A DNA stretch of 64,000 bases from an uncultured Muribaculaceae bacterium (GTDB taxonomy: Bacteria; Pseudomonadota; Alphaproteobacteria; Rs-D84): contig OZ246409.1 in assembly GCA_965231035.1 (NCBI GenBank), positions 257,222 to 321,221 on the forward strand, read 5' to 3'. The notes below the pieces were generated by a model. The model was given only the letters and a program-made list of their open reading frames with translations. It searched no databases and had not been told where the DNA came from. Numbering within the stretch: the first letter of the stretch is position 1; the number at the start of each line of letters is the position of its first letter. Below are positions 1 through 64,000 of the stretch, in pieces. The position numbers were made by a program, and so were the translations under genes.

Positions 1-438
1 ATATGTGCTTGTTCCAACAACCATAGTTGTACAACTTCTGGTTTGTGTTCCTGATCCAACTTCATTACTACAAGATCTTGAAGACGTTTGTCCGGATGTA
101 CACTGGTTAGAGTAAGTAGTACAACTGCCGCTGTCAGCCCAATAAGTTCCATTTACAGTAGCATATTCCCAATATGAACATCCACCCATGGAGCTACCTG
201 CATAATCAGGGCAAAACTGATCAGTATAAGTACATGACGTACATACTTGTTTTTGTAACTGTGATGTTCCACAAGCAACATAACGTGTGTCGCCAGCAGT
301 ACATTGACCGGCTGAACAATTAGTATTTGTAGCAAATGCCTCTGATTCAAAACCAAAAAACTTTGCAAATGGAATTATTATGATTCCAAAAAGAATCGTA
401 AAAATCTTATTATAAAAAAGACCTATTTTTTTTGCCAA
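1..438 (-). CDS. Partial secreted cysteine-rich protein; the C-terminus lies beyond the window start. Probable TTG start at 436-438
   Basis: The minus-strand frame is open from about 438 to position 1. The N-terminus KKIGLFYNKIFTILFGIIIIPFAKFF looks like a signal peptide, followed by a Cys-rich region CSAGQCTAGDTRYVACGTSQ...CTSCTYTDQFCPDY. The track does not list it because it has no ATG and runs off the window edge. A GAGAG-type RBS sits upstream of the TTG. Confidence 0.4.
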   Translation of the reverse strand, partial: MAKKIGLFYNKIFTILFGIIIIPFAKFFGFESEAFATNTNCSAGQCTAGDTRYVACGTSQLQKQVCTSCTYTDQFCPDYAGSSMGGCSYWEYATVNGTYWADSGSCTTYSNQCTSGQTSSRSCSNEVGSGTQTRSCTTMVVGTSTY

Positions 439-455
439 TTTCTCTCTCTTGGGTT

Positions 456-725
456 CTAACTAGAATAACTGCAATTGCTGGTATAAGTATATGTACCATA
501 AGAGTCAGTCATAGTTGTTCCACTTGGAATATAACAGCTGGTTATTCCACCAGTATTATGGTCTATACTTGTACCAGGTGATACGCAAGCTGTACAAACG
601 CCGCCGCTCAAATAATACCCCGTCGCACAACTGGCAATAGTGCAAACATTCAATGTCGGAGTAGCATAAGCAACCCCAGAAATAACCGAAAATAAACCTG
701 TTAAAAATATATATTCTAATTTCAT
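456..725 (-). CDS. Small secreted cysteine-rich protein with a C-x-x-C-x-x-G-Y-Y repeat
   Basis: Track ORF 456..746; the likely start is the internal Met at MKLEYIFLTGLFSVISGVAYA, which is a signal peptide. The mature part is CTIASCATGYYLSGGVCTACVSPGT... Confidence 0.5.
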   Translation of the reverse strand: MKLEYIFLTGLFSVISGVAYATPTLNVCTIASCATGYYLSGGVCTACVSPGTSIDHNTGGITSCYIPSGTTMTDSYGTYTYTSNCSYSS

Positions 726-777
726 AGTACCTGTGAATTTTTGCATAATGAATAGTCCCTTGTCAAATAATAAAATA

Positions 778-1404
778 TTATTTCCATATGTTTAAAGACC
801 CGTTATTATCAGAATACTTCCAACCTAATTCACGAACGGCAGATATTAAATCAGAACGGCTTTTCATCGGGATATTTATAATGATTTCGTCACCAAGAAT
901 TTTTTTAACCTCTAAATTTATTTTTGCAGACTGAAAAGCATGATTTAATGCCATCCAATCTCTTAAGCCATCTGTAATACTAATAGTTACGATAGCCATA
1001 TCAACATTCGAAGTATCTTCTGAAACCAACCAATTTTGAACATCATTTTCATCTAAAAACTTCTTGGATGCTTCTAAGTCCAAAGTTACCTTAATGTTTG
1101 CAGAATATGTATTTGTGGATAAACGTTCACTGTCGATACTAGTTGAAGAAACCAGATTACCAATTGTGGAATCATCTGTATTTTTTATCAGTTCATTAAA
1201 TTTTTCGCTGTCAGAATACTTTGATAAAACATCTGTTGCTATTTGACGCCGAGCCTCGTTAAAGGCCATAATTTTAGCATTTGATGAAGTGTCACTGGTG
1301 ACATTAACAGCCGCAACACCTGTTAAATCAGGTGCAGAAAAAGCAGCAATGGTAAACATTGCAAAAGAACAAACAACTATAAAATTTTTAAAAAATTTTT
1401 TCAT
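778..1404 (-). CDS. Hypothetical exported protein (signal peptide)
   Basis: 208-aa ORF whose N-terminus MKKFFKNFIVVCSFAMFTIAAFSAP is a signal peptide. I recognise no motif. Confidence 0.5.
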   Translation of the reverse strand: MKKFFKNFIVVCSFAMFTIAAFSAPDLTGVAAVNVTSDTSSNAKIMAFNEARRQIATDVLSKYSDSEKFNELIKNTDDSTIGNLVSSTSIDSERLSTNTYSANIKVTLDLEASKKFLDENDVQNWLVSEDTSNVDMAIVTISITDGLRDWMALNHAFQSAKINLEVKKILGDEIIINIPMKSRSDLISAVRELGWKYSDNNGSLNIWK

Positions 1405-1496
1405 ATTGAAAAACCTCTACCGAACATGACCATAGCAATTATGTAAAAAAATTTCAAGCCAGTTTGTTTTCAAACCGGCTTGAAATGAAAAAACTT

Positions 1497-3029
1497 TTAA
1501 AATTTTGCACTTAATCCTACTCGGATTCCCATAGATTTATAAAATGAACTAACTTCATTATCTACGCTGCAAACCCAACCAGGACAGCTGGATTCTAAAT
1601 TTTTTATATTTATAGCTGTTTGATCACCAGTTCCGTCTGTTGCTAACATCTGAGTTTCTGTTTTACCATTGGTTTCCCAAGCAGACAAAATTGAATCATA
1701 TAACCCCAGATAATATTTGGAATTCAAATAGGTTTTTGCGTTTGCCCCGCTGACAGTATAATAATCATACGTCAATCCAAGAGACATATTTATAGAATTT
1801 GTAATCGCTGTTTCCCAATTTGCAGCCAAACCAAGGTGCATTGCTGAACCCATACTTGCTGAATCTTCTACACTTTTAGGATGTTGCCAGTCAAAACGAT
1901 ACGGTTGATCACCAGTTGAATCATAGGCAGGCAAGCCAATTTCAACACGACCATTGATTGTATTATTTTGATTAATATCATAATCTATATCCATAGCAGC
2001 ATAAGGTCCAGCCCAAGTAACTTCATAAGAATGGCTGGTTCCAGGCTGGCTATAATAATATGTTCCACCTGTATCAACCAGTTCCGCATCCGTCCCAATA
2101 TTCATATCACCACCTATGGTATCTCTCCATATAATCTGTTTTGAACCATCAGAATAATGTACAACAACAGCTGGATCACATTGAACTTCACCTGTGGATT
2201 GAACCCTGAAACATGCAGAAGTATCTACTGATAAGCCATAATTTTGTTTTGTTTCTAATTTATAACTAAGACTGCGATAACCCAAAGACGGGGTAAATTT
2301 TGCATTTCCCATTTTAAATGCATTTGGTAAACCAAACCCAGCGTTAAAGCCGAACATACTTCCACCACCGCTGGTTCCAATAGATAATGCATGACCAACC
2401 TGATTACCTATTACGGCACTTGTTCCTGTATTAATCCACTGAGTTATAAAATAACCACCGTTTGTAATATCATCGTCAACCATGGTTGTTTCACCAGATT
2501 GAGTTCCTATTTTAATACCAGCGTCAATTTTTACTGGTGTATTGCTTATGTAAAAATTATAACCGCCAGTTGCGTCAAAAACATTCCAAGCAATATTGTC
2601 ATAGTGCAAAATACTTCCAGAATTCTTCATATCAAATTTCCACATAGCATCTTCTCTGGAAACGCCTGCATTCAAATACAAACCCTGCTCTGGATTACCT
2701 GAACTTGAAGAAATAGAACTTTTTTGTTGTTGATATGAGTATTGTGGCTGAACCCTTTGTTGGTATTGTGGTTGCTGTTGATTCTGATATCTGGAATTGT
2801 AATAATTATTATAGTAATTATTATATCCTGTATTTTGATCAGTATCAGCTGTAGTATCTTCTTCTGAATCTTGGGTTGTATCAGATCCACCAGAATTATA
2901 ATTTGTATTGTATCTTTGCTGAGGTGATTGATAGCTGCCTGTATAATATGTACCTGCAGCATCAGCATTCAAAGGCACAAAAAACAACGAGCAAAGAGCA
3001 AATAACCAACAATTATTATTTTTTTTCAT
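1497..3029 (-). CDS. Outer-membrane beta-barrel protein with an N-terminal Q/N/Y-rich low-complexity region
   Basis: Signal peptide MKKNNNCWLFALCSLFFVPLNADA, then a YNNYYNNYYNSRYQNQQQPQYQQ low-complexity stretch. The alternating beta-strand pattern and the C-terminal ...GIRVGLSAKF ending in Phe are typical of outer-membrane proteins. Confidence 0.5.
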   Translation of the reverse strand: MKKNNNCWLFALCSLFFVPLNADAAGTYYTGSYQSPQQRYNTNYNSGGSDTTQDSEEDTTADTDQNTGYNNYYNNYYNSRYQNQQQPQYQQRVQPQYSYQQQKSSISSSSGNPEQGLYLNAGVSREDAMWKFDMKNSGSILHYDNIAWNVFDATGGYNFYISNTPVKIDAGIKIGTQSGETTMVDDDITNGGYFITQWINTGTSAVIGNQVGHALSIGTSGGGSMFGFNAGFGLPNAFKMGNAKFTPSLGYRSLSYKLETKQNYGLSVDTSACFRVQSTGEVQCDPAVVVHYSDGSKQIIWRDTIGGDMNIGTDAELVDTGGTYYYSQPGTSHSYEVTWAGPYAAMDIDYDINQNNTINGRVEIGLPAYDSTGDQPYRFDWQHPKSVEDSASMGSAMHLGLAANWETAITNSINMSLGLTYDYYTVSGANAKTYLNSKYYLGLYDSILSAWETNGKTETQMLATDGTGDQTAINIKNLESSCPGWVCSVDNEVSSFYKSMGIRVGLSAKF

Positions 3030-3114
3030 TTTTACATCCTACATTCCATCTGTTACATTTTATCATAAAACAGTTGAAAAAAAAAATGATTCTTGTATGA
3101 TTGCTTTCACATTT

Positions 3115-3199
3115 GGGACTATGGCGAAATTGGTAGACGCGCTACCTTGAGGTGGTAGTGGAGCAATCCTTAGGAGTTCAAATCTCCTTAGTCCCACCA
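3115..3199 (+). tRNA. tRNA-Leu, anticodon GAG, with a long variable arm and encoded CCA
   Basis: The acceptor stem GGGACTA pairs with TAGTCCC. The D arm is GCG..CGC and the anticodon stem CTACC/GGTAG has loop TTGAGGT, giving anticodon GAG. A long variable arm, the T arm AGGAGTTCAAATCTCCT, discriminator A and CCA follow. Confidence 0.85.
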
Positions 3200-3210
3200 A
3201 TATTTTTTCT

Positions 3211-3253
3211 TCTTGCCCACATTTTCATAATTTTGCTAACATTATTCTCAGGA
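3211..3253 (+). promoter_or_regulatory. Conserved 5' block shared with the paralog at 26070-26112. Putative promoter TTGCCC-N18-TAACAT lying just before the ATG
   Basis: cttgcccacattttcataattttgctaacattattctcaggaATG versus cttgccctgattttcatatttttgctaatattttacagagaATG; about 80 percent identical over 45 nt. Confidence 0.35.
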
Positions 3254-6200
3254 ATGAAGAAAATTACACTGCTTTTTGCTGTTTGCTTTGCGTTGCTTGG
3301 GATGCAGAAGGTTTTTGCTGATGACAGTACAGACGCTGCACGTGCTGCAACACGAGGAACAGCGACTGTGGTTGTTTCTTCACACCAAAAATCCGAAGAT
3401 TATAATAGTTCTACAGAAACAACTTCTTTGCCCTCGTCTGCTTCAAGGTCTGTTGTTGGTGGCGTTCAAAAAAGCGACTCTTCCCGTGATAGAGCTGTAA
3501 CAAATCGTGATAATTCTATTTCTGATAAATCCAGAACAAGTCAAACAAATCCTGTCACCGTCCCAAGAAGTGCAAGTGTTCAACAGCGAACAGCCAAAAT
3601 TTCTGAAAGATCCGCTGTCAGCCGTTCTGGAATAAATCAAACAAGTAATGTTACAGTTCGCAGTTCACTGGCTGCTCGCAGTGCGTTGAAAACACAATCC
3701 CGTGGAAATATTTCTGCACGTGCAGCGACAATGGATAATGCTCCAAAACAACCTTTACCAGATACAAAATCAACAAAAACAGATAATTCAAAATCATCTT
3801 CTGTTGGTTATAAAAAATGTCGCGAAGTTTATTACGGTTGTATGGATGAATTTTGTGCAAACAAAGACACCCAACTTAAAAGATGCGCTTGTTCATCCAG
3901 AATTCACGACTTTGACTCTGTTAAAAAGAATATGTCCAATGTCGAAGATAAAATTTTAGATTTCAATCAGCGATTAGTCAGTGTGAATCTTGATAAAGAA
4001 GATGCGGCTGCAATATCCAAAGAAACCGAAGGTGAAAAAGCTTATCAACAAACTGATAAATCAGATTCAAAAAGTATTTTGGACGAAATTTCAAAAAAAT
4101 TAAAATCCAGCACAACAGATACAGATTATAACAAAAACCTTTCTGCAATATCGCTTTCGTTGGACACAGATTCGGCATTCGACAGCATAGATTCATCTTT
4201 GGGCGCATCCACAACATCCAAAGAAGGAACAGATCTTTACGATGCCGCGATTCCAGTTTGTCGCGAAATGGCGGCCGAGGTTTGTGATTCAGATGGTGCA
4301 GCAATCGCAGAAAGTGGTTACCAGATGGCAATCGAACAAGATTGTAATACTGTTGCCAAGGCTTATGAAACCCTGCAAGACCAAGCACTGACCAAGGTTC
4401 GTGAAGGAAGCGCATTACTGGATATGTCCAGATTGGATGTTCATCAAAAAGAAAATGCTGATGACATTCTTACCTGCAAAAAGAAAATGCTGACAATGAT
4501 TACAGACAGTTCTGTATGCGGTAAAAATTTAATCGAGTGTCTGGATATTTCTGGAAGATATATTGATCCTTCTACTGGCGAGGCGTTCTTGACTGAAAAT
4601 TTAATTAATATGGAAAAACTTATCACCAGACCATCAGGCAACCAGAAATGGGTCGAAGTTTCAGGAAATTCACAATTCATAACTTACTTGAATTCTAAAA
4701 AGAAATATTTGGAATCATCTATGGAAAGCTGTAAGGACATTGCTGACACTGTTTGGGATGATTTCGTCGAAGATGCGCTGGCACAAATAAAATTGGCCCA
4801 AGAAAAAAAGTTAGAAGACATGCGTCAAAGCTGTACTTCGCTTACTACACAGTGTTTAGCCGATACATCAAAATCAATTTCTGATTTTGACGCGCGCGCG
4901 CTTTCTACTTTTGGTGTAACCGCAGACAAAACAGTTAATGAAATGTGTGCTGGAATAAAAACCGCCTGCACTGCTTTACTGGAATCAACTGGTGGCGATT
5001 CGGATTGGGTCGGCGGTATGAGTGAAATTCAAACAGATAAAACATACGACACACTTATTCAGACATGCCGCGAAGTTGGCAAGGCTTGCATTATCCAAAC
5101 CTGCAAATCTGTTTCAGGAAACTTTGGATTGTGCGAAAGCGTTGATAAATCAGTTAACAGAAAATCCATTATTAATCGTGCTGCTTGTTGGTCTGACGTA
5201 ATTAAATGCGTGGCTAATGCTGGCACCAGTTCTATTGACTCGATAATGAAAAAGTTTTCCAAGACCCCCAGTTCCAGTGGCGGAAACTTTTACACAGAAA
5301 ATTATGGTGTGCAACCAACAGTAAGTAATTCTACAAGTGGCGCTGGATGTGATCCTACTTCATCAACAACCCCTCAAAATTGTATTTATGATATTTGCAC
5401 CGAGTGTGGTCAGTCTGGTCAGCCAGATTGTGCGACTTGCAGATTGGCTGAAAAAATATGGGGCAACTGCGAGTTTATACCAACAAAAACATTAGATATT
5501 GTTCCACAAAACAAAATCAAGGCGACAATTTCCAGCACCGAAACATTGCTGTCTTGGTTTGATACGAACACTGGAACAACCGATTCTGCAGAAAGCTGTC
5601 GTGATACATCATGCGGTGCCGGATTCAGGGCATTTACAACAGATGGGGTAACAACATGTTCAAAGGCTTCTGACTTTTCGTCTGACAATTTACTTTGCCC
5701 AACAAAGCAATTCTTGGTATCCCAACCTGCTTGGAAGAACTGTTGTTCTACAGAAGAATATGATGATTTTGGAAATTGTTGTCAAGATACACCAATTACA
5801 GTTTCAGGGATATCAATCTGCAGAGAAACTTCCGATATCAATGTTTTCCCTGTTGCCTCGTTTACACTCAGCAGTGACAGTAGTGTTTACAAGGCCGGGA
5901 CAAATATCATGGTTTGTGTTGGTGGGACAATAGATGTTACAACCCCCGAAACTGCTTGGCCATCAGGAAGGAATGTTAAATGTAATGGTGGACATTTTGT
6001 TATTATCAATACCACTTATGGAACATATGTCAGCCCTTATTTCAACCTTGACGATATTGGTAATCCAACAACGACGACGAATCAACATCCAACCTACCCA
6101 AGCAATTATTATTCTTTGGATTATGATGCAGCTACAAACACAAGTATAAATTGCATATATAACTTCGAAAGTAATACTTGGAATTCCTCTACAGGAAGTG

Positions 6201-6262
6201 GTGTATGTGATAAAATAACCGGGTACCCGACTAACAACAATAATCTATTTATTAAGTATTGA
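3254..6262 (+). CDS. Large secreted cysteine-rich protein, family member 1 (CMDxFC / CGxDFxNC family)
   Basis: Track ORF 3152..6262 begins with GTG inside the tRNA, so the real start is MKKITLLFAVCFALLGMQKVFA at 3254, a signal peptide. An S/T/R-rich region is followed by CREVYYGCMDEFCANKDTQLKRCACSSR, and VCGKNLIECLDISGRYIDPSTGEAF matches paralog 26113. The C-terminal third is Cys-rich. Confidence 0.7.
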   Translation: MKKITLLFAVCFALLGMQKVFADDSTDAARAATRGTATVVVSSHQKSEDYNSSTETTSLPSSASRSVVGGVQKSDSSRDRAVTNRDNSISDKSRTSQTNPVTVPRSASVQQRTAKISERSAVSRSGINQTSNVTVRSSLAARSALKTQSRGNISARAATMDNAPKQPLPDTKSTKTDNSKSSSVGYKKCREVYYGCMDEFCANKDTQLKRCACSSRIHDFDSVKKNMSNVEDKILDFNQRLVSVNLDKEDAAAISKETEGEKAYQQTDKSDSKSILDEISKKLKSSTTDTDYNKNLSAISLSLDTDSAFDSIDSSLGASTTSKEGTDLYDAAIPVCREMAAEVCDSDGAAIAESGYQMAIEQDCNTVAKAYETLQDQALTKVREGSALLDMSRLDVHQKENADDILTCKKKMLTMITDSSVCGKNLIECLDISGRYIDPSTGEAFLTENLINMEKLITRPSGNQKWVEVSGNSQFITYLNSKKKYLESSMESCKDIADTVWDDFVEDALAQIKLAQEKKLEDMRQSCTSLTTQCLADTSKSISDFDARALSTFGVTADKTVNEMCAGIKTACTALLESTGGDSDWVGGMSEIQTDKTYDTLIQTCREVGKACIIQTCKSVSGNFGLCESVDKSVNRKSIINRAACWSDVIKCVANAGTSSIDSIMKKFSKTPSSSGGNFYTENYGVQPTVSNSTSGAGCDPTSSTTPQNCIYDICTECGQSGQPDCATCRLAEKIWGNCEFIPTKTLDIVPQNKIKATISSTETLLSWFDTNTGTTDSAESCRDTSCGAGFRAFTTDGVTTCSKASDFSSDNLLCPTKQFLVSQPAWKNCCSTEEYDDFGNCCQDTPITVSGISICRETSDINVFPVASFTLSSDSSVYKAGTNIMVCVGGTIDVTTPETAWPSGRNVKCNGGHFVIINTTYGTYVSPYFNLDDIGNPTTTTNQHPTYPSNYYSLDYDAATNTSINCIYNFESNTWNSSTGSGVCDKITGYPTNNNNLFIKY

Positions 6263-6408
6263 TACCAAGCTGTTGCTTGTGGAAATAAAAACAGAATCGG
6301 TGGGGGAAAACCGGCGATAAAAAGAATCCGTATTTCGAATCTGTTACCAGAATTATTAGCTATATTCAATCAGTTATAAACAATTTAATAATATTCTTGA
6401 CTTGTTCC

Positions 6409-6436
6409 TTGACAAATATGATGTTCGGACTATAAT
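6409..6436 (+). promoter_or_regulatory. Sigma-70-type promoter TTGACA-N16-TATAAT
   Basis: Consensus -35 and -10 hexamers are seen directly. AAGGAG lies 7 nt upstream of the ATG at 6478. Confidence 0.45.
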
Positions 6437-6477
6437 GTATATACAGAAACATAAAAACACACAAAAAGGAGTGTAGA

Positions 6478-6900
6478 ATGTTTAAAAAGACTTTGGCTTA
6501 TAATATAAAGAAAGCCTACATAATGATAGGGTTGGCTTTTGGTCTGGTACCAACTTTCACAGCTTGTGAAAAGAATGATGACCAACCACAGCATTATAAT
6601 ACAACTTATAATTTTGTCAGAAATGTTTTGCCAGACACTGTATCAATGGCAAAAGATGGTAAAAACGAATTAGTTGACACTGTATTTTATAAATTTGACG
6701 GAACATCTTTGGGTATGCCTTCAAGAGTGTTGTTAAGATATATTGGTCCAGCATCAAGAGCAGCATCCACCAAATTTAATGGTGGTAAATCTGTAATAAA
6801 TGGTTGCGCGATTGACACCAAAGCGGACAGTACAACCATTACCAGTATGAATTATAAATTTATAAATTCTTGGGTTGGCGGTTGGTCTATGGGTAGATAA
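6478..6900 (+). CDS. Hypothetical lipoprotein
   Basis: Signal peptide with lipobox LVPTFTAC; strong RBS. No recognisable domain. Confidence 0.5.
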   Translation: MFKKTLAYNIKKAYIMIGLAFGLVPTFTACEKNDDQPQHYNTTYNFVRNVLPDTVSMAKDGKNELVDTVFYKFDGTSLGMPSRVLLRYIGPASRAASTKFNGGKSVINGCAIDTKADSTTITSMNYKFINSWVGGWSMGR

Positions 6901-6987
6901 TTATTAAAAACACTAAAAAATTAAATCTGATGCTTGCATCAGATTTTTTTGTTGCTTAAAATAACAAAACTTCTTAAAATTCAAATT

Positions 6988-7956
6988 ATGATTAAAAAGA
7001 TTTTTTTGATTTTTGTTTTATTATTATCTGGTTCGAACGCCTTGGCAGCCGATGAGTGCTCTATATCAAATGCCACAAGTGGTTGTCTTACTGGCAAATA
7101 TTGTCTATATGATTCAACAGGAAACAGTTGTATGCCATGCCCTACTGCATATCCAAATTCATTAGTAAGTAATAATAATGAACAAACTGATTGTTATGCT
7201 TGTGCGACCAGAACCATTGCAAATGGAACTTGGGCGCCCGTCAGTCCTATATATTATCCAACAACACCAACAACATGTACCTATAACTCTGAGAATATTG
7301 CATGTACTTATATGAATTATCCTGTTCCGGATTCAACCGAGACATATGGATACAGATGTGCATTTATGATAATATTAGACGATTCCACCGGTTCCGGTGG
7401 CAGTGGAACAATATATGAAGTTTCTGGTGTAAAATATTTGAGCTCATCCGGAAATCAAATTGAAAATGTCGCAAAACCAATAAAAAGCAACAGCGTTTTT
7501 ACTGGGTATTATTCAAGTGGGAGTTCAATTGCCCAGATACCTGACAGTGGCATTTTACCAGGCAATACATATTTTGCTACCTCGACAACGCTTTTTGCAC
7601 ATTTTTCAACTTGTTCTGGGACTGGCGAACAAGGAACAATTACAAGTTCTGTCAGTGATAACACCTGTTATTATTTTATAACATGTAATGCAGGATACGA
7701 AAATACAACGAATTATAACCTTGCCACCAAAACAACGAACAGCTCTTTGTCTTGCACGCCTTGTTCTGCGGGATACTATTGCCCCGGGGGTGAACATCAA
7801 GCATGTCCTAAGGGTACAACCAGCAGTGGGGGTACAACCGCTACATCAACTGCCGCCTGCCACATGCAGGGTGGGGAAAATGGAACAAGATTTTGTGATT
7901 CTAATGGATGTTTCTATTTGCCAGATACCGCAACAATAACATCTAACTTACTATAA
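6988..7956 (+). CDS. Secreted cysteine-rich protein with ephrin-receptor-like/furin-like C-x-P-C-x-x-G-Y-Y repeats
   Basis: The internal start MIKKIFLIFVLLLSGSNALAA is a signal peptide. Motifs are CTPCSAGYYCPGGEHQACPKGT, CNAGYENTTNYNLA and SCMPCPTAYPNS. It resembles the protein at 456-725. Confidence 0.55.
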   Translation: MIKKIFLIFVLLLSGSNALAADECSISNATSGCLTGKYCLYDSTGNSCMPCPTAYPNSLVSNNNEQTDCYACATRTIANGTWAPVSPIYYPTTPTTCTYNSENIACTYMNYPVPDSTETYGYRCAFMIILDDSTGSGGSGTIYEVSGVKYLSSSGNQIENVAKPIKSNSVFTGYYSSGSSIAQIPDSGILPGNTYFATSTTLFAHFSTCSGTGEQGTITSSVSDNTCYYFITCNAGYENTTNYNLATKTTNSSLSCTPCSAGYYCPGGEHQACPKGTTSSGGTTATSTAACHMQGGENGTRFCDSNGCFYLPDTATITSNLL

Positions 7957-7994
7957 TCAACAAACCGTAATCATTATTCAATACAAATCTATCC

Positions 7995-9288
7995 TGTCCA
8001 ATATATTGGACACTTTTCGAGTGATATATTAAAGCTATGTCAAAATATATGTACATTATTCCATTGTCCAATATATTGGACAGGTTTATTTTTATTCTTA
8101 GAATTTATAATCAAATTCATAATCAGATTTATAATCTGATCTATAATCAAGACATATTCATATTATGCAGTTGTCCAATATATTGGACAAGTTTTTAAAT
8201 AACACATCAAGATTATAAAAAAGCAAACGGAAATAAAATATGAAATGTCCAATATATTGGACACTTTTTGATTGATTCGTTGATACTGTAAAAAACACAA
8301 AAACAAAAGGTGTATTGTCCAATATATTGGACAAGTTTTTAAATAACACATCAAGATTATAAAAAAGCAAACGGAAATAAAATATGAAATGTCCAATATA
8401 TTGGACACTTTTCGAGTGATATACTAAAGCTATATAAAATTATGTGCTTAAAAAACAAAAATAAAAGCCTTGATTGTCCAATATATTGGATAGGTTTGCT
8501 TAAATATATACGAATAAAAAGCAAAAATGAAAACCTTGATGTCCAATATATTAGACACTTTTATAGTGACACACTGAAGCTGTATCAAAACATATGTACA
8601 TTATTCCTTTGTCCAATATATTGGACACTTTTTGAGTGATATACTAAAGCTATATAAAATTATGTGCTTAAAAAACAAAAATAAAAGCCTTGATTGTCCA
8701 ATATATTGGATAGGTTTGCTTAAATATATACGAATAAAAAGCAAAAATGAAAACCTTGATGTCCAATATATTAGACACTTTTATAGTGACACACTGAAGC
8801 TGTATCAAAACATATGTACATTATTCCTTTGTCCAATATATTGGATAATCAAATTATTACCTATTTTCTACCTTAAATTTTATGTCAAAAAGATTTAGCA
8901 ACCGCAAAATTGTTATAAAACTTGGATTACCCGACGGCGACAAAATATTATAAAAACTGCTGCGCGAGATTCCCAAAATTTCAGGAATACTTTGTCTACG
9001 ATGGTGCGTTTTTGCTATTTCCATCAGTATATATTTTATTTTTTCTATATCTAAATTATCCAAAGCGATAGATAACTCAGATATCAAATATTGGTCAATT
9101 TCTTTATTATCAATAAAAAATTCACGGTTTATTTTTGGCTTTGATAAAAGTGAAAATCGCATAATTATTCTCCATAAAATATACGCGTATTATACAGTTG
9201 TCCAATATATTGGACAAGGTTATTTTTATTTTCAAAACCTATAAAATAAGGAATATACTTATTATAAACCTGTCCAATATATTGGACA
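7995..9288. repeat. Array of 14 copies of the 18-bp perfect palindrome TGTCCAATATATTGGACA (four copies are variants GGATA or TTAGACA) embedded in nested tandem duplications of about 144 bp and 220 bp
   Basis: Copies start at about 7995, 8065, 8172, 8246, 8316, 8390, 8475, 8540, 8610, 8695, 8760, 8830, 9199 and 9271. The 100-bp blocks 8171-8270 and 8315-8414 are identical, as are the 240-bp blocks 8390-8629 and 8610-8849. The region is AT-rich and has no credible ORFs apart from 8857-9162. Confidence 0.85.
8857..9162 (-). CDS. HigA-family HTH protein (putative addiction-module antidote, COG3636-like). It is orphaned, with no toxin gene adjacent
   Basis: The C-terminus GISRSSFYNILSPSGNPSFITILRLLNLFDIKFKV matches the conserved GMSRESLYRALSGEGNPTFSTVLKVLKALGLKL end of HigA/antidote proteins. 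A GGAG RBS is present, and the TATAAT -10 at about 9190-9195 lies 3 nt from the palindrome copy at 9199-9216. Confidence 0.7.
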   Translation of the reverse strand: MRFSLLSKPKINREFFIDNKEIDQYLISELSIALDNLDIEKIKYILMEIAKTHHRRQSIPEILGISRSSFYNILSPSGNPSFITILRLLNLFDIKFKVENR

Positions 9289-9404
9289 GGTTTATATTAT
9301 GCTTTTACACAGGCACGGACACAGATTATATAGATATAATACATATGTATGAATATTTTTGTCACCATGTGGTTAATTCCCCAGGATGACAATAAGAAAA
9401 AATT

Positions 9405-9929
9405 CTAAAAAGTTACATTTATAGTTTTTATAACTTTGTTTATTTCTTTCATTTCAGAAGATGCAAACTTTCCCAGAACCCAATCGGCTGGATCCATTTG
9501 TAATTCAACATCACGTGGATGACCAATTCCGATTCTGATTCTGTGATATTCGTTTCCAACAAATTTATCAATTGATTTTATACCGTTGTGCCCTGCACTG
9601 CCGCCGCCTGTTTTTTCACGAATCGAACCAACTGGTAAATCCATGTCGTCGTGTATCACAACCAAATTTTCAATTGGTATTTTGTAAAACTGCATCAATG
9701 ATTGAACAGGCACACCGCTGTTATTCATAAAAGTCTGAGGCTTGGCAAAAATAACTTTACGACCATTGACATCAACACTGGTTGTCAAAGCATCTTTTTC
9801 TTTTTTCCACGTAACATTTTCACCCGCCAAAAAATCCACAGCAACAAATCCAACATTATGTCTTGTCGCAGAATACTTGTCACCAGGATTTCCCAGACCA
9901 ACTATTAAAAGAGGTTTATTTTCTTGCAC
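9405..9929 (-). CDS. pth: Peptidyl-tRNA hydrolase
   Basis: LLIVGLGNPGDKYSATRHNVGF and HNGIKS motifs are present. The probable GTG start precedes QENKPLLIVGL; the track ORF extends upstream to 10034 through a non-conserved leader. Confidence 0.8.
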   Translation of the reverse strand: MQENKPLLIVGLGNPGDKYSATRHNVGFVAVDFLAGENVTWKKEKDALTTSVDVNGRKVIFAKPQTFMNNSGVPVQSLMQFYKIPIENLVVIHDDMDLPVGSIREKTGGGSAGHNGIKSIDKFVGNEYHRIRIGIGHPRDVELQMDPADWVLGKFASSEMKEINKVIKTINVTF

Positions 9930-9976
9930 ATTTAACTCTTTATATTCTATTATATTATTACACAAAGGAGAAAAAT

Positions 9977-10516
9977 ATGAAATTAAAAACAACCGGTCTT
10001 TTGACATTGGTTTCTGTAATGGGTTTTGCCGCAAATGCTAATGCTGGCATGTTGGTAGATTTATATGCTGGCGGTACATTTGGATCTGGCGGAATGACCG
10101 TGTTTAATGATAAAGATAAAATCAGCGACACCAGCACCAGCTATGGTGCAGTTTTTGGTATTGATATTCCTGTTGTTCGTGTCGAGGCTGAATATAATTA
10201 TTTGAATGGCAAAGATGTAAATATGAGCTTGGGCATGTTGAATGCTTATTTGAAAATGCCTGCAACAGTTATTAAACCTTATCTGGGTGTTGGTGTTGGT
10301 ACTGCTTTTGGTGGAAAATATGCAGATACAATTGATATTGATACAACAGCCGCTTATCAAGGTATGTTGGGTATAACTTTTGACTTGCCACAATTGCCTG
10401 TAAAGTTTGATGTCGAAGGTCGTGCGGTTTATGTTCCAGACATTATTGAAGTTATGACAATAAAACCAGATATGTTGAATTACGATCTGCGCTTGAAAGT
10501 TCGTTATGTATTTTAA
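9977..10516 (+). CDS. Small outer-membrane beta-barrel protein (OmpA-like/Omp25-type barrel)
   Basis: AAAGGAG RBS; signal peptide MKLKTTGLLTLVSVMGFAANANA; about 150 aa of alternating hydrophobic residues ending in RYVF. Confidence 0.6.
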   Translation: MKLKTTGLLTLVSVMGFAANANAGMLVDLYAGGTFGSGGMTVFNDKDKISDTSTSYGAVFGIDIPVVRVEAEYNYLNGKDVNMSLGMLNAYLKMPATVIKPYLGVGVGTAFGGKYADTIDIDTTAAYQGMLGITFDLPQLPVKFDVEGRAVYVPDIIEVMTIKPDMLNYDLRLKVRYVF

Positions 10517-10569
10517 ATAAACTTATCAGGGCAGTAAAACTGCCCTGTTTTGACTTATAACTATTAACT

Positions 10570-13299
10570 ATGCTGACACTGATTGACGGAAACTCTTTAC
10601 TGTTTCGTGCTTACTACGGAGTGCATTCACGCCTGACACGGGGTGATGGAACGCCTACGGGTGCTGTCTATGGTTTTTACAGCATGCTGTTACCTATTCT
10701 GGCGGCTGCATCGCCTGATGATTTCTTTGTATGTGTTTTTGATGCTGCACGCAAAAATTTCAGAAATGATATTTATCCAGAATACAAAGCAAACCGAATC
10801 GACCCACCCGCTGATCTAGTTGCCCAAATGGAATTGGCGCGCGAAGCTGCTCGTTCTATGGGTATGCCTGTGCTTTCAATTGCTGACGTCGAGGCTGACG
10901 ATGTTATCGCAACGTTATCAAATATTTTTTGCACCCATGACGGCGGAACCAGAATTATTACCAGTGACAAAGATTTAATGCAGCTGGTATCACCTTGTAT
11001 ATTTTTATTCGATGGAATGAAAGAACTTGATATCCGTGAACCACAAGTTTTTGAAAAATTTGGGGTTACCCCAGACAAAGTTATCGAAGTCCAAAGTTTA
11101 ATTGGCGATTCGTCAGATAATGTCCCAGGCGTTCCAGGAATTGGACCAAAGAAAGCAGCCGAACTGATAAATAAATTCGGAACACTGGAAAGGTTGTATG
11201 AAAATATCAAGCAGGTTGAAAATGACCGAATCAGAAATCTGCTGATTGAACACGAAAATAAGGCACGCGTTTCAAAACAACTTGTTACTTTGAAAACTGA
11301 TGTTGATTTGAATGGTATGAAATTATCGCACTTCAGGTTTGATAAAAAAAGCGCAATGGAATTTGTAAAGGATAAAATAGAAAGCAATTCTTTGGCTGCA
11401 CGAATCGAAAAAATGTTTCCAGCTGATATGGAACTTTCTTTGTCTGCGGCAGAAGAAAAACTGGAGATAAAAACCAAAGCACCCGTACGGGATGCAAAAT
11501 TCAAAACTATTCTGAATGAAAAAGATCTGGTCGAATTTTTATCAACAATAAAAGATGTTTTGGCTATTGATACTGAAACAACCGGTCTGGATCAAATGCA
11601 GGATAAAATTGTTGGTATATCTTTGGCATCCAGCTCTGAATACGGTGTTTACATTCCGATTCGACACAAAAACAGACAGACTGATTTATTCGGTGACAAA
11701 GAAATTATTGCTCCAACACAACTTTCTATTGATTCCGTAAAAAAGAAACTGTGGCCATTCTTGGTAAATCAAAAAATTATAAAAATTGGGCATAATCTGA
11801 AATACGATTTGCACATTTTGGCAAACGAAGGATGGGATACAGCTGCTATTGAACCGATTGATGACACAATGCTGATGTCTTATGTTTTGCATGGCACTTT
11901 GCATACACACGGATTGGACGAGCTAGCACGTGTTTATTTGGATCATGAAAATATTTCTTTTGATTCACTTTTTGCACCAAAGGATAAAGAAAAACATTTT
12001 GATACTGTCAGTATTGATAACGCCGCACCATATTCGGCCGAAGATTCTTATATTTGCTTTGCGTTGTATGAATTATTCCGCGAAAAATTAAACAAGAATG
12101 AAAAGTTGAAAAAGTTATATGAAAACTGCGACCTGCCCTTGCTACCTATTTTACTAAAAGTTGAACGCAATGGTGTTATGGTTGATAAAAATAAACTGAA
12201 CCATCTTTCTAAAATCTTTCATATACAACTGACAACTTTGGAAAAAGATATTTGGGGTATGACTGGACACGAGTTTAATATCGCCAGCCCAAAGCAATTG
12301 GCGACTGTTTTATTCGATGAATTAAAATTATCAGCAAATAAAAAACGTTCCACCGATGCGGATGCATTGACCGAATTGATGGAACATCATCCAATTGTTG
12401 AAAAGATATTAAATTGGCGGTCTATTGCGAAGTTGGCAGGAACTTACGCGGACGCTTTGCCGCGCCAAATTGGAAATGACGGTCGCATTCATACAACATA
12501 TTTACAAACCAGTACAAATACTGGACGACTTTCCAGTCGCGATCCAAACCTGCAAAACATTCCAATTAAAACCGAACTGGGTGAAGAAATTCGCAAATGT
12601 TTTGTTGCACCAGAAAATCGTGTTTTAATTTCCGCAGATTATTCTCAGATTCAATTAAGATTACTGGCAGATGTTGCAGATGTAAAAATGTTCAAAGAAA
12701 CTTTCCAAAAAAATCTGGATATTCATGAACAGACTGCACGTAAAATTTTCGGAATTGCTGCCGATTCACCCGTACCTAAGGATTTACGTCGTGCTGCCAA
12801 AACTGTAAACTTTTCAATTATATATGGAATATCATCTTTTGGATTGGCGGCACAGTTAAATGTATCCCGGTCCGAGGCACAAAATATTATAAATTCTTAT
12901 ATGGCTGGGTTGCCTGAAATTAAAAACTATATGGAAAAAATAAAGGCTTTTGTGACCGACCATTCATGTGTTTATACCCCATGGGGTCGCAGAATAGAAT
13001 TACCAGATATAAAAAATCCACGCCTGCGTGCTTATGCACTGCGTGCTGCGATTAATGCGCCAATTCAGGGTTTTGAAGCTGACCTGATGCGATTTGCAAT
13101 GGTAAAAATCGATAAGAAGCTTGAAAACAATCCGCATATAAAAATGATTATGCAGGTACACGATGAAATGGTATTCGAATGTGACCGTGATATGGCCGAA
13201 GAGTTTGCAAAACAAATAAAATCTGAAATGGAATCTGTTGCAAAACTTTCTGTACCACTGTTGGCTGAATACAACATTGATACATCTTGGGGAAAATAA
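10570..13299 (+). CDS. polA: DNA polymerase I
   Basis: 909 aa. It contains the 5'-3' exonuclease, the 3'-5' exonuclease (DTETTGL) and the polymerase motifs RRAAKTVNFSIIYG and QVHDE. Confidence 0.9.
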   Translation: MLTLIDGNSLLFRAYYGVHSRLTRGDGTPTGAVYGFYSMLLPILAAASPDDFFVCVFDAARKNFRNDIYPEYKANRIDPPADLVAQMELAREAARSMGMPVLSIADVEADDVIATLSNIFCTHDGGTRIITSDKDLMQLVSPCIFLFDGMKELDIREPQVFEKFGVTPDKVIEVQSLIGDSSDNVPGVPGIGPKKAAELINKFGTLERLYENIKQVENDRIRNLLIEHENKARVSKQLVTLKTDVDLNGMKLSHFRFDKKSAMEFVKDKIESNSLAARIEKMFPADMELSLSAAEEKLEIKTKAPVRDAKFKTILNEKDLVEFLSTIKDVLAIDTETTGLDQMQDKIVGISLASSSEYGVYIPIRHKNRQTDLFGDKEIIAPTQLSIDSVKKKLWPFLVNQKIIKIGHNLKYDLHILANEGWDTAAIEPIDDTMLMSYVLHGTLHTHGLDELARVYLDHENISFDSLFAPKDKEKHFDTVSIDNAAPYSAEDSYICFALYELFREKLNKNEKLKKLYENCDLPLLPILLKVERNGVMVDKNKLNHLSKIFHIQLTTLEKDIWGMTGHEFNIASPKQLATVLFDELKLSANKKRSTDADALTELMEHHPIVEKILNWRSIAKLAGTYADALPRQIGNDGRIHTTYLQTSTNTGRLSSRDPNLQNIPIKTELGEEIRKCFVAPENRVLISADYSQIQLRLLADVADVKMFKETFQKNLDIHEQTARKIFGIAADSPVPKDLRRAAKTVNFSIIYGISSFGLAAQLNVSRSEAQNIINSYMAGLPEIKNYMEKIKAFVTDHSCVYTPWGRRIELPDIKNPRLRAYALRAAINAPIQGFEADLMRFAMVKIDKKLENNPHIKMIMQVHDEMVFECDRDMAEEFAKQIKSEMESVAKLSVPLLAEYNIDTSWGK

Positions 13300-13315
13300 G
13301 ATTAAATTTGATATT

Positions 13316-13345
13316 AAAAAATCCGCCAAATGGCGGATTTTTTAT
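13316..13345. terminator. Intrinsic terminator (A-tract, ATCCGCC...GGCGGAT stem, T-tract); bidirectional
   Basis: aaaaaATCCGCCaaatGGCGGATtttttt sits between convergent polA and the dsbA-like gene. Confidence 0.55.
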
Positions 13346-13364
13346 TTATTCAAATCGCAATGAA

Positions 13365-14189
13365 TTATTTGTTCAAAGCATCATTGATTTGTTCAAATGG
13401 GATTGCACCTGGGAAAGCACGATCGCCAATGATCAAGTATGGTGTTCCATTGATTTGGAAACGTTGTGCCAATTCGCGAACTTGACCCAATTCACGTGCA
13501 ACAACTGGACCATTCATGTCAGCTTCCAGCTTTTTAACATCCAAACCAACATCTTTTGCCATTTTCATAACGTTTGCATGAACTTTTTCACCAATTTTTG
13601 ATTGATCTTTCAAATCAGCTTGTGAATAGAATTCTTTGCTCATCATCATTGCATCAAGTGCGGCAGCTTTGTCATCACCCTGCATTTTTGCAGCAATAGA
13701 TGCGCGTGCAGCTGCATCAGACAATGGTCCATGGATCGAGAAGTTCTTTAAAACGATGCGAACATCTTTGCGAGAATCCAATACACGTTTCAGCTCTGCA
13801 TGAACACGGCGGCAATATGGGCATGAATAATCGCTGAACAAGAAGATTGTCTTGTCTGCGTTAACATTTCCCAAAACTGGAGCATCAGCCATCATTTTGT
13901 CCATATTATCACGAACATAGCTGCGAACCATTTTGGAACTTTCCATATTTTTCTGTTCCTGCATACCTGTTGCCATTTCTTGCAAGATAGCTGGGTTTAC
14001 AGATGTCAGATAGTATGGAGTCCACAGACGGCATACAGAACCAGCAATTAATATAATCGCCAGAATTTTTGTTGAGTTTTTAACAAGATCCATTCTGGAA
14101 TCCTGAGCTTTGCTATTTTGTTTGATCAGTTTGCCACCGAACAAATAAAGAGCTATACCCAAAACCAGAACCAGTATTGTCCAAGTCAT
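13365..14189 (-). CDS. DsbA-family thiol:disulfide oxidoreductase with an N-terminal membrane anchor
   Basis: CPYC active-site motif in SDYSCPYCRRVHAELKRV; thioredoxin-fold context; N-terminal TM helix. Confidence 0.7.
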   Translation of the reverse strand: MTWTILVLVLGIALYLFGGKLIKQNSKAQDSRMDLVKNSTKILAIILIAGSVCRLWTPYYLTSVNPAILQEMATGMQEQKNMESSKMVRSYVRDNMDKMMADAPVLGNVNADKTIFLFSDYSCPYCRRVHAELKRVLDSRKDVRIVLKNFSIHGPLSDAAARASIAAKMQGDDKAAALDAMMMSKEFYSQADLKDQSKIGEKVHANVMKMAKDVGLDVKKLEADMNGPVVARELGQVRELAQRFQINGTPYLIIGDRAFPGAIPFEQINDALNK

Positions 14190-14276
14190 AGTTTTTCTCC
14201 TTTTAAGTTGAACGAAAGGAATCCTAGCAAATTTTCACGAAATCGCAAGAGAAAATATTTTATATATTTTTGTCAA

Positions 14277-14939
14277 CTATATCTTTAAGGTATTTCTGGA
14301 CGTAGGCAGAATTCCGCAGTGGTGTTCATAAATTTTCAAAAGAAATTTTTTCATAACTTCCAGATCCAAAGGCAGTCTAAAAAGTTTATCTAAATATGGT
14401 TTTGCACATTCATCACACACTGCACGACCCGTGCGGGGGGACAAATAATTCAAATTTTCTGTTTTATGGCAATTTGAACATTTGGTTAAATCCAAAGCAT
14501 ATCCCAATTCTTGCAATAAATTCACTTCCCAAGACAAATAAATATTTTTTATTTCATCTTTACCTTCTGTCATTGAAAGTTTTTTTAACATTTCATCTGT
14601 GTGAATAAACAAATCAGAATATGTTTCGCGCTCTGGCAACAAAGTTGCTATTAATGAAAAAGCAGAATTCATACAGCTTAATTTAATTGGATTCATCATT
14701 AAAATCGCACCCAGATTTTTTTCTGATTCCCAATGAAAAACTCCCAGCTGGGAATCCACACGCGCATTCCAAGATGAATTTCCAATTTGCCCAACCAGTG
14801 CCCTATTCTTTTTTGCAACTTGGGCTCCACGAATCATTCCACACAGCAAACCAAAATCACGTGTAAAAATCCGCGCAACACTATCGCGTTCCCCAAATGG
14901 TCGAAGTTCAATTAAAATTCCAACAGATTCCATTTTCAT
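14277..14939 (-). CDS. recO: DNA repair protein RecO
   Basis: The N-terminal OB-fold region is ELRPFGERDSVARIFTRDFGLL and the C-terminal zinc finger is CSNCHK...CDEC. Confidence 0.65.
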   Translation of the reverse strand: MKMESVGILIELRPFGERDSVARIFTRDFGLLCGMIRGAQVAKKNRALVGQIGNSSWNARVDSQLGVFHWESEKNLGAILMMNPIKLSCMNSAFSLIATLLPERETYSDLFIHTDEMLKKLSMTEGKDEIKNIYLSWEVNLLQELGYALDLTKCSNCHKTENLNYLSPRTGRAVCDECAKPYLDKLFRLPLDLEVMKKFLLKIYEHHCGILPTSRNTLKI

Positions 14940-14971
14940 GGTTTGATTATAAAATTAAAAATATATAAAAA

Positions 14972-15004
14972 GAATAAAAAAATCCGCCATTCGGCGGATA
15001 ATTT
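14972..15004 (-). terminator. Intrinsic terminator downstream of rplI
   Basis: ATCCGCCattcGGCGGAT stem with a flanking A/T tract. Confidence 0.5.
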
Positions 15005-15670
15005 TTATTCTGCAACTTCAGCTTTTTTTGCCCTTGGCTTTCTGGCTGGTTTTTCAGATTTTTCTTCTTCTGATTTTTCAGCCTTGGCAGCCTTGGCAGT
15101 TTTTGCCGGCTTTTCAGATTTTTCTACAACTTCTTCTGTTGTTGATTTTTCTTCTTCGACTTCTTCAACTTTTTTGGTTCCAAAAGTCAAAACTTTACCA
15201 GCAACCAAAGCATCAATTTCATCTTGGGTCTGTGCGACATAAACTTTGACAGGAACAATTACATCTGCATGTAATGCTACTTTGGTATCAAAGCTGCCAA
15301 CTGTTTTGATTGGTGTGCCCAACATAACTTGTGCTGAATCAACGCGTACACCTGCAACACCTGCCAACATACGTGCAATATCGCGACTGGATACAGAACC
15401 ATACAATTGACCTGTATCACCTGCCTGACGAATCATATGCAATTTTGCATTCTTGACTGCATCAACATAACCTTCAGCAGTTTTCTTGGCTGCTTCTTGT
15501 CTGGCGTGCAATTCTGCTTTCTTGGATTCAAATATTGCAATGTTTGCTGCAGACCAGCGCATAGCTTTGGCATTTGGCAACAAATAGTTTCTGGCAAATC
15601 CTGTTTTAACTTCGACTGTATCGCCGATGTTTCCAAGTTTGTTTATTTTTTCTGTTAAAATTATTTTCAT
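15005..15670 (-). CDS. rplI: 50S ribosomal protein L9 with a C-terminal extension of about 70 aa that is rich in E, K and A
   Basis: MKIILTEKINKLGNIGDTVEVKTGFARNYLLP. The tail is KSEKPAKTAKAAKAEKSEEEKSEKPARKPRAKK. Confidence 0.85.
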   Translation of the reverse strand: MKIILTEKINKLGNIGDTVEVKTGFARNYLLPNAKAMRWSAANIAIFESKKAELHARQEAAKKTAEGYVDAVKNAKLHMIRQAGDTGQLYGSVSSRDIARMLAGVAGVRVDSAQVMLGTPIKTVGSFDTKVALHADVIVPVKVYVAQTQDEIDALVAGKVLTFGTKKVEEVEEEKSTTEEVVEKSEKPAKTAKAAKAEKSEEEKSEKPARKPRAKKAEVAE

Positions 15671-15834
15671 TTTATCTGTCCTTTTTTATAAGTTAGGGAT
15701 AATCCCAAATATTTAGTTTTTAAATTTATTAGAAATTAAATTATGTGAGATGATTGTAAGCGTCTCATCAGACCCGACGTGTACAAGTGCTACACGAGGG
15801 TCTGTGAACGCAACAAGCGTCCACAGAATTTAAT

Positions 15835-16062
15835 TTAACCCAGGTTGTTTCTTACGAATGGTACTAATCCCAAATGACGTGCACGTTTAATAGCCTGAGC
15901 CAATAAACGTTGATCTTTCTGAGAGGCACCACTGATACGAGATGGAACGATTTTACCACGTTCTGTAATATAGTGTCCCAACATCTTGGTATCTTTATAA
16001 TCAATAACCTTGCCCTTTAAAGGGTTTGATTTTTTACGATAAATTGCTGCACGAACTGCCAT
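15835..16062 (-). CDS. rpsR: 30S ribosomal protein S18
   Basis: [30 protein letters not shown]. Confidence 0.85.
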
Positions 16063-16400
16063 TATTCTACCTCTTCGCTATTTTTCTTCATCATAATAGA
16101 TGGACCTTTTGCCAATTCTTCAACACGAACGTTCAAGAAACGGATAACGTCTTCGTCGATTCTGGAACGGCGTTCCAATTCTGCAATTTGTGCACCTGGC
16201 AATTCTATATTCAACAAAACATAGTGAGCCTTGCGATTTTTGCGGATGATATAGGCCAAGTTCTTCAACCCCCAGAATTCTGTGGATTTAACAGAACCAC
16301 CCAGTTCTTTAACGATACTTTCGAATTTTGTCGCTTTTTCTTTAACCTGCGACTCAGTCAGGTCCTGGCGGAATACCAAGACACTTTCATAATAAGCCAT
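16062..16400 (-). CDS. rpsF: 30S ribosomal protein S6
   Basis: [14 protein letters not shown]...[11 protein letters not shown]. Confidence 0.85.
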
Positions 16401-16568
16401 TTTATTTCCTTTGGTTTAGTCAGCCGATGTTAATATAACACCAGCAGGAACACCCTTATTCTAGACAAATATTTGATAAAATCAAGCAAATAATCCCTAT
16501 TGACTTATCGATTGTATTTTTACTATCATTTACAAAAGGCAGAGAGACTTAAAAAACGAGAGATTTTA

Positions 16569-17360
16569 ATGAGTAACCAGTTTCACAGATATCTTAACCG
16601 TATGGCATTGTTTGCAGCCTTGGTCACAGTTGGTGCTATTTTGTTTTATGATCAATTTTTGAAAATAGCCGTCACAAACGTTTGGCTGAACGGTATAATT
16701 ATTGGTACAACTATTTTTGGAATTGGGCTTTGTTTTACTGATATTTTCAAATTGTTGCCAGAATACAGATGGATGAAAAAATACTTTGGTGAAAACAAAA
16801 ATGCGGATTTACCACCAAGATTGCTACGCCCGGTTGCCATGATTTTGCAACGCAGCGAACAGACCAAGGGTCCAATTTCTACCAATACCATCAGCAGCTT
16901 TTTGGATATAATTATCGGCCGTTTCGAAGATCAACGTGAATCCGTCAGATATATAACCAATACTTTGATATTTTTGGGATTGTTGGGAACATTCTGGGGA
17001 TTAATTCATACAGTTGGCGGGTTTGCAGCATTGGTTGGGAATTTGAATTTTGGTGATGAAAATATTATGAATACTTTGCAATCTGGAATTGCCAAACCGC
17101 TTGCTGGAATGGGAACAGCATTTACATGTTCTTTGTTCGGATTGGCAGGCAGCTTGGTTGTTGGATTTTTGGGATTACAAGTACAATTGGCCCAAAATTC
17201 AATATTTCGTGATTTGGAAGAAAACTTGTCTTCGCGTGCCAGAATGTTTGAATTGGATGAGGTAAAGGCTTTTGATGCTCTTCCCCAGATTAACTTGGCA
17301 ACACGCGAATTATCACTAGCAGTTCAAAAACTGGAAAAATCAGTTTCAAAACTGACATAA
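16569..17360 (+). CDS. MotA/TolQ/ExbB-family proton-channel protein
   Basis: TM helices and the family signature TNTLIFLGLLGTFWGLIHTV. The start is taken at MSNQFHRYL, downstream of the track start. Confidence 0.6.
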   Translation: MSNQFHRYLNRMALFAALVTVGAILFYDQFLKIAVTNVWLNGIIIGTTIFGIGLCFTDIFKLLPEYRWMKKYFGENKNADLPPRLLRPVAMILQRSEQTKGPISTNTISSFLDIIIGRFEDQRESVRYITNTLIFLGLLGTFWGLIHTVGGFAALVGNLNFGDENIMNTLQSGIAKPLAGMGTAFTCSLFGLAGSLVVGFLGLQVQLAQNSIFRDLEENLSSRARMFELDEVKAFDALPQINLATRELSLAVQKLEKSVSKLT

Positions 17361-17386
17361 AAATATACGAGAGAGAGGAATAAAAA

Positions 17387-18604
17387 ATGCTGCATTTTCG
17401 TTTTCGTGAAAAAACTAATACTTGGCCCGGGTTCGTGGATTTATTTTCCAACCTGGTTATTATTCTTATTTTCTTGCTGATTGTTTTTGTATTCTTGTGG
17501 ACAACCACCAGTGTTTTTAACAAAAGTAGTGGATTGAAAACTGTTTCTGAATTAAGAAAAACAAACGAAGAACAAAGTCAGTCTTTGGCACAAATGTCAG
17601 CCGATGAACAAGAAGCCAAACGTCTGTTGGTTATGGCACGCAGTGAACTGGAAACTTTACAACAAAGCAAAACTGAATTAGAAGATAAGACAAACGATCT
17701 TCAGTCCAAGGCTTCTGATTTGCAAGAAAAAGCTGCTGACCTTGAAAGTGAAAAAGCAGATTTGCAGGATAAAATTAATCAACTGAACTCTGAAATACAA
17801 AAAAGAGATACCGGCACACAAGAACTGGTTACGGCTTATGAAAGCAAGGTTTCAGATATGCAAGATTCTGAAAACAAATTGCAAGATATGATTAATCAAT
17901 TAAATACTCAACTGAACCAGGCAACTGTGGATAAACAAAAAACAGCCGAGCTGGAACAGCAACGTCGTGCACTGCAATCCGATTTAGAAGCTCAACGTAT
18001 GGCATTATCTGATCAATTGTCAAAACTGCAGGCATCGTTGGACGCAGCCGAAGCAAAGTCACAAACCCAAGAAGTTCAATATACTGAATTGTCGAATCGT
18101 TTAAACAAAGCATTGGCTGACAAGGTTGCAGAACTAAGCAAGGTTGGACAATACCAATCAGATTTTTATAAGGCTATCAAGTTGGCACTGGGCGACAGAA
18201 CAACAATTAAACAAGAAGGTGACCGCTTTATAATTTCCAGTGATATTTTATTTTCCAGCGGCGAATATAATCTGTCACCAGAAGGTAAAAATCAATTGCG
18301 TCTGATTGCAAACGTAATCAAAGATATGGAAAATAAAATTCCAACAGATGTAAATTGGATTGTTCGTGTTGATGGTCACACAGATAAAACACCTGTAAAT
18401 CCTGGAAATCATGCCTTTAAGAATAACACCCAACTTTCATTATTACGCGCAATTGCAGTTTCTGGTGAATTGGAAAAAGCAGGCGTTTCAAAACGCAGAT
18501 TGGTTCCCAGTGGATTTGGCGAAATGTATCCAGTTGAATTGGGCACAGATGCAACCAGCCTGCAAAAGAATCGCAGAATCGAACTGCGTTTAACCAACAG
18601 ATAA
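17387..18604 (+). CDS. MotB/OmpA-like protein: N-terminal TM plug, about 200 aa of coiled coil, C-terminal OmpA peptidoglycan-binding domain
   Basis: The MotB-type TM is WPGFVDLFSNLVIILIFLL. A heptad-rich Q/E/L segment follows. The OmpA-like domain is FSSGEYNLSPEGK...VRVDGHTDKTPV...NRRIELRL. Confidence 0.6.
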   Translation: MLHFRFREKTNTWPGFVDLFSNLVIILIFLLIVFVFLWTTTSVFNKSSGLKTVSELRKTNEEQSQSLAQMSADEQEAKRLLVMARSELETLQQSKTELEDKTNDLQSKASDLQEKAADLESEKADLQDKINQLNSEIQKRDTGTQELVTAYESKVSDMQDSENKLQDMINQLNTQLNQATVDKQKTAELEQQRRALQSDLEAQRMALSDQLSKLQASLDAAEAKSQTQEVQYTELSNRLNKALADKVAELSKVGQYQSDFYKAIKLALGDRTTIKQEGDRFIISSDILFSSGEYNLSPEGKNQLRLIANVIKDMENKIPTDVNWIVRVDGHTDKTPVNPGNHAFKNNTQLSLLRAIAVSGELEKAGVSKRRLVPSGFGEMYPVELGTDATSLQKNRRIELRLTNR

Positions 18605-18631
18605 AAAATCCGGCAACGCCGGATTTTTTTA
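18604..18631 (+). terminator. Intrinsic terminator
   Basis: aaaaaATCCGGCaacGCCGGATttttttt. Confidence 0.55.
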
Positions 18632-18711
18632 TTGAAATATAAAATTTAAAGTTTAACAATTTATCTGTACGAGAATGCAGGAGATACTTTTTTAAATAAA
18701 AGGATAATACC

Positions 18712-19587
18712 GTGAAACAATATTTAGACCACATTGAACATATTCTCGAAAATGGCGTTGTTAAAAAAGATCGCACAGGAACAGGAACCAAAGATTGTTT
18801 TGGTTACCAAAATAGATATGATTTATCAAAAGGTTTTCCCCTTTTGACAACAAAAAAACTTCATTTAAAATCAATAATTTTTGAACTTCTGTGGTTTATA
18901 CGTGGCGATACAAATATAAAATATCTAAATGATAATGGTGTAACCATATGGAACGAATGGGCAAATGAAAATGGTGAATTAGGACCTGTTTATGGTCGTC
19001 AATGGCGCTCTTGGCCGGCACCTGATGGTCGCAAAATTGACCAACTTGGAAATGTCATAAAATCAATTAAAGGTAACCCTGATTCACGTAGACATATAAT
19101 AAGTGCTTGGAACGTTGGTGAAATTGATTATATGGCTTTACCACCATGTCATCTTTTGTTTCAGTTTGATGTAACAAACGGAAAACTTAGTTGTCAATTA
19201 TATCAACGTAGCGCAGATGTATTTTTGGGAGTTCCATTTAATATAGCTTCATATGCTTTATTCACACAAATGATGGCTCAAGTATGTGGTTTACAACCAG
19301 GTGAATTTATACATAGTTTCGGCAGTAATCACCTGTATTTAAATCATATTGAACAATCAAAAATACAAGTTCAAAGAAAGCCTTACCCTTTGCCAATAGT
19401 CAAGTTGAATCCAAATATAAAAAATATTGAAGATTTTAAATTTGAAGACTTTAAATTAACTTATTCAGAAGAAACTATTGAGATATTTAAAAGAGATTAT
19501 TCTGATGATCCGAATTGGAAAAAATATCTTGAAACAAAAAATAGCTATGTATGTCATCCCCATATAAAAGCTAAAGTATCTAAGTAA
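18712..19587 (+). CDS. thyA: Thymidylate synthase (ThyA type)
   Basis: [16 protein letters not shown]; the catalytic segment [12 protein letters not shown]; [17 protein letters not shown]. Confidence 0.85.
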
Positions 19588-19589
19588 TA

Positions 19590-19616
19590 TAAATCCGGCA
19601 CCGCCGGATTTTTTGT
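19590..19616. terminator. Bidirectional intrinsic terminator between convergent thyA and the helicase gene
   Basis: aaATCCGGCaccGCCGGATttttt. Confidence 0.5.
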
Positions 19617-20815
19617 TATTTTTTCTTAAATGAACGACGACGATTTCGTGGTCTTTTATTTCTGTTTCCATTATTTTTTTTGTTACCAGATTCTTTTTTT
19701 AAGCCCATTTTCACATCTTCTGGTAATCCTGATGGAATCTTTAATAATTTGCAAATATCAATCCATTTTGAATAATCATTCTTGGTCAGTAAATTAATTG
19801 CAACACCAGATGCTCCGGCTCGTGCGGTACGACCTATTCTGTGAATATAATCTTCGGGAGCCTGGGGCAAATCATAATTTATAACAGTTCCAATGTGTGA
19901 AATATCTAAACCACGTGCTGCAATGTCTGTTGCAACCATAATATTACATTTTTTACTGCGAAATTCGGCTGTCATTCTGACACGCTTATTCTGATTCATA
20001 TCACCATGTAATGCACATACTGAAAATTTTGCCATATGCAATTTTTTCATCAAACGTTCAGTTCCGTATTTAGTCTTGACAAAAATCAAAACAGATTCTG
20101 GCTGTTTATCCAACAATTCTGTTAAAACCGAATATTTTAACTCATCCGTTGTATGAATTAATTCTTGAGTTAAATTATCTGTTGCAACATTTTGTTCACC
20201 AGCTGATATTCGAACAGGATCTTTTAAATACTTACCAGCCAATTCCATAATATTTTTTGGAAAAGTTGCCGACAACATTAATGTTTGGTGCGGTATTGGT
20301 AATTCAGCAATTATTGTTTCCAGCTGTTTACCAAATCCCATATCCAACATACGATCCGTTTCATCAATTATTAGCATACCGGTTCGACCCAGTCTTAACT
20401 TTCGTTGACGTAAATGATCATTTATACGACCTGGTGTTCCGACAATCAAACGTGCACCCATTTTTAACTGACGCAATTGTTTATCCATTGAATCACCACC
20501 AATCAGCAATGCTGTTGGAATTTTGATTAACTTTCCCATAATTTTTGTTGATTCAACCAAAACCTGGCTGGCTAACTCACGCGTTGGTAATAAAATTAAA
20601 ACAATATCGGTATCGTTCTTTAAAAGATGTGCAATTGCTGGAATTGCAAAAGCAGCTGTTTTTCCAGTACCAGTTTGTGCATTACCCAAGACATCTTTAC
20701 CCTCTAATGCCACTGGTATAACTTGTTCTTGGATTGGTGTTGGATTAATATATTTTGATTCGGCCAGAACAGACAAAATCTTTTTGGGAATTCCCAAATT
20801 ATCAAAAGTTTTCAT
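19616..20815 (-). CDS. DEAD-box ATP-dependent RNA helicase (RhlE-like) with a basic C-terminal tail
   Basis: Q motif, AQTGTGKT, PTRELA, DEAD-like DETD, SAT, HRIGRTAR; the tail is NKRPRNRRRSFKKK. Confidence 0.85.
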   Translation of the reverse strand: MKTFDNLGIPKKILSVLAESKYINPTPIQEQVIPVALEGKDVLGNAQTGTGKTAAFAIPAIAHLLKNDTDIVLILLPTRELASQVLVESTKIMGKLIKIPTALLIGGDSMDKQLRQLKMGARLIVGTPGRINDHLRQRKLRLGRTGMLIIDETDRMLDMGFGKQLETIIAELPIPHQTLMLSATFPKNIMELAGKYLKDPVRISAGEQNVATDNLTQELIHTTDELKYSVLTELLDKQPESVLIFVKTKYGTERLMKKLHMAKFSVCALHGDMNQNKRVRMTAEFRSKKCNIMVATDIAARGLDISHIGTVINYDLPQAPEDYIHRIGRTARAGASGVAINLLTKNDYSKWIDICKLLKIPSGLPEDVKMGLKKESGNKKNNGNRNKRPRNRRRSFKKK

Positions 20816-20962
20816 TATTTTTCTTATGGTTGATTTACGGGGTATCTTTGAAACCCAAAAAACAAATTTATGTAAAATGAATAAAGAATTTCAAGGCAAG
20901 TGTATATTTAAAAACCTAAAAATCAAGTTTTTAATTATTATGCCATGATAATCAATTTCATT

Positions 20963-23464
20963 TTACATAACGATATCTTCACATTTTGCTTCGGATGTTT
21001 CAGTCTTACAGCTGGTGTTTCTATTGTTATGGAACCAGCTTTTGCTGCCTGTTGTTTTGCAACTTTCTGTGATTGTTGTTGTGCAAATATGACAATTTCT
21101 GGTTTCACGACTGAATATTGCACTGACCTGTTTTGTCATTCCACCGCCACTTAATTTTGCACCACCCAAATATCCACCATTGCTGAATGTCACACCACCA
21201 GCATGCATTACACCAGCCCCGCCTTTCATCAAATCTTCGGTTGTTAAACCAGATCCGACTTCGTAACTGATTGCATATGGTGGAGTCAAAGGAGTGCTGG
21301 CATTAACATCACCCAAACCACCTGCCCCACCGTTTTCTGCAATCTTTTGACACATGTATTGTGCCAAATCTGCAGAAGCATTTTTGGTTGCAGATGATAT
21401 TTCTTTATTCAATTTTGTATTATAATTATCTTGAGCTTTACGCAATGCAGCAACAGCAATTTGCATTTTAACCTGGTTCAGCAATTTTGGAAAACGTGCT
21501 GTGGTGACAGAACCGTCCTTACCATTTATCTGTGACAAATCACGTCCACTGACACAATATTGAATCTTAGGATCTTGTTCTATCATTTCAATCGTGCGAT
21601 TAATAGTGCCAGAAATATTATTCAGTTCTTCTTCAACAGAAGACATTATTCCAGCAGCGTTTGGAATACTTGTATTATTTGATTTAACTTTTACCAAATA
21701 ATCTTGGATACCAATTTGTCCAGGTTCTAACTTTGTTCCATCATCCAAAGTTTTACCACTGGAATCACCCATTTGTATACTGCCAAATGAAATCATTCCT
21801 GTTACACGATATACATCACCATCTTTTTGAGAACGAATTGAACCCGTTCCAATTGTGTCATCGGCTGCGAATTTATTACAATCTGTGGTGCTGCCACAAA
21901 CCTCGGTCATTTTTTCATCAACCAGATTCTCGCAATTTTCCAATTCAGCATTATCAATATTCAAATACAATCCCATCAACATTGAATCCAAATCATCCAT
22001 TGAAAATGCTGGATTATTTGCTTTGCAAACAACCAATTTATCCAATGGGCAAATATCTTTTATGTAATTGTAATCCATACCGATACAATTGCTGAAATCT
22101 TTGCCGCATCTTTCATCGGATGTAAAGCAATCTTTGACTTCTTGGGTACAAGCATCTACACGCATAGCAGCCAACTTGTCAGTTACATATCCCCATATCA
22201 TTGGTTCCATTCTTTCACAAGTATCAATTTGAACCTTGCAGAAACTGCGTGCCATATCTGGTCTGGACAAGCAAGAATCCATTGTTGCTGTCCCTTTACC
22301 AACTATATCGTCTTTACATGCTTTTTGAATACAGCTGGAAATATCAGTTAAACAAGATTGACGCATTTTTGATTCTGCATTTTGCTCGGCAAGTTTTATT
22401 GTTGGTGCGGCTTCACGTAAAAAATCGGGCCAAACATTGTCACGCACAACAACACATTGATCCAAAACTTTTTCACAAATATTGCGTTTTGCTTCCAAAA
22501 TTTCCATCGTAGAATCAGTTATGTCAAATTTAGATATAACATCTACTTTGGTACCAGCAGTACTGACGGCCTTGTTATTCTGCATATTTTCCGAAGCAAT
22601 CGTAGAAACGCAATTTGCCCAATCTTTGCCACATGCGTCATCAGATTGCATACATTTTTTAAATTCAACCATACATGTTCCACGATCATACTTGTTTGCG
22701 GAATCAAAACTGCTTTTTAACGCCGCACGAACATCAGATTGTGCACTGGTCAAAATTTTGTCTGCATCAGCCTTTTTTGATGCAACATCATTTGCAAATG
22801 CATTACAGTCAGAAACAATTTGTCTTGAATACATTTGTTGCAAGAACACAACATCTTTTGTACAAGAATCCGGCATCTTGGAAAGACAAAGATCATTCGC
22901 ACCGGTATAAAGAGAGTTTCCAGTTTTATTGGCCAAATTATCAACTTCTTCTTCGAAAACATCTTGATCATCAGTTGAAGAATTAGATTCAAAAATAGCC
23001 ATCAAATCTTTTTTCTTCTTTTCCTTGGTCTGTTCTGTTGATAATTCATCTACTGATATAACATTACCTTTTTCATCATATTCACGGGCACCATTAAAGA
23101 TAATATCAGCCTGTGCCCCAGCCTTGATTTTTTCAACTTGAACTGTTTTCAAATTATCTGCATTTTCCAATTGCTTTTTTATATCAGCCAATTGTTTTTC
23201 ATATTTTGCATTTTCATCACTGCACGAACAAGTTCCACCATTAGTATTATCAACATTACAAAACTGATCCATACATCCGTAATAAGTATCGTAACATTCT
23301 TGTGAATATAAACCAGTCGCCGCAACCTTAGCACGAACACTTGTTCCGCTTTGTATGACAGATTGCCCTTTGCTGGAACGTGTTGCCACAGCAGATTCAG
23401 CTGTAAAATGCACCAAGCAAAACACAGATGTCAACAATCCAAAGCTTATAATTTTACGCATCAT
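20963..23464 (-). CDS. Large secreted cysteine-rich protein, family member 2; cotranscribed downstream of member 3
   Basis: Signal peptide; CYDTYYGCMDQFCNVDNTNGGTCSCSDE; CGKDWANC and CGKDFSNCIGMDYNYIKDICPLDKLVVC modules; Gly-rich C-terminus ending CEDIVM. It is closely similar to 53572-56349. Confidence 0.7.
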   Translation of the reverse strand: MMRKIISFGLLTSVFCLVHFTAESAVATRSSKGQSVIQSGTSVRAKVAATGLYSQECYDTYYGCMDQFCNVDNTNGGTCSCSDENAKYEKQLADIKKQLENADNLKTVQVEKIKAGAQADIIFNGAREYDEKGNVISVDELSTEQTKEKKKKDLMAIFESNSSTDDQDVFEEEVDNLANKTGNSLYTGANDLCLSKMPDSCTKDVVFLQQMYSRQIVSDCNAFANDVASKKADADKILTSAQSDVRAALKSSFDSANKYDRGTCMVEFKKCMQSDDACGKDWANCVSTIASENMQNNKAVSTAGTKVDVISKFDITDSTMEILEAKRNICEKVLDQCVVVRDNVWPDFLREAAPTIKLAEQNAESKMRQSCLTDISSCIQKACKDDIVGKGTATMDSCLSRPDMARSFCKVQIDTCERMEPMIWGYVTDKLAAMRVDACTQEVKDCFTSDERCGKDFSNCIGMDYNYIKDICPLDKLVVCKANNPAFSMDDLDSMLMGLYLNIDNAELENCENLVDEKMTEVCGSTTDCNKFAADDTIGTGSIRSQKDGDVYRVTGMISFGSIQMGDSSGKTLDDGTKLEPGQIGIQDYLVKVKSNNTSIPNAAGIMSSVEEELNNISGTINRTIEMIEQDPKIQYCVSGRDLSQINGKDGSVTTARFPKLLNQVKMQIAVAALRKAQDNYNTKLNKEISSATKNASADLAQYMCQKIAENGGAGGLGDVNASTPLTPPYAISYEVGSGLTTEDLMKGGAGVMHAGGVTFSNGGYLGGAKLSGGGMTKQVSAIFSRETRNCHICTTTITESCKTTGSKSWFHNNRNTSCKTETSEAKCEDIVM

Positions 23465-23487
23465 AATCTCTCTCCACCAAAGTGTTA

Positions 23488-25629
23488 TTACATATTAACG
23501 TCTTCACAAGAATCAACTTCTTGGCAAAATTCTTGAGTACCGCCAGATGCACGACCGCCAAAGAATCCACCAATCGCACCGACTGCACCACCAATTGCTG
23601 TTCCCCACCCAGGCATAACCATTGTACCAGCCGCAGCACCAGCTGCCAATCCACCCCCAGCAGCCTTTAATCCAGATGTATTTTTACTTTCGCCACCTTT
23701 TTCACAAACTTGTTGTGTGCGACATACATGACAATTTCTTAAAGACGGTTCAAAAGATACACTTTTTATATAACTGTAATTTTTCTTTTTTTCGTCTGGC
23801 GTTTCTACCTTATAAGTCGAGGTACAATTTTTTTCTGCTTCTTCTAGGCTTTGAGCACGAGATAATTCTGCAATTTTTGATTCCAATTGTTTCACAGCTC
23901 TGTTTTCTGCACCAATTTCAGCAATTAACTTTGCGGTACTGAACACAGTATCACCCATTGATTTACGACCAGTTGGCTTTTTACCGTCTTTGCAAGCAGT
24001 AACATTTTTATCATTTTCAAAATCAGTAAAGAAATTTTTAACTGCTGCATCCGCATTATCTATAACTTGCTGACGCAAGGCAACCATACCTTCTTCGGTA
24101 TCTGGAACAGCATTCAATGCTGTTATTCTTGCATCATTTGGCAAACAGGACATATCTGTTCCACAAACCTTACCAAGTTTTTCTGCAAAATAATTTGTAC
24201 AACTTTGCAACATTTGATAATCCATCTGCAACATAGCCGCCTGGAGAATTATATTAAATTGTGTTTCTTTCTTACATGATGGGAACATAGACTGTGGACA
24301 CAGCGCAGAAATTTCCGAAGATTTTTTACCTAAACATTCAGGAGCATCATAATTTTTACCACATCTATCCTGTAAACATTTATCTATATCGTTTTCACAA
24401 AATTGAGTTTGTAAAAATCCAAGCTTATCACTGACAGAATTTTTTATACCCGGAATTATATCATTACATTCATCAATTATTGGACATACGCCCGCAGCAA
24501 CATTAATATCTGTCAAACAGGCAGAATCAGTGCCTGTTGAACAACCATCTTCCAGACAAGCCTGAATTTTTGCAAAACAAGTTGCACGGCGATTTTTATC
24601 CGCATATTTTGCAGCATCCTCTAAAACAGTCTTTGATTCAGCAGTCCAGTCTTGTATAACATAATCTTTGACCGCTGTGCATTGGTCCAAAACATTTTCA
24701 CAAGCATTAGCACGACGAGCCAATAATTCTTCGTCCAGACAATTTTCAAAATCAGACCCGCATCCGCCCTTGTCTGATATACAAGATTTATAAGCCAGCA
24801 AACATTCGCCACGATTATATTTGTTTGTTGTATCCAACATTTCCAATCTTGCCTTGCGGACAGCAGCCTCGGCAGTTGTTTTATTCGCACTGGCATCACG
24901 TTTTTGATCTGTCAGATAATTATTAAAATTTTTACAATCTTGAACAATTACACGCGAATAAAGCGTTTCTTCCATCCCAGCAGAATCACCGCAAGCCGCT
25001 AATTTTGAAGCACAATTATCAGTTGCAATTGCATATAAATTGTTACCAATATCATAATCTGAATTCAAAGCATCAGTGTCATCACTTGTTGTGCCAGAAC
25101 TAATCCAATCCGCAAGACTTAAACCAGAAGCACGTGATGAACTTTTAGCCTTGTCACTTTCACCAAATACTAATTTTGCCTTGGCACCAAGTTTTTCGCG
25201 TTCAACACCTTCGGTATACATTTTTTCCGCGTCATTTTGTATTTTTTGAATTTCTTGTATTATCGGTTTTGCCTGATTTATATTGTCAGAACAAGCACAA
25301 CGGCTGCCTTCGGATTCATCTAATAAACAAAATTCATCCATACATTGACGATAATTATCTCGACAACTGTTTGCAGAAGAAGATGTTGTTGTCACACTTG
25401 TTTTTGTGTCTGATGATTTGCTGACAGTTGTTGTTACAGGTTCTGTAACAGTCGTTTGTGTATCTGAATCTGTAGTATTTTCAACAGATGTCGAAGCCCT
25501 GGTCATAACCTGAGATCGGGCCGCCGCCTGGGAAATACGATTAACCCCAACCCTTGCATCACTTCTATCTGCAGCAAAAACAACACTTGGCAGAAAACAA
25601 ACTGCGGTTAAAAATATTTTTAATTTCAT
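23488..25629 (-). CDS. Large secreted cysteine-rich protein, family member 3
   Basis: Start taken at MKLKIFLTAVCFLPSVVFA (signal peptide); S/T-rich region; CRDNYRQCMDEFCLLDESEGSRCACSDN; CGSDFENC; Gly/Ala-rich hydrophobic C-terminus ending CEDVNM. Confidence 0.7.
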   Translation of the reverse strand: MKLKIFLTAVCFLPSVVFAADRSDARVGVNRISQAAARSQVMTRASTSVENTTDSDTQTTVTEPVTTTVSKSSDTKTSVTTTSSSANSCRDNYRQCMDEFCLLDESEGSRCACSDNINQAKPIIQEIQKIQNDAEKMYTEGVEREKLGAKAKLVFGESDKAKSSSRASGLSLADWISSGTTSDDTDALNSDYDIGNNLYAIATDNCASKLAACGDSAGMEETLYSRVIVQDCKNFNNYLTDQKRDASANKTTAEAAVRKARLEMLDTTNKYNRGECLLAYKSCISDKGGCGSDFENCLDEELLARRANACENVLDQCTAVKDYVIQDWTAESKTVLEDAAKYADKNRRATCFAKIQACLEDGCSTGTDSACLTDINVAAGVCPIIDECNDIIPGIKNSVSDKLGFLQTQFCENDIDKCLQDRCGKNYDAPECLGKKSSEISALCPQSMFPSCKKETQFNIILQAAMLQMDYQMLQSCTNYFAEKLGKVCGTDMSCLPNDARITALNAVPDTEEGMVALRQQVIDNADAAVKNFFTDFENDKNVTACKDGKKPTGRKSMGDTVFSTAKLIAEIGAENRAVKQLESKIAELSRAQSLEEAEKNCTSTYKVETPDEKKKNYSYIKSVSFEPSLRNCHVCRTQQVCEKGGESKNTSGLKAAGGGLAAGAAAGTMVMPGWGTAIGGAVGAIGGFFGGRASGGTQEFCQEVDSCEDVNM

Positions 25630-25774
25630 CAGACACCACCCTACATAGTCGTTGTATGTAATTTTATCAAATGCTGGCTTCCCACGCAAGCAGATAAACG
25701 TATAAAAATACCTTGCTTTTTCAATTCATAGCTAATATCATCAAACTAGTATTTTGTTTACAAAAAGGTTATTT

Positions 25775-26023
25775 ATGGCAAAAGATGATGTAATTGTATT
25801 AAATGGTACAGTTGAAGATAAATTGCCGAACACGATGTTCCGCATAAAATTAGAAAATGGACACGATGTTCTGGCAACTGTTTGTGGAAAAATGCGTAAA
25901 GCACGCATTTGGGTTAACGTTGGTGAAAAGGTCCGTGTTGAAATGACCCCTTATGACTTAGACAAGGGTCGTATTACATTTGTAGAAAGAACTGCAAAAC
26001 CTGCCCCAACTGCACAACAATAA
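25775..26023 (+). CDS. infA: Translation initiation factor IF-1
   Basis: [42 protein letters not shown]. The start is in the track frame at the internal Met. Confidence 0.85.
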
Positions 26024-26025
26024 AT

Positions 26026-26053
26026 TTATCCCGCGAACCGCGGGATTTTTTTG
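26026..26053 (+). terminator. Intrinsic terminator
   Basis: ATCCCGCGaacCGCGGGATttttttt. Confidence 0.5.
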
Positions 26054-26069
26054 AAATTACAAATTATTT

Positions 26070-26112
26070 TCCTTGCCCTGATTTTCATATTTTTGCTAAT
26101 ATTTTACAGAGA
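26070..26112 (+). promoter_or_regulatory. Conserved 5' block, paralogous to 3211-3253. Putative promoter TTGCCC-N18-TAATAT
   Basis: see 3211-3253. Confidence 0.35.
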
Positions 26113-28851
26113 ATGAAAAAGATTTGGTCTTTTGCTTTATGTTGCATTATCAGCATCAGTTTTGCTGACGCTTCGCAACGCACAGAAACTTCTATAAATC
26201 GTGAACCAGTTTCAACTTCACAACGTACCGCAACTGTTCAAAAAGAATCTGCAAAAGTTAATTCCAGAACTGGTTCTGTACGTGAGGTTTCGGTCAGAAA
26301 CAGTTCTAATACATTGTCACGATCAGCTGTTACAACCCCCAGAAAAAACACTACAATTTCTGCAAGGTCGGCAACAACCACAACAAAAGCAAGAACAACT
26401 GTTACCAGAAACGTCCCGGTTACAAAAAACAATCTGATATCCCGAACAACCACAACAACATCAGATTCAAAAACCTTTGGCAGTGGATATAACGCTTGCA
26501 GGGACTCTTATTTCACCTGTATGGATCAATTTTGTGCAAAACAAGATGAAACATATCAACGCTGTGCTTGTTCATCCAGATTGGAAGAAATAAAAAGCAA
26601 AGAACGCGCACTTTCACAAACCAAGCAGCAATTACAAGATTTCAAGGATTTAAATATTGATTCAATATCCAAGACCAGGAACGAGGTCAAGGCTATGGTG
26701 AATGCCAGTGCTGGTGAATCCGCAACTGATAAATCAACTGATACTTCCAGCAGTTCGGAAAAATTATCAGGTATCAGTTCTGTATTAAGCAAGACAAAAT
26801 CCGAATCTTTATCCACCCAAGGTAAATTAGATATTGCCGGTAATATAAATGCTATTTGGTCAACCACAGATTTGACTGCTGGTGCAGATATAATGAATTT
26901 AACCGGGGAAAAACTTTACAATGCTGTTCACGCCCAATGCGTTTCTTTTGCATCTGATTCTTGTGATTCTAAATCAACATTAAATATGGTTGTTACTGCC
27001 TATGGAATGTATATTGAAAATGATTGCACAACACTTTCTAATTCTTTGGCAAAACAAACTACTAACGCATCCGGAAGTATACGTGAAACAGAACAAGCAA
27101 TGAACCAAGCCAGATTAGAAAATTATGATTCACATAATTCTACATCTATTAATGACTGTATATCAAACGTTCGCAAAGATATAACTGCTGACTCTGCTTG
27201 TGGTAAAGATTATATTCACTGTTTGGACATAACTGGAAAATATCTTAACAGCGATACAGGAGAGCCTATATACAGCTCGGACTTTTATCAGTTAGAATTA
27301 CAAACATCTTTATCAGGGGATATTTTAACAAACCAGACAAATAGGTTGCTTGTAAATGAGTTAAATAAAAAGAAAGAGTTCGTAACAAACGATTTATCCA
27401 AGTGTAGCGATTTGTCATCTGATGTGTGGGATGAATTTATGCGTCAAGCAATTACCGAAATATATCAAGGCCAGCAAGAAAGAATCCGAGAAGTTAAAAA
27501 CGAATGTATTGATGTTGTTAACGATTGCTATGACACACAAAGCAAATCTTTGAAAGATTTTAGTAATGTAAAAGAACAGCTTTTGTTGGGATCAAGATTA
27601 GAATTATCTGAAGAAATGTGCAAAGAAAAACTTAATGCATGCAGCAATCTTTACGGTGGTGGTGAACCAGGACTAGAAGAACTTGTTACAACCATGCATA
27701 ATATTACAGATCAGAAAATTGCTAAAGATTGCAAAACAACACTGGAAGATTATGCAAAAAGTATTTGTGCTGTACCATCCAGCGACATTGTCCATGGATA
27801 CCCTTTTGCATGTCGCACATACGCACCAGGCGAACAAAAGTATGCCTCTATTTCGTCGTGTAATCTTGTATTTTCGACCGGAACTTTGAATGTTATTGAT
27901 ACCGGGTATACTGCTGGTGTTGATAATGGAACTGGAACTGTTAATTTCATTTGCAGAGATAACACAATTTATACAAATTGCAGTTATGGATATTACATGG
28001 CTTATTTAACCAATGGTTTTTACATTTATGACGGAACTCCAAAACCTGGTAATAAATGTCTAAAATGTCCTACACTTGCATCTAATGGAACATCAGCGGT
28101 TAGTTACAATTGTAATGGTGGAACAGAAGCTCCTGCACAGATAACAAATGAAAATACAAGTAATGTTACATGTGGTGATGATTATGTAGGAAGTTTGTAT
28201 CAAAAAATTGTTAGATATGCATTACAGACCTGCACCAGACCTTCGGATTCTACAGAAGTTTTACCTTATGCAATTTTAGCCGATGTGAATGTTGTTATGG
28301 ATTCAATAAAATCAGCAATGGGCACGCAGTTGTCCGATGAATGTGAACGTCTTGGTGGTATTTGGGTTAATACTCCAGGAAATAATGTATCTTCTGATAA
28401 AATATTAACATCATTTTATACCGAGACCAGTTCTAATAAAAAATGGGGGTATTGTTCTGTTACACCAGCCATAGTATGCCCAAAATTTTCCACTTCGGAT
28501 TCCAGTTGTGTATCTACTGATTCATCGGGTGTATCTGGTGGTTGTGCAATAGCAAAATGCAGATGTGTTTCCGGAACATATTCAAATGGGTCTGGAGGAT
28601 GTACGCCGGGTACATACAGTTGCCAAGGAGCCTGTGGTACCCAAAGAACGACATTTACTGCAAGTTCACAAACACCTGTTACAACAGCATGGACGGGCGG
28701 TGATAATTATAAGATACGTAGAAAATATAGTGTATTATGTTCCAATTGGATAACTGTAAGTGGGGGTACTTGCACTTCTGCTAATTTCACAGCTTATTAC
28801 ACTTCGTGTTTAAACGATAATAATTTCACTACGCTAGTAACTTGCGATTAG
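26113..28851 (+). CDS. Large secreted cysteine-rich protein, family member 4
   Basis: Signal peptide; S/T/R-rich region; CRDSYFTCMDQFCAKQDETYQRCACSSR; ACGKDYIHCLDITGKYLNSDTGEPIY; Cys-rich C-terminal third. Confidence 0.7.
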   Translation: MKKIWSFALCCIISISFADASQRTETSINREPVSTSQRTATVQKESAKVNSRTGSVREVSVRNSSNTLSRSAVTTPRKNTTISARSATTTTKARTTVTRNVPVTKNNLISRTTTTTSDSKTFGSGYNACRDSYFTCMDQFCAKQDETYQRCACSSRLEEIKSKERALSQTKQQLQDFKDLNIDSISKTRNEVKAMVNASAGESATDKSTDTSSSSEKLSGISSVLSKTKSESLSTQGKLDIAGNINAIWSTTDLTAGADIMNLTGEKLYNAVHAQCVSFASDSCDSKSTLNMVVTAYGMYIENDCTTLSNSLAKQTTNASGSIRETEQAMNQARLENYDSHNSTSINDCISNVRKDITADSACGKDYIHCLDITGKYLNSDTGEPIYSSDFYQLELQTSLSGDILTNQTNRLLVNELNKKKEFVTNDLSKCSDLSSDVWDEFMRQAITEIYQGQQERIREVKNECIDVVNDCYDTQSKSLKDFSNVKEQLLLGSRLELSEEMCKEKLNACSNLYGGGEPGLEELVTTMHNITDQKIAKDCKTTLEDYAKSICAVPSSDIVHGYPFACRTYAPGEQKYASISSCNLVFSTGTLNVIDTGYTAGVDNGTGTVNFICRDNTIYTNCSYGYYMAYLTNGFYIYDGTPKPGNKCLKCPTLASNGTSAVSYNCNGGTEAPAQITNENTSNVTCGDDYVGSLYQKIVRYALQTCTRPSDSTEVLPYAILADVNVVMDSIKSAMGTQLSDECERLGGIWVNTPGNNVSSDKILTSFYTETSSNKKWGYCSVTPAIVCPKFSTSDSSCVSTDSSGVSGGCAIAKCRCVSGTYSNGSGGCTPGTYSCQGACGTQRTTFTASSQTPVTTAWTGGDNYKIRRKYSVLCSNWITVSGGTCTSANFTAYYTSCLNDNNFTTLVTCD

Positions 28852-28890
28852 TACAAAAATTTGATAGAATACAAAAAACAGGTATAAATC

Positions 28891-29622
28891 ATGAAAAAAT
28901 TATTTTATGCACCTTTATTTTCGCTAATTTTTTCTGCACACGCGGGTGCTTTATCTGCCCCAAGTGCAACCCCTTGGTGGCTGCAACCAACTATTTGTAA
29001 ACCTAATACTACAAATTGTTATTCAAATATGGGCGCCGGGTATGATTCTGGTATGTGGGATGCAACAAGCAATTGCTGGGGATTGAAAAAAATTTGTGCC
29101 GAAGCTACAACTTCTACATCAGATGAAGATTATGTCGAAATGGGACGTGTTACAATTGCAAATGGTACAGGTATAAATTCTGACTTTGATACTACTGTTT
29201 TAAATGGTGATTGTTTTGGTGCAAGAAAAACAACTGCCAGCGGAACACTTGCTTCGGTTAGTGGAAGTTATGTTAATGTTTGGTGTAATGGGATTTTGGA
29301 CAACCCAGGGGATACCGTTTCAAATGGTGAAATTCAAATTGGAACCCAACCAACATGCAAAGATTTGGCGGCAAATGGTTGGGTTGCTGTTTTGAATCAA
29401 CGCTGTTATGGGAAATATTATGATCCTGAAAAATACTATATTGAGTGTGAAGGAACAAATCTGTTACCAAAAAGGATTATTGTTCTGAATGGATCACAAA
29501 AGTTTACTGGAACTGGTTCTGCACCAAGTGCAAATTATCCTGTTGATGCAAATGCGGCGGATACTTTATTTGATAAAATGTTTAATGTTTCAAATAATAA
29601 AAAATCAGACCATTTTAAGTAA
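28891..29622 (+). CDS. Hypothetical secreted protein that contains cysteines
   Basis: Signal peptide MKKLFYAPLFSLIFSAHAGA; paired cysteines throughout; no recognised domain. Confidence 0.45.
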   Translation: MKKLFYAPLFSLIFSAHAGALSAPSATPWWLQPTICKPNTTNCYSNMGAGYDSGMWDATSNCWGLKKICAEATTSTSDEDYVEMGRVTIANGTGINSDFDTTVLNGDCFGARKTTASGTLASVSGSYVNVWCNGILDNPGDTVSNGEIQIGTQPTCKDLAANGWVAVLNQRCYGKYYDPEKYYIECEGTNLLPKRIIVLNGSQKFTGTGSAPSANYPVDANAADTLFDKMFNVSNNKKSDHFK

Positions 29623-29629
29623 TACAAAT

Positions 29630-29661
29630 AAAAAACCGGAATTCTGATTCCGGTTTTTTTC
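29630..29661. terminator. Bidirectional intrinsic terminator
   Basis: aaaaAACCGGAATtctgATTCCGGTTttttttt sits between convergent genes. Confidence 0.5.
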
Positions 29662-29670
29662 TTTCAATTT

Positions 29671-30942
29671 CTATGCAGCCTTTTTGGAACCTTCCAGTAT
29701 TTCAACTGGCGGCTTTTTATCCTGAACCACTTCAGCATCAATTACAATCTCTTTCAAATCTTCTTTGTCTGGTGCATCAAACATAGGTTTTAACAATATT
29801 TTTTCCAAAATACTACGTAATCCACGCGCACCAGTTTTGCGAACCGATGCAACTTTGGCGATTTCAGATAACCCATCTTCGGTTATATTAAGCTTTACAC
29901 CATCCATTTCCAGCATTGCTGTAAACTGTTTTACTATTGCATTTTTTGGCTCGGTTAATATTCTGACCAAAGATTTTTCATCCAGATTATCCAGAACTGT
30001 TATCACAGGCAAACGACCGACCAATTCTGGGATAATTCCAAATTTTACCAAATCTTCTGGTTGAACTTGGAATAAATTATTTTTTTCGTCACGATCTTTC
30101 TTGGATTGAACGTTTGCACCAAAACCAATCGCAGCACGGTCAGCAGTACGATGACCAATTATTTTATTTAATCCATCAAATGCACCACCACAAATAAATA
30201 ATATTTTGCTGGTATCAACTTGGACTGTTGTTTCACCAGGGTGTTTGCGTCCTCCGCCACTGGCGGGAACATTAGCAACTGTCCCTTCGACCAATTTCAA
30301 CAGCGCCTGCTGAACACCTTCTCCAGAAACATCACGTGTCAAAGAAGGATTTTCGGATTTTCTGGAAATTTTATCAATTTCATCAATATAAATTATCCCC
30401 TTCTGTGCACGATCAACATCAAAATTTGCATTTTGTAATAAACGAGTCAGAACACTTTCAACGTCATCACCAACGTATCCAGCCTCGGTAAGTGTTGTTG
30501 CATCTGCAATCGCAAAAGGAACATCTAAAATTTTTGCCAAAGTTTGTGCGAAAAGCGTCTTACCAGTTCCAGTTGGTCCAATCATTAATATGTTTGATTT
30601 TTGAATTTCAACATTAGAAGTCACGCCTGCACTATGACGTTTATAGTGATTATAAACAGCCACGGACAAAGTACGTTTTGCTTCATCTTGGCCAATTACA
30701 TAATCATTAAGATATTTATAAATCTTTGAAGGAGTCGGCAGTTTTGATGCGTCTTTATTGATTTCTGTACGCATATCATCTGCCATAATATCGTTACAAA
30801 GATTTATACATTCATCACAAATGCAAACATTTTTGCCGGAAACCAGCTTTTTTACTTCATACACGGCCTTGCCGCAAAAGCTGCAAACCTGTTGCGGGTC
30901 GTGTTGGTGTGTTTCTTGTGATTTTACTTTATCTTCGCTCAT
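29671..30942 (-). CDS. clpX: ATP-dependent Clp protease ATP-binding subunit ClpX
   Basis: N-terminal C4 zinc finger CSFCGK...CICDEC; Walker A GPTGTGKT; IYIDEIDKI. Confidence 0.9.
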
Positions 30943-30977
30943 CTTGATCCCTCTTAACTTTTTTATACAGTCAGAGT

Positions 30978-31559
30978 TTATTTTTTAACTAAAATTTCAT
31001 CAACCAGTCCAAAGCTTTTTGCTTCTTCAGCAGTCATCCAGTTATCGCGTTCCATGGCATCAAAAACTTCTTTCTCTTTGCGACCTGTGAATTCAGCCAT
31101 TTGTTTAGTTAATTTTTTCTTATTCTTTTGAAATTGATTTATTTGAATTTCCATGTCAGTAACCTGACCCTGAGCCCCAGCGTGTGGCTGATGAATCATT
31201 ACCTGAGTATTCGGTAAAAGAAATCTTTTACCTCTTTCACCTGCTCCTAAAATAACGGAACCGGCAGAAGCAACTAGACCTACACCAATTGTAGAAACTG
31301 GTGACTTGATGTATTGCATAGTATCCATAATCGCCCAGCATGCGGACAAATCCCCACCAGGACTGTTTATATACAAAGAAATATCAGCATTTGGATTTTC
31401 TGACTCTAAAAACAATAATTGTGCAACAATTGTATTTGCCATACGTGTTTCAAATTCACCCTGAAGCATAATAATTCTGTCGCGCAGCAAACGTGAATAA
31501 ATATCAAAACTGCGTTCACCACGTGGAGATTCTTCTATAACCATTGGAATTAAAGACAT
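30978..31559 (-). CDS. clpP: ATP-dependent Clp protease proteolytic subunit ClpP
   Basis: [12 protein letters not shown]...LYINSPGG...[16 protein letters not shown]. The catalytic Ser/His context is present. Confidence 0.9.
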
Positions 31560-31710
31560 TTTTTCGTCCTTTTTAATTTATTATAAACTATACCATACAA
31601 AAATCCGATTCGCGAATTTATCATATACATAGGCAGTTTCGAACAAAATTCAAGGGGATGAACTTATATTTGTGGCGGATTTTCAAAGAAAATGTTGTTA
31701 ATGTATACAA

Positions 31711-31742
31711 TTAATTGACAAAGCTTATATTTGTATTACTAT
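31711..31742 (+). promoter_or_regulatory. Copy A of the conserved 30-bp promoter/operator motif TTAATTGACAA-N-TTAyATrTTTGTATTAmT (-35 TTGACA, 16-nt spacer, -10 TACTAT)
   Basis: Near-identical copies are at 40581-40612 and 40979-41010. Confidence 0.5.
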
Positions 31743-31792
31743 TTTGTACATAAACACTGTTTTAATAAACAGGTAATTTAAAAGATAAATCT

Positions 31793-32110
31793 TTGACGAA
31801 CTCTAATAAAACCTTTTCAAAAAATAATCTGATAACGTCTGTAGAATTACATGATAAAGACATCGGTTTTCAAATATATTGCGATAGTTGTGTGAAGAAC
31901 AAAAATTGCCCAAGAAAAACTATACCTGACTGCAATTTTATTGATTCTTTGGAAATAATTATCGATAAGCAAGATATTGTCGAAAAACCACATATTGAAG
32001 AAAATAATTCTGGTAAGCATATTTTTATACAAACCAAAAATGGCGTAATTGAAAAACAAGAAGAACAAATTAAAAAATTGATTAATTTTTATAAGATAAA
32101 GACAAAATAA
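31793..32110 (+). CDS. Small hypothetical protein (TTG start; the only long ORF downstream of motif copy A)
   Basis: 105-aa ORF with a weak RBS; CDSC...NCPRK...PDC cysteines. Confidence 0.3.
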   Translation: MTNSNKTFSKNNLITSVELHDKDIGFQIYCDSCVKNKNCPRKTIPDCNFIDSLEIIIDKQDIVEKPHIEENNSGKHIFIQTKNGVIEKQEEQIKKLINFYKIKTK

Positions 32111-32133
32111 AAAACCGCCAAATGGCGGTTTTA
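32108..32133. terminator. Bidirectional intrinsic terminator
   Basis: aaaaAACCGCCaaatGGCGGTTtt. Confidence 0.45.
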
Positions 32134-33297
32134 AATTTCCAATGCTTTTATACCCGGTAATTCCAGACCTTCGATAAATTCCAAGAATGCACCACCACCA
32201 GTTGAAACATAAGTAATATCATCTTTGACACCAATTTGTTCCAGCGCAGTTACAGTGTCACCACCGCCGACAATACTTTCCAATTTTCCACTACGCGTTT
32301 GTTCTGCAATTTTTTGTGCAATTTCAAAGGTTGAATAACCCCAAACTTTACCCCACTCTGCCATACCAAGTGTTCCATTCCAAACAACAGTTTTTACACT
32401 TTCTATTACTTCTATATTTCTTTTTGTGGTTTGAATTCCAGAATCCATAATAACATCGCTGGCAACCATTTCAGAAAATGTTTTATTTATCCGAACAGCA
32501 CTTTGTGAAAATTCTTTTCCAACTCCTTTGTCCAATGGGATATAAAGTTCGCAATCGTTTTGTTTTGCGAATTCAGTTAAATCTGATGCTGCTTTTAGTA
32601 TTTCAGGCTCGCACTTAAAATCACCAGTATTAGCACCAGTTGCAGCAATAAAGGTTGTACCAATCATTCCATCTACAATAACTTTGTCTGACAATTTAAT
32701 CAATGATTTCAAAACACCTATTTTTGTAGAAAGCTTGCTGCCCCCGACAATAGATAATAATGGACGCTTTGGGTTTTGCATTAACTTATTCAGATTTGCA
32801 ATTTCAGACAAAAGCAAGTCGCCCGCATAAGACGGTAAAAATTTTGTAACACCAACTGTGCTGGCATGTGCACGGTGGCTGACTGCAAATGCATCATTTA
32901 TAAATAAATCAAAACCATCCGCCAACCTTTTTGCAAATTCTGGATTGTTTTCTTCTTCGTCCGCATAAAAACGAACATTTTCTAACAAAACAACTTCACC
33001 GTCTTTCATATCCCCCATAAAATCCTTATCTAAACAATCTGGAATTAATTTAATCTTCATATATTCAGCAACTGGTGCCAAAGTATATTTCATATCACGC
33101 GTACCCTTTGGGCGACCAAGGTGTGCACAGATTACAATTTTCGCACCCGCTGACTGCAATTTACGAATTGTTGGCATGCTTTGTTCAATTCTGAAACCGT
33201 CTGTGATTTTTCCGTCAATTATTTGAACATTGAAATCATCGCGCAGCAAAACAAATTTACCTTTTAATTCAAGATTTTCAAAAGTTTTTAATTTCAT
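32131..33297 (-). CDS. pgk: Phosphoglycerate kinase
   Basis: RDDFNVQI...ICAHLGRPKG...; C-terminal GGGDTV and STGGGAFLE. Confidence 0.9.
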   Translation of the reverse strand: MKLKTFENLELKGKFVLLRDDFNVQIIDGKITDGFRIEQSMPTIRKLQSAGAKIVICAHLGRPKGTRDMKYTLAPVAEYMKIKLIPDCLDKDFMGDMKDGEVVLLENVRFYADEEENNPEFAKRLADGFDLFINDAFAVSHRAHASTVGVTKFLPSYAGDLLLSEIANLNKLMQNPKRPLLSIVGGSKLSTKIGVLKSLIKLSDKVIVDGMIGTTFIAATGANTGDFKCEPEILKAASDLTEFAKQNDCELYIPLDKGVGKEFSQSAVRINKTFSEMVASDVIMDSGIQTTKRNIEVIESVKTVVWNGTLGMAEWGKVWGYSTFEIAQKIAEQTRSGKLESIVGGGDTVTALEQIGVKDDITYVSTGGGAFLEFIEGLELPGIKALEI

Positions 33298-33914
33298 AAT
33301 AAATCCTTTACCGGTTTGAAAGTTTTTCTGTAATGCTGATTTATACCATATTTCTTGATTGCTTGCAAATGTGCTGCTGTTGGATAACCTGCATTTTTAT
33401 TCCATCCGTATTGCGGGAATTCAACTGCCAATTCGCACATAATTTTATCGCGTGTTTCCTTTGCAATAATTGATGCCGCAGCAATTGATATTGATTTTGA
33501 ATCACCTTTTATAATTGCGCGTCCGATTAAATCTTTTGGTGTTCTGTTTCCATCAAACAGACAAAATTCAGGTTTTTTGGACAAAGATTCGACTGCACGT
33601 TTCATAGCCAACATAGAGGCCCATAAAATATTCAATTCATCGATTTCATTTGGTGAACAAGATCCAACCGCCCAAATTGTATTTTTTATAATCCAATCAT
33701 ATGCGGCTGCACGCAATTTATGATTCATCTGTTTTGAATCAGTTATTAAAACTGGTATTTCTATATTTTTTTTTGGAAAAATAACTGCAGCTGCAACTAC
33801 AGGCCCACAAAGAGGACCACGCCCAGCTTCGTCACATCCGGCAACAAAATCAAAACCACTTTCTTGTTCAAAACAAAAATCAGGAAAACTTTTCATACCG
33901 CGCATTTTACACAA
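33294..33914 (-). CDS. rnhB: Ribonuclease HII
   Basis: [34 protein letters not shown]. The start may be a few codons downstream of the track start. Confidence 0.8.
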
Positions 33915-33993
33915 ATAATATAATAAAATAAAATCATTTAATATTTGACATTAATAATATTTTGTCTAAAATATTTTTAAAGGAAAAGAAAAT

Positions 33994-34329
33994 ATGCCAG
34001 ATAAAAGAAACTGCATTACAAAAATTTTGCTGACAAAAAAAGATAATAAACCTATTAAAGGTACTGGTGGTATAACCATTTCTAAAAACGAACATTATTG
34101 CTTTAAATCTAAAGAATTAGATTCTTGCCCCGTTTTGACTGGTGCTAAAAATATAAAAGTATGCAGTTGCGAAGAAGAATTTTGTATTGCTGTTCCAGAA
34201 GGCTGTGATATTAATAAAACACTCGCTGGCTTATATTCAGAAAAATTAATTAATCCCGAAGTTTTTTTTGCAAAATCAATGATTGAAAGAATGATACGTT
34301 TAGGCAGAAAAAGAAATAAACATAAATAA
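33994..34329 (+). CDS. Small hypothetical Cys-containing basic protein
   Basis: Preceded by TTGACA-N16-TAAAAT and an AAAGGAAAAG RBS. CFKSKELDSCP...CSCEEEFC. Confidence 0.35.
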   Translation: MPDKRNCITKILLTKKDNKPIKGTGGITISKNEHYCFKSKELDSCPVLTGAKNIKVCSCEEEFCIAVPEGCDINKTLAGLYSEKLINPEVFFAKSMIERMIRLGRKRNKHK

Positions 34330-34343
34330 TAATATTATTATTT

Positions 34344-36065
34344 TTATATTGCCATTCTGTCAGCAATCTGTTTTTGAACATACTCATCTTGGCTACTGTA
34401 CAGTGGCCATTTACCCTCGGCCAGGTCTTCCATGGATGTCAAAGGTTGATCCAGTCTTGCACGATATAACCACAGGTTTGACATAACACGTTTAATGTAA
34501 CAACGTGTTTCATACGCAGGGAAACTTTCAATATATAACAACGGATCTGACGTATCAAAATTTCTTTGGAATCTTATCATCATCCCCATACCAGCATTAT
34601 AAGCAATCAACATTTTTATTATATTGTTCTTGATACTGGGGTGTGCTAATAAATCAACAATATGCTGTTGCCCCAAGAACATATTATGTTCCGGATTTGA
34701 CATATCCAATTGTGACATTTTAATTTTATTTTGACGCGCAACCAATCTGGCTGTACCAGGCATCAGTTGCATTAACCCCTTGGCACCTGCTGTTGATTTT
34801 GCACCAGTTTTAAAGCCGCTTTCTTGTCTGGTAATTGCAAATAACAAAGCACGATCAATTGACCATCCACCCATTGGTTCCCAGTCCGGTAACGGATATT
34901 GCGCGGAATAAATAATATCTTGGTCAATTTCCAAAATTCCACGATCTTTGATAACATCAGCAACCTGCATCGAAGTGCGAGGCAACGCGTACGCGGTTGA
35001 AACAGAATTTACAGCATGCAAAGTTTTATCTGATGCTTTTGCAGTTATTAATAATTTCATATATTGTTCTGCTCTGTCATTTTGCCCAATTTGTATCAAG
35101 GCCAAAGCTTCTTTACCATAATTACTGTTTTTTAATTCTTCAATATCTTCGTCCGTAGAATCTTGTTCAAAGAATTCATAGCTTGGCAAATCACCCATCA
35201 TTGTTGCTGACAAAGCACCATAAAAAGACATTGGATGTTCAGCTGCAATTTTCCAATATGTTTTTGCACTACTTCTGTCATCGTTTGCTTCTGCAGCACG
35301 ACCAGCCCAGAATGCAGCCTCGGTCTTTCGGGCATTATTTATCTGACTCAATTTTAAAATTTCGCTGAAATATTTTTCGCTTTCTGCGTATTTTTCTTCT
35401 TTGAAATATAACAATCCCATAGTCCACAAACCATATTCTGATTTTTCATCAGATGCAACAAAGCCCCATTTTTTTGCCAATTCAAATTCACCGTTTGTAT
35501 AATAAACAAATGATAAACGACCAGCTAGACGTCCATAGTCGGATTCCGTCAATCTGCGTTTGAATAAATTATCTTCCAGTATATTTTTGGCATTCTTTGT
35601 GCTGCCACTGCGGATTGACCTTTTGAATCTGGTAATTCTGGTCGCAGTATCACCATGATATTTTTTCTGGGTCCAGTTTTCTGACATTGCTGTTTCATTA
35701 GATTTACCTTCTATCATCTTTGGTAATCTGGGCGGACGCACAGCAGTTTTCTTTATGTGTGCCAAATTATACATACGATCGGAGCCTGGCATATTATAGT
35801 ATTTATACATCCAGTCAGAAATTTCTTTGCCACGTGTATGATATGTTTTTGAAGTATATCTTTGATACAAAACTTCGTTCATCAGCAAAGGATCGGTTAT
35901 TTTCTTTTCCAATTTCATTGCTGCGTCGATTTTCTCCCGTGATTGCAAATCAAAGATTTCTTTGTAAGTTTGGGCATCTTCTGGTGTTAATATCATCGGC
36001 AAATCAGCCGCAAATACTGCAACAGGTAAAACGAGCATAAATATAACTGTTAAAAATTTTTTCAT
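34344..36065 (-). CDS. Soluble lytic murein transglycosylase (Slt family)
   Basis: Signal peptide. The superhelical N-terminal domain is followed by the SLT catalytic motifs ITRQESGF and GAKGLMQLMPGTA and the AYNAG motif. Confidence 0.75.
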   Translation of the reverse strand: MKKFLTVIFMLVLPVAVFAADLPMILTPEDAQTYKEIFDLQSREKIDAAMKLEKKITDPLLMNEVLYQRYTSKTYHTRGKEISDWMYKYYNMPGSDRMYNLAHIKKTAVRPPRLPKMIEGKSNETAMSENWTQKKYHGDTATRITRFKRSIRSGSTKNAKNILEDNLFKRRLTESDYGRLAGRLSFVYYTNGEFELAKKWGFVASDEKSEYGLWTMGLLYFKEEKYAESEKYFSEILKLSQINNARKTEAAFWAGRAAEANDDRSSAKTYWKIAAEHPMSFYGALSATMMGDLPSYEFFEQDSTDEDIEELKNSNYGKEALALIQIGQNDRAEQYMKLLITAKASDKTLHAVNSVSTAYALPRTSMQVADVIKDRGILEIDQDIIYSAQYPLPDWEPMGGWSIDRALLFAITRQESGFKTGAKSTAGAKGLMQLMPGTARLVARQNKIKMSQLDMSNPEHNMFLGQQHIVDLLAHPSIKNNIIKMLIAYNAGMGMMIRFQRNFDTSDPLLYIESFPAYETRCYIKRVMSNLWLYRARLDQPLTSMEDLAEGKWPLYSSQDEYVQKQIADRMAI

Positions 36066-36067
36066 AT

Positions 36068-36568
36068 CTAAAATAATGATGTTTTAGGCAGGTTACAGGC
36101 CTCGGCGCCTTCTTCTGCCTCGGGAATTTGACTGATAATTTTCTTAAAGTCCGAAATCTTGGAAAATTTTCTGTAAACCGATACAAATCGCACAAAAGCA
36201 ATTTGATCCAGGTTCAATAATGAATCAGAAACCATTTTTCCAACCATTTCACTTGTAACAGAATCATCAGCGTTTTCAGTTTCCAGTCGGCGGTGAATCG
36301 AAGTAACAACTTTTTCGATTTGTTCATCACTGACATCGCGGTTACGGCAAGCAATTTTAATACTGCGTTTTAATTTTTCACGATCAAATGGTTCCAGCTT
36401 GCCACTGTTTTTATGAACCAACAAATCACGCATTTGTACGCGTTCAACAGTCGTGAATTTCGCACCACATTGTTCACAAACACGGCGGCGGCGAATAATC
36501 GCGTCTTCTATATCAGGACGGGAATCCTTTACCTGACTTTCAGTAGAGTTACAGTACGGGCATCTCAT
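36068..36568 (-). CDS. nrdR: Transcriptional repressor NrdR
   Basis: MRCPYCNSTESQVKDSR...CEQCGAKFTTVE zinc ribbon plus an ATP-cone. Confidence 0.85.
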   Translation of the reverse strand: MRCPYCNSTESQVKDSRPDIEDAIIRRRRVCEQCGAKFTTVERVQMRDLLVHKNSGKLEPFDREKLKRSIKIACRNRDVSDEQIEKVVTSIHRRLETENADDSVTSEMVGKMVSDSLLNLDQIAFVRFVSVYRKFSKISDFKKIISQIPEAEEGAEACNLPKTSLF

Positions 36569-36754
36569 AACCACCATAAATTAGCAATCTTGAAGCAAAG
36601 AGTAAAGCATAAAGTTTAAAAAATAGTGGTTAAAAAATACGTATTTTTATAAAAATCAAGCTATTTATTTTGCAGATGAACAGCCGCTGGAGCTTTTTTA
36701 GGGGTCAAAAATATGGTAAAATAAGAGATATGACCAGGGTATTCAAAAGAGAGA

Positions 36755-37855
36755 ATGAAAAAATATCTGAACAAGATTTTTGTTGGCGACTGTATTGAAC
36801 AAATGCGCGGACTGCCTGACAGCAGCGTAGATGCCGTTTTTGCCGACTCTCCTTATAACTTACAACTGGGCGAAAAAACACTTTACAGACCCGAAGATCA
36901 AACCGCCGCACGTGCAGTTCGTGATTCTTGGGATTATTTTGAGTCAAATGCTGAATATGATAAATTTACACGTGAATGGATGACCGAGTGTAAACGCGTA
37001 TTAAAGCCAGATGGTGCAATGTGGGTTATTGGCAGTTATCATAATATTTTCAGGGTTGGCAGCATTTTGCAAGATTTGGGATTCTGGATTTTGAACGATA
37101 TTGTTTGGGTTAAAAATAATCCTATGCCCAACTTTCGCGGGACTCGTTTCACAAACGCCCATGAAACTTTGATTTGGGCAACCCCGCACAAGACTGGAAA
37201 ATATACTTTTAATTATGAAACCATGAAAAAACTGAATGGTGGTAAACAGATGCGTTCTGATTGGGATATAAATATTTGCTTGGGCGAAGAACGTGTCAAA
37301 GATGAAACCGGTAAAAGCCTGCACAACACCCAAAAACCCGAAGATTTATTAAAACGCGTAATTTTGTCTTCCACAAAACCTGGGGATATTATTTTGGATC
37401 CATTTATGGGCAGTGGAACAACCGCAGCAGTTGCCAAAGAATTGGGTAGAAACTTTATTGGATTTGAACGCGAAGAATCTTATGTCACAGCTGCGCGTGA
37501 ACGCGTTGATGCAGTTAAACCAATTGATTTGTCTGAAATAGAAGTATCCGCCCCAAAGCGTGATGAAATCCGTGTAGCCTTTAATGAATTAATTGAAGGT
37601 GGATTGCTGTATGTCGGTCAAACACTGGTCAGTCCACGTGGTGAACGTGTAATGATAACACGTGACGGACAATTGACACACAGTCTGTATGGCAAAGCAT
37701 CAATTCACGTTATGGCAGCCAAAATACAGCGCAGTGCCAGCTTTAACGGATGGGATTATTGGAGTGCGATTAAAAAAGACGGAACACTTGTCGCGATTGA
37801 CGAACTTCGTAAATATATCCGCAACATAAAACGCGACATCAAAAAAGTTGCATAA
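36755..37855 (+). CDS. ccrM: CcrM-type N6-adenine DNA methyltransferase (GANTC)
   Basis: IFVGDCIEQMRGLPDSSVDAVFADSPYNLQL (DPPY motif); FNGT-like GSGTTAAVAKELGRNFIGFE; C-terminal extension typical of the CcrM clade. Confidence 0.85.
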   Translation: MKKYLNKIFVGDCIEQMRGLPDSSVDAVFADSPYNLQLGEKTLYRPEDQTAARAVRDSWDYFESNAEYDKFTREWMTECKRVLKPDGAMWVIGSYHNIFRVGSILQDLGFWILNDIVWVKNNPMPNFRGTRFTNAHETLIWATPHKTGKYTFNYETMKKLNGGKQMRSDWDINICLGEERVKDETGKSLHNTQKPEDLLKRVILSSTKPGDIILDPFMGSGTTAAVAKELGRNFIGFEREESYVTAARERVDAVKPIDLSEIEVSAPKRDEIRVAFNELIEGGLLYVGQTLVSPRGERVMITRDGQLTHSLYGKASIHVMAAKIQRSASFNGWDYWSAIKKDGTLVAIDELRKYIRNIKRDIKKVA

Positions 37856-37882
37856 AAAAGCGGGTTAAAACCCGCTTTTTTA
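37854..37882. terminator. Bidirectional intrinsic terminator
   Basis: aaaaAGCGGGttaaaaCCCGCTttttt. Confidence 0.5.
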
Positions 37883-39307
37883 TTGTTGCTGTTGCTTGTT
37901 ACCAAAATATTTGTCGAATGCTTTTTGGTTCAGCTTTACTGGATATTCACGTATCAAGAATGAATTATAATCAGACATAACTGAACGTGATTTCATACCT
38001 TGCAGTTCTTTCTTTAATGCTGCAAATTTTGCGTTATCCATCTTTGGCGCAATTGATTTTCCAACATGCAGAACCCAGAAAGAATTTTTACCTGGGACTA
38101 TTAAATTTTTGCCTTCACCATTTGAAAATGCTGAAACTAATAATTCTACTGGCGCACCATTTGCACGGGAAACAGTTACAGATTTTTTGCCTGCCAAAGA
38201 TTTATCCTTGTTAAGATTTATCAACAATTGATTTGCGTGCAGATAAGCCTGCTTTTTTTGTTCTTCGGTTTTCCAACCAGCAATCAAATTGCTTTTTACA
38301 GAATCAAAATTAGCAGCGGCTTCTTTGTTAATTTTTTCAACACGGATAATTGCAAAACCCTGTTTTGTTTCCATAATTTCACTTTCCAGACCCTGCTCCA
38401 TTGCAAAGATTTTTGCAACAACTTGGTCGGTCAGCAATTGATCAACAGGTCTTTTGTTTTTCTGGAATGCTGGCAGCAAAATATATTTTGCATTAACTTT
38501 TTTGGCGGCAACCGACATAGAATCACCAGAAATTATTGAATCTTCCATTTTTTGTGCACGTGTGTAACCTGCATCATAGCTGTCCGGTTTATCCATCTGT
38601 GCAGAAACCAAAACATAAGATACCACACGTGATTCTGGAATCATTTTTGGGTTTTGTTTATAGAATTCACGCAACTGTGAATCTGTTGGATTTGCAACCT
38701 TGAAATCACCAAAGTTCACAGCTGTGTAATCAATCTGTCTTTGACCGTATCTGGTGTTGTAAACAGCCTTGACCTCGAAATCAGGAACTTTGACTGGAAC
38801 AGACATAGAACCTAAAACCATTCCTCGCAAAATTTGGCTGCGCAGATATTCTGCAAATTGTTCTTCGGAAAATCCTGAATTATTCAGAATTCTGTCAAAC
38901 TTCATAGGTGAAAAAGTACCACGATCCTGGAATTCTGGAAAGTTGCGAATTTCACGTGCAATACGTCTGTCTGTTACTATAAATTTTAAATCATTGGCAC
39001 GATTTTGAATCAAAGCACTGTTTGTCAAATCGCCCATAACTTTATTTAAAAAAGCACTTGATGCCGCAGGATCGGTATAAATTTGTTTCTGCTGAGGTTT
39101 GGACAATCTTTCCAGTTCCCTAGTTTTTTCATTACTGAATTGTCCCGGGGTTATTTTAATATCACCAACCCTTAACAAAGCGCTTTCGCGGTTCGCATTA
39201 TTCAAAACCCATTCAGCCACGCCCCAACCAACGAATGAAAACATTAATATTCCAATCAGAACTTTGGCGATTGGCTTGTTCGACATGTCACGTAAATATT
39301 CTAGCAT
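37880..39307 (-). CDS. PpiD-like periplasmic chaperone (SurA-N domain, membrane-anchored)
   Basis: N-terminal MLEYLRDMSNKPIAKVLIGILMFSFVGWGVAEWV is typical of PpiD. Confidence 0.6.
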   Translation of the reverse strand: MLEYLRDMSNKPIAKVLIGILMFSFVGWGVAEWVLNNANRESALLRVGDIKITPGQFSNEKTRELERLSKPQQKQIYTDPAASSAFLNKVMGDLTNSALIQNRANDLKFIVTDRRIAREIRNFPEFQDRGTFSPMKFDRILNNSGFSEEQFAEYLRSQILRGMVLGSMSVPVKVPDFEVKAVYNTRYGQRQIDYTAVNFGDFKVANPTDSQLREFYKQNPKMIPESRVVSYVLVSAQMDKPDSYDAGYTRAQKMEDSIISGDSMSVAAKKVNAKYILLPAFQKNKRPVDQLLTDQVVAKIFAMEQGLESEIMETKQGFAIIRVEKINKEAAANFDSVKSNLIAGWKTEEQKKQAYLHANQLLINLNKDKSLAGKKSVTVSRANGAPVELLVSAFSNGEGKNLIVPGKNSFWVLHVGKSIAPKMDNAKFAALKKELQGMKSRSVMSDYNSFLIREYPVKLNQKAFDKYFGNKQQQQ

Positions 39308-39355
39308 TTATAATCCTTTTGGAGTATCCTAGCAAAACACAAAGGAGAAAATCAA

Positions 39356-40033
39356 TTGAAAATAATCGCAGGAAATTGGAAAATGAATGGATCCTCAGCA
39401 GAACTGGAAACTATGATTTCCAGGTTGGAATCCGTTAAGACAAATAACCAAGTTATACTTTGCGTTCCTTTTACAATGTTGAATCATAAATCAAAAAAAA
39501 TTGCTATTGGTGCCCAAGATGTCAGTCAACACGAACGTGGGGCATATACTGGCGAAGTATCTGCACAAATGATTGCCGAAATCGGCACAAAATACGTAAT
39601 AGTCGGTCACAGTGAACGCCGCCAATATCATAATGAAACAAGTGAACAGGTTCGCCAAAAAGCCGATAGGGTTATTGAAGCCGGAATGATTCCAATTGTT
39701 TGTGTTGGGGAAACTTTGGAACAAAAAAATACTGGAAAAACCTTTGAAATTATTGAAAAACAAATCCAAGAATCAACCAAGGATTTGGGAAAATATATTA
39801 TCGCATACGAACCCGTTTGGGCAATTGGTACTGGATTAACGCCAACAACAGAAGAAATCACAACAGTTCATACACATATTAGAAAACTGACAGGTGCCAG
39901 CCTGCTCTATGGTGGATCTGTAAAAGCCAGCAATGCAGTTGAAATTATGTTGATACCAAACGTGGATGGTGTTTTAGTTGGTGGTGCATCCTTGAAACCG
40001 GACGATTTTATACCTATAATAGAAAGCGTATAA
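39356..40033 (+). CDS. tpiA: Triosephosphate isomerase
   Basis: IAGNWKMNG, VGHSERR, catalytic E in AYEPVWAIGTG, GGASLK. Confidence 0.85.
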   Translation: MKIIAGNWKMNGSSAELETMISRLESVKTNNQVILCVPFTMLNHKSKKIAIGAQDVSQHERGAYTGEVSAQMIAEIGTKYVIVGHSERRQYHNETSEQVRQKADRVIEAGMIPIVCVGETLEQKNTGKTFEIIEKQIQESTKDLGKYIIAYEPVWAIGTGLTPTTEEITTVHTHIRKLTGASLLYGGSVKASNAVEIMLIPNVDGVLVGGASLKPDDFIPIIESV

Positions 40034-40053
40034 AAATAAAATTGGTGTAAATT

Positions 40054-40572
40054 ATGGAAGAAAAAGAAATACTAGAAAACCAAACGAACGAAGAAAACGT
40101 TCAAACAGAATCGGAAAAAAATTCCGAAGTTGAATCCTTGCTTACCCAGATTGCTGGACTGAATGATAAATATCTTCGTCTGGCCGCAGAGCTGGAAAAT
40201 ACCCGCCGTCGTGCTGCGCTGGATGCTGAATCGACTGCCCGCAATCGTGCCTTGGCAATAATGCAAAGCTTTTTACCAGTTATGGATGCGGTTGACGCCG
40301 CTGTATCGCACGAGCCAAATGATGCCGGAATTATTTCTATTTCTAAAACACTGGTATCAGCATTGGCAAAAATCGGAATTACAAAAATTGAAACTGTTGG
40401 GCAAGTGCTGAATCCGCAATTTCATAATGTTTTACAGGTTGTTGAAAAACAATTATCTGATTGCCCATGTTCTGCCAAGCCAATTCCAAATGAAATTGTT
40501 GGAGAATTGCAGTCCGGGTATATGTTCGGTGATACTGTTTTACGTCCAGCATCGGTTGTTGTGCAAAAATAA
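40054..40572 (+). CDS. grpE: Nucleotide exchange factor GrpE
   Basis: LNDKYLRLAAELENTRRRA and the C-terminal beta-domain. Confidence 0.8.
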   Translation: MEEKEILENQTNEENVQTESEKNSEVESLLTQIAGLNDKYLRLAAELENTRRRAALDAESTARNRALAIMQSFLPVMDAVDAAVSHEPNDAGIISISKTLVSALAKIGITKIETVGQVLNPQFHNVLQVVEKQLSDCPCSAKPIPNEIVGELQSGYMFGDTVLRPASVVVQK

Positions 40573-40580
40573 TCATTTTA

Positions 40581-40612
40581 TTAATTGACAAGTTACATAT
40601 TTGTATTAATGT
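40581..40612 (+). promoter_or_regulatory. Copy B of the conserved 30-bp promoter/operator motif (-10 TAATGT)
   Basis: ttaattgacaagttacatatttgtattaatgt. Confidence 0.5.
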
Positions 40613-40613
40613 T

Positions 40614-40973
40614 GTGCTTGTAAAAACGAGCAAAGATTTGCCATACGAAAAAAATGAAATTATTGAAAAAATAGATGAAAACGGTGTAATAACATACAAC
40701 ATATACGATTGTAATTTACTGAAGAAAACCGTTTCTAAAATAAAAAATCCAAAAGAAGCCGAAAAAAAGTTTTTTGGGATCCAATATAATTATTCTATTG
40801 ATAATACGCCAAAAATTATAGAAATGACCTTTGAAGTCGCCGAAAGGAATTGGTTTTATTATCAATTGGAAAACCATGTAAAAAATGAAATAGTAAAGAA
40901 AAATAATAAAAATTCCTCAAAAAACACCGTTAAAAACTATTTTGCGAGCATACTACAAAAAATAAGAAATTGA
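40614..40973 (+). CDS. Small hypothetical protein. The true start is uncertain: the GTG at 40614 abuts the -10 box, and a downstream TTG/ATG is likely
   Basis: 119-aa track ORF; no recognised motifs. Confidence 0.3.
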   Translation: MLVKTSKDLPYEKNEIIEKIDENGVITYNIYDCNLLKKTVSKIKNPKEAEKKFFGIQYNYSIDNTPKIIEMTFEVAERNWFYYQLENHVKNEIVKKNNKNSSKNTVKNYFASILQKIRN

Positions 40974-40978
40974 AATTA

Positions 40979-41010
40979 TTAATTGACAAATTATATGTTT
41001 GTATTAATAT
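40979..41010 (+). promoter_or_regulatory. Copy C of the conserved 30-bp promoter/operator motif (-10 TAATAT)
   Basis: ttaattgacaaattatatgtttgtattaatat. Confidence 0.5.
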
Positions 41011-41031
41011 ACAATGCATAAGGTTTTTAAA

Positions 41032-41373
41032 ATGACAGAATTAAAAAAAGAAAATTATCAAAAAGACGGATTGTATAAATTGCTTGAAAAAAATTCCGAA
41101 ACTTTTGAGTTGTATAATTATGATTTCCTTGCAATGGTTATTAAAAGAAATTCTAACGGATCTTTCCACGGAATACAGAACAGCAGAACATGTGGATTAA
41201 TTCCAATGTTACCCAAAGATGCTGAAAAGCGTTGGTATGAATGTGAAAAAGAACTTCAAAATACAAAAAATAATGTTAAAATTATCAACATTTCAAAAAA
41301 AGAGACTGTTGGTAGATTTCAGAATATTTTAAATTCTGTTTTAAATCTTCTAAAACCATGTAATGCAAAATAA
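41032..41373 (+). CDS. Small hypothetical protein (start at the second ATG, preceded by an AAGG RBS)
   Basis: MTELKKENYQKDG...; no recognised motifs. Confidence 0.35.
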   Translation: MTELKKENYQKDGLYKLLEKNSETFELYNYDFLAMVIKRNSNGSFHGIQNSRTCGLIPMLPKDAEKRWYECEKELQNTKNNVKIINISKKETVGRFQNILNSVLNLLKPCNAK

Positions 41374-41408
41374 AAAATCTCGACAATGCCGAGATTTTTT
41401 ATTTTTTT
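41374..41408. terminator. Bidirectional intrinsic terminator
   Basis: aaaaaATCTCGacaatgcCGAGATtttttatttttt. Confidence 0.5.
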
Positions 41409-44400
41409 ATATTCCCAACTTATGTGTCAGTTTTAACATAAATATGGATTCATTTCCAAATTCACTGATATTGTTTGGATTGATGCGATAAATCATCCCC
41501 AGCGCACCATCTGTAAATGCCCCCAGCTTTACACGATAGCTTCCTGTGAATCTTAATTCTCGCTTTTCTGGTGACAGACCCAAATCAGAAATATGGGTAT
41601 CCCTTACAACCAGATCATATGTTCCATCTGAATTTTCAACAACATCATAATCTGCATAAGCATATTTCATATCACCCGAAGTAATTGCCAAAGGCATTGC
41701 GGCCGAGAATGAAAAATTATTTACATCTGCCCCAACTGAGAATGAATTTGATTTAATATCCGACAATCCCAATATGAAATCACCATTTGGATTTGCACGT
41801 GTTTGTGCAAAAGTCGAACGAACTGAAAAATCAATATCCTTGGTCGGGCTGTATCTTGCAACAGTATCAACATATGTTGTATCACCCTGACCCAGTCCTA
41901 ACAATCCGCCCGTTTGTGCACCCAATACTGTATTTGTTTCATGTGCAGTTCCGATTGCTGATGTAATTGCAAACTTTCCATTACCCCATGTAACGTTTGT
42001 TTCACCACCCTGGATTAATCCCAGGTTTGCTGGCTGGTACTGACTGGTAACAGTTGGGTCATTTTGCAAAATAGATTCATCTGTAATATTTCCCGAAAAC
42101 GTACGTGCACCAAAAGACCAATTTCCTGATTTGTACTCGGCACCAGTTGAAACTATATTCGAAGCCAAAGATAAAACAGGATTCGCAGTACCGTCAAATC
42201 TGGAAACACCATCAGTAAAGTGACGCTGATAACCGGCGCTGAAATTAAAGTTACCGACACCATATCCAAATTGTAAATTATCCAAACCACCCATATTATC
42301 AACATAAGCTTTTTCGGATACAGCCATTTGGAATGTTACATTACCCGATTTGAATTGTTTTGGATTTTCTTTGGTTGTTTGGAAACTTCCCAATACATCA
42401 CCCATATAAAGCCCACGAACATCAGATGTACCCAGCGCAAATTCATTTTCCCAAACACGTGGCAATGACAACGTTCCATCAGAACTTGTCAGAACATCAT
42501 AAAATGGTGCACTTATTGATGCGGCACGTGGATTAAACACTGCAGATGATCTGAACAAAGTATTTGTTGCCGCACGCCAATAACCATTTCCACTTGTTGA
42601 TACTATTGAATCCCCATCATAGTAATAAACATTAGCTGTTGGTTTTGTTGCACGTTCAATATTAACCAATCCGTAACCAAACACTTCTTTGAAAACTTTC
42701 AAATAGTCTTCGCCACCTGAGTCAACACGATACTGGTATTCTGTTGGCAATTGATACATAGCCTGCAAATAAGTTTTCAATGCCGAAACTGTCATAGCAG
42801 TCCCGGTTGTAGTTGTTGCCAAATAAGGACCATCAGCAGTCAAAGCCAACAAAGCAAACAATTGTTTGTTATTCAAATAATCAAATGCGGATTTCACAGC
42901 ACCAACCGCCCCAGCCATACTGGATACAGCCAATTCGTCTGTCAATCCTGCCGCAGAAAAACACCATGGATCAATTCCATTTGCACCACTGCCCGCAATC
43001 CCACAAGCGCGTGATTTATAGTTTTTATCATCTAATGGATCAATTGTTCCCTGGGTATCGGTCCAAGTTGATAACGCAATCTTGCCAGAAGGAACATAAC
43101 CAGAAACGCTTGTTTGACCATTTGTGCCGGTACCATTCAATCCAACTGCAACAACCGACATAAATAAATGTTCCAAATTACTGAAAACCAATGGTGCAGA
43201 ATTTTCAAATGTCGCCGTTAATGTTTGTCCTGAATATGAGCTGTCTGTTTCTGCTGCACCAGTCGAGAATATTACCAATGGTGCCCAATCGCGAAGCCCG
43301 TAGTTGTAAAAGAAATCAAAAAAGAGGCTAGCATCTGCACTTGGTAATACTGAGGTTCCATCATTCTCATAATACAAATCAACATAATCAAAAAACTTAT
43401 CCTTATAGTTAGTCGGGGTAGGAGTAACAGATAAAATATCACCAACTGTTTTTGCATCACGATCATGCAGTGGTGAAATCACAGAAGCATTTGCAATAAT
43501 ATCCACTTTTGAACGACCTGTGCTTTCTTCTGGGTCAACTAATCCCGTTAAACCAATGGCATTCAACAATGCCTTGTAATTCTTATAATCTATATTTCCC
43601 AGTTCTTTTGTCAAAGCCAAATCATTATCAGATTCAATCGTATAGGCCTTATCAACAGTACCATCGTCATCGCTGTCAATGTATAATAAACCATCCAGAC
43701 CCTTGTATCCTTTATAAGTATGTGTTCCGTCAGTTGCAGTAAATCCCAACCCAGATGAATCTTTTGCCACTGTCAAAGTATAAGAAAACAGTGTCAAAGT
43801 ATCACTGGATGACCAGCCACTGGTGCTGTTATCAGTATACACACCAGAAACTGTGCCTGCTGCGGCTTTCATACCTTTGCCACCACCAGTTCTGAAAATT
43901 GTCATCTGGCCATTTGGCATAAATCCAATATAGTCAGCAGATGAATAACCAGAATCCTTACCACCGACAACCTTGGCTAATAAATCGTCTATATCTCTTG
44001 AAAAAGAATTATTTATAACCGTTCCATATCCAGCCAAGTCGAACGAATTTAGTGCTGCTGAACTTGAATCTTCTTCGGTCGAATCGTCCAATATTGAATC
44101 AGACTCTGACCCACGATTTATTTTATTATTATAATATTTGCTGGACATCATATTATTACTTGCAGATATCACGGCATTATTATTTGTTTTGCTCCATAAT
44201 AATAATCTATCTTCAAGTGAAGTATCTTGTTTCGCATTTATACCATTCTTTGTTATTATCGCAACATTTGTTGGGCGACCACCCATAACAGAACCACCAG
44301 TCAAAGAACGACCTGAAAAACTTAGCGGTGCTTTTGATTCTGTGTTTCGCAATGTTCGCATACCCATATAACCACGTGCCAGCGCAGAATATCCATGCAT

Positions 44401-45144
44401 CATCAATAAATAATTTTGTTTATACACATGATTTGTCGTATCCGTACTGGTACCGGTCATCAATGCGAAATTATCTTTTAAAATACCTGCGGTTGATGGG
44501 CTGTAATAATTCAAATTGTTTGTGTAATTCGCGGTTTCCGATGTCGCATTAGGCATAGCGGGACTGTAAGGTAATTGAAAAGACGCAGTTCCACCACCAG
44601 GCGTAACATTTGTACAATCACATGTGCCATCTGCTTTACATATTCCAACACTGGTAATTGAACAACGACATTGTTCACCCGAAACACATTTTGTATTATC
44701 TGTGCTGGTGGTATTACTATTTCCAGCAGATACAACATCCGTTAACATAAACAGTCCGCCAACAACAACGGCGGCCCCTGCCGCCGCCAACGCTATGCTT
44801 TGGGCAGAAGACAGCCCGCTGAACAATCCACCAGATTCTTCTTTTGGTAATTTGTTTTTATATTTTTTAATCTGATAATCACACTTCGAAGCGTCTGCAC
44901 CGTACATTTGTAAAATCTGTGCGGCACGAATATCATTATTCATCAATGCTGTGCAAACAACCGACAAGCCAGTATTATCAACATAGTTTATATCCGCACC
45001 ATTATTAACCAGTGCTTGAACCTGCTGAACATCACCATTCTTTGCTGCGGCCAGCAACTGAGCTGCAACCTTGAAATTATCCACTGCAAAAGCGGAAAAT
45101 GGAACAAAAATCAAAGAAAACAACAATAATCTTATGTACTTCAT
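41407..45144 (-). CDS. Giant secreted/outer-membrane-associated protein with N-terminal ankyrin repeats and a C-terminal region of about 1000 aa that is beta-rich and rich in G, S, T, N and Y
   Basis: Signal peptide MKYIRLLLFSLIFVPFSAFA. Ankyrin repeats AAKNGDVQQVQALVNNGADINYVDNTGLSVVCTALMNNDIRAAQILQMYGADAS. A hydrophobic Gly/Ala segment is followed by a long passenger-like region and a C-terminal beta-strand-like pattern resembling an autotransporter. Confidence 0.55.
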   Translation of the reverse strand: MKYIRLLLFSLIFVPFSAFAVDNFKVAAQLLAAAKNGDVQQVQALVNNGADINYVDNTGLSVVCTALMNNDIRAAQILQMYGADASKCDYQIKKYKNKLPKEESGGLFSGLSSAQSIALAAAGAAVVVGGLFMLTDVVSAGNSNTTSTDNTKCVSGEQCRCSITSVGICKADGTCDCTNVTPGGGTASFQLPYSPAMPNATSETANYTNNLNYYSPSTAGILKDNFALMTGTSTDTTNHVYKQNYLLMMHGYSALARGYMGMRTLRNTESKAPLSFSGRSLTGGSVMGGRPTNVAIITKNGINAKQDTSLEDRLLLWSKTNNNAVISASNNMMSSKYYNNKINRGSESDSILDDSTEEDSSSAALNSFDLAGYGTVINNSFSRDIDDLLAKVVGGKDSGYSSADYIGFMPNGQMTIFRTGGGKGMKAAAGTVSGVYTDNSTSGWSSSDTLTLFSYTLTVAKDSSGLGFTATDGTHTYKGYKGLDGLLYIDSDDDGTVDKAYTIESDNDLALTKELGNIDYKNYKALLNAIGLTGLVDPEESTGRSKVDIIANASVISPLHDRDAKTVGDILSVTPTPTNYKDKFFDYVDLYYENDGTSVLPSADASLFFDFFYNYGLRDWAPLVIFSTGAAETDSSYSGQTLTATFENSAPLVFSNLEHLFMSVVAVGLNGTGTNGQTSVSGYVPSGKIALSTWTDTQGTIDPLDDKNYKSRACGIAGSGANGIDPWCFSAAGLTDELAVSSMAGAVGAVKSAFDYLNNKQLFALLALTADGPYLATTTTGTAMTVSALKTYLQAMYQLPTEYQYRVDSGGEDYLKVFKEVFGYGLVNIERATKPTANVYYYDGDSIVSTSGNGYWRAATNTLFRSSAVFNPRAASISAPFYDVLTSSDGTLSLPRVWENEFALGTSDVRGLYMGDVLGSFQTTKENPKQFKSGNVTFQMAVSEKAYVDNMGGLDNLQFGYGVGNFNFSAGYQRHFTDGVSRFDGTANPVLSLASNIVSTGAEYKSGNWSFGARTFSGNITDESILQNDPTVTSQYQPANLGLIQGGETNVTWGNGKFAITSAIGTAHETNTVLGAQTGGLLGLGQGDTTYVDTVARYSPTKDIDFSVRSTFAQTRANPNGDFILGLSDIKSNSFSVGADVNNFSFSAAMPLAITSGDMKYAYADYDVVENSDGTYDLVVRDTHISDLGLSPEKRELRFTGSYRVKLGAFTDGALGMIYRINPNNISEFGNESIFMLKLTHKLGI

Positions 45145-45209
45145 GAAAACTCTCTCTGCTAGAGAAAATTTTAACATAAAAATGTCAAATCTGTCCAGCG
45201 GAAAAAATG

Positions 45210-45482
45210 TTATCTTGTATTAAGTTTTTCAGATTGCAATTTTTTCAATATAATATCATCTGTGGTTTTATCCATATCAAAACCATCAAGCTTTTTTTCA
45301 AACTCTTGTTTTCCAAAATTTTTAATTTTATTTTTATCTTCCAACGACTTGTTAAGCAAATCTATTTTTGTTTTACTTAAATTTTCATCCAAGGCTTGCT
45401 TGACATTTAACAAAACAGATAATGCAAACAGAACCACAAAAGAATATTTACCAAAAGTTTTCAATTTCTTTTTATTATACAT
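45210..45482 (-). CDS. Small hypothetical exported protein
   Basis: 90 aa; hydrophobic N-terminus, K/E-rich. Confidence 0.3.
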   Translation of the reverse strand: MYNKKKLKTFGKYSFVVLFALSVLLNVKQALDENLSKTKIDLLNKSLEDKNKIKNFGKQEFEKKLDGFDMDKTTDDIILKKLQSEKLNTR

Positions 45483-45630
45483 AAGACTCTTCCTTTGATT
45501 ACTCTGCTATGTATAATAGACAAACACTATAACCGTCAAGCGTTTTTTCAATTTCAAGTCATTTTAAATATATTTTTGTTTTTCTCTTTTCTGGTGGGGT
45601 GTTTTTTGATACAATTAACAAACGAGAGAA

Positions 45631-46497
45631 ATGAATAAAAGTTTTGCCTTTTTCATATTTGCATTCAGCTTTGTATTTGCTGGTTTTTCTGCCGCAAGTG
45701 CTTCTTCGTGCTCGATTATGGATTTGAACAGATGTTTGGATTCAGCTTGCGGAATTAATATCAGCTTAAACCCCGGGGCACGTTGTCAGCTTTGTGGAAC
45801 TGCTCAGGCTGGTGCCGCTGATACAAAAGGATTCAAAAGTTTATCTGTTGGTGCATCAAACCGAAACACATTATCTGCATCAGATTTACAATCTGCGCCT
45901 TCTGACCCGGGATCCAGATACGCATGGGCCAGTGGCGAATGTTTAAAAAAGATTTCTGGTTGTACCGCAGATGATGTATCAAATAACTATGACAAATTAA
46001 TTGAACAATCTTGTCGTGCTGCGGGTGTTAACGCAGAAATGAATTCTTTGGTATCTGCTGCAAACAAACAAAAAAATGCAAACGTTTGTAATTCAGAAAT
46101 TCTTTTGTGTATGAATTCTGAAAAACATTGTGGCGCAGATTTTTCAAATTGCAAAACAGATGAAGATTTTAATAAACATTTTTCCGTCTGTGCATCAGAT
46201 ACAATTGGATGTGACAATTTTGTAAGTGATATGCGTACAAATATGATTTCACAGCGTGATTCTGCGACATTGGCTTATGATAATTCTGTATCCAGTATTG
46301 TTAAATCTTATCAAACAAAACGCGAAAGCGGATTGAAATCTGCAACAGATACTTGCACAAACAACAAGGGACGCGAAAGTTGCATAAAAACCGTTTGCCA
46401 GAATAATATGAAAAACAAGTGTGATAGTGATTCTGAAAAATCAATAGCGACATTGTTATGTAAATTTTACGACACAGCTTGCGGAAGGTTAAAATAA
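45631..46497 (+). CDS. Secreted cysteine-rich protein; small relative of the CGxDFxNC family. First gene of a four-gene operon
   Basis: Signal peptide; CSIMDLNRCLDSACG...; CMNSEKHCGADFSNC. Confidence 0.55.
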   Translation: MNKSFAFFIFAFSFVFAGFSAASASSCSIMDLNRCLDSACGINISLNPGARCQLCGTAQAGAADTKGFKSLSVGASNRNTLSASDLQSAPSDPGSRYAWASGECLKKISGCTADDVSNNYDKLIEQSCRAAGVNAEMNSLVSAANKQKNANVCNSEILLCMNSEKHCGADFSNCKTDEDFNKHFSVCASDTIGCDNFVSDMRTNMISQRDSATLAYDNSVSSIVKSYQTKRESGLKSATDTCTNNKGRESCIKTVCQNNMKNKCDSDSEKSIATLLCKFYDTACGRLK

Positions 46498-46500
46498 CAA

Positions 46501-48063
46501 ATGAAATTATACGGTTCAATTTTTACGACTTGTTTTTTGGCTACTGCCTTGGTGTTATCATATAACCCAGCAAACGCCGCGGTTGTTCAACGTGGATCTG
46601 TAACGGCGCGCGCTGCACCACGTGCAAATAATGCTATGCGTATTGCATCAACAACAACTACCAATGATACTGTTGAAGCAACAGATACAACAGTTGCGGA
46701 ACTCGAAACAACAGATACAGCAATTGCAGATGCAAATGTAATTGAAAACAAATCTTCTAAATTTGATTCTGTGTTGGGGGATGTTGGTTCAAATTCAATG
46801 GACGTTTCTGCAAAGTCACGCACACAAATGATAATGGATCAACGTGCTGCTTTGGATGCATCAGATACGCAATCCACCAGCAAAAAAGTTGTTACGACTG
46901 CGGGCAGCACTTGCGATACAAATTTGCGTAATTGTATGAAGCAAAAATGCAATAATGATTTTTCAAAATGTTCTGGGGACGGCGATACTGATTGGGGAAA
47001 CAAAATAAATTCTTGCCGTGCCACTTCAAATTGTTCCAGTGAAGAATTTAATTTATTCGCAGATGAAATCAAGGCAGACCGAGACTATAATTCAGAAATG
47101 GCAAATTATAATCAAACCATTGATTGCGGGAACAGATATAACAGCTGTATAATTTCGCAATGTGGTACAGATTTTTCAAAATGCCTTTCTAAATCTGTTG
47201 CAGATGCTGCGGTGTTGAATTGCACAAAAATCGCAACCGATTGTCAAAGTGCTGATAACGGTTTAACATCCAGGGCTCAAGAAGTTTTCGGTACACTTCG
47301 TAACAACGCCGTAACCCAGACAAAGAAAGATGAAGATCGCCTATATGAACTGCGCAATTTAATGACAGAACAGTGTAAAAGTTTCGGTGCTTCGTTTGAC
47401 GAACGCAGTTTGGATTGCGTATTCACAGTAAATCTGTTCGCAAATAATTCTAAAACACCAATGGCATCAAAAAAATTGTACGCCGGTGATACATTTGATT
47501 GTAACCAGGATTGGTTTGGTATTGATTTAACAACTTATAAAGAAAATGCTTATCGTTTAACACGTTCCCAGACGGCTGCATCATCCGCTATGTTGGGTGC
47601 AGGATTGGGTGTTGCCGCCGGTGCGATTTCATCGGGTGCAATCAGCCACGCAATTGATACACACAAGGCAGAAAAAGCATTAGACGCCGCAAAAGAAAAC
47701 TCGAATTCCTCAAGTAACAACGAATCAGGTTTATCATCAGTTGATGGAAGCAGCATGAATAAAACAAACACAGAAACTGAAACCTCTTCAAAAATTGATG
47801 TTGAAACAAACCGGGATCAGGTTTTAAAAGATAATGCTAAGATAACAGGAAATAACGCCGAAGCTATGGAAAATATGGATAAATCAAGACAAGATTATGA
47901 AACCGCCAAGAAAAACAATGATATGATTGGTATGGCAAATGCTGAAGCTAATATGCACGCAGAAGGAAGTAAAGTAAAAGAAATGGAACATATAGAGGTA
48001 TCTTCTACACCATCTGCACCAGAAAAAATAGATGCTTCAAAATTATTAGGTGGATCGAAATAA
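46501..48063 (+). CDS. Secreted cysteine-rich protein with a Gly-zipper hydrophobic segment; family relative
   Basis: CDTNLRNCMKQKCNNDFSKCSGDGD; CIISQCGTDFSKC; SAMLGAGLGVAAGAISSGAI. A 4-nt gap separates it from the upstream gene. Confidence 0.55.
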   Translation: MKLYGSIFTTCFLATALVLSYNPANAAVVQRGSVTARAAPRANNAMRIASTTTTNDTVEATDTTVAELETTDTAIADANVIENKSSKFDSVLGDVGSNSMDVSAKSRTQMIMDQRAALDASDTQSTSKKVVTTAGSTCDTNLRNCMKQKCNNDFSKCSGDGDTDWGNKINSCRATSNCSSEEFNLFADEIKADRDYNSEMANYNQTIDCGNRYNSCIISQCGTDFSKCLSKSVADAAVLNCTKIATDCQSADNGLTSRAQEVFGTLRNNAVTQTKKDEDRLYELRNLMTEQCKSFGASFDERSLDCVFTVNLFANNSKTPMASKKLYAGDTFDCNQDWFGIDLTTYKENAYRLTRSQTAASSAMLGAGLGVAAGAISSGAISHAIDTHKAEKALDAAKENSNSSSNNESGLSSVDGSSMNKTNTETETSSKIDVETNRDQVLKDNAKITGNNAEAMENMDKSRQDYETAKKNNDMIGMANAEANMHAEGSKVKEMEHIEVSSTPSAPEKIDASKLLGGSK

Positions 48064-48066
48064 AAA

Positions 48067-48663
48067 ATGAAAAAAGTATTAACAAGTATCTTTTCTATTC
48101 TTATATTAACGCCTGCAATCTCTACTGGTTTGTCAGACTACAAAAATTGTAAACTTAACATAGACTCAGAATATTCCAGAAAAGAACTTTCTTTAGAATC
48201 TCAACAGAAACTTGACACATGGATGAAAACGCCCCTAACAGAAGATAGAAAAGGTACATTTAATAGTATTTCATATTCTTGCCCAGCTGGGACACTTCCT
48301 AGCGACTGCTCCGGACAAGGAAAAGATATTTTAAAATCTCTATATGAAAAATATTTAAAACAAATGGAAATTGATGCTGCTGTGAAAGAAAAATGTACAA
48401 ACGACACTTCTATTCAGACAGATGTTAAAAAAACAGAAGTTGTGGAAAATTTAAAGAATACTGTTAAAGAGACCAATACTGAAAAAAATAGTAACTCAAA
48501 AGAAAGCTTCGGCAGCGGTATTAAGAATATGTTCAAATCCGACAAGAAAAAACTAGCAGAGGCAACTCAACAAGCAACAGATTCAGAAAAACAAGCATTA
48601 GAAGAATTTAACACATCTGTTCAAATTGCAAAATCTGAATTTGAAAGAAAACTTGGAATTTAA
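48067..48663 (+). CDS. Hypothetical exported protein
   Basis: Signal peptide MKKVLTSIFSILILTPAIST; K/E-rich. Confidence 0.4.
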   Translation: MKKVLTSIFSILILTPAISTGLSDYKNCKLNIDSEYSRKELSLESQQKLDTWMKTPLTEDRKGTFNSISYSCPAGTLPSDCSGQGKDILKSLYEKYLKQMEIDAAVKEKCTNDTSIQTDVKKTEVVENLKNTVKETNTEKNSNSKESFGSGIKNMFKSDKKKLAEATQQATDSEKQALEEFNTSVQIAKSEFERKLGI

Positions 48664-48675
48664 AGCGGCAATAAT

Positions 48676-50043
48676 ATGAAGAAACTACTTTTTGTATTTT
48701 TATTTTTACTTCCTGTTACTGCTTTTGCAGATGCTTTTGACGACGCTGTGGCAAAATATGAGTCTGATGTCAAAAATGCAACAAATATATTGAATAGTAA
48801 AATCACACAAAATACAAATCTTGTACAACTGTCCACAGATCAAGTAAACGATGATATGAAATCAACTGTCAGAACAGCTAAAAAGAAATTTAACAAACAG
48901 TTAAGTTCCCAAGAAAAAGAAGATGAACAAAAATATCAAGAAAAACAACAAGAAGTAAGTGAACAAACAGATGTTTCAAATTCCGCAAATTCATCAAATG
49001 TTACAAATCCTGATAAAATTGCCGAGCTTGAAGCCAATGCCAAGGCAATGAAAGATAAAGAAAACTCAACTGCAAATAAAATGCTGGGGGCGGCAGCCGT
49101 TGGCGCAACCGGAATTGGCGGCAGCCAATTGTTGCAAGGTCTGTCCGAAAAAAAATCAGACGATGCAGCCGAACGTGATATGAAAGCTTATCTGGCAACA
49201 TTTAAATGTGACTATGGTCAGGGACAAAATGTTAACGGTGGCGATAAATCAATCACCCTGCCCGGCGGAAATGTTTTAACATCTTATTACACAGAATATA
49301 AAACTCTGGCAGCTAATCTTAAAACTACGAAAACTGCTTTGGGATTAACACCTGGAATTGAATCTGAAACATTATTGGATAAATCAACCGCAGGGCTTTA
49401 TGACAATGAATCAACTGGCAAAAAATCTGGTGCTTTTGCCAGCGTATCTGATGCCTTGTCTGGGAATGCAGATGCTAAAGACGCTTGGAATGCCCAAAAA
49501 TCCGAAGCATCTAAAAAGGTCACAACTGGTATTGTTGCCGCCGGCGTTGGTATTGTTGGTGGCGCAGTTGGAAATATGTTGATAAATAAAGATTCCACCA
49601 AGGAAAGTTCAGATGTAAATTCTGATGATAAAAAAACAAATGATACAAGTTCTTCTGTGACTTCTTCTGATAAAAGCAATGAACAAAAAATATCTTCTGT
49701 TACAAATGATAATGTTTCTTTGGATAACACAGATAAAAAAACTAATACTTTTGAAGATTTAGACAAAAAATATAAAGACGCAGCAATCAAATTCAAAGAA
49801 GCAGACGAATTATATAATAAATTAGCTAATGAAAGTATGAAAAACGGTGGTGTTGTTACTGAAGAATTAGAAGATGCAAGAATTGCGCGCGACCAAGCAG
49901 AGAAAGACCTTGAAACTGCAAAAAGTGAAACTGTTACAGCCAATTCATCTATGAAAGAAATTCAAACTGGAAATAATACCTCTGATGATATCTCGAAACT
50001 ATCTAATAATTCTTCTACTTTGTCATTGCGAGGAATGAAATGA
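48676..50043 (+). CDS. Hypothetical exported protein with Gly-zipper segments; the last 9 codons and the stop are supplied by a repeat element
   Basis: Signal peptide; MLGAAAVGATGIGG and GIVAAGVGIVGGAVGNML. The C-terminus STLSLRGMK* is encoded by ttgtcattgcgaggaatgaaatga. Confidence 0.5.
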   Translation: MKKLLFVFLFLLPVTAFADAFDDAVAKYESDVKNATNILNSKITQNTNLVQLSTDQVNDDMKSTVRTAKKKFNKQLSSQEKEDEQKYQEKQQEVSEQTDVSNSANSSNVTNPDKIAELEANAKAMKDKENSTANKMLGAAAVGATGIGGSQLLQGLSEKKSDDAAERDMKAYLATFKCDYGQGQNVNGGDKSITLPGGNVLTSYYTEYKTLAANLKTTKTALGLTPGIESETLLDKSTAGLYDNESTGKKSGAFASVSDALSGNADAKDAWNAQKSEASKKVTTGIVAAGVGIVGGAVGNMLINKDSTKESSDVNSDDKKTNDTSSSVTSSDKSNEQKISSVTNDNVSLDNTDKKTNTFEDLDKKYKDAAIKFKEADELYNKLANESMKNGGVVTEELEDARIARDQAEKDLETAKSETVTANSSMKEIQTGNNTSDDISKLSNNSSTLSLRGMK

Positions 50044-50202
50044 TGTATTAACTGGATTGCCACGCTTCGCTCGCAATGACAAATTGTTGGGGTTAGTTAT
50101 AGTTCCAGTTTGTCATTGCGAGGAATAAAATGACGAAGCAATCCAGGTTGATAAAAGAAAAACATATTGACTGGATTGCCGTGCTTCGCTCGCAATGACA
50201 AA
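50019..50202. repeat. Cluster A of RPE-like hairpin repeats: two elements built from inverted units TTGTCATTGCGAGG...GACGAAGCAATCCAG and CTGGATTGCCrCGCTTCGCTCGCAATGACAA
   Basis: Units at about 50019-50033 plus 50052-50083, and 50109-50147 plus 50171-50202. Confidence 0.75.
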
Positions 50203-50208
50203 TCTAAA

Positions 50209-50237
50209 TTAAAAACCGCCCATTTGGGCGGTTTTTA
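50209..50237. terminator. Intrinsic terminator
   Basis: aaaaaCCGCCCAtttGGGCGGttttt. Confidence 0.45.
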
Positions 50238-50251
50238 ACTTTTATACCTTA

Positions 50252-52300
50252 TTATTGGCATGCGCCATAAGATACTGCAACTGGATGATTATCTACGCAA
50301 GTGCTGCCAGAAACAACACATGCTGTATTTACCAATTGTGTATTGGTTGAATTAACCGGTTTATAATTCAGCTGTGCTGCTGCGCACTGGTTCAAATCTT
50401 TCAGTGTTGCACAAGCATTCTTCCACGAAGTACAATCTGTCGCAGTTGCTGTTGGCATAATTGTATCTGGCAAACGCAGGTTCCATTTGACATAGAAGTC
50501 TTTTAACGAACCAATGCTATAAGATTTACCAAAGTCAACCTTTTGCAATCCGTCACCAACACGACAGTTAATGTTGTTCTTTTCAACAAAAGATGTGATT
50601 GCTGTTGCCAATCCACCTGCGGCGGCACCAGCACCGGCACCAATTGCAGTTGACGCCAACATGTTTGAATCCTCACCCTGCAATATTGTCAACTGATTCA
50701 TAACATTTCCCAGTTCTTTTACTTGTTTTCCAAATTCTTCACTATCAACGCAATTATTGTTATTCCCCGAACAATATGGTTTTATACCATTCTTTTTTGC
50801 AAGATTCAAGTTACTGAATGTCATGGCACATTTATCTGTCGATGTTATAACAGTATTATCATTAGAAAGTTTTTTTACCGTTATTTTAATACTTCTGGTT
50901 CCATCATCAGTCAGGTATTTTACCTTATCTTCTGTCAAACTATTATTCATTACTTCACGATCTTTATTATCCTTTGAAACTTTGTCAAGCATTGCTTTAC
51001 TAGTAGTTCCATCGAAAAGTATATCTTTTGCTGTTACATCTATATCTTCGGTATTAGTAATATTTATTGCTGAATTTGTTGTACCAGTTGTGCATGATTT
51101 CAATGCAACTTTTGCTGCTTGGTAATCACTGTAAAGTGTAACTATGGCTTCGCACTGATCGCCAATATATTCATTTACAATAATCTGGCTTTCAGAATCC
51201 AAGAATTGATTTAAAACAGCGACCTTGCCAGTTGCACGCAATTCCTTATCCAATTCTTTTACCTGATCTTTGTCTTTGCAGTTAAAGTTACGTTGACCAT
51301 GGCCGGCCAATGCACCGATACCTGCACCAACCAATGTACCACCACCAACACCAACGACTGATGTGGTCTTGGTCTTGGTCATCAAACCAAACCCAAACAT
51401 ATCTTTACCACAGTTAAAGCTGCTGCCTGCTGATTTCCAAACTTCGGCCGGTTGATCATTTCCAGCGGCACCAAATAACCAACTGTTTTTGATTTGTGAA
51501 TCTTTGTTGTACGCTGCAACACGAACCAAACATTCACCCTTGACCGCATCCCATCTGGCATAATGTCCACGTTGTGCATCAACAGTACCATTATTATTAA
51601 CCCTTACACCCTGAGGCATATCTTTGGTCAAAGATCCACCAGACTGACTGTTATAAGCACCAACAGTTTGGTTATATTCTTCTGTGACTTTTCCACCATT
51701 CGAAATCGCTGCAAAAGATGAACCATAAGTATTTTTATCCAACAACCAACATGTATTTTCTGCTTGGTTTGGTGTTAATCCTGTTTTGCGCAGAACAAAA
51801 GAATAATATTCAGGTTGAATCTTGCGAGAGTTATAGTCCCACCAAAAATCAGAAGAAGTAGCATAAACATTTTTGCAATTCTTACGAACGTCGCTGATAC
51901 ATTTATCCACCTGGGCATAACACAGACTCATTCCATTAAAGATAGAATTACGCAAATCTTCGTTGAACAAATCGTTTAACCCACCAGGAAGTGCACCGTT
52001 GTTAATACAAGAAGTAACATCGTTGATGCAATTTTCAACTGTATATTCAGAATTTGCAACACCACCATCTGGACACTTGGAAACTGTTGTTCCTGTATTC
52101 GTTGTAGTATTACCAGTCGCATTGCCAGGAAGAATTGACATTGTTGGCATACGTTGCTGACCTGCTGTATAGGCTGCCCCACGAACCGGTGCAACATTAT
52201 AACCCGCACGCCCTGTATCCGCTGCACCTGCAGAACCTAGAACAAAAACTGTACTTGCAGACACAATGGAAAACCCGAATTTCTTTAATAAATTGTGCAT
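50252..52300 (-). CDS. Large exported protein with Cys pairs and two Gly/Ala-zipper segments
   Basis: Signal peptide MHNLLKKFGFSIVSASTVFVLGSAGA; VGVGGGTLVGAGIGALAGHG; AIGAGAGAAAGGLATAITS. Confidence 0.45.
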   Translation of the reverse strand: MHNLLKKFGFSIVSASTVFVLGSAGAADTGRAGYNVAPVRGAAYTAGQQRMPTMSILPGNATGNTTTNTGTTVSKCPDGGVANSEYTVENCINDVTSCINNGALPGGLNDLFNEDLRNSIFNGMSLCYAQVDKCISDVRKNCKNVYATSSDFWWDYNSRKIQPEYYSFVLRKTGLTPNQAENTCWLLDKNTYGSSFAAISNGGKVTEEYNQTVGAYNSQSGGSLTKDMPQGVRVNNNGTVDAQRGHYARWDAVKGECLVRVAAYNKDSQIKNSWLFGAAGNDQPAEVWKSAGSSFNCGKDMFGFGLMTKTKTTSVVGVGGGTLVGAGIGALAGHGQRNFNCKDKDQVKELDKELRATGKVAVLNQFLDSESQIIVNEYIGDQCEAIVTLYSDYQAAKVALKSCTTGTTNSAINITNTEDIDVTAKDILFDGTTSKAMLDKVSKDNKDREVMNNSLTEDKVKYLTDDGTRSIKITVKKLSNDNTVITSTDKCAMTFSNLNLAKKNGIKPYCSGNNNNCVDSEEFGKQVKELGNVMNQLTILQGEDSNMLASTAIGAGAGAAAGGLATAITSFVEKNNINCRVGDGLQKVDFGKSYSIGSLKDFYVKWNLRLPDTIMPTATATDCTSWKNACATLKDLNQCAAAQLNYKPVNSTNTQLVNTACVVSGSTCVDNHPVAVSYGACQ

Positions 52301-52421
52301 TATTTCTCCCTTTAATTGTTTTAATTATAGCACCAAATACACTATAAAAAAAGTATTTTCTGTATAAAAAACAAATTAATATTCTGCGGTTTTAATATTT
52401 TTTACGTTTTAGTAGTAATAT

Positions 52422-52450
52422 TTGACAAATAAACAAAATTCGTCTATTAT
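52422..52450 (+). promoter_or_regulatory. Sigma-70-type promoter TTGACA-N17-TATTAT with the ATG only about 7 nt downstream; possibly leaderless
   Basis: The start of the track ORF coincides with the TTGACA box. Confidence 0.35.
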
Positions 52451-52457
52451 TAAATTG

Positions 52458-53384
52458 ATGAAAAAGCTGTCTGAGTTTTTAAAGACAAATGTGCTGGCAG
52501 TAAAGTGGACCTTTTGGTATTTTGCTGCGTTTTATGCTGTCCTGTCCTTTTTATTTGGATTTAATATATTTTCTGCAAATGATTGGATTATGATTACTCA
52601 TTCCAGATTGCGCGGACTACCTGGTTTTACTTTTGGAATTATTATGTTTTCAGCAATTCCTTTGTACATTGCGACTACTGCAACAATTATAAAAACGAAA
52701 AAACCTTTATTTAATTTCTTTACTGCAAAAAAAGAAGAACCTAAAAAAATAGCCGAAGAAAAAAAAGAAGTTTTCAAAGAAATTATTATTCAATTTCCAG
52801 AAAGAATGCCGACTGAATTACGTGGTGCGTTTATTCGTGCAAGACAACAAGCTGGTGTCAGACCAGAATCTGCCTTTGATATGAAAGACATAAAATCACA
52901 ACCAAAAGTGGCAATCGAAGAAAAAAAAGAAGAAACACCAGAATTTGGTTTACCATTGCCTGATAATTTTGATTTTACATCTGAAAACGAATCGCCTGCC
53001 GAATTACAGTTCAGTTCAACACCTGTGTTCAAAGAAATTAATTTTGGAGATTTTAATACAAAGAAAGATAGCAAATCACCATTGATTGAACATCTTGAAA
53101 GCAAAGGATATGAAATTGCTTTTGATGGTAATGTTGTAATCGCAAATAATTTTGCAATTGCGGTTCACGACGATTCGGATTTTTGGATTGCTGATAAAGA
53201 CAATTGGTTTGCAGCAGGCAAACAAAAAGAATCCCCCATATCCGAAGTTTTAATGGTATCTGAAAAACACGGTGTAAATGCGATGATTTATTTGGCGGAA
53301 AAAAATATTATGGATTTGGACAAACGAATTGCAGAATGGGAATTCAAAGGAGTCAAGGTTATTAAAAACCTGACTGAAATTTAA
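52458..53384 (+). CDS. Hypothetical membrane protein (3 N-terminal TM helices plus a cytoplasmic or periplasmic domain)
   Basis: MKKLSEFLKTNVLAVKWTFWYFAAFYAVLSFLFGF...; K/E-rich linker; C-terminal globular part. Confidence 0.4.
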   Translation: MKKLSEFLKTNVLAVKWTFWYFAAFYAVLSFLFGFNIFSANDWIMITHSRLRGLPGFTFGIIMFSAIPLYIATTATIIKTKKPLFNFFTAKKEEPKKIAEEKKEVFKEIIIQFPERMPTELRGAFIRARQQAGVRPESAFDMKDIKSQPKVAIEEKKEETPEFGLPLPDNFDFTSENESPAELQFSSTPVFKEINFGDFNTKKDSKSPLIEHLESKGYEIAFDGNVVIANNFAIAVHDDSDFWIADKDNWFAAGKQKESPISEVLMVSEKHGVNAMIYLAEKNIMDLDKRIAEWEFKGVKVIKNLTEI

Positions 53385-53398
53385 TTAGCTAATAAAAC

Positions 53399-53538
53399 TT
53401 GTCATTGCGAGGAGTGCAACGACGAAGCAATCCAGTGGATAAAAATGCAAAAGCATACTTACTGGATTGCCACGCTTCACTCGCAATGACAATCTGGTCT
53501 TATTTACTGGATTGCCGCGCTTCGCTCGCAATGACAAA
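53399..53538. repeat. Cluster B of RPE-like hairpin repeats (one full element plus one solo unit)
   Basis: 53399-53436 and 53462-53492 form a hairpin; a solo unit lies at 53507-53538. The units are the same as in cluster A. Confidence 0.75.
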
Positions 53539-53542
53539 GAAA

Positions 53543-53571
53543 TAAAAAATCCGCCAAGGCGGATTTTTTAT
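53543..53571. terminator. Bidirectional intrinsic terminator
   Basis: aaaaaATCCGCCaaGGCGGATtttttt. Confidence 0.5.
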
Positions 53572-56349
53572 TTACATCTGTACACCATTTGTAACTGTTG
53601 TTGGATCTTTGAATTTAGTACAAAAAACACCTTCAAATTTTTTCGTCACTCTTTTTCTTCCACCACCTATATGCAATATACCACCTCCACCTTTGCATCC
53701 ACCACCACCAAAAAAACTTAACCCACCATAACTACAAGTATTAGATTTTGAATAAACATCTTTAAATGTATCACACATAGTCGTAACTGTAGTTATATTG
53801 CAAGTATTAGATGAAGATGAATATACAGAAGTTAAAGAAACCTTTCCAATCATATTACCCTTAGTATCCGTTTGAGTCCATTCAGAATGACCACTGGATG
53901 CTACAGAAATTATATCCGACATCTTTGCACCACTTATAATATATTTCATTGAGTAAATATCATTACCAGACACACCTTTACTTGATGTATCATCAAACAA
54001 ATCAGCATAAGATGTAGCTTCATATGCTGTGCAATTCCCGTCAGAATCATAAGTTTTACAAGATTTAGGTTCTGATGCCATAGCTGCACACATTGCTGTT
54101 TTTAAATCATCATTTTGATTTTCTAATGCTTCTGATACCATTTTATCATACTTTTTATTATAGTTTTTATTTGCTTTTTCCAAGCCAGAATTCATTATAG
54201 CCAATATAGAAGAATCTAATAAATTTGGATATCTTGCCGTAGATGTTGTTGATACTGCATTTGTTCCATCACCACGAATTTGTGTCATATCACGACCCTC
54301 AATACACATCTTTATTTTTGCATCCTGAGACAAGACAGCTATCTTTTGATTCATCTTATTTGCCGTGGATTGTAAAGATGAAACAACGCGTGAGGTCAAA
54401 GAATCTGAAGATAATAAATGATTTTTGTAATCATTTATATCAATCTCGTACTTACCAAATTTTACATCTGTATCACTACTTTTTGTCCTTTCAATTTTCA
54501 CATTTCCATAAGAAACTAATCCTTCAATTACATAATCTCCATTATTATCCTTGTAACTGGATAAACTTTCTGTACCAATAGAATCATCATCATCGAATGC
54601 TGTGCAATTATCAGTATCACCACATATTTCTATCATTTTTTCAGACACAATTTTTTGACATTTATCCAGCAGCGAATTATCTATATTAAGGTAAATTCCT
54701 TGTACTATATTATCTATATCATTAATATTATTTAAAACGCCATCTTTTTGACATCCTACCAGTTTATCAATTGGACATAGTTTCTTTATATCACTCAAAT
54801 CTAAACCTATACAATTATGAAAATCTTCGCCGCAAGTATTTTCATTAGTGAAACATTCTTTAACTTCGGTTGTACAAGAATCAACACGCATTGCTGATAA
54901 TTTTGCATAGACATAATCCAGAATCAAAGGTTCTGCTGAAACACAAGGATCGATTTGCACTTTGCATAAAGAACGAACTGTTTCTGGACGTGATAAACAC
55001 ATATCATATGAACCATCCGGATCATTTGGATCAATTGTATCTTTACATGCTTTTTGGAAACATGAGGATATATTAGAAATACAATTTGTCCGTAAATTAG
55101 ATTCAGCCAATAGTTCAGCTGTTTTTAAAGTTGGTGCAACATCACGCAAAAATGAATTCCAAACCTGGTCTTTTACTGCAACACAAGAATTTGTTATATT
55201 TTCACACATTGGTTTTTTTGATTCCAGCGCATCCATAGTGGATGCAGCAACTGAAATTTTTGTATTTGATCCGGTTATATCAACCATCTTCATAGAAGAC
55301 TTAGAACTGCTGGACATCTTGGCATTTTCAGCCGCAGCAATTCCAACACAGCCTGTAAAATCACTTTTGCAACCTGCTGTATCAGTCATGCATTTTTCAA
55401 AAGCCAAAGTACACTGACCTAGGTCATATTTATTTGCTGTACGTAATGAATCCAAAGCGGCATCACGCAGAGCCTTTTGTGCAGTTGCTAATTTCTGTGT
55501 GCTGGAATTTTTTTGCTTAGTTAAATCATTTTCATACGCCGCACAATCAGATTTTATATTCTGAGAATAACCAAGTTGTATCATTGCCAAATCTTCTGAA
55601 CATTCTGGAATTTGTGCTGAACACAATTCAGCAACAGAACTATACAAGTCATTACCTGTTTTACCTTCAACAGGGCTTACCTCTCTTTGTGCAAATATAT
55701 CTTGATCCATTGTATCAGAATCCGTCTGATTCCACTGACTTAAATCCAACGTTTTTTTCTGGGTTACATTACTAGTTGTTAAACTATTTGCTGTATTGTT
55801 TGCAGATGCGATTACTTTATCTGCATCAGAACCCATTTCAATTTTTTCAACACCCTCGGTTGCCATTTTATAACTTTGAGCATCCAAAGCCTGAATCTGA
55901 ACCTGAACCTTATCCAGCTCAGCCTTGCGATCACTGCATAAACAACGACCGCCACTGGTGTTTTCAATCATACAAAAAGAATCCATACATCCATAATATT
56001 TTTGCTTACAAGCTTCATCCACTATTATATTCTTGTTCACACCAGAAATTGCAGTACCTGAATTTATAACTTTTTGCATAGTCCCAGCACGTGCAGAAAC
56101 AACTGGCGCGGACATTGGAGTTGCCGCAGATCTGGCAGATATTGTTCGAACGTTTGAAGATGTTGCACTGGGCATTACAGCTGAACGTGCAGAAGTTGGT
56201 CTGACAGCAGCACGTGCCGACACGGGTGTTTGTGCAGTGCTTTCAGATGGTTGTGATACAGATTGACCACGCCTTTGCACAGGAACTTCAGCATTTGCAC
56301 ACACAACAAAGGTTGCCATAAAAATAGAAAAAATTGCAATTTTTCTCAT
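53572..56349 (-). CDS. Large secreted cysteine-rich protein, family member 5 (close paralog of 20963-23464)
   Basis: Signal peptide MRKIAIFSIFMATFVVCANA; SARSAVMPSATSSNVRTISARSAATP; CKQKYYGCMDSFCMIENTSGGRCLCSDR; CGEDFHNCIGLDLSDIKKLCPIDKLVGC; Gly-rich C-terminus. Confidence 0.7.
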   Translation of the reverse strand: MRKIAIFSIFMATFVVCANAEVPVQRRGQSVSQPSESTAQTPVSARAAVRPTSARSAVMPSATSSNVRTISARSAATPMSAPVVSARAGTMQKVINSGTAISGVNKNIIVDEACKQKYYGCMDSFCMIENTSGGRCLCSDRKAELDKVQVQIQALDAQSYKMATEGVEKIEMGSDADKVIASANNTANSLTTSNVTQKKTLDLSQWNQTDSDTMDQDIFAQREVSPVEGKTGNDLYSSVAELCSAQIPECSEDLAMIQLGYSQNIKSDCAAYENDLTKQKNSSTQKLATAQKALRDAALDSLRTANKYDLGQCTLAFEKCMTDTAGCKSDFTGCVGIAAAENAKMSSSSKSSMKMVDITGSNTKISVAASTMDALESKKPMCENITNSCVAVKDQVWNSFLRDVAPTLKTAELLAESNLRTNCISNISSCFQKACKDTIDPNDPDGSYDMCLSRPETVRSLCKVQIDPCVSAEPLILDYVYAKLSAMRVDSCTTEVKECFTNENTCGEDFHNCIGLDLSDIKKLCPIDKLVGCQKDGVLNNINDIDNIVQGIYLNIDNSLLDKCQKIVSEKMIEICGDTDNCTAFDDDDSIGTESLSSYKDNNGDYVIEGLVSYGNVKIERTKSSDTDVKFGKYEIDINDYKNHLLSSDSLTSRVVSSLQSTANKMNQKIAVLSQDAKIKMCIEGRDMTQIRGDGTNAVSTTSTARYPNLLDSSILAIMNSGLEKANKNYNKKYDKMVSEALENQNDDLKTAMCAAMASEPKSCKTYDSDGNCTAYEATSYADLFDDTSSKGVSGNDIYSMKYIISGAKMSDIISVASSGHSEWTQTDTKGNMIGKVSLTSVYSSSSNTCNITTVTTMCDTFKDVYSKSNTCSYGGLSFFGGGGCKGGGGILHIGGGRKRVTKKFEGVFCTKFKDPTTVTNGVQM

Positions 56350-56433
56350 AACAAAATCTCCAATGCTTGATTTATTTTATCAGAAAAATCAGATTTATGA
56401 AAGACTTTTAATAAAAATCTATTATTTAAACCC

Positions 56434-56470
56434 TAAAAAAATCCGCACGAATGCGGATTTTTTATTTTTT
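56434..56470. terminator. Bidirectional intrinsic terminator
   Basis: aaaaaaATCCGCAcgaaTGCGGATtttttatttttt. Confidence 0.5.
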
Positions 56471-56481
56471 AGATTTTTTGA

Positions 56482-57024
56482 TTATTTTCCTGTCGAACGA
56501 CGTTTAACAGAAACTTCTTTCTTTGCTGATGTTGACTTAGAAACACCTGTATCTTTTGCAACTTTTGTTGCAACTGGTGCTTTTGGTGCTTTCTTTTCAG
56601 CAACTGGTGCAGAAGTTTTCTTTTCTTCTGTTTTCGCAGGTGCTACTTTTTTCGCATTTTCGTCACGATCAACCAATTCAATTATTGCCATCGGTGCAGC
56701 GTCACCATAGCGGAAACCTGCTTTCAATACACGTGTATAACCACCTGGACGTTTTGCATAACGTGGTCCCAAAACAGTGAACAATTTTTTAACTGTTGAT
56801 TCACCACTGTTACCAAGTTCAGATGCCAACAAACGACGATTTGCGACAGAATCAACTTTGGCGCGTGTGATTAATTTTTCCACAACCGAGCGAAGATCTT
56901 TTGCTTTTGGCAAAGTTGTTTTAATTTGTTCTTTTTCAATCAAGTTTTTTGCCAAGCCTAAAAACAAAGCTTTGCGTGCGCTGTTATCGCGGTTAAATTT
57001 GCGTTTTGCTATTTGATGTCTCAT
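56482..57024 (-). CDS. rplQ: 50S ribosomal protein L17 with a K/A/P-rich C-terminal extension
   Basis: [21 protein letters not shown]...; tail [14 protein letters not shown]. Confidence 0.85.
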
Positions 57025-57241
57025 TTATTCGCTCCTTTTGTTGCAGCCTGCTGTTACACAGGATCAAGACATTTTCATAACCTGAAAATATTTCAGAATT
57101 ATGAAGTTTTTCCAAGTTTCAAAAAACAACTTGGTAAGAAATTAAATTAAAATAATGCAGATGCGAAGCATTTGTCAAAGGGAGTGTATTGGACATACAT
57201 GACCGAAAACAAATGCCAGCAGATGCGTTATTTTATTTAAT

Positions 57242-58270
57242 TTATTTGTATGGGTCTTCGTATTTCTTGGACAACTCAGAAATATTTTCTGGTGGCCAAC
57301 CTGGTACTGTTATACCCAATCCCAAACCCATTGCTTCTAACTGAGCTTTGATTTCGTTCAAAGATTTGCGACCAAAGTTTGGTGTTTTCAGCATATCTGC
57401 TTCGGTCTTTTGAACCAATTCGCCCAACCAGTTAATTTTATCATTCTTCAAGCAATTGTTTGCACGAACAGACAATTCTAATTCGTCTACATGCTTTAAC
57501 AATTTTGGATCAAATGGTAATGCGTCTTTTGCTTTTTCTTCTTCTTTGACTGCGCTGATTTGTGCAGGATCTTCAAAGTTAATAAATACGACCAATTGAT
57601 CTGTCAAAATACGTGAGGCATATGCAATTGCATCTTCTGGAGAAACACTGCCGTTTGTTTTAACAGTCATTTCCAATTTATCAAAGTCTGTTGACTGACC
57701 AACGCGTGTTTCAGAAACTTGGAAAGCAACATTCAAAATCGGGGAAAAGATAGAATCAACAGGGATAACACCTAATGGCAAATCTTCGGCATGTGCGTTT
57801 GCAGCAACATACCCACGACCTGTACCTAATGTGATTTCCATATCCAAAGATGCACCTTTGTCCAGGTTGCAAATTTCAACATCTTTGTTCATGACTTCAA
57901 TGCCACCACTTGTTTCAATCATACCTGCTGTAACAACTGCTGGACCTTTTACTTTTAATAAAGCTTTGTGTTGACCTTCGGTCAGTGCTTTAAAATAAAC
58001 ACCTTTTAAATTTAATATAATGTCTGTTACATCTTCGCGTATGCCAGACAAGCTGGAAAATTCGTGTTGAACACCATCAATTTTAATATACAACGGTGCG
58101 CATCCCTGTAAAGAAGACAGCAGAACGCGACGCAATGCGGTGCCCAAAGTCAGACCAAATCCCTTTTCCAATGGATCTGCGATTAATGTTGCAATATTTG
58201 GATTATTTTCATCGATTTTGATATTCAGCTTTTTTGGCTTAATCAAAGTCATCCAGTTTTTTTCGATCAT
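57242..58270 (-). CDS. rpoA: DNA-directed RNA polymerase alpha subunit
   Basis: The N-terminal domain and the C-terminal domain ELSVRANNCLKNDKINWLGELV are both present. Confidence 0.9.
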   Translation of the reverse strand: MIEKNWMTLIKPKKLNIKIDENNPNIATLIADPLEKGFGLTLGTALRRVLLSSLQGCAPLYIKIDGVQHEFSSLSGIREDVTDIILNLKGVYFKALTEGQHKALLKVKGPAVVTAGMIETSGGIEVMNKDVEICNLDKGASLDMEITLGTGRGYVAANAHAEDLPLGVIPVDSIFSPILNVAFQVSETRVGQSTDFDKLEMTVKTNGSVSPEDAIAYASRILTDQLVVFINFEDPAQISAVKEEEKAKDALPFDPKLLKHVDELELSVRANNCLKNDKINWLGELVQKTEADMLKTPNFGRKSLNEIKAQLEAMGLGLGITVPGWPPENISELSKKYEDPYK

Positions 58271-58407
58271 TTTGATTCCTTGTGGTTTAGTTTATTATTT
58301 TCACCTTAAAGGCCCGGGGATTTTAACCTGTGTTTGCCAAATTGTCAAGAAAAACCTTGCTTTTTAGTAATTTTATGTAAAGATTCGTCTGAAACAGGAG
58401 GTGTAAT

Positions 58408-58980
58408 ATGAAACAACTATCTGATTCTTACTTTAAAACTGTACAAGATTTTGTACTAAAAAATCTTCAAAACCGTAATGTTATCGTTAGTTTTGGAAAA
58501 TCACACACTGATTTTGGGTATTCTGACAAAAACTTCTTTAAATTGGAAGCATTGAAAACTTTGTTTGATAAGGCCAATTATCATATTTCTAATTTGGGCG
58601 CAAAAAAACTTGACGGTACCCAAAAAGATGTTTTTTATGATTTACAAGAATTCACATCTTTCCCTTTTGAGGATTCGGAATCTAATAAGAAACTTTTTGA
58701 TGTGCTCAAAGAATCAAATAACGGTTTTGTTCACTCGACTTATATTGAAAAGATTTTTATAAAATTTCCTGTTTTTGATTCTGGCAAAGTAAGACAGGTA
58801 CAAATTTCTGCTTTTCCAGAAGTAAGTGATTTTATAAAAGATCTCAGCTTTGAGCTATTAGCTTCAAAAATTAAAAAAATGAAATTATTAGATGCAGTTA
58901 TTACTTCAAATAATCCAAAAAGAATTCCCCGCAGAAAAACTGCAACGTTAAGTAGTGAAACACCTCAAAATCAAAGATAA
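58408..58980 (+). CDS. Hypothetical protein (islet gene 1)
   Basis: 190-aa ORF with a GGAGG RBS; no recognised motifs; very AT-rich. Confidence 0.4.
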   Translation: MKQLSDSYFKTVQDFVLKNLQNRNVIVSFGKSHTDFGYSDKNFFKLEALKTLFDKANYHISNLGAKKLDGTQKDVFYDLQEFTSFPFEDSESNKKLFDVLKESNNGFVHSTYIEKIFIKFPVFDSGKVRQVQISAFPEVSDFIKDLSFELLASKIKKMKLLDAVITSNNPKRIPRRKTATLSSETPQNQR

Positions 58981-59006
58981 AAAACCGCCAACTGGCGGTT
59001 TTTTAT
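58981..59006. terminator. Bidirectional intrinsic terminator
   Basis: aaAACCGCCaactGGCGGTTtttt. Confidence 0.5.
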
Positions 59007-59011
59007 AATAT

Positions 59012-59881
59012 TTATAAAAACCATTCTAATTTTTTCACAAGTTTTTTAACTTCTTTTTCTTTGATATCTCCCAAAGATGTTGAAACAATTGCCCAACAAA
59101 CACAGTTTACCCTATCTACCAAAGAGGTTTTTATTACGATTTCAATATCAACATGTATCCCAGATTTCAATTCATAAGCGTGTAAGATTTCTTTCAGAAA
59201 ATCCTTGTATTTTGGGTTATAAAGACTTTGAAAATCATACGCTCTATTACCAAAATTAGCATCTGCCCAGTCAAAAACACCTGTTAGGTGTAAATCTTTA
59301 TTTATTAAACTATTTCCACCACTGAAATCACGATGTAATAGGACAATATCATCAGAATTAAAAATATCTGCATTTTCATATTTATTGTATATATTACTTA
59401 TTTCTTTATCTGATAAAAACGGCTGTAAATTTTTATTTACATAATCAAAAGATTCCAATTTAAATTTTCTTATTTTTAATAAGCCTGGAAATTCTTTTTC
59501 TATTTTATTTTTATCTATTTTGTGAACAGAATTAAAAAAACTTGCACAATCATTTATAAAATTTTTTTGCAAATCATATGGTTTATTATTTATACCTTCA
59601 ACGTCCCAACCATTACCAAGTAACATTTTATGAGTTGTATATGGATATTCAACATTATCTACTATTATAATTTTTGGAATTTGAACTTCAATATCATTAC
59701 GAACAAAATCTGTTATTTTTTGTTCTTTTTTATAATCATCCATATTCTTTTTAGGAAATCTTAATATATTATCATCGACAATAAATGCTATTGAATCCCA
59801 GCCTTCTCCAACAAAGTTTATTTTTGAACTTGAAAACTTATCTTTTAAAAAATCTTCTAAAATATCTTTATTTATTACCAT
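59012..59881 (-). CDS. Phosphotransferase-family kinase (APH/ChoK-like; aminoglycoside or macrolide phosphotransferase-like)
   Basis: Gly-rich loop plus Lys: FVGEGWDSIAFIV...ILRFPK. Brenner motif HRDFSGGN (HxDxxxxN). Metal-binding DWADA. Confidence 0.6.
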   Translation of the reverse strand: MVINKDILEDFLKDKFSSSKINFVGEGWDSIAFIVDDNILRFPKKNMDDYKKEQKITDFVRNDIEVQIPKIIIVDNVEYPYTTHKMLLGNGWDVEGINNKPYDLQKNFINDCASFFNSVHKIDKNKIEKEFPGLLKIRKFKLESFDYVNKNLQPFLSDKEISNIYNKYENADIFNSDDIVLLHRDFSGGNSLINKDLHLTGVFDWADANFGNRAYDFQSLYNPKYKDFLKEILHAYELKSGIHVDIEIVIKTSLVDRVNCVCWAIVSTSLGDIKEKEVKKLVKKLEWFL

Positions 59882-59913
59882 TAATTGACCTTTTTACAAT
59901 CAAGATTATATCA

Positions 59914-59947
59914 TAAAAAACCCGCCAATTGGCGGGTTTTTATTTTA
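59914..59947. terminator. Intrinsic terminator
   Basis: aaaaAACCCGCCaattGGCGGGTTtttatttt. Confidence 0.5.
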
Positions 59948-60331
59948 TTAAACGCGGCGGACTTTCTTTGGTCTGCAACCATTATGTGGAATACGTGTTG
60001 TATCTGTGATGCTTTGAACAATCAAACCAGCATTTGACAAACCACGAACAGCAGATTCACGACCCTGACCAATACCACGCATCAGAACATCAACTGTTTT
60101 CATTCCCATTTCAGCAACTTTCTTACCAATGCTGTCTGCAACAACAGTAGCTGCATATGGTGTTGATTTCTTGGCGCCCTTGAAATTATTTGCGCCAGCG
60201 GTTGCCCAAGTCAATACACTGCCTGCTTGGTCTGTGATTGTAATTCTGGTGTTGTTATTAGTTGCAACTACATGGGCAATACCATGAGATACTTTTTTAA
60301 TAACTTTCTTTTTTGTTTTTGCAATTGCCAT
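59948..60331 (-). CDS. rpsK: 30S ribosomal protein S11
   Basis: GIAHVVATNNNTRITITDQAG... Confidence 0.9.
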   Translation of the reverse strand: MAIAKTKKKVIKKVSHGIAHVVATNNNTRITITDQAGSVLTWATAGANNFKGAKKSTPYAATVVADSIGKKVAEMGMKTVDVLMRGIGQGRESAVRGLSNAGLIVQSITDTTRIPHNGCRPKKVRRV

Positions 60332-60355
60332 TATTTATACCCTATTTTTTATTTT

Positions 60356-60733
60356 TTATTTACCCTTGCTTGCACTGCCAGAAACGACAACACGTTTACC
60401 TTTTCTGGTACGTGCGTTTGTCTGTGTACGTTGACCACGAACTGGCAAACGGTTACGATGACGAATACCACGATAAGTTTTAAGATCTTGTAAACGTTTT
60501 ATGTTCATTTGAACTTCACGGCGAACATCACCTTCTACTTTGAAATTTTCTTCAATGTAATTAGAAATGTTCACAACTTCTGTGTCGGTCAAATCTTTTG
60601 CGCGCAAACTGTCTTTGATTTTCAAAGCCTTGCAAATTTGGGCCGATTTTTTTGGTCCAATGCCATAGATATATCTTAACGCAATTTCAACGCGTTTTTC
60701 TGATGGAATGTTCACACCTGCTATACGTGCCAT
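60356..60733 (-). CDS. rpsM: 30S ribosomal protein S13
   Basis: [26 protein letters not shown]. Confidence 0.9.
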
Positions 60734-60826
60734 ATTATATTTTCCTTTTTATTTTTTACCACTATCGTTTTGCTGCATTATTTTATATCAAATACAACAA
60801 AAGTCAAACTTGTTTTTACCTTTTTA

Positions 60827-62143
60827 TTAACCCAAGACGCGGAAACGCCCCTTCTTTTTCTTGATAACATTGCTGTATTGCTTTGCAACAAGATATGACT
60901 GAACCTGGTTCATAGTATCCAATACAACGCCCGCAACGATCAAAACACTTGTTCCACCAATCATCAGTGGCATACCGAGACGAGTGTTTAATATTATAGG
61001 CAAAACACAAACGACTATCAGATATAAAACACCGATTACCGTCGTTCTGGAAACAACACCATCCAAATGATGAGTTGTTTGTTCGCCTGGACGAACCCCC
61101 GGAATATAACCACCTGCATTTTTAAGATTGTTACTTGTTTCTTCAGAGTTGAAAACAACCGCTGTTTGGAAAAATGCAAAGAAAGCAATTAACAAAGTAA
61201 ATACCCCAAGATATGTCCAAGTTCCATAAGTTAAAAATCCAATAATATTCTGAACTATTAAATTTTCACTTTGTGCAAAACGTTGAATAAATGCTGGCAA
61301 CATCATAATACTGGATGCAAAAACAGGTCCCATAACGCCAGACATATTTATCTTTATAGGAAGATAAGAGGCATTAGTATTTGCAACACCATTCGCCATA
61401 ACTTGACGTGGATATAAAATTTGGATACGACGTTGTGCCTGTTCAACGAATGCTATCAATGCGACTATACCGACAATAAAAACAATTATTAAACCAATCA
61501 TCGCAGGTGACATCTGACCAACGGAACCAAAAGACAACATCTTTGCAATACCGTTCGGAATTTGTGCAACTATTCCAGCAAAGATTAATAACGAAGAACC
61601 CTGTCCGATTCCGCGTGATGTTATTTGTTCTGCTAACCACATAACGAAAACTGTTCCGCCAACTAACGCAATAACCGCTGAAAGTTCAAATATGAATCCT
61701 GGATTAACAACAGCGTAAACACCATTTACTGGTGCCATTGATTCCAAACCACGAACAATCGCCCAACCTTGGATAACTGCCAATAAAACTGCCAAATATC
61801 TGGTATATTGGTTGATTCTTATACGACCTGCTTCGCCTTCTTTGCGTAATTCACTCATTGATTTACTGGTTGCAGATAATAATTGAATAACAATAGAAGC
61901 AGATATATATGGAAAAATGTTCAAAGCTAAAATAGACATACGTGACAATGAACCACCGCTGAACATATCAAACATTCCCATCATTCCGTTATCACTGTTG
62001 AACAAATGTAAAACCGCGGAAGCATTTACACCAGGCAATGGGATAAAAGAACCAATACGATAAACAATTAACGCACCAAGTGTAAACAAGATGCGCTTTT
62101 GCAAATCTGATAAATTCTTAAAAAAGTCTTTTATAAACTTCAT
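60827..62143 (-). CDS. secY: Preprotein translocase subunit SecY
   Basis: 10-TM profile; LGALIVYRIGSFIPLPGVN; GIGQGSSLLIFAGIV. Confidence 0.9.
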   Translation of the reverse strand: MKFIKDFFKNLSDLQKRILFTLGALIVYRIGSFIPLPGVNASAVLHLFNSDNGMMGMFDMFSGGSLSRMSILALNIFPYISASIVIQLLSATSKSMSELRKEGEAGRIRINQYTRYLAVLLAVIQGWAIVRGLESMAPVNGVYAVVNPGFIFELSAVIALVGGTVFVMWLAEQITSRGIGQGSSLLIFAGIVAQIPNGIAKMLSFGSVGQMSPAMIGLIIVFIVGIVALIAFVEQAQRRIQILYPRQVMANGVANTNASYLPIKINMSGVMGPVFASSIMMLPAFIQRFAQSENLIVQNIIGFLTYGTWTYLGVFTLLIAFFAFFQTAVVFNSEETSNNLKNAGGYIPGVRPGEQTTHHLDGVVSRTTVIGVLYLIVVCVLPIILNTRLGMPLMIGGTSVLIVAGVVLDTMNQVQSYLVAKQYSNVIKKKKGRFRVLG

Positions 62144-62174
62144 TACGGTTTAATCTCTCTCGAATACCAGTATG

Positions 62175-62633
62175 TTATTTATTTTTTATTGAACCACCAG
62201 CTTTAGAAATAGCTTCTTCGGCTGATTTGGACCATTTTTCAGCAACAATGTTTACGGCTGTTTTGATTTCACCCTTGCCTAAAACTTTCAAACCAGAAAG
62301 TCTGCGGTTGATAATTTTTGCATCAATCAAAGAATCTAAAGTGATAACTTTTTTCGCATCAATTTTTCCAGCTTTGACAAATTTTTCAATATCGCCCAAG
62401 TTGATTGTTACATAAGTTTTTGCGAATGGATTTTTAAATCCGAATTTTGGAAAACGACGCAAAATTGGCATCTGACCACCTTGGAATGTTGCCTGTTTAC
62501 GTGAACCGGCACGTGCTTTTTGACCTTTGGTTCCACGACCAGCAGTTTTGCCATATCCAGAACCCAAACCACGTCCAACGCGTTTGATACTTTTACGTGC
62601 GCCAAAATTATCCATCAATGCATTCAGTTTCAT
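62175..62633 (-). CDS. rplO: 50S ribosomal protein L15
   Basis: MKLNALMDNFGARKSIKRVGRGLGSGYGKTAGRG. Confidence 0.9.
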   Translation of the reverse strand: MKLNALMDNFGARKSIKRVGRGLGSGYGKTAGRGTKGQKARAGSRKQATFQGGQMPILRRFPKFGFKNPFAKTYVTINLGDIEKFVKAGKIDAKKVITLDSLIDAKIINRRLSGLKVLGKGEIKTAVNIVAEKWSKSAEEAISKAGGSIKNK

Positions 62634-62649
62634 TTTATTTATTCCTTAG

Positions 62650-62826
62650 TTTATTTTACAATCGTTACCATATGAGAAACTTTGGCAATCATACCACGAA
62701 CAGATGGTGTATCACCCAATTCTTTGGTTTTACCAATACTTCCCAAACCCAAAGCCTTCAAGATTTTTACCTGAGAATCTGGTTGTCCGATAATACTTTT
62801 AACTTGTTTTACAATTATTTTAGACA
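62650..62826 (-). CDS. rpmD: 50S ribosomal protein L30. It is shorter than 60 aa and so absent from the ORF track; coordinates are good to about 1 nt
   Basis: The minus strand translates to MSKIIVKQVKSIIGQPDSQVKILKALGLGSIGKTKELGDTPSVRGMIAKVSHMVTIVK. Confidence 0.7.
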
Positions 62827-62858
62827 TGTTCGTTACCTTTTAAATCTTTAAACCAGCA

Positions 62859-63413
62859 TTATTGATCTTGTGTTTCATCTGTATGCTTTTTACCATCACG
62901 GCCAGCAATAATTTCTGCAACTGTTTTTCCACGACGAGCAGCAACAGATTTAGGAGAATTCATTCTAGCAAAAGCATCAAACGCTGCACGGATCATATTA
63001 TTTGGATTGTTACTGCCTTGGGATTTAACAACAACATCTTGGACACCCAAGCATTCAAATACTGCACGTAATGCACCACCAGCGATAATACCAGTTCCAG
63101 GAACTGCACTGCGGATAACAACTTTGCTGGCACCGTATTTAGCAGCCGAGTCATGATGCAAAGTGCGACCTTCTTTCAAAGGAACACGAATCATTTTAGC
63201 CTTGGCAGCCTTGGTTGCTTTTTGAACAGCAGATTGGACTTCCAATGCTTTTCCTTTGCCGAAACCAACGCGACCCGCTTTGTCACCTACAACAACCAAA
63301 GCGCTGAAAGACATATTGCGTCCACCCTTAACGGTTTTGGAAACGCGATTGATAGAAACTAGTTTATCTACCAAGTTGTCTGTTTGTAATTTTTTATCAT
63401 CAAAACGTGCCAT
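62859..63413 (-). CDS. rpsE: 30S ribosomal protein S5
   Basis: [22 protein letters not shown]... Confidence 0.9.
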
Positions 63414-63458
63414 TACTTATGCTCCTTCATTGCAAAGACTTTGCTTTGCATTAAATTT

Positions 63459-63815
63459 TTAAATATTTACCCCACCTGCGCGTATAGCTTCGCACAAGGA
63501 CTTGATACGACCATGATAGCGATAACCACCACGATCAAAATAACAATTCTTTTCAATCTTTGCCTTCTTTGCACGTTCAGCAAAAGATTTTCCAACTAAT
63601 TCTGCACCAGCAACATTCCAACCTTTGCCTTTGAAAGCTTTTTCTTTGGAAGATGCAGCACAAACTGTATGACCTTTGACATCGTCAATGGCCTGAATTT
63701 CAATGTGACGACCAGAACGGAAAACCGACAAGCGGATTTTTCCAGGGTTTTTTCTTTTCAACGCACCACGATTAGATAGCTTGCGTCTCTCATCAGTAGA
63801 TAAATGTTTTAACAT
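63459..63815 (-). CDS. rplR: 50S ribosomal protein L18
   Basis: [18 protein letters not shown]... Confidence 0.85.
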
Positions 63816-63858
63816 TTTTTTTCCTTTTTTGCATCCCCGTAACAGCGGGAATTATTTT

Positions 63859-64000
63859 TTATCTTTGTTTGTTTCCATTTATATAGTCAGCATAGTTATT
63901 TCTTTTTTTTGTTGCTGCTTCACCTATTTTTTTGGCTGCATAACCCCCTGCAACTATCAAAGCAAAAAGAAACGCTCCAAATCCAACTATCTCTGCTGTA
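63859..64000 (-). CDS. Partial CDS (C-terminal 46 codons) of a small membrane protein upstream of rplR; it is not L6
   Basis: Open minus frame ...TAEIVGFGAFLFALIVAGGYAAKKIGEAATKKRNNYADYINGNKQR*. Confidence 0.25.
   Translation of the reverse strand, partial: TAEIVGFGAFLFALIVAGGYAAKKIGEAATKKRNNYADYINGNKQR

Follow-up and report, generated by a model that had tools for sequence, protein, structure and literature searches.

The stretch of DNA analyzed here (64 kb, hereafter the window) carries two clusters of hairpin-forming repeats on either side of a divergent gene pair, 50252-52300 (-) and 52458-53384 (+), and we asked what these repeats are and whether they say anything about the genes between them or the organism that carries them. 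An earlier note had called them RPE-like, had proposed that they delimit or mobilize a two-gene cassette, and had taken them to bear on taxonomic placement. Our analysis instead identifies them as TGTC/CGTC-tagged REP units, a hairpin-repeat class that is already known and very widespread and of which these are ordinary members.

Seven repeat units lie in the two clusters (50019-50202 and 53398-53538), arranged as two complete hairpin dimers of ~95 nt, a third dimer with an internal deletion, and a unit that stands alone. Each unit is an oriented, imperfect hairpin of ~30-37 nt. Its [C/T]GTC tag and its CCAG tail stay unpaired; between them, an ATTGC/GCAAT stem leads through a GA/GAA internal loop to a small inner hairpin. 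The tag is TGTC in all seven window units, which read TGTC-ATTGC...GCAAT-CCAG, so that an A/T-first stem and a CCA-type tail are both present; the inner hairpin has 2-5 bp and a 3-nt loop and sits above a 5-bp stem. The 31-nt right-hand unit, CTGGATTGCC(A/G)(C/T)GCTTC(G/A)CTCGCAATGACAA, was matched four times with at most two mismatches, always on the + strand (at 50052, 50171, 53462, and 53507), and not once in 100 dinucleotide-preserving shuffles. None of the seven units is expected by chance. The core TTGTCATTGCGAG occurs in seven exact copies (three on +, four on -), which in the 64 kb are confined to the two clusters. The features are as follows.

50019-50083, no strand assigned: internally deleted head-to-head REP dimer, recognized from sequence and fold
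TGTC tag at 50021, forward on +: truncated A-type unit of the deleted dimer
50052-50082, forward on -: complete B-type unit of the deleted dimer
50109-50202, no strand assigned: complete head-to-head heterodimer with the tags outside (A unit, 24-nt spacer, B unit)
50110-50146, +: A-type unit, reading T-TGTC tag, ATTGC stem, GA, side hairpin (GGA-AT-AAA-AT-GAC), GAA, GCAAT, CCAG
50171-50201, forward on -: B unit of the 50109-50202 dimer
50209-50238, no strand assigned: bidirectional intrinsic-terminator-like hairpin outside the repeat (terminator family D4)
50252-53384: the flanked pair, encoding a 682-aa Cys-rich secreted protein (-) and a 308-aa membrane protein (+)
53398-53493, no strand assigned: complete head-to-head heterodimer (A unit, 26-nt spacer, B unit)
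53399-53435, +: A unit of the 53398-53493 dimer, side hairpin GGA-GT-GCA-AC-GAC
53462-53492, forward on -: B unit of the 53398-53493 dimer
53499-53537, -: solo B-type unit (53507-53537) with 8 nt of conserved spacer-proximal sequence
53540-53573, no strand assigned: bidirectional intrinsic-terminator-like hairpin outside the repeat

The A and B units differ internally, so that neither arm of a dimer is a true inverted copy of the other. In the deleted dimer, ~31 nt are missing internally. The solo unit is probably a dimer remnant, because its 8 nt of spacer have been kept. The clusters lie in two neighboring spacers at convergent gene ends, 50044-50251 and 53385-53571, each with a stop codon on one side and a shared terminator on the other: the hairpin at 50209-50238 sits between the first cluster and the stop of gene 50252-52300 (-), and that at 53540-53573 between the second cluster and the stop of gene 53572-56349 (-). 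The earlier description of the elements, of the divergent pair that they flank, and of the terminators was thus accurate. The same is only partly true of the peptides that it had quoted: translated repeats include GLPRFARNDK, MPRFTRNDN, and LDCFVVALLAMT, which are close to the quoted types, but LDCHASLAMT is not literally there. Short ORFs that run through the repeats, such as 53385-53537 (-) and 53467-53721 (+), are spurious. No NCBIfam model matched six translated repeat pieces, a search that covers the RPE domain models if these are in the library. Likewise, no Rfam family was found in the window at gathering thresholds, on 49800-53800 at E up to 10, or in ten repeat-carrying loci from other genomes.

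The two complete dimers (50109-50202 and 53398-53493) fold into long hairpins, as previously claimed, with -37.6 and -40.4 kcal/mol as RNA (z ~ -8) and -22.6 and -26.0 kcal/mol as single-stranded DNA (z ~ -7), about equally for both strands. The deleted dimer reaches -22.1 kcal/mol (z -4.1), and single units fold weakly (z -0.3 to -1.9, nearest-neighbour). The inner hairpin covaries, with 143 of 197 distinct interiors closed by at least two pairs compared to ~14% by chance. The pair types include GC/GC, GG/CC, AC/GT, GT/AC, and AT/AT, and the GC-GAA-GC of Bradyrhizobium is replaced in the window by AT-AAA-AT and GT-GCA-AC.

CGTC-tagged REPs have been described as families CGTC-1 to CGTC-4, in a superfamily that takes in Neisseria dRS3/NTS and R. 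conorii RPE-4 and RPE-6 (Di Nocera, De Gregorio & Rocco 2013, PMC3733652). They are defined by a CGTC tag (variants TGTC and CCTC), an A-T-first stem, and a CCA tail; they form mostly head-to-head dimers, frequently heterodimers, at the 3′ ends of convergent or co-directional ORFs and occasionally overlap coding ends; and they predominate in Alphaproteobacteria, with members in other phyla (PMC3733652). The window shares the tag, the A-T-first stem, the CCA(G) tail, the head-to-head heterodimers, and the gene-end location, with three head-to-head dimers and one singleton in two convergent spacers. The difference lies in the stem. The canonical one has 8-9 bp and a loop of 4-5 nt, variant loops being allowed in Bradyrhizobium CGTC-1 (PMC3733652), whereas window units combine a 5-bp stem, a GA/GAA loop, and an inner hairpin of 2-5 bp. 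This mismatch counts against a canonical CGTC family, not against the superfamily. The string ATTGCGAG, which opens the name of the window's subfamily below, is absent from the text and supplements of PMC3733652, and literature searches with repeat 11-12-mers and typical peptides gave nothing relevant.

The label “RPE-like” was right about kinship, in that RPE-4 and RPE-6 belong with dRS3 to the CGTC superfamily of Di Nocera et al. (PMC3733652) and an uncultured Rickettsiales MAG (L046) has the window's own subfamily, but it is too narrow for what are generic CGTC REPs. The stem of dRS3 and NTS is ATTCCC...GGGAAT, and those of RPE-4 and RPE-6 are likewise of other sequence. As in RPEs, a window unit supplies codons to an ORF, the first 24 nt of the deleted dimer being the last seven codons and stop of ORF 48676-50043 (455 aa). 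However, RPEs are in-frame internal insertions, whereas the window elements are intergenic and this 3′-end overlap is the only one seen. REPIN-RAYT systems also resemble the window's subfamily in their short tagged hairpin units, in inverted doublets as the main form, in a single-copy enzyme gene that lies between repeats of its own system, and in a presumed action on single-stranded DNA. They differ in tag (GTAG rather than [C/T]GTC, and TGTC in the window) and in enzyme, an IS200/IS605-type Y1 (HUH tyrosine) transposase rather than the arm-flanked GIY-YIG nuclease described below.

The window repeats belong to a ATTGCGAG...GCAAT subfamily whose distribution is far wider than the window's lineage, in line with the earlier proposal of a dispersed family. 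A 27-nt core is nearly unchanged across many phyla, with >120 genome, 87 viral-contig, and >119 metagenome matches, and its carriers include Bradyrhizobium, Sphingomonadales, Legionellales, Coxiellaceae, Chloroflexi, Cyanobacteria, Bacteroidota, Saccharibacteria, and a clostridial MAG (Eubacteriales). This spread, from Bradyrhizobium to Saccharibacteria, removes the proposed bearing on taxonomic placement. Two other statements on the organism were supported, namely that it is an alphaproteobacterium (the NCBI label is Alphaproteobacteria) and that it encodes CcrM (ORF 36755-37855 has the N6_N4_Mtase + RAMA architecture, as in CcrM). There is no rRNA in the 64-kb window.

For family-wide statistics, we collected 326 loci with the 27-nt core, comprising 788 units. 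The tag is CGTC in 414 units and TGTC in 351. Pairs are head-to-head in 190 cases, head-to-tail in 68, and tail-to-tail in 36; A+B heterodimers predominate, and the median head-to-head spacer is 22 nt, compared to 24-26 nt in the window. Some units stand alone, others form tandem arrays (L077, L026), and all orientations are represented. The window's B-arm variant was found in at least 119 metagenome stretches, and the source organism is in none of the matches listed. In the source genome, units occupy just two sites in ~77 kb (the window plus 12.8 kb of flank). The window shows 100% identity to three other assemblies of the source organism (L001-L003), which therefore yield no presence/absence polymorphism.

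CGTC-type repeats are the recognition motifs (SRM/NTS) of the GIY-YIG nuclease Ssn (Chenal 2025, PMC11893778). This protein of ~95 aa recognizes its motif on just one strand and only when the DNA is single-stranded, cleaves a few nucleotides 5′ of the tag, and does not bind RNA; the motif of an Ssn typically flanks the gene that encodes it, and in Neisseria, NTS clusters adjoin surface-protein genes (PMC11893778). The motif grammar is CGTCAT-stem-loop-stem-ATCC(A/G)G, copies in a genome can number in the hundreds, and the published binding and cleavage data concern Neisseria and Wolbachia motifs only (PMC11893778). The published search pattern, HGTCWYN(0-2)YYVSBRHN(0-5)WNVSBRGN(0-2)RNCYNB (PMC11893778), has no match on either window strand; the A, B, and Bradyrhizobium units fail it, and a Neisseria NTS control passes.

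The ATTGCGAG subfamily adjoins ssn genes in 9 of 9 loci examined, in most on both sides. These arm-flanked GIY-YIG (PF01541) genes of ~95 aa (L084, L098, L211, L266, L319, L351, L352, L353, and L354-356) have hosts that include Flavobacterium, a Limnohabitans MAG, and other genomes; for L211 and L351-L356, the gene was reached solely through protein similarity. At the level of the subfamily, though not in the window itself, this is the arrangement known from NTS/SRM, an oriented hairpin repeat flanking a single-domain GIY-YIG gene. The differences are that ATTGCGAG units fall outside the published pattern and that their Ssn proteins are of a K[AG]GSR class, to which the Flavobacterium beibuense protein P0262 belongs, with REKQ[IL]K[AG]GSR in place of REK.LK[KE]W.R.WK. 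Randomly sampled copies rarely have a GIY-YIG gene beside them (2/120 genome, 0/87 viral, and 2/119 metagenome loci), which had been read as evidence against an Ssn link until the search from the protein side led us to drop that reading. Similarly, 13 plasmid-borne Ssn homologues lack ATTGCGAG arms, but they are flanked by other CGTC REP types and so were dropped as a negative result. A close relative of the window organism has an ssn homologue that is also flanked by other CGTC REP types. No ssn gene is present in the ~77 kb of source genome covered, and the source contig (848,746 bp) has none of the best 240 Ssn homologues listed.

Taken as a whole, the account that we regard as quite probable is that these are CGTC-tagged REP copies, non-autonomous relatives of an Ssn system, that now sit passively at convergent gene ends. 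Units are mostly joined head-to-head with their tags outside and ~22 nt apart, and in single-stranded nucleic acid a dimer can also fold as one hairpin of ~95 nt. We infer that the window copies are non-autonomous copies of the Ssn-motif system and that, by analogy with REPINs and RAYTs, they would have been spread or maintained via single-stranded DNA intermediates by a cognate Ssn; spread of the repeats by Ssn is a hypothesis in the literature too. Today the copies would lie passively in two 3′-UTRs, each belonging to a + strand gene, and may provide these with a stabilizing hairpin. Counting against this account are the lack of ssn within ~77 kb and, among the homologues listed, on the source contig, the mismatch to the published pattern, the non-canonical stem, the weak folding of single units, and the restriction to two sites in ~77 kb.

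A role for the clusters as functional borders of the two-gene segment seems very unlikely to us, whether the segment is taken as a recombination cassette or as a Neisseria-like NTS-gene-NTS arrangement in which Ssn would cut incoming single-stranded DNA on either side of surface-protein genes. Here, synteny was informative, having been named beforehand as a possible refutation of the cassette idea. Three relatives whose RpoA is 88-89% identical keep the 925-308-682 gene order and orientation without the window's repeats at either site. At the site of the second cluster, two of them (L347, L348) have only 31-35 nt plus the terminator, and the third has, in the same convergent spacer, an ssn gene with REPs of another type. 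The window REPs are therefore lineage-specific insertions, and the pair, being syntenic and not moved as a unit, is not a cassette. It is true that these are the sole two clusters in ~77 kb and are adjacent, and that the flanked and neighboring secreted and membrane proteins evolve fast (30-54% identity to orthologues vs. 88-89% for RpoA), which recalls NTS near surface-protein genes in Neisseria. However, two sites give adjacency no statistical weight, and neither an ssn gene nor competence is known for the organism. We infer that the repeats bracket the two genes because REPs favor convergent gene ends, and two convergent spacers follow each other here, rather than because of cassette mobility.

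A mainly RNA-level role, in which 3′-UTR hairpins protect mRNA from 3′ exonucleases or aid termination, a role put forward for REPs generally, is less improbable but still unlikely as the principal explanation. It would suit the position of both clusters between a + strand stop codon (of the 455-aa and 308-aa genes) and a terminator, the great stability of the dimers as RNA, and the argument of Di Nocera et al. that many REPs are transcribed and RNA-acting (PMC3733652). Yet dimers fold equally on both strands, the sequence itself is conserved across phyla beyond its pairing, units also occur solo, in tandem, and beside ssn genes, and there is neither RNA binding by Ssn (PMC11893778) nor an Rfam match. 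Such a role can coexist with the reading as Ssn-related REP copies, as a side effect. The least plausible is that the elements are classical MITEs, deletion derivatives of an IS moved in trans via terminal inverted repeats of ~35 nt. Their palindromic build of ~95 nt with inverted arms and an AT-rich spacer, and the internal deletion in one copy, would fit this. Against it, none of the three window dimers has a target-site duplication at its borders and no parent IS emerged: when the ORFs called close to the arms in 120 genome loci were clustered, the only families in common were read-throughs of the repeat, and the sole gene found flanked by arms is the GIY-YIG ssn. Moreover, the A and B arms differ inside, and the solo, tandem (L077, L026), and variously oriented units do not suit such elements.

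For this locus, then, the repeats are evidence neither for a mobile cassette nor for an unusual phylogenetic position, and a false lead is removed. Beyond it, tentatively and with rather less than even confidence, we propose that ATTGCGAG...GCAAT units and K[AG]GSR Ssn form a co-evolving specificity pair that spans at least eight phyla and is still mobile. Current mobility would be supported by the REP-flanked ssn that a close relative has in the spacer of the window's second cluster; on this reading, gene ends near terminators would be recurrent targets of ssn-REP modules and of the miniature elements derived from them. Because this widespread Ssn-motif subfamily escapes the published pattern, the literature probably undercounts such motifs and understates how often they are associated with Ssn. 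Finally, the clean split between K[AG]GSR and KKW Ssn follows motif type, which makes it a candidate specificity determinant, and such a determinant would be of interest as Ssn enzymes are under development as sequence-specific cutters of single-stranded DNA.

The repeats reported in the earlier note are present in the sequence at both sites, cluster 1 (50019-50202) and cluster 2 (53398-53538). They comprise two types of unit, and a terminator-like hairpin lies beside each cluster:

50110 and 53399, plus a truncated copy at 50020; forward on the + strand; A-type unit, T-TGTC-ATTGC-GA-[GGA-xx-nnn-x'x'-GAC]-GAA-GCAAT-CCAG
50052-50082, 50171-50201, 53462-53492, and 53507-53537 (+ strand coordinates); forward on the - strand; B-type unit, TTGTC-ATTGC-GA-[GCGAAGC or GTGAAGC]-(G/A)(C/T)G-GCAAT-CCAG
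50209-50238; bidirectional; terminator-like hairpin beside cluster 1
53540-53573; bidirectional; terminator-like hairpin beside cluster 2

A 31-nt pattern for the B-type unit matched the window four times vs. zero in 100 shuffles, and all seven exact copies of a 13-nt core fell inside the two clusters. In the two complete dimers, which are palindromic and ~95 nt long, an A and a B unit are opposed with tags outside and 24-26 nt apart; these fold strongly on either strand (RNA z about -8; ssDNA z about -7). A third dimer (50019-50083) lacks ~31 nt at its center. The solo B unit at 53507 is probably a dimer remnant, because it retains the 8 nt found ahead of the B unit in dimers.

These repeats are of a known kind, the CGTC-tagged REPs defined by Di Nocera et al. 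2013 (PMC3733652). Members of that superfamily often carry TGTC in place of the CGTC tag, open their stems with A-T pairs, end in a CCA tail, mostly form head-to-head dimers, and lie at ORF 3' ends where the neighboring genes are convergent or co-directional. They span five phyla, chiefly Alphaproteobacteria, and the superfamily "apparently lacks a dedicated transposase" (PMC3733652). The window elements share the tag, the opening of the stem, the tail, the dimer type, and the location of these REPs but differ in stem and loop form. Repeats of this kind, described in Neisseria as NTS and generalized as SRM, have been shown to be the recognition motifs of Ssn (Chenal et al. 2025, PMC11893778). 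This single-domain GIY-YIG nuclease binds the hairpin solely in single-stranded DNA and solely on the tagged strand, cleaves a few nucleotides to the 5' side of the tag, and is usually encoded between copies of its own motif (PMC11893778). The published SRM search pattern had no matches in the window; A, B, and Bradyrhizobium units failed it, and a Neisseria NTS control passed. The motif string of the window's subfamily did not occur in the text of PMC3733652 or PMC11893778 or in the supplements searched, and this subfamily is possibly under-described.

Beyond the window, we scanned one genome per species with the pattern GGATTGCNNNGCTTCNCTCGCAATGAC, whose 23 specified bases give a chance expectation of ~0.02 matches in the whole collection. 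At least 120 genome stretches matched. The matches listed included Bradyrhizobium, Sphingomonadales, Methylocystis, Legionellales, Coxiellaceae, a Rickettsiales MAG, Azoarcus, Chloroflexi, Calothrix, Prevotellaceae, Saccharibacteria, and a clostridial MAG. The pattern was also present in 87 IMG/VR viral contigs, and at least 119 metagenome stretches matched a more specific B-arm pattern. With this many genome and viral matches to the core, the repeats belong to a dispersed family rather than a local one. The description "RPE-like" holds at the level of the superfamily, which takes in Neisseria dRS3 and Rickettsia conorii RPE-4 and RPE-6 (PMC3733652), but not as a Rickettsiales-specific label. 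Nor do the repeats inform taxonomic placement as proposed, since the same core occurs in many other groups, from Bradyrhizobium to Saccharibacteria. NCBI labels the organism an uncultured alphaproteobacterium; its source contig is JGI Ga0116247_10000001, of 848,746 bp.

The architecture was the same across matched loci. The 788 units in 326 loci carried mainly CGTC (414) or TGTC (351) tags and were paired as tags-outside dimers (190), in tandem (68), or with tags inside (36). Dimer spacers had a median length of 22 nt, and most dimers joined an A unit to a B unit. Of 197 distinct unit interiors, 143 were closed by at least two pairs, vs. ~14% by chance, and many pair types were used. The window interiors GGA-AT-AAA-AT-GAC and GGA-GT-GCA-AC-GAC are compensated forms of the Bradyrhizobium interior GGA-GC-GAA-GC-GAC. 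Because the small hairpin is retained despite a variable interior, the single unit, and not the dimer alone, is a conserved structure. Head-to-tail tandem arrays of B-type units at 34-37 nt spacing, in place of inverted dimers, were seen in an Anaerolineae MAG (L077, 1825-2030; five copies) and a clostridial MAG (L026, around 800-923; at least three copies).

Both clusters occupy convergent gene-end spacers, with a + strand stop codon on one side and the bidirectional terminator-like hairpin on the other. The final seven codons (LSLRGMK) and stop of a 455-aa ORF (48676-50043, +) come from the first REP unit; therefore, the C-terminus of this protein has been remodeled by repeat insertion. Two short ORFs across REP units, at 53385-53537 (-; 50 codons) and 53467-53721 (+; 84 codons), are translation artefacts of the repeat, yielding peptides such as SLRAKRGNP, LPRFARNDK, and LDCFVVALLAMT. 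Read-through ORFs of this kind fill databases with "hypothetical proteins."

The proposal that the repeats delimit or mobilize a two-gene cassette, formed by a 682-aa gene (50252-52300, -) and a 308-aa gene (52458-53384, +), was not borne out. In three relatives (L345, L347, and L348; RpoA 88-89% identical), the order and orientation RpoA-L17-925-308(-)-682 is kept, and the orthologues are only 30-54% identical. In L347 and L348, the cluster 2 spacer is 31-35 nt, the terminator alone, and the spacer matching cluster 1 has no units of the window's subfamily (ATTGCGAG-type). In L345 (JGI Ga0310690_10001114), an ssn (GIY-YIG) gene at 7655-8105 lies at the cluster 2 site, in the convergent spacer homologous to 53385-53571, flanked by canonical CGTC REPs (CGTC-ATCCCGAC-gaag-GTCGGGAT-CCAT); another canonical CGTC unit sits at the cluster 1 site. 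Elsewhere the contig carries a dimer of the ATTGCGAG type, along with further types of CGTC REP. This conservation of order in relatives without ATTGCGAG-type units at those sites means that the gene pair is resident and that the repeats arrived in a lineage-specific way, at positions favored by such elements. Other assemblies of the same organism are identical to the window.

The bracketing of the pair has no demonstrated meaning. By analogy with Neisseria, where Ssn reduces transformation by NTS-gene-NTS DNA (PMC11893778), a similar role for the bracketed pair is conceivable. Neither an ssn gene nor any further unit was found in the ~77 kb of source genome searched, made up of the window with 8.5 kb to its left and 4.3 kb to its right. 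An RNA-level side effect of the repeats in the two 3' UTRs is possible.

Other features of the window were recorded. Cys-rich proteins with a signal peptide and no Pfam match (288, 520, 682, and 925 aa) are encoded at 45631-56349 and 20963-25689, and 733- or 833-aa genes have a segment in common with the 925-aa gene. Orthologues of the Cys-rich proteins are 43-54% identical in relatives vs. 88-89% for RpoA, and the set is probably one of fast-evolving surface proteins. A 1,256-aa ankyrin-repeat protein (41407-45177, -) hints at a host-associated lifestyle, and a DNA methyltransferase (36755-37855, +) has the N6_N4_Mtase + RAMA architecture typical of CcrM. At 7972-9300, a mostly non-coding stretch, the perfect 18-bp palindrome TGTCCAATATATTGGACA recurs at least 12 times in a dense array resembling an operator or iteron array. 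Within it, 220 bp are duplicated exactly and in tandem (8390-8609 and 8610-8829), and another assembly of the same organism breaks at 8420.

At three loci from elsewhere (L084, L098, and L211), a ~95-aa GIY-YIG gene (PF01541) lies between ATTGCGAG-type arms; the L211 protein, from a protein-only search, matches one from Flavobacterium beibuense at 100% identity. Such arms were absent beside all 13 plasmid-borne Ssn homologues (L212-L224). Hairpin units flanked 11 of these 13 by a detector seeking a CGTC/TGTC/CCTC tag, stem, short loop, stem, and tail: nine were AT-initial with an ATCC-type tail, and two sphingomonad loci deviated (CGTC-GCCCCGTG...-TTGG and CGTC-ACCCCGGG...-CCCG). At the Planktothrix and Spirosoma plasmid loci, tagged hairpin units missed by the detector were visible on inspecting the flanks.

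The Ssn protein itself differed with the flanking motif. REKQ[IL]K[AG]GSR was present in Ssn at all nine ATTGCGAG-flanked loci (L084, L098, L211, L266, L319, and L351-L354), with L211 and L351-L354 picked by protein similarity alone, and absent from all 14 Ssn flanked by other CGTC REP types (L212-L224 and L345). Those 14 are of a tryptophan class, mostly REK.LK[KER]W.R.WK, with KGW.REKK in two (Planktothrix and Spirosoma). The REKQ[IL]K[AG]GSR class also takes in L355 and L356, beside ATTGCGAG-type REPs. Spreading of the repeats by Ssn is hypothetical, here as in the literature. The difference between K[AG]GSR and tryptophan classes may be what determines motif specificity, and the enzyme cognate to the units in the window is predicted to be a K[AG]GSR-class Ssn.

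Follow-up and report, generated by a model that had tools for sequence, protein, structure and literature searches.

An APH(2'')-like kinase gene and an orphan gene in a variable slot between rpsK and rpoA of a Candidatus Enterousia-type alphaproteobacterium

The 1.68-kb segment that lies between rpsK and rpoA in the genome examined here is probably lineage-specific accessory cargo that was acquired long ago, in a slot that exists throughout the genus, after the ribosomal operon around it had already been split. The two genes in the segment, which encode an APH(2'')-like small-molecule kinase and an orphan protein of 190 residues, are ordinary accessory cargo in an unusual genus-wide hotspot. 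The DNA comes from a Candidatus Enterousia-type alphaproteobacterium of the order Rs-D84 with a reduced genome, and the window, as the term is used below, is the whole stretch of 64,000 nucleotides that was analysed. The related genomes were sampled as the best 80 of at least 577 matches.

The rpsK-rpoA slot and its predicted transcription signals

The alpha operon has the order rpsM-rpsK-rpsD-rpoA-rplQ in E. coli and rpsM-rpsK-rpoA-rplQ in most Alphaproteobacteria. In the ORF list of the window, a gap of 1,677 bp (58271-59947) separates rpsK from rpoA and holds two intact ORFs, exactly as an earlier, sequence-only reading of this DNA had proposed. The genes are as follows.

59948..60331, minus strand: rpsK (ribosomal protein S11; ORF with Pfam Ribosomal_S11, E=2e-37), the final gene of the upstream transcription unit
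59012..59881, minus strand: APH(2'')-like small-molecule kinase, 289 aa (ORF with Pfam APH)
58408..58980, plus strand: hyp190, an orphan ORF of 190 aa, convergent with the kinase gene and divergent from rpoA
57242..58270, minus strand: rpoA (ORF with Pfam RNA_pol_A_bac, RNA_pol_L and RNA_pol_A_CTD), which heads the downstream unit rpoA-rplQ

The kinase gene starts 66 bp past rpsK in the same orientation. It and hyp190 are the only content of the gap, and neither product matches any recombinase family among the window ORFs searched with Pfam, NCBIfam and PHROGs. There is no integrase or transposase at the window island, no meaningful direct or inverted repeat flanks the segment (the repeats present are the terminator hairpins only), and no tRNA gene occurs in 50000-64000. 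The segment thus has two marks of a classical genomic island, deviant composition and patchy distribution, and lacks the recombinase gene and the repeats, att site or tRNA. Elsewhere in the neighborhood, adk is absent from between secY and rpsM among the window ORFs, and the rpoA-rplQ spacer of the window measures 217 bp and carries an additional promoter-like site. The Rfam scan gave sub-threshold matches only, of the kind typical for terminators; the S4-binding leader upstream of rpsM (Alpha_RBS, RF00140) scored 30.6 bits at 60701-60806 on the minus strand (gathering score 38, E=2.8e-4).

The sequence-only reading had taken the segment for an interruption of a conserved junction, a view that does not survive comparison with the relatives, since the junction is almost never intact in this genus. 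In the 52 loci where rpsK is co-oriented, the distance from rpsK to rpoA ranges from 24 to 4,279 bp with a median of 1,598 bp, and exceeds 500 bp in 46 of them. In another 14 loci the 6 kb preceding rpoA contain no co-oriented rpsK; in three of these (L068, L071 and L073) rpsM-rpsK is inverted downstream of rpoA, as it also is in L075, where a contig end cuts the upstream flank. The neighboring spacers are constant (41-185 bp for secY-rpsM and 1-172 bp for rpsM-rpsK), and the rpoA-rplQ spacer is longer than 500 bp in just two of 80 loci. The slots of 83 loci contain 195 ORFs, which fall into 103 clusters largely unrelated between species; among them are an epimerase, alpha/beta-hydrolases, NT5C, a large serine recombinase (in L028), an XRE regulator, a GT2 glycosyltransferase, a VirB11-like ATPase, Cys-rich proteins and numerous orphans. 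Conserved flanks therefore enclose unrelated contents, and the variability is confined to the rpsK-rpoA junction, as is characteristic of a hotspot. We conclude that the slot is a genus-wide hypervariable hotspot, apparently an undescribed one; our literature search found no description of such a hotspot between rpsK and rpoA.

The signals predicted within the gap and at its margins are listed below.

59916..59941, minus strand: predicted intrinsic terminator of rpsK (hairpin and U-run; dG -17.4 kcal/mol, z -4.8)
59905..59913, minus strand: predicted extended -10 element TGaTATAAT of the kinase gene, ~24 nt before the ATG, read from the sequence
58977..59006, no single strand: predicted bidirectional intrinsic terminator (13-bp stem with U-runs on both strands; dG -18.0/-17.4 kcal/mol, z -6.3/-5.9)
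58396-58401, plus strand: predicted strong Shine-Dalgarno sequence AGGAGG of hyp190
58340..58360, plus strand: conserved block AATTGTCAAGAAAAACCTTGC before hyp190, overlapping the rpoA -35 element on the opposite strand
58320..58348, minus strand: predicted rpoA promoter TTGACA-17-TAAAAT, with 11/12 consensus positions
58284..58305, minus strand: near-invariant rpoA leader block GGTGAAAATAATAAACTAAACC

A hairpin had been assigned to the end of each cargo gene in the sequence-only reading. Both hairpins hold up (dG -17 to -18 kcal/mol), but the one at 59916-59941 has to be assigned to rpsK and not to the kinase gene because it directly follows the rpsK stop codon and precedes the start of the kinase gene; the kinase gene and hyp190, being convergent, have the single hairpin at 58977-59006 in common. 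Of 56 related loci, at least 47 have an equivalent terminator directly 3' of rpsK, among them L002, L037 and L057 with their short gaps, and this predicted terminator is ancestral in the clade and lies outside the cargo. The same earlier reading had argued that rpoA must have a promoter of its own, and a good candidate is indeed present (58348..58320); the pattern TTGACW-17-TA[AG]AAT recurs 47-80 nt before rpoA in ~80 of 83 loci, independently of what lies upstream, and the predicted promoter is likewise ancestral in the clade. The leader block GGTGAAAATAATAAACTAAACC is kept in all loci of the Enterousia clade, even in the promoterless L052 and L077, and RNAalifold gives the leader a 3-bp stem only, with no convincing fold.

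The terminator and the rpoA promoter fit together inside gaps as short as 109 bp (L057) and 134 bp (L037), and terminator, promoter and leader are all present in cargo-free species with gaps of 109-204 bp; the operon split must therefore be older than the cargo, and the proposal that an inserted island had supplied the splitting terminator is not supported. The outgroup L080 has the canonical spacer of 24 bp with neither terminator nor promoter. The series of gaps, from 24 bp through 109-134 bp to those filled with cargo, suggests that the split came first and that insertion became tolerable afterwards. The comparison shows that the alpha operon was already divided into two predicted transcription units in the clade ancestor. 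In the window, too, the canonical cotranscribed arrangement, with rpsK and rpoA adjacent and no predicted signals between them, is absent.

In that ancestor, rpsM-rpsK ended at a predicted intrinsic terminator and rpoA-rplQ started at its own predicted promoter of the sigma-70 type, with the conserved leader; the DNA between the two signals was subsequently filled by different genes in different lineages. Based on these observations, we propose that the interval from terminator to promoter is transcriptionally insulated, so that insertions there would be tolerated. In the lineage of the window, one event might have brought in the solitary kinase gene together with hyp190. The element TGnTATAAT, whose sequence and position are shared by the window, L081, L082 and L084, probably drives the kinase gene, whose transcription from this extended -10 promoter might be boosted by read-through. 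The block AATTGTCAAGAAAAACCTTGC may be the hyp190 promoter, placed back-to-back with that of rpoA; hyp190 would then be transcribed divergently from rpoA. A portion of this block, AATTGTCAAGAAAAA...C.TTGC, is kept in the window, L081 and L082; over 58340..58360, all 21 nt are identical between the window and L081, and L082 has a 3-nt insertion (AAA) and one substitution. With both cargo genes stopping at their common terminator, the expression of rpoA would remain unaffected.

The kinase family and its possible substrates

The membership of the kinase in the APH fold is clear from its match to Pfam APH PF01636 (E=2e-15 over residues 21-236; 57.6 bits, cutoff 23.2), and the motifs quoted in the sequence-only reading are present. 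K44 (in RFPK), the stretch H183-R-D185-F-S-G-G-N190 and D204 (in FDWAD) are invariant among four close homologs; in an alignment of 48 family members D185, N190 and D204 do not vary, and at least 90% of the sequences have H183. These catalytic residues align to the motifs of APH(2'')-Id. When the family profile is compared with characterised enzymes, APH(2'')-Id/IVa ranks first (2e-39 over 232 positions), followed by Ia (3e-35), IIa (2e-32) and Mph (3e-22). The sequence evidence thus points to a small uncharacterised subfamily that is nearest to APH(2'') and then to Mph. By analogy with these relatives, the protein would be an ATP- or GTP-dependent O-phosphotransferase acting on a hydroxyl group of a small molecule. 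AlphaFold2 returned a pLDDT of ~41 both for the kinase (from an alignment of four sequences) and for hyp190 (from a single sequence), and the models are unusable.

The family, with roughly 900 members, comprises ~50 representative clusters at E<=1e-30, drawn from MAGs of Alphaproteobacteria, and it is so far restricted to uncultured gut members of that class. Its genes occur singly and in unrelated contexts, one of which is a phage-like element that also encodes a serine recombinase and a terminase. In L086, another MAG of the Enterousia clade, the homolog overlaps two GT2 genes as if it were translationally coupled to them; others lie near TonB/EamA genes, and that of P0007 abuts the ribosomal operon rplU-rpmA-obg. 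A second metagenome scan with the kinase returned the L084 contig and one short fragment only. The GC content of the kinase gene falls 6-13 points short of that of its host locus in 8 of 9 contexts. The family is patchy and mobile, and consistently AT-richer than its hosts. Its only relatives on known phages and plasmids are AAC(6')-APH(2'') and Mph enzymes, at 24-25% identity, and no close mobile relative was found among those phages and plasmids; neither PHROGs nor PADLOC holds a match for the kinase or for hyp190.

As to what is phosphorylated, an aminoglycoside-like or aminosugar-type compound has, for that class taken as a whole and by analogy, nearly an even chance of being the substrate; within the class, classical aminoglycoside resistance appears rather improbable. 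It is possible, if somewhat doubtful, that the kinase acts on a sugar or aminosugar, endogenous or scavenged, or on a precursor of a surface glycan in the manner of AmgK or LicA, and has no part in resistance. The overlap with two GT2 genes in L086 is in keeping with such a role, as are the epimerase and the GT2 among the slot cargo of relatives and a weak match to AmgK (E=0.002). At the profile level, however, APH(2'') and Mph are far closer than any sugar kinase, and the window gene is solitary, with no glycan gene near it.

That the kinase is a true resistance enzyme, an aminoglycoside 2''- or macrolide 2'-phosphotransferase whose gene stands right behind a strongly transcribed ribosomal unit so as to be co-expressed with ribosome synthesis, seems to us unlikely. 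All of the characterised enzymes closest to it are resistance kinases, APH(2'')-I models match 45 of the 48 family members, and the catalytic residues are intact; moreover, the gene is co-oriented with rpsK, from which it is separated by 66 bp, the homolog in P0007 also adjoins a ribosomal operon, and the hosts inhabit the guts of farm animals and humans (PMC12306168; record titles agree). The curated models nevertheless speak against this assignment. The window kinase scores 25-42 bits on the APH(2'') models of NCBIfam (NF033692, NF000508, NF000015, NF000044 and others; cutoffs 475-625), and 49.1 and 47.3 bits on the Mph models NF000241 and NF000240 (cutoffs 500 and 550). Scores of 42-49 bits against 475-650 are ~ten-fold under the curated cutoffs, the best E value of any of the 48 family members against the APH(2'') models (7e-21) is still far below the cutoffs, and the identity to known enzymes is ~24%. 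The settings of other members, flanked by glycosyltransferases or close to TonB/EamA genes, suggest substrates that are not antibiotics. The uptake of aminoglycosides depends on respiration, so that a host lacking it would take these compounds up poorly. Enterousia has no respiratory chain (PMC12306168), which counts against a classical resistance role. For purposes of annotation, the kinase should not be named an aminoglycoside or macrolide resistance gene.

We regard as quite improbable a more specific scenario, in which the slot is actively targeted by mobile elements such as serine-recombinase phages that attach at the terminator hairpin or the 3' end of rpsK, serves as the main accessory locus of these sub-1-Mb genomes, and carries in this case a kinase conferring resistance to a ribosome-targeting antibiotic, with its expression coupled to ribosome synthesis by read-through from the ribosomal unit. 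Elements that carry a serine recombinase occur in L028, L032 and L088.

Descent and composition of the gene pair

The accessory-cargo interpretation that we favor draws on the history of the pair as well as on that of the slot. The order rpsK-kinase-hyp190-rpoA is the same in the window, L081 and L082; in L084 a contig end falls inside hyp190, and rpoA is not seen there. Presence of the same pair at this position in relatives, which the sequence-only reading had named as grounds for an ancestral arrangement, thus extends to the nearest relatives only, and neither gene occurs in the sequences compared from the loci of 80 related species, the 80 best-ranking among no fewer than 577 matches. Between the window and L081 the dS is 0.22 for the kinase gene and 0.07-0.22 for the flanking genes; between the window and L082 or L084 the corresponding values are 0.63-0.66 and 0.47-1.11. 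The cargo has therefore diverged at the same pace as its flanks, which argues for an old acquisition followed by vertical inheritance. The comparison shows that the pair was already in the slot in the ancestor shared by four or more lineages and has since co-diverged with the flanking genes. Horizontal acquisition, as proposed earlier, fits a patchy, mobile and AT-rich family; a recent gain does not fit the equality of dS between pair and flanks in the three other lineages.

With dN/dS ratios of 0.19-0.37 for the kinase gene and 0.18-0.26 for hyp190, both genes are under purifying selection and therefore functional. A decayed kinase, the pseudogene considered in the sequence-only reading, is ruled out by the intact ORFs, the invariant catalytic residues and dN/dS values below 0.4. 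For hyp190 there is no match in Pfam, NCBIfam, PHROGs or PADLOC; a word-indexed search returned hyp190 itself only, and a JGI metagenome scan returned nothing. Its four known copies, in the window, L081, L082 and, truncated by the contig end, L084, are all adjacent to the kinase gene, and an HMM built from three orthologs recovers only these four from all ORFs of 94 loci, so that hyp190 is unrelated to other genes that diverge from rpoA. A common example of such a gene in the relatives is the small secreted protein C0, which is unrelated to hyp190. The two genes do not form a conserved two-component module, as hyp190 is absent beside all of the more distant kinase homologs.

The lower GC content that the earlier reading had noted is confirmed and is non-random. 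The kinase gene has 25.1% GC (GC3 14.5%, z=-2.65), the lowest among 52 window ORFs, and hyp190 has 29.5% (z=-1.6); the genes flanking the gap have 38-41%. The kinase is also the compositional extreme among 94 slot ORFs, while slot cargo in general is merely ~4 GC points under core genes. Given that the GC3 of the kinase gene is held at 14-20% in spite of a dS of ~0.6-1, the low GC may be an equilibrium of weakly expressed cargo and not the signature of a donor.

The subclade of the window, L081, L082 and L001 has 100% bootstrap support, and the competing placements of L001, inside the kinase-bearing group or outside it, receive 42% versus 51%. There may have been a single gain after the L001 split, or an earlier gain followed by replacement with an epimerase. 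It is very unlikely that the ancestor of all Enterousia-clade lineages already had the pair at this site and that most lineages lost or replaced it. Slot contents clearly turn over, and L001 may be nested among the kinase-bearing lineages, in which case one replacement or more must have occurred; against this, the pair is borne by 4 of ~84 lineages only, all in that one fully supported subclade, no relics have been seen elsewhere, the kinase has the most extreme composition of 94 slot ORFs, and more distant family members occupy other genomic contexts. We give hardly any credence to a recent foreign island that broke a contiguous rpsK-rpoA junction, brought in the terminator and forced the use of a new rpoA promoter, an account favored by the very low GC, the hairpin at each end of the kinase gene and the missing pair in the 80 sampled relatives, but opposed by the clade-wide signals in cargo-free gaps, by the ownership of the hairpin at 59916-59941 by rpsK, by the equal dS of pair and flanks and by the fact that no relics of kinase or hyp190 were detected in the slots of other species.

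Comparison with known systems

Among characterised enzymes, APH(2'')-Id/IVa (PDB 4dtb, 3n4t) and the APH(2'')-Ia domain of AAC(6')-APH(2'') (PDB 4ork) resemble the kinase in length and in their APH fold, which is of the eukaryotic-protein-kinase-like type. They have in common with it the G-E-G-x-D-x-x-A Gly-loop, the F-P-K lysine, H-x-D-F-S...N and (I/F)-D-(F/W)-(G/A)-D, yet at ~24% identity the kinase stands in a subfamily of its own, with ~50 clusters in uncultured Alphaproteobacteria. Mph(E)/(G) and Mph(C) (PDB 8ixi, 7w15) provide the best single-sequence matches (46-49 bits, far under the cutoffs of 500-650 bits) and possess the same catalytic motifs, but by family profile they come second to APH(2'') (3e-22 vs 2e-39).

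Compared with the canonical alpha operon, that of Enterousia preserves the order and orientation of the genes and differs in its predicted internal terminator and promoter. Reduced genomes are usually thought to be syntenically frozen; here, a genus with genomes below 1 Mb keeps one slot of fast turnover inside the alpha operon, bounded by a conserved terminator and promoter, and this slot is where one would naturally look for functions that distinguish strains of Enterousia, for example surface proteins, kinases or glycan genes.

Integration hotspots, or regions of genome plasticity, are a general concept. The chromosomal hotspots of Listeria and E. coli are variable accessory segments between core genes (PMC3556495, PMC13386857), and the rpsK-rpoA slot is like them in its core flanks, its unrelated contents, its occasional mobile-element genes (the serine recombinase of L028) and its AT-richer cargo. 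Unlike them, the copy in the window carries no recombinase or repeat footprint, and the slot spans a whole genus with genomes of less than 1 Mb and is set inside the alpha ribosomal operon, where its boundaries are a terminator and a promoter in place of a tRNA gene or att site.

Composition and variability of the rpsK-rpoA junction

The ORF map of the window is identical to the layout given in the sequence-only reading, and Pfam confirmed RpoA, S11 and the proposed phosphotransferase (APH) family membership of the 289-aa protein (PF01636, 57.6 bits against a cutoff of 23.2). The neighbouring 190-aa orphan gene, hyp190, had no match in Pfam, NCBIfam, PHROGs or PADLOC. The mapped and predicted features of the locus are as follows.

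Mapped and predicted features of the rpsK-rpoA region in the window
56482-57024, minus strand: rplQ
57242-58270, minus strand: rpoA
58284-58305, minus strand: rpoA 5' leader block
58348..58320, minus strand: predicted rpoA promoter, TTGACA-17-TAAAAT, 11/12 consensus positions
58340-58360: conserved block upstream of hyp190
58408-58980, plus strand: hyp190, 190 aa
58977-59006: bidirectional hairpin common to the convergent kinase and hyp190 genes
59012-59881, minus strand: kinase, 289 aa
59913-59905, minus strand: kinase extended -10 element, TGaTATAAT, directly after the U-run of the rpsK terminator
59916-59941: rpsK hairpin
59948-60331, minus strand: rpsK
60356-60733, minus strand: rpsM
60827-62143, minus strand: secY

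The lower GC content described for both inserted genes was borne out. Sliding GC values are 22-31% over the gap and 36-40% on both sides of it and, in the set of 52 window ORFs that do not overlap and encode 100 aa or more (mean 36.4%, SD 4.3), the kinase gene is the minimum (25.1%, GC3 14.5%, z=-2.65), with hyp190 at 29.5% (z=-1.6). Three small ORFs of 105-119 aa in the window (31793-32110, 40614-40973 and 41014-41373) have a kinase-like GC content of 26-27% (z ~-2.3) and are possibly additional AT-rich genes, accessory or orphan, or else spurious ORFs. Neither recombinase genes nor tRNAs nor repeats, direct or inverted, were found in the window island.

A search with RpoA as query, limited to one genome per species, yielded 80 related loci (L001-L080; RpoA 74-93% identical), the best 80 of at least 577 matches, nearly all of them in gut MAGs that carry the label Candidatus Enterousia, Alphaproteobacteria or Rickettsiales. 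Enterousia is a member of the order Rs-D84; its genomes are mostly below 1 Mb, and it lacks the TCA cycle and a respiratory chain (PMC12306168). Within these best 80, the rpsK-rpoA gap is 24 bp in the most distant genome (the outgroup L080) and 109-204 bp in five species (L057, L077, L037, L052 and L002); over the 52 loci with a co-oriented rpsK the median is 1,598 bp and the longest gap 4,279 bp. In another 14 loci the 6 kb upstream of rpoA contain no co-oriented rpsK. The rpsM-rpsK pair is inverted downstream of rpoA in three of these (L068, L071 and L073), as it is also in L075, where the upstream flank ends at a contig end. The neighbouring spacers of the same loci are steady, at 41-185 bp for secY-rpsM, 1-172 bp for rpsM-rpsK and 90-633 bp for rpoA-rplQ (one exception, a 4.7-kb insertion at 3734-8451 in L052), so that the hypervariability is particular to the rpsK-rpoA junction. 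The idea that a conserved junction had been interrupted in the window is not supported, since the gap exceeds 500 bp in 46 of these 52 loci.

The ORFs of at least 70 aa upstream of rpoA (195 in all) fall into 103 clusters, the commonest of which, found in 33 loci, is a small secreted protein divergent from rpoA. Other occupants of this slot include an NAD-dependent epimerase (L001), alpha/beta-hydrolases, an NT5C nucleotidase, a large serine recombinase (L028), an XRE regulator, a GT2 glycosyltransferase, a VirB11-like ATPase, large Cys-rich surface proteins and rearranged housekeeping genes (rpsB-tsf in L017, clpX in L005). By tblastn and HMM search, the kinase and hyp190 occur in none of these best 80 of at least 577 matches. 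The cargo in general exceeds the core genes only modestly in AT content: 85% of 94 slot ORFs lie below the core genes in GC, the mean difference is -4 points, and the kinase is the extreme at -14.

Predicted signals and the splitting of the operon

When the ~130 nt upstream of rpoA were compared over 83 loci, a predicted sigma-70-type promoter (TTGACW, 17 nt, TA[AG]AAT) was recognized 47-80 nt before the rpoA ATG in ~80 of them, and it is kept regardless of the gene found beyond it. Between this promoter and rpoA stands a nearly invariant leader block of ~20 nt, GGYGAAAATRATAAACTAAGC (GG[CT]GAAAAT[AG]ATAAACTAAGC[CT], 13-20 nt before the ATG), which has an equivalent position in L001-L082 and is conserved in ~80 species; in many species the -10 element and this block are separated by a 5' hairpin, GC-rich and variable. 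The leader block could be a translational enhancer or a binding site for a protein or sRNA.

A GC-rich hairpin with a U-run directly follows the rpsK stop codon in at least 47 of 56 loci. Both the predicted terminator and the promoter occur in species essentially without cargo, within 109 bp in L057 and 134 bp in L037; the outgroup L080 has neither, and L077 and L052 have the leader block with no terminator or promoter. The presence of these signals in nearly cargo-less species argues strongly against the proposal that the island supplies the terminator that splits the operon. Similarly, rpoA does have a predicted promoter of its own, as had been expected, but this is a clade-wide feature that the island did not force it to invent. 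In the most probable order of events the operon was split first, and the insulated spacer then gathered genes. In the window, the 217-bp rpoA-rplQ spacer (57025-57241) contains a promoter-like TTGACA-18-TATTTT at 57178..57149 on the minus strand, and the alpha cluster may be fragmented further at this point.

The two strong predicted hairpins of the window (dG -17.4 to -18.0 kcal/mol, z -4.8 to -6.3) had been assigned one to each inserted gene. Both are real, but the one at 59916-59941 is preceded by the rpsK stop codon (59948-59950) and has the kinase start (59881) after it, and hence is the predicted terminator of rpsK rather than of the kinase; the other is shared. All four kinase-bearing lineages keep the extended -10 element in the form TGnTATAAT, and an AAGG ribosome-binding site comes after it, which suggests that the kinase has its own promoter; it may also receive read-through from rpsK. 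A strong AGGAGG site precedes hyp190, and the conserved block further upstream is kept in all three full-length copies, identical in the window and L081 and altered by a 3-nt insertion and one substitution in L082. Because this block contains TTGTCA, the reverse complement of the rpoA -35 element, the promoters of hyp190 and rpoA appear to be divergent and arranged back to back. Transcription of the kinase and of hyp190 would both end at the one bidirectional terminator, insulating rpoA.

History and affiliation of the kinase and hyp190

Of 5.8 billion proteins screened by a word-indexed search, only three proved to be close homologs of the kinase (84%, 66% and 65% identity), in the loci L081, L082 and L084. 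The order rpsK, terminator, kinase, convergent hyp190-like gene, rpoA is that of the window in L081 and L082, and the truncated locus L084 agrees as far as it extends, into the hyp190-like gene. By Nei-Gojobori estimates, dS between the window and L081 is 0.22 for the kinase and 0.07-0.22 for the flanking genes (secY, rpsM, rpsK, rpoA and rplQ); the corresponding values for L082 or L084 are 0.63-0.66 and 0.47-1.11. The match indicates that the cargo co-diverged with its flanks. The dN/dS values (kinase 0.19-0.37, hyp190 0.18-0.26, ribosomal genes and rpoA 0.01-0.08) rule out a pseudogene reading of either gene, and both appear to be functional and fast-evolving. In a concatenated SecY-S13-S11-RpoA-L17 tree the window, L081, L082 and L001 form one clade (100% bootstrap); L001, with the epimerase in its slot instead, falls inside the kinase-bearing group in 42% of replicates and outside it in 51%. 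Low GC is found in every kinase-bearing lineage (kinase 25-28%, GC3 14-20%; hyp190 26-30%) and is consistent with a foreign origin, but since it shows no drift towards the host over dS ~0.6-1 it is no evidence of recent acquisition. L081, the closest relative (RpoA practically identical, with dN 0.001 and dS 0.14), has an extra 208-aa ORF (7532-8158) between hyp190 and rpoA, which has no family match and is accompanied by a fresh rpoA promoter (12/12 consensus); the contents of the slot continue to change even among very close relatives.

A four-sequence profile, used in an exhaustive HMMER search, detected 894 relatives at E<=1e-3; at E<=1e-30 there were 50 representative clusters, these being full-length proteins of ~280-295 aa; all named members are from Alphaproteobacteria MAGs. 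The next-closest homologs (33-45% identity) are solitary genes in unrelated settings. One (44% identity, L089 5146-6837) diverges from rplU-rpmA-obg-rsfS and has a staphylococcal-nuclease-like gene after it; as with the window kinase, a ribosomal-protein operon directly adjoins it, which may be a coincidence. Another, P0008 (44% identity), lies in a phage-like element (L088 192-7756) between a large serine recombinase and genes for DUF2924, DUF5681, terminase and a ParB-N6-methylase, a position typical of a moron gene near an attachment site. Others follow exbB-exbD and precede an EamA transporter (L085), overlap two GT2 glycosyltransferase genes in an Enterousia-clade MAG (L086, from the same assembly as L049) or adjoin a YjhX toxin gene (L090). 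Relative to its host locus the gene is lower by 6-13 GC points in 8 of 9 contexts, with hosts from 37% to 52% GC, a pattern that marks it as one of a family of accessory genes that move horizontally. The horizontal acquisition proposed for the island is supported only as an old, lineage-specific gain from such a mobile family.

The single kinase sequence matched Mph best (46-49 bits), with APH(2'') at ~40 bits; a 48-member family profile placed APH(2'') first.

Matches of the 48-member kinase family profile
APH(2'')-Id/IVa: E=2e-39 (138 bits)
APH(2'')-Ia: E=3e-35
APH(2'')-IIa: E=2e-32
APH(2'')-IIIa: E=1e-23
Mph: E=3e-22

Across the 48 members D185, N190 and D204 are invariant and G27, S30, F33, R41 and H183 at least 90% conserved, and the kinase would appear to work like an APH(2'')/Mph-type small-molecule O-phosphotransferase. 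By score it is about ten-fold short of every curated NCBIfam resistance model. It lies outside every defined resistance family, in an uncharacterised APH(2'')-like subfamily. Aminoglycoside uptake should be poor in an anaerobe without a respiratory chain. Given such a host (PMC12306168) and the homolog among glycosyltransferases, we consider a sugar-like or aminosugar substrate to be at least as likely as a classical drug.

Surroundings of the alpha operon

Directly downstream of rplQ the window encodes a 925-aa Cys-rich protein with a signal peptide (53572-56349, minus strand) and no Pfam match. Homologs of 37-68% identity follow rplQ in most relatives (among the best 80 of at least 577) and lie upstream of rpoA instead in L009, L033, L068, L071, L073 and L074; they constitute a fast-evolving surface-protein family linked to the alpha-operon locus. 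Upstream of rpsM, the Rfam model Alpha_RBS (RF00140), the S4-binding leader of the alpha operon, has a sub-threshold match at 60701-60806 on the minus strand (30.6 bits against a gathering score of 38, E=2.8e-4), and autoregulation by S4 may persist in the rpsM-rpsK unit despite the absence of rpsD from the cluster. The 93-bp secY-rpsM spacer of the window (60734-60826) lacks adk, infA and rpmJ and thereby differs from the usual alphaproteobacterial order, secY-adk-rpsM. We found no description in the literature searched of a slot within the alpha operon of reduced genomes, and what is new here is this setting, a genus-wide site of gene turnover inside that operon.
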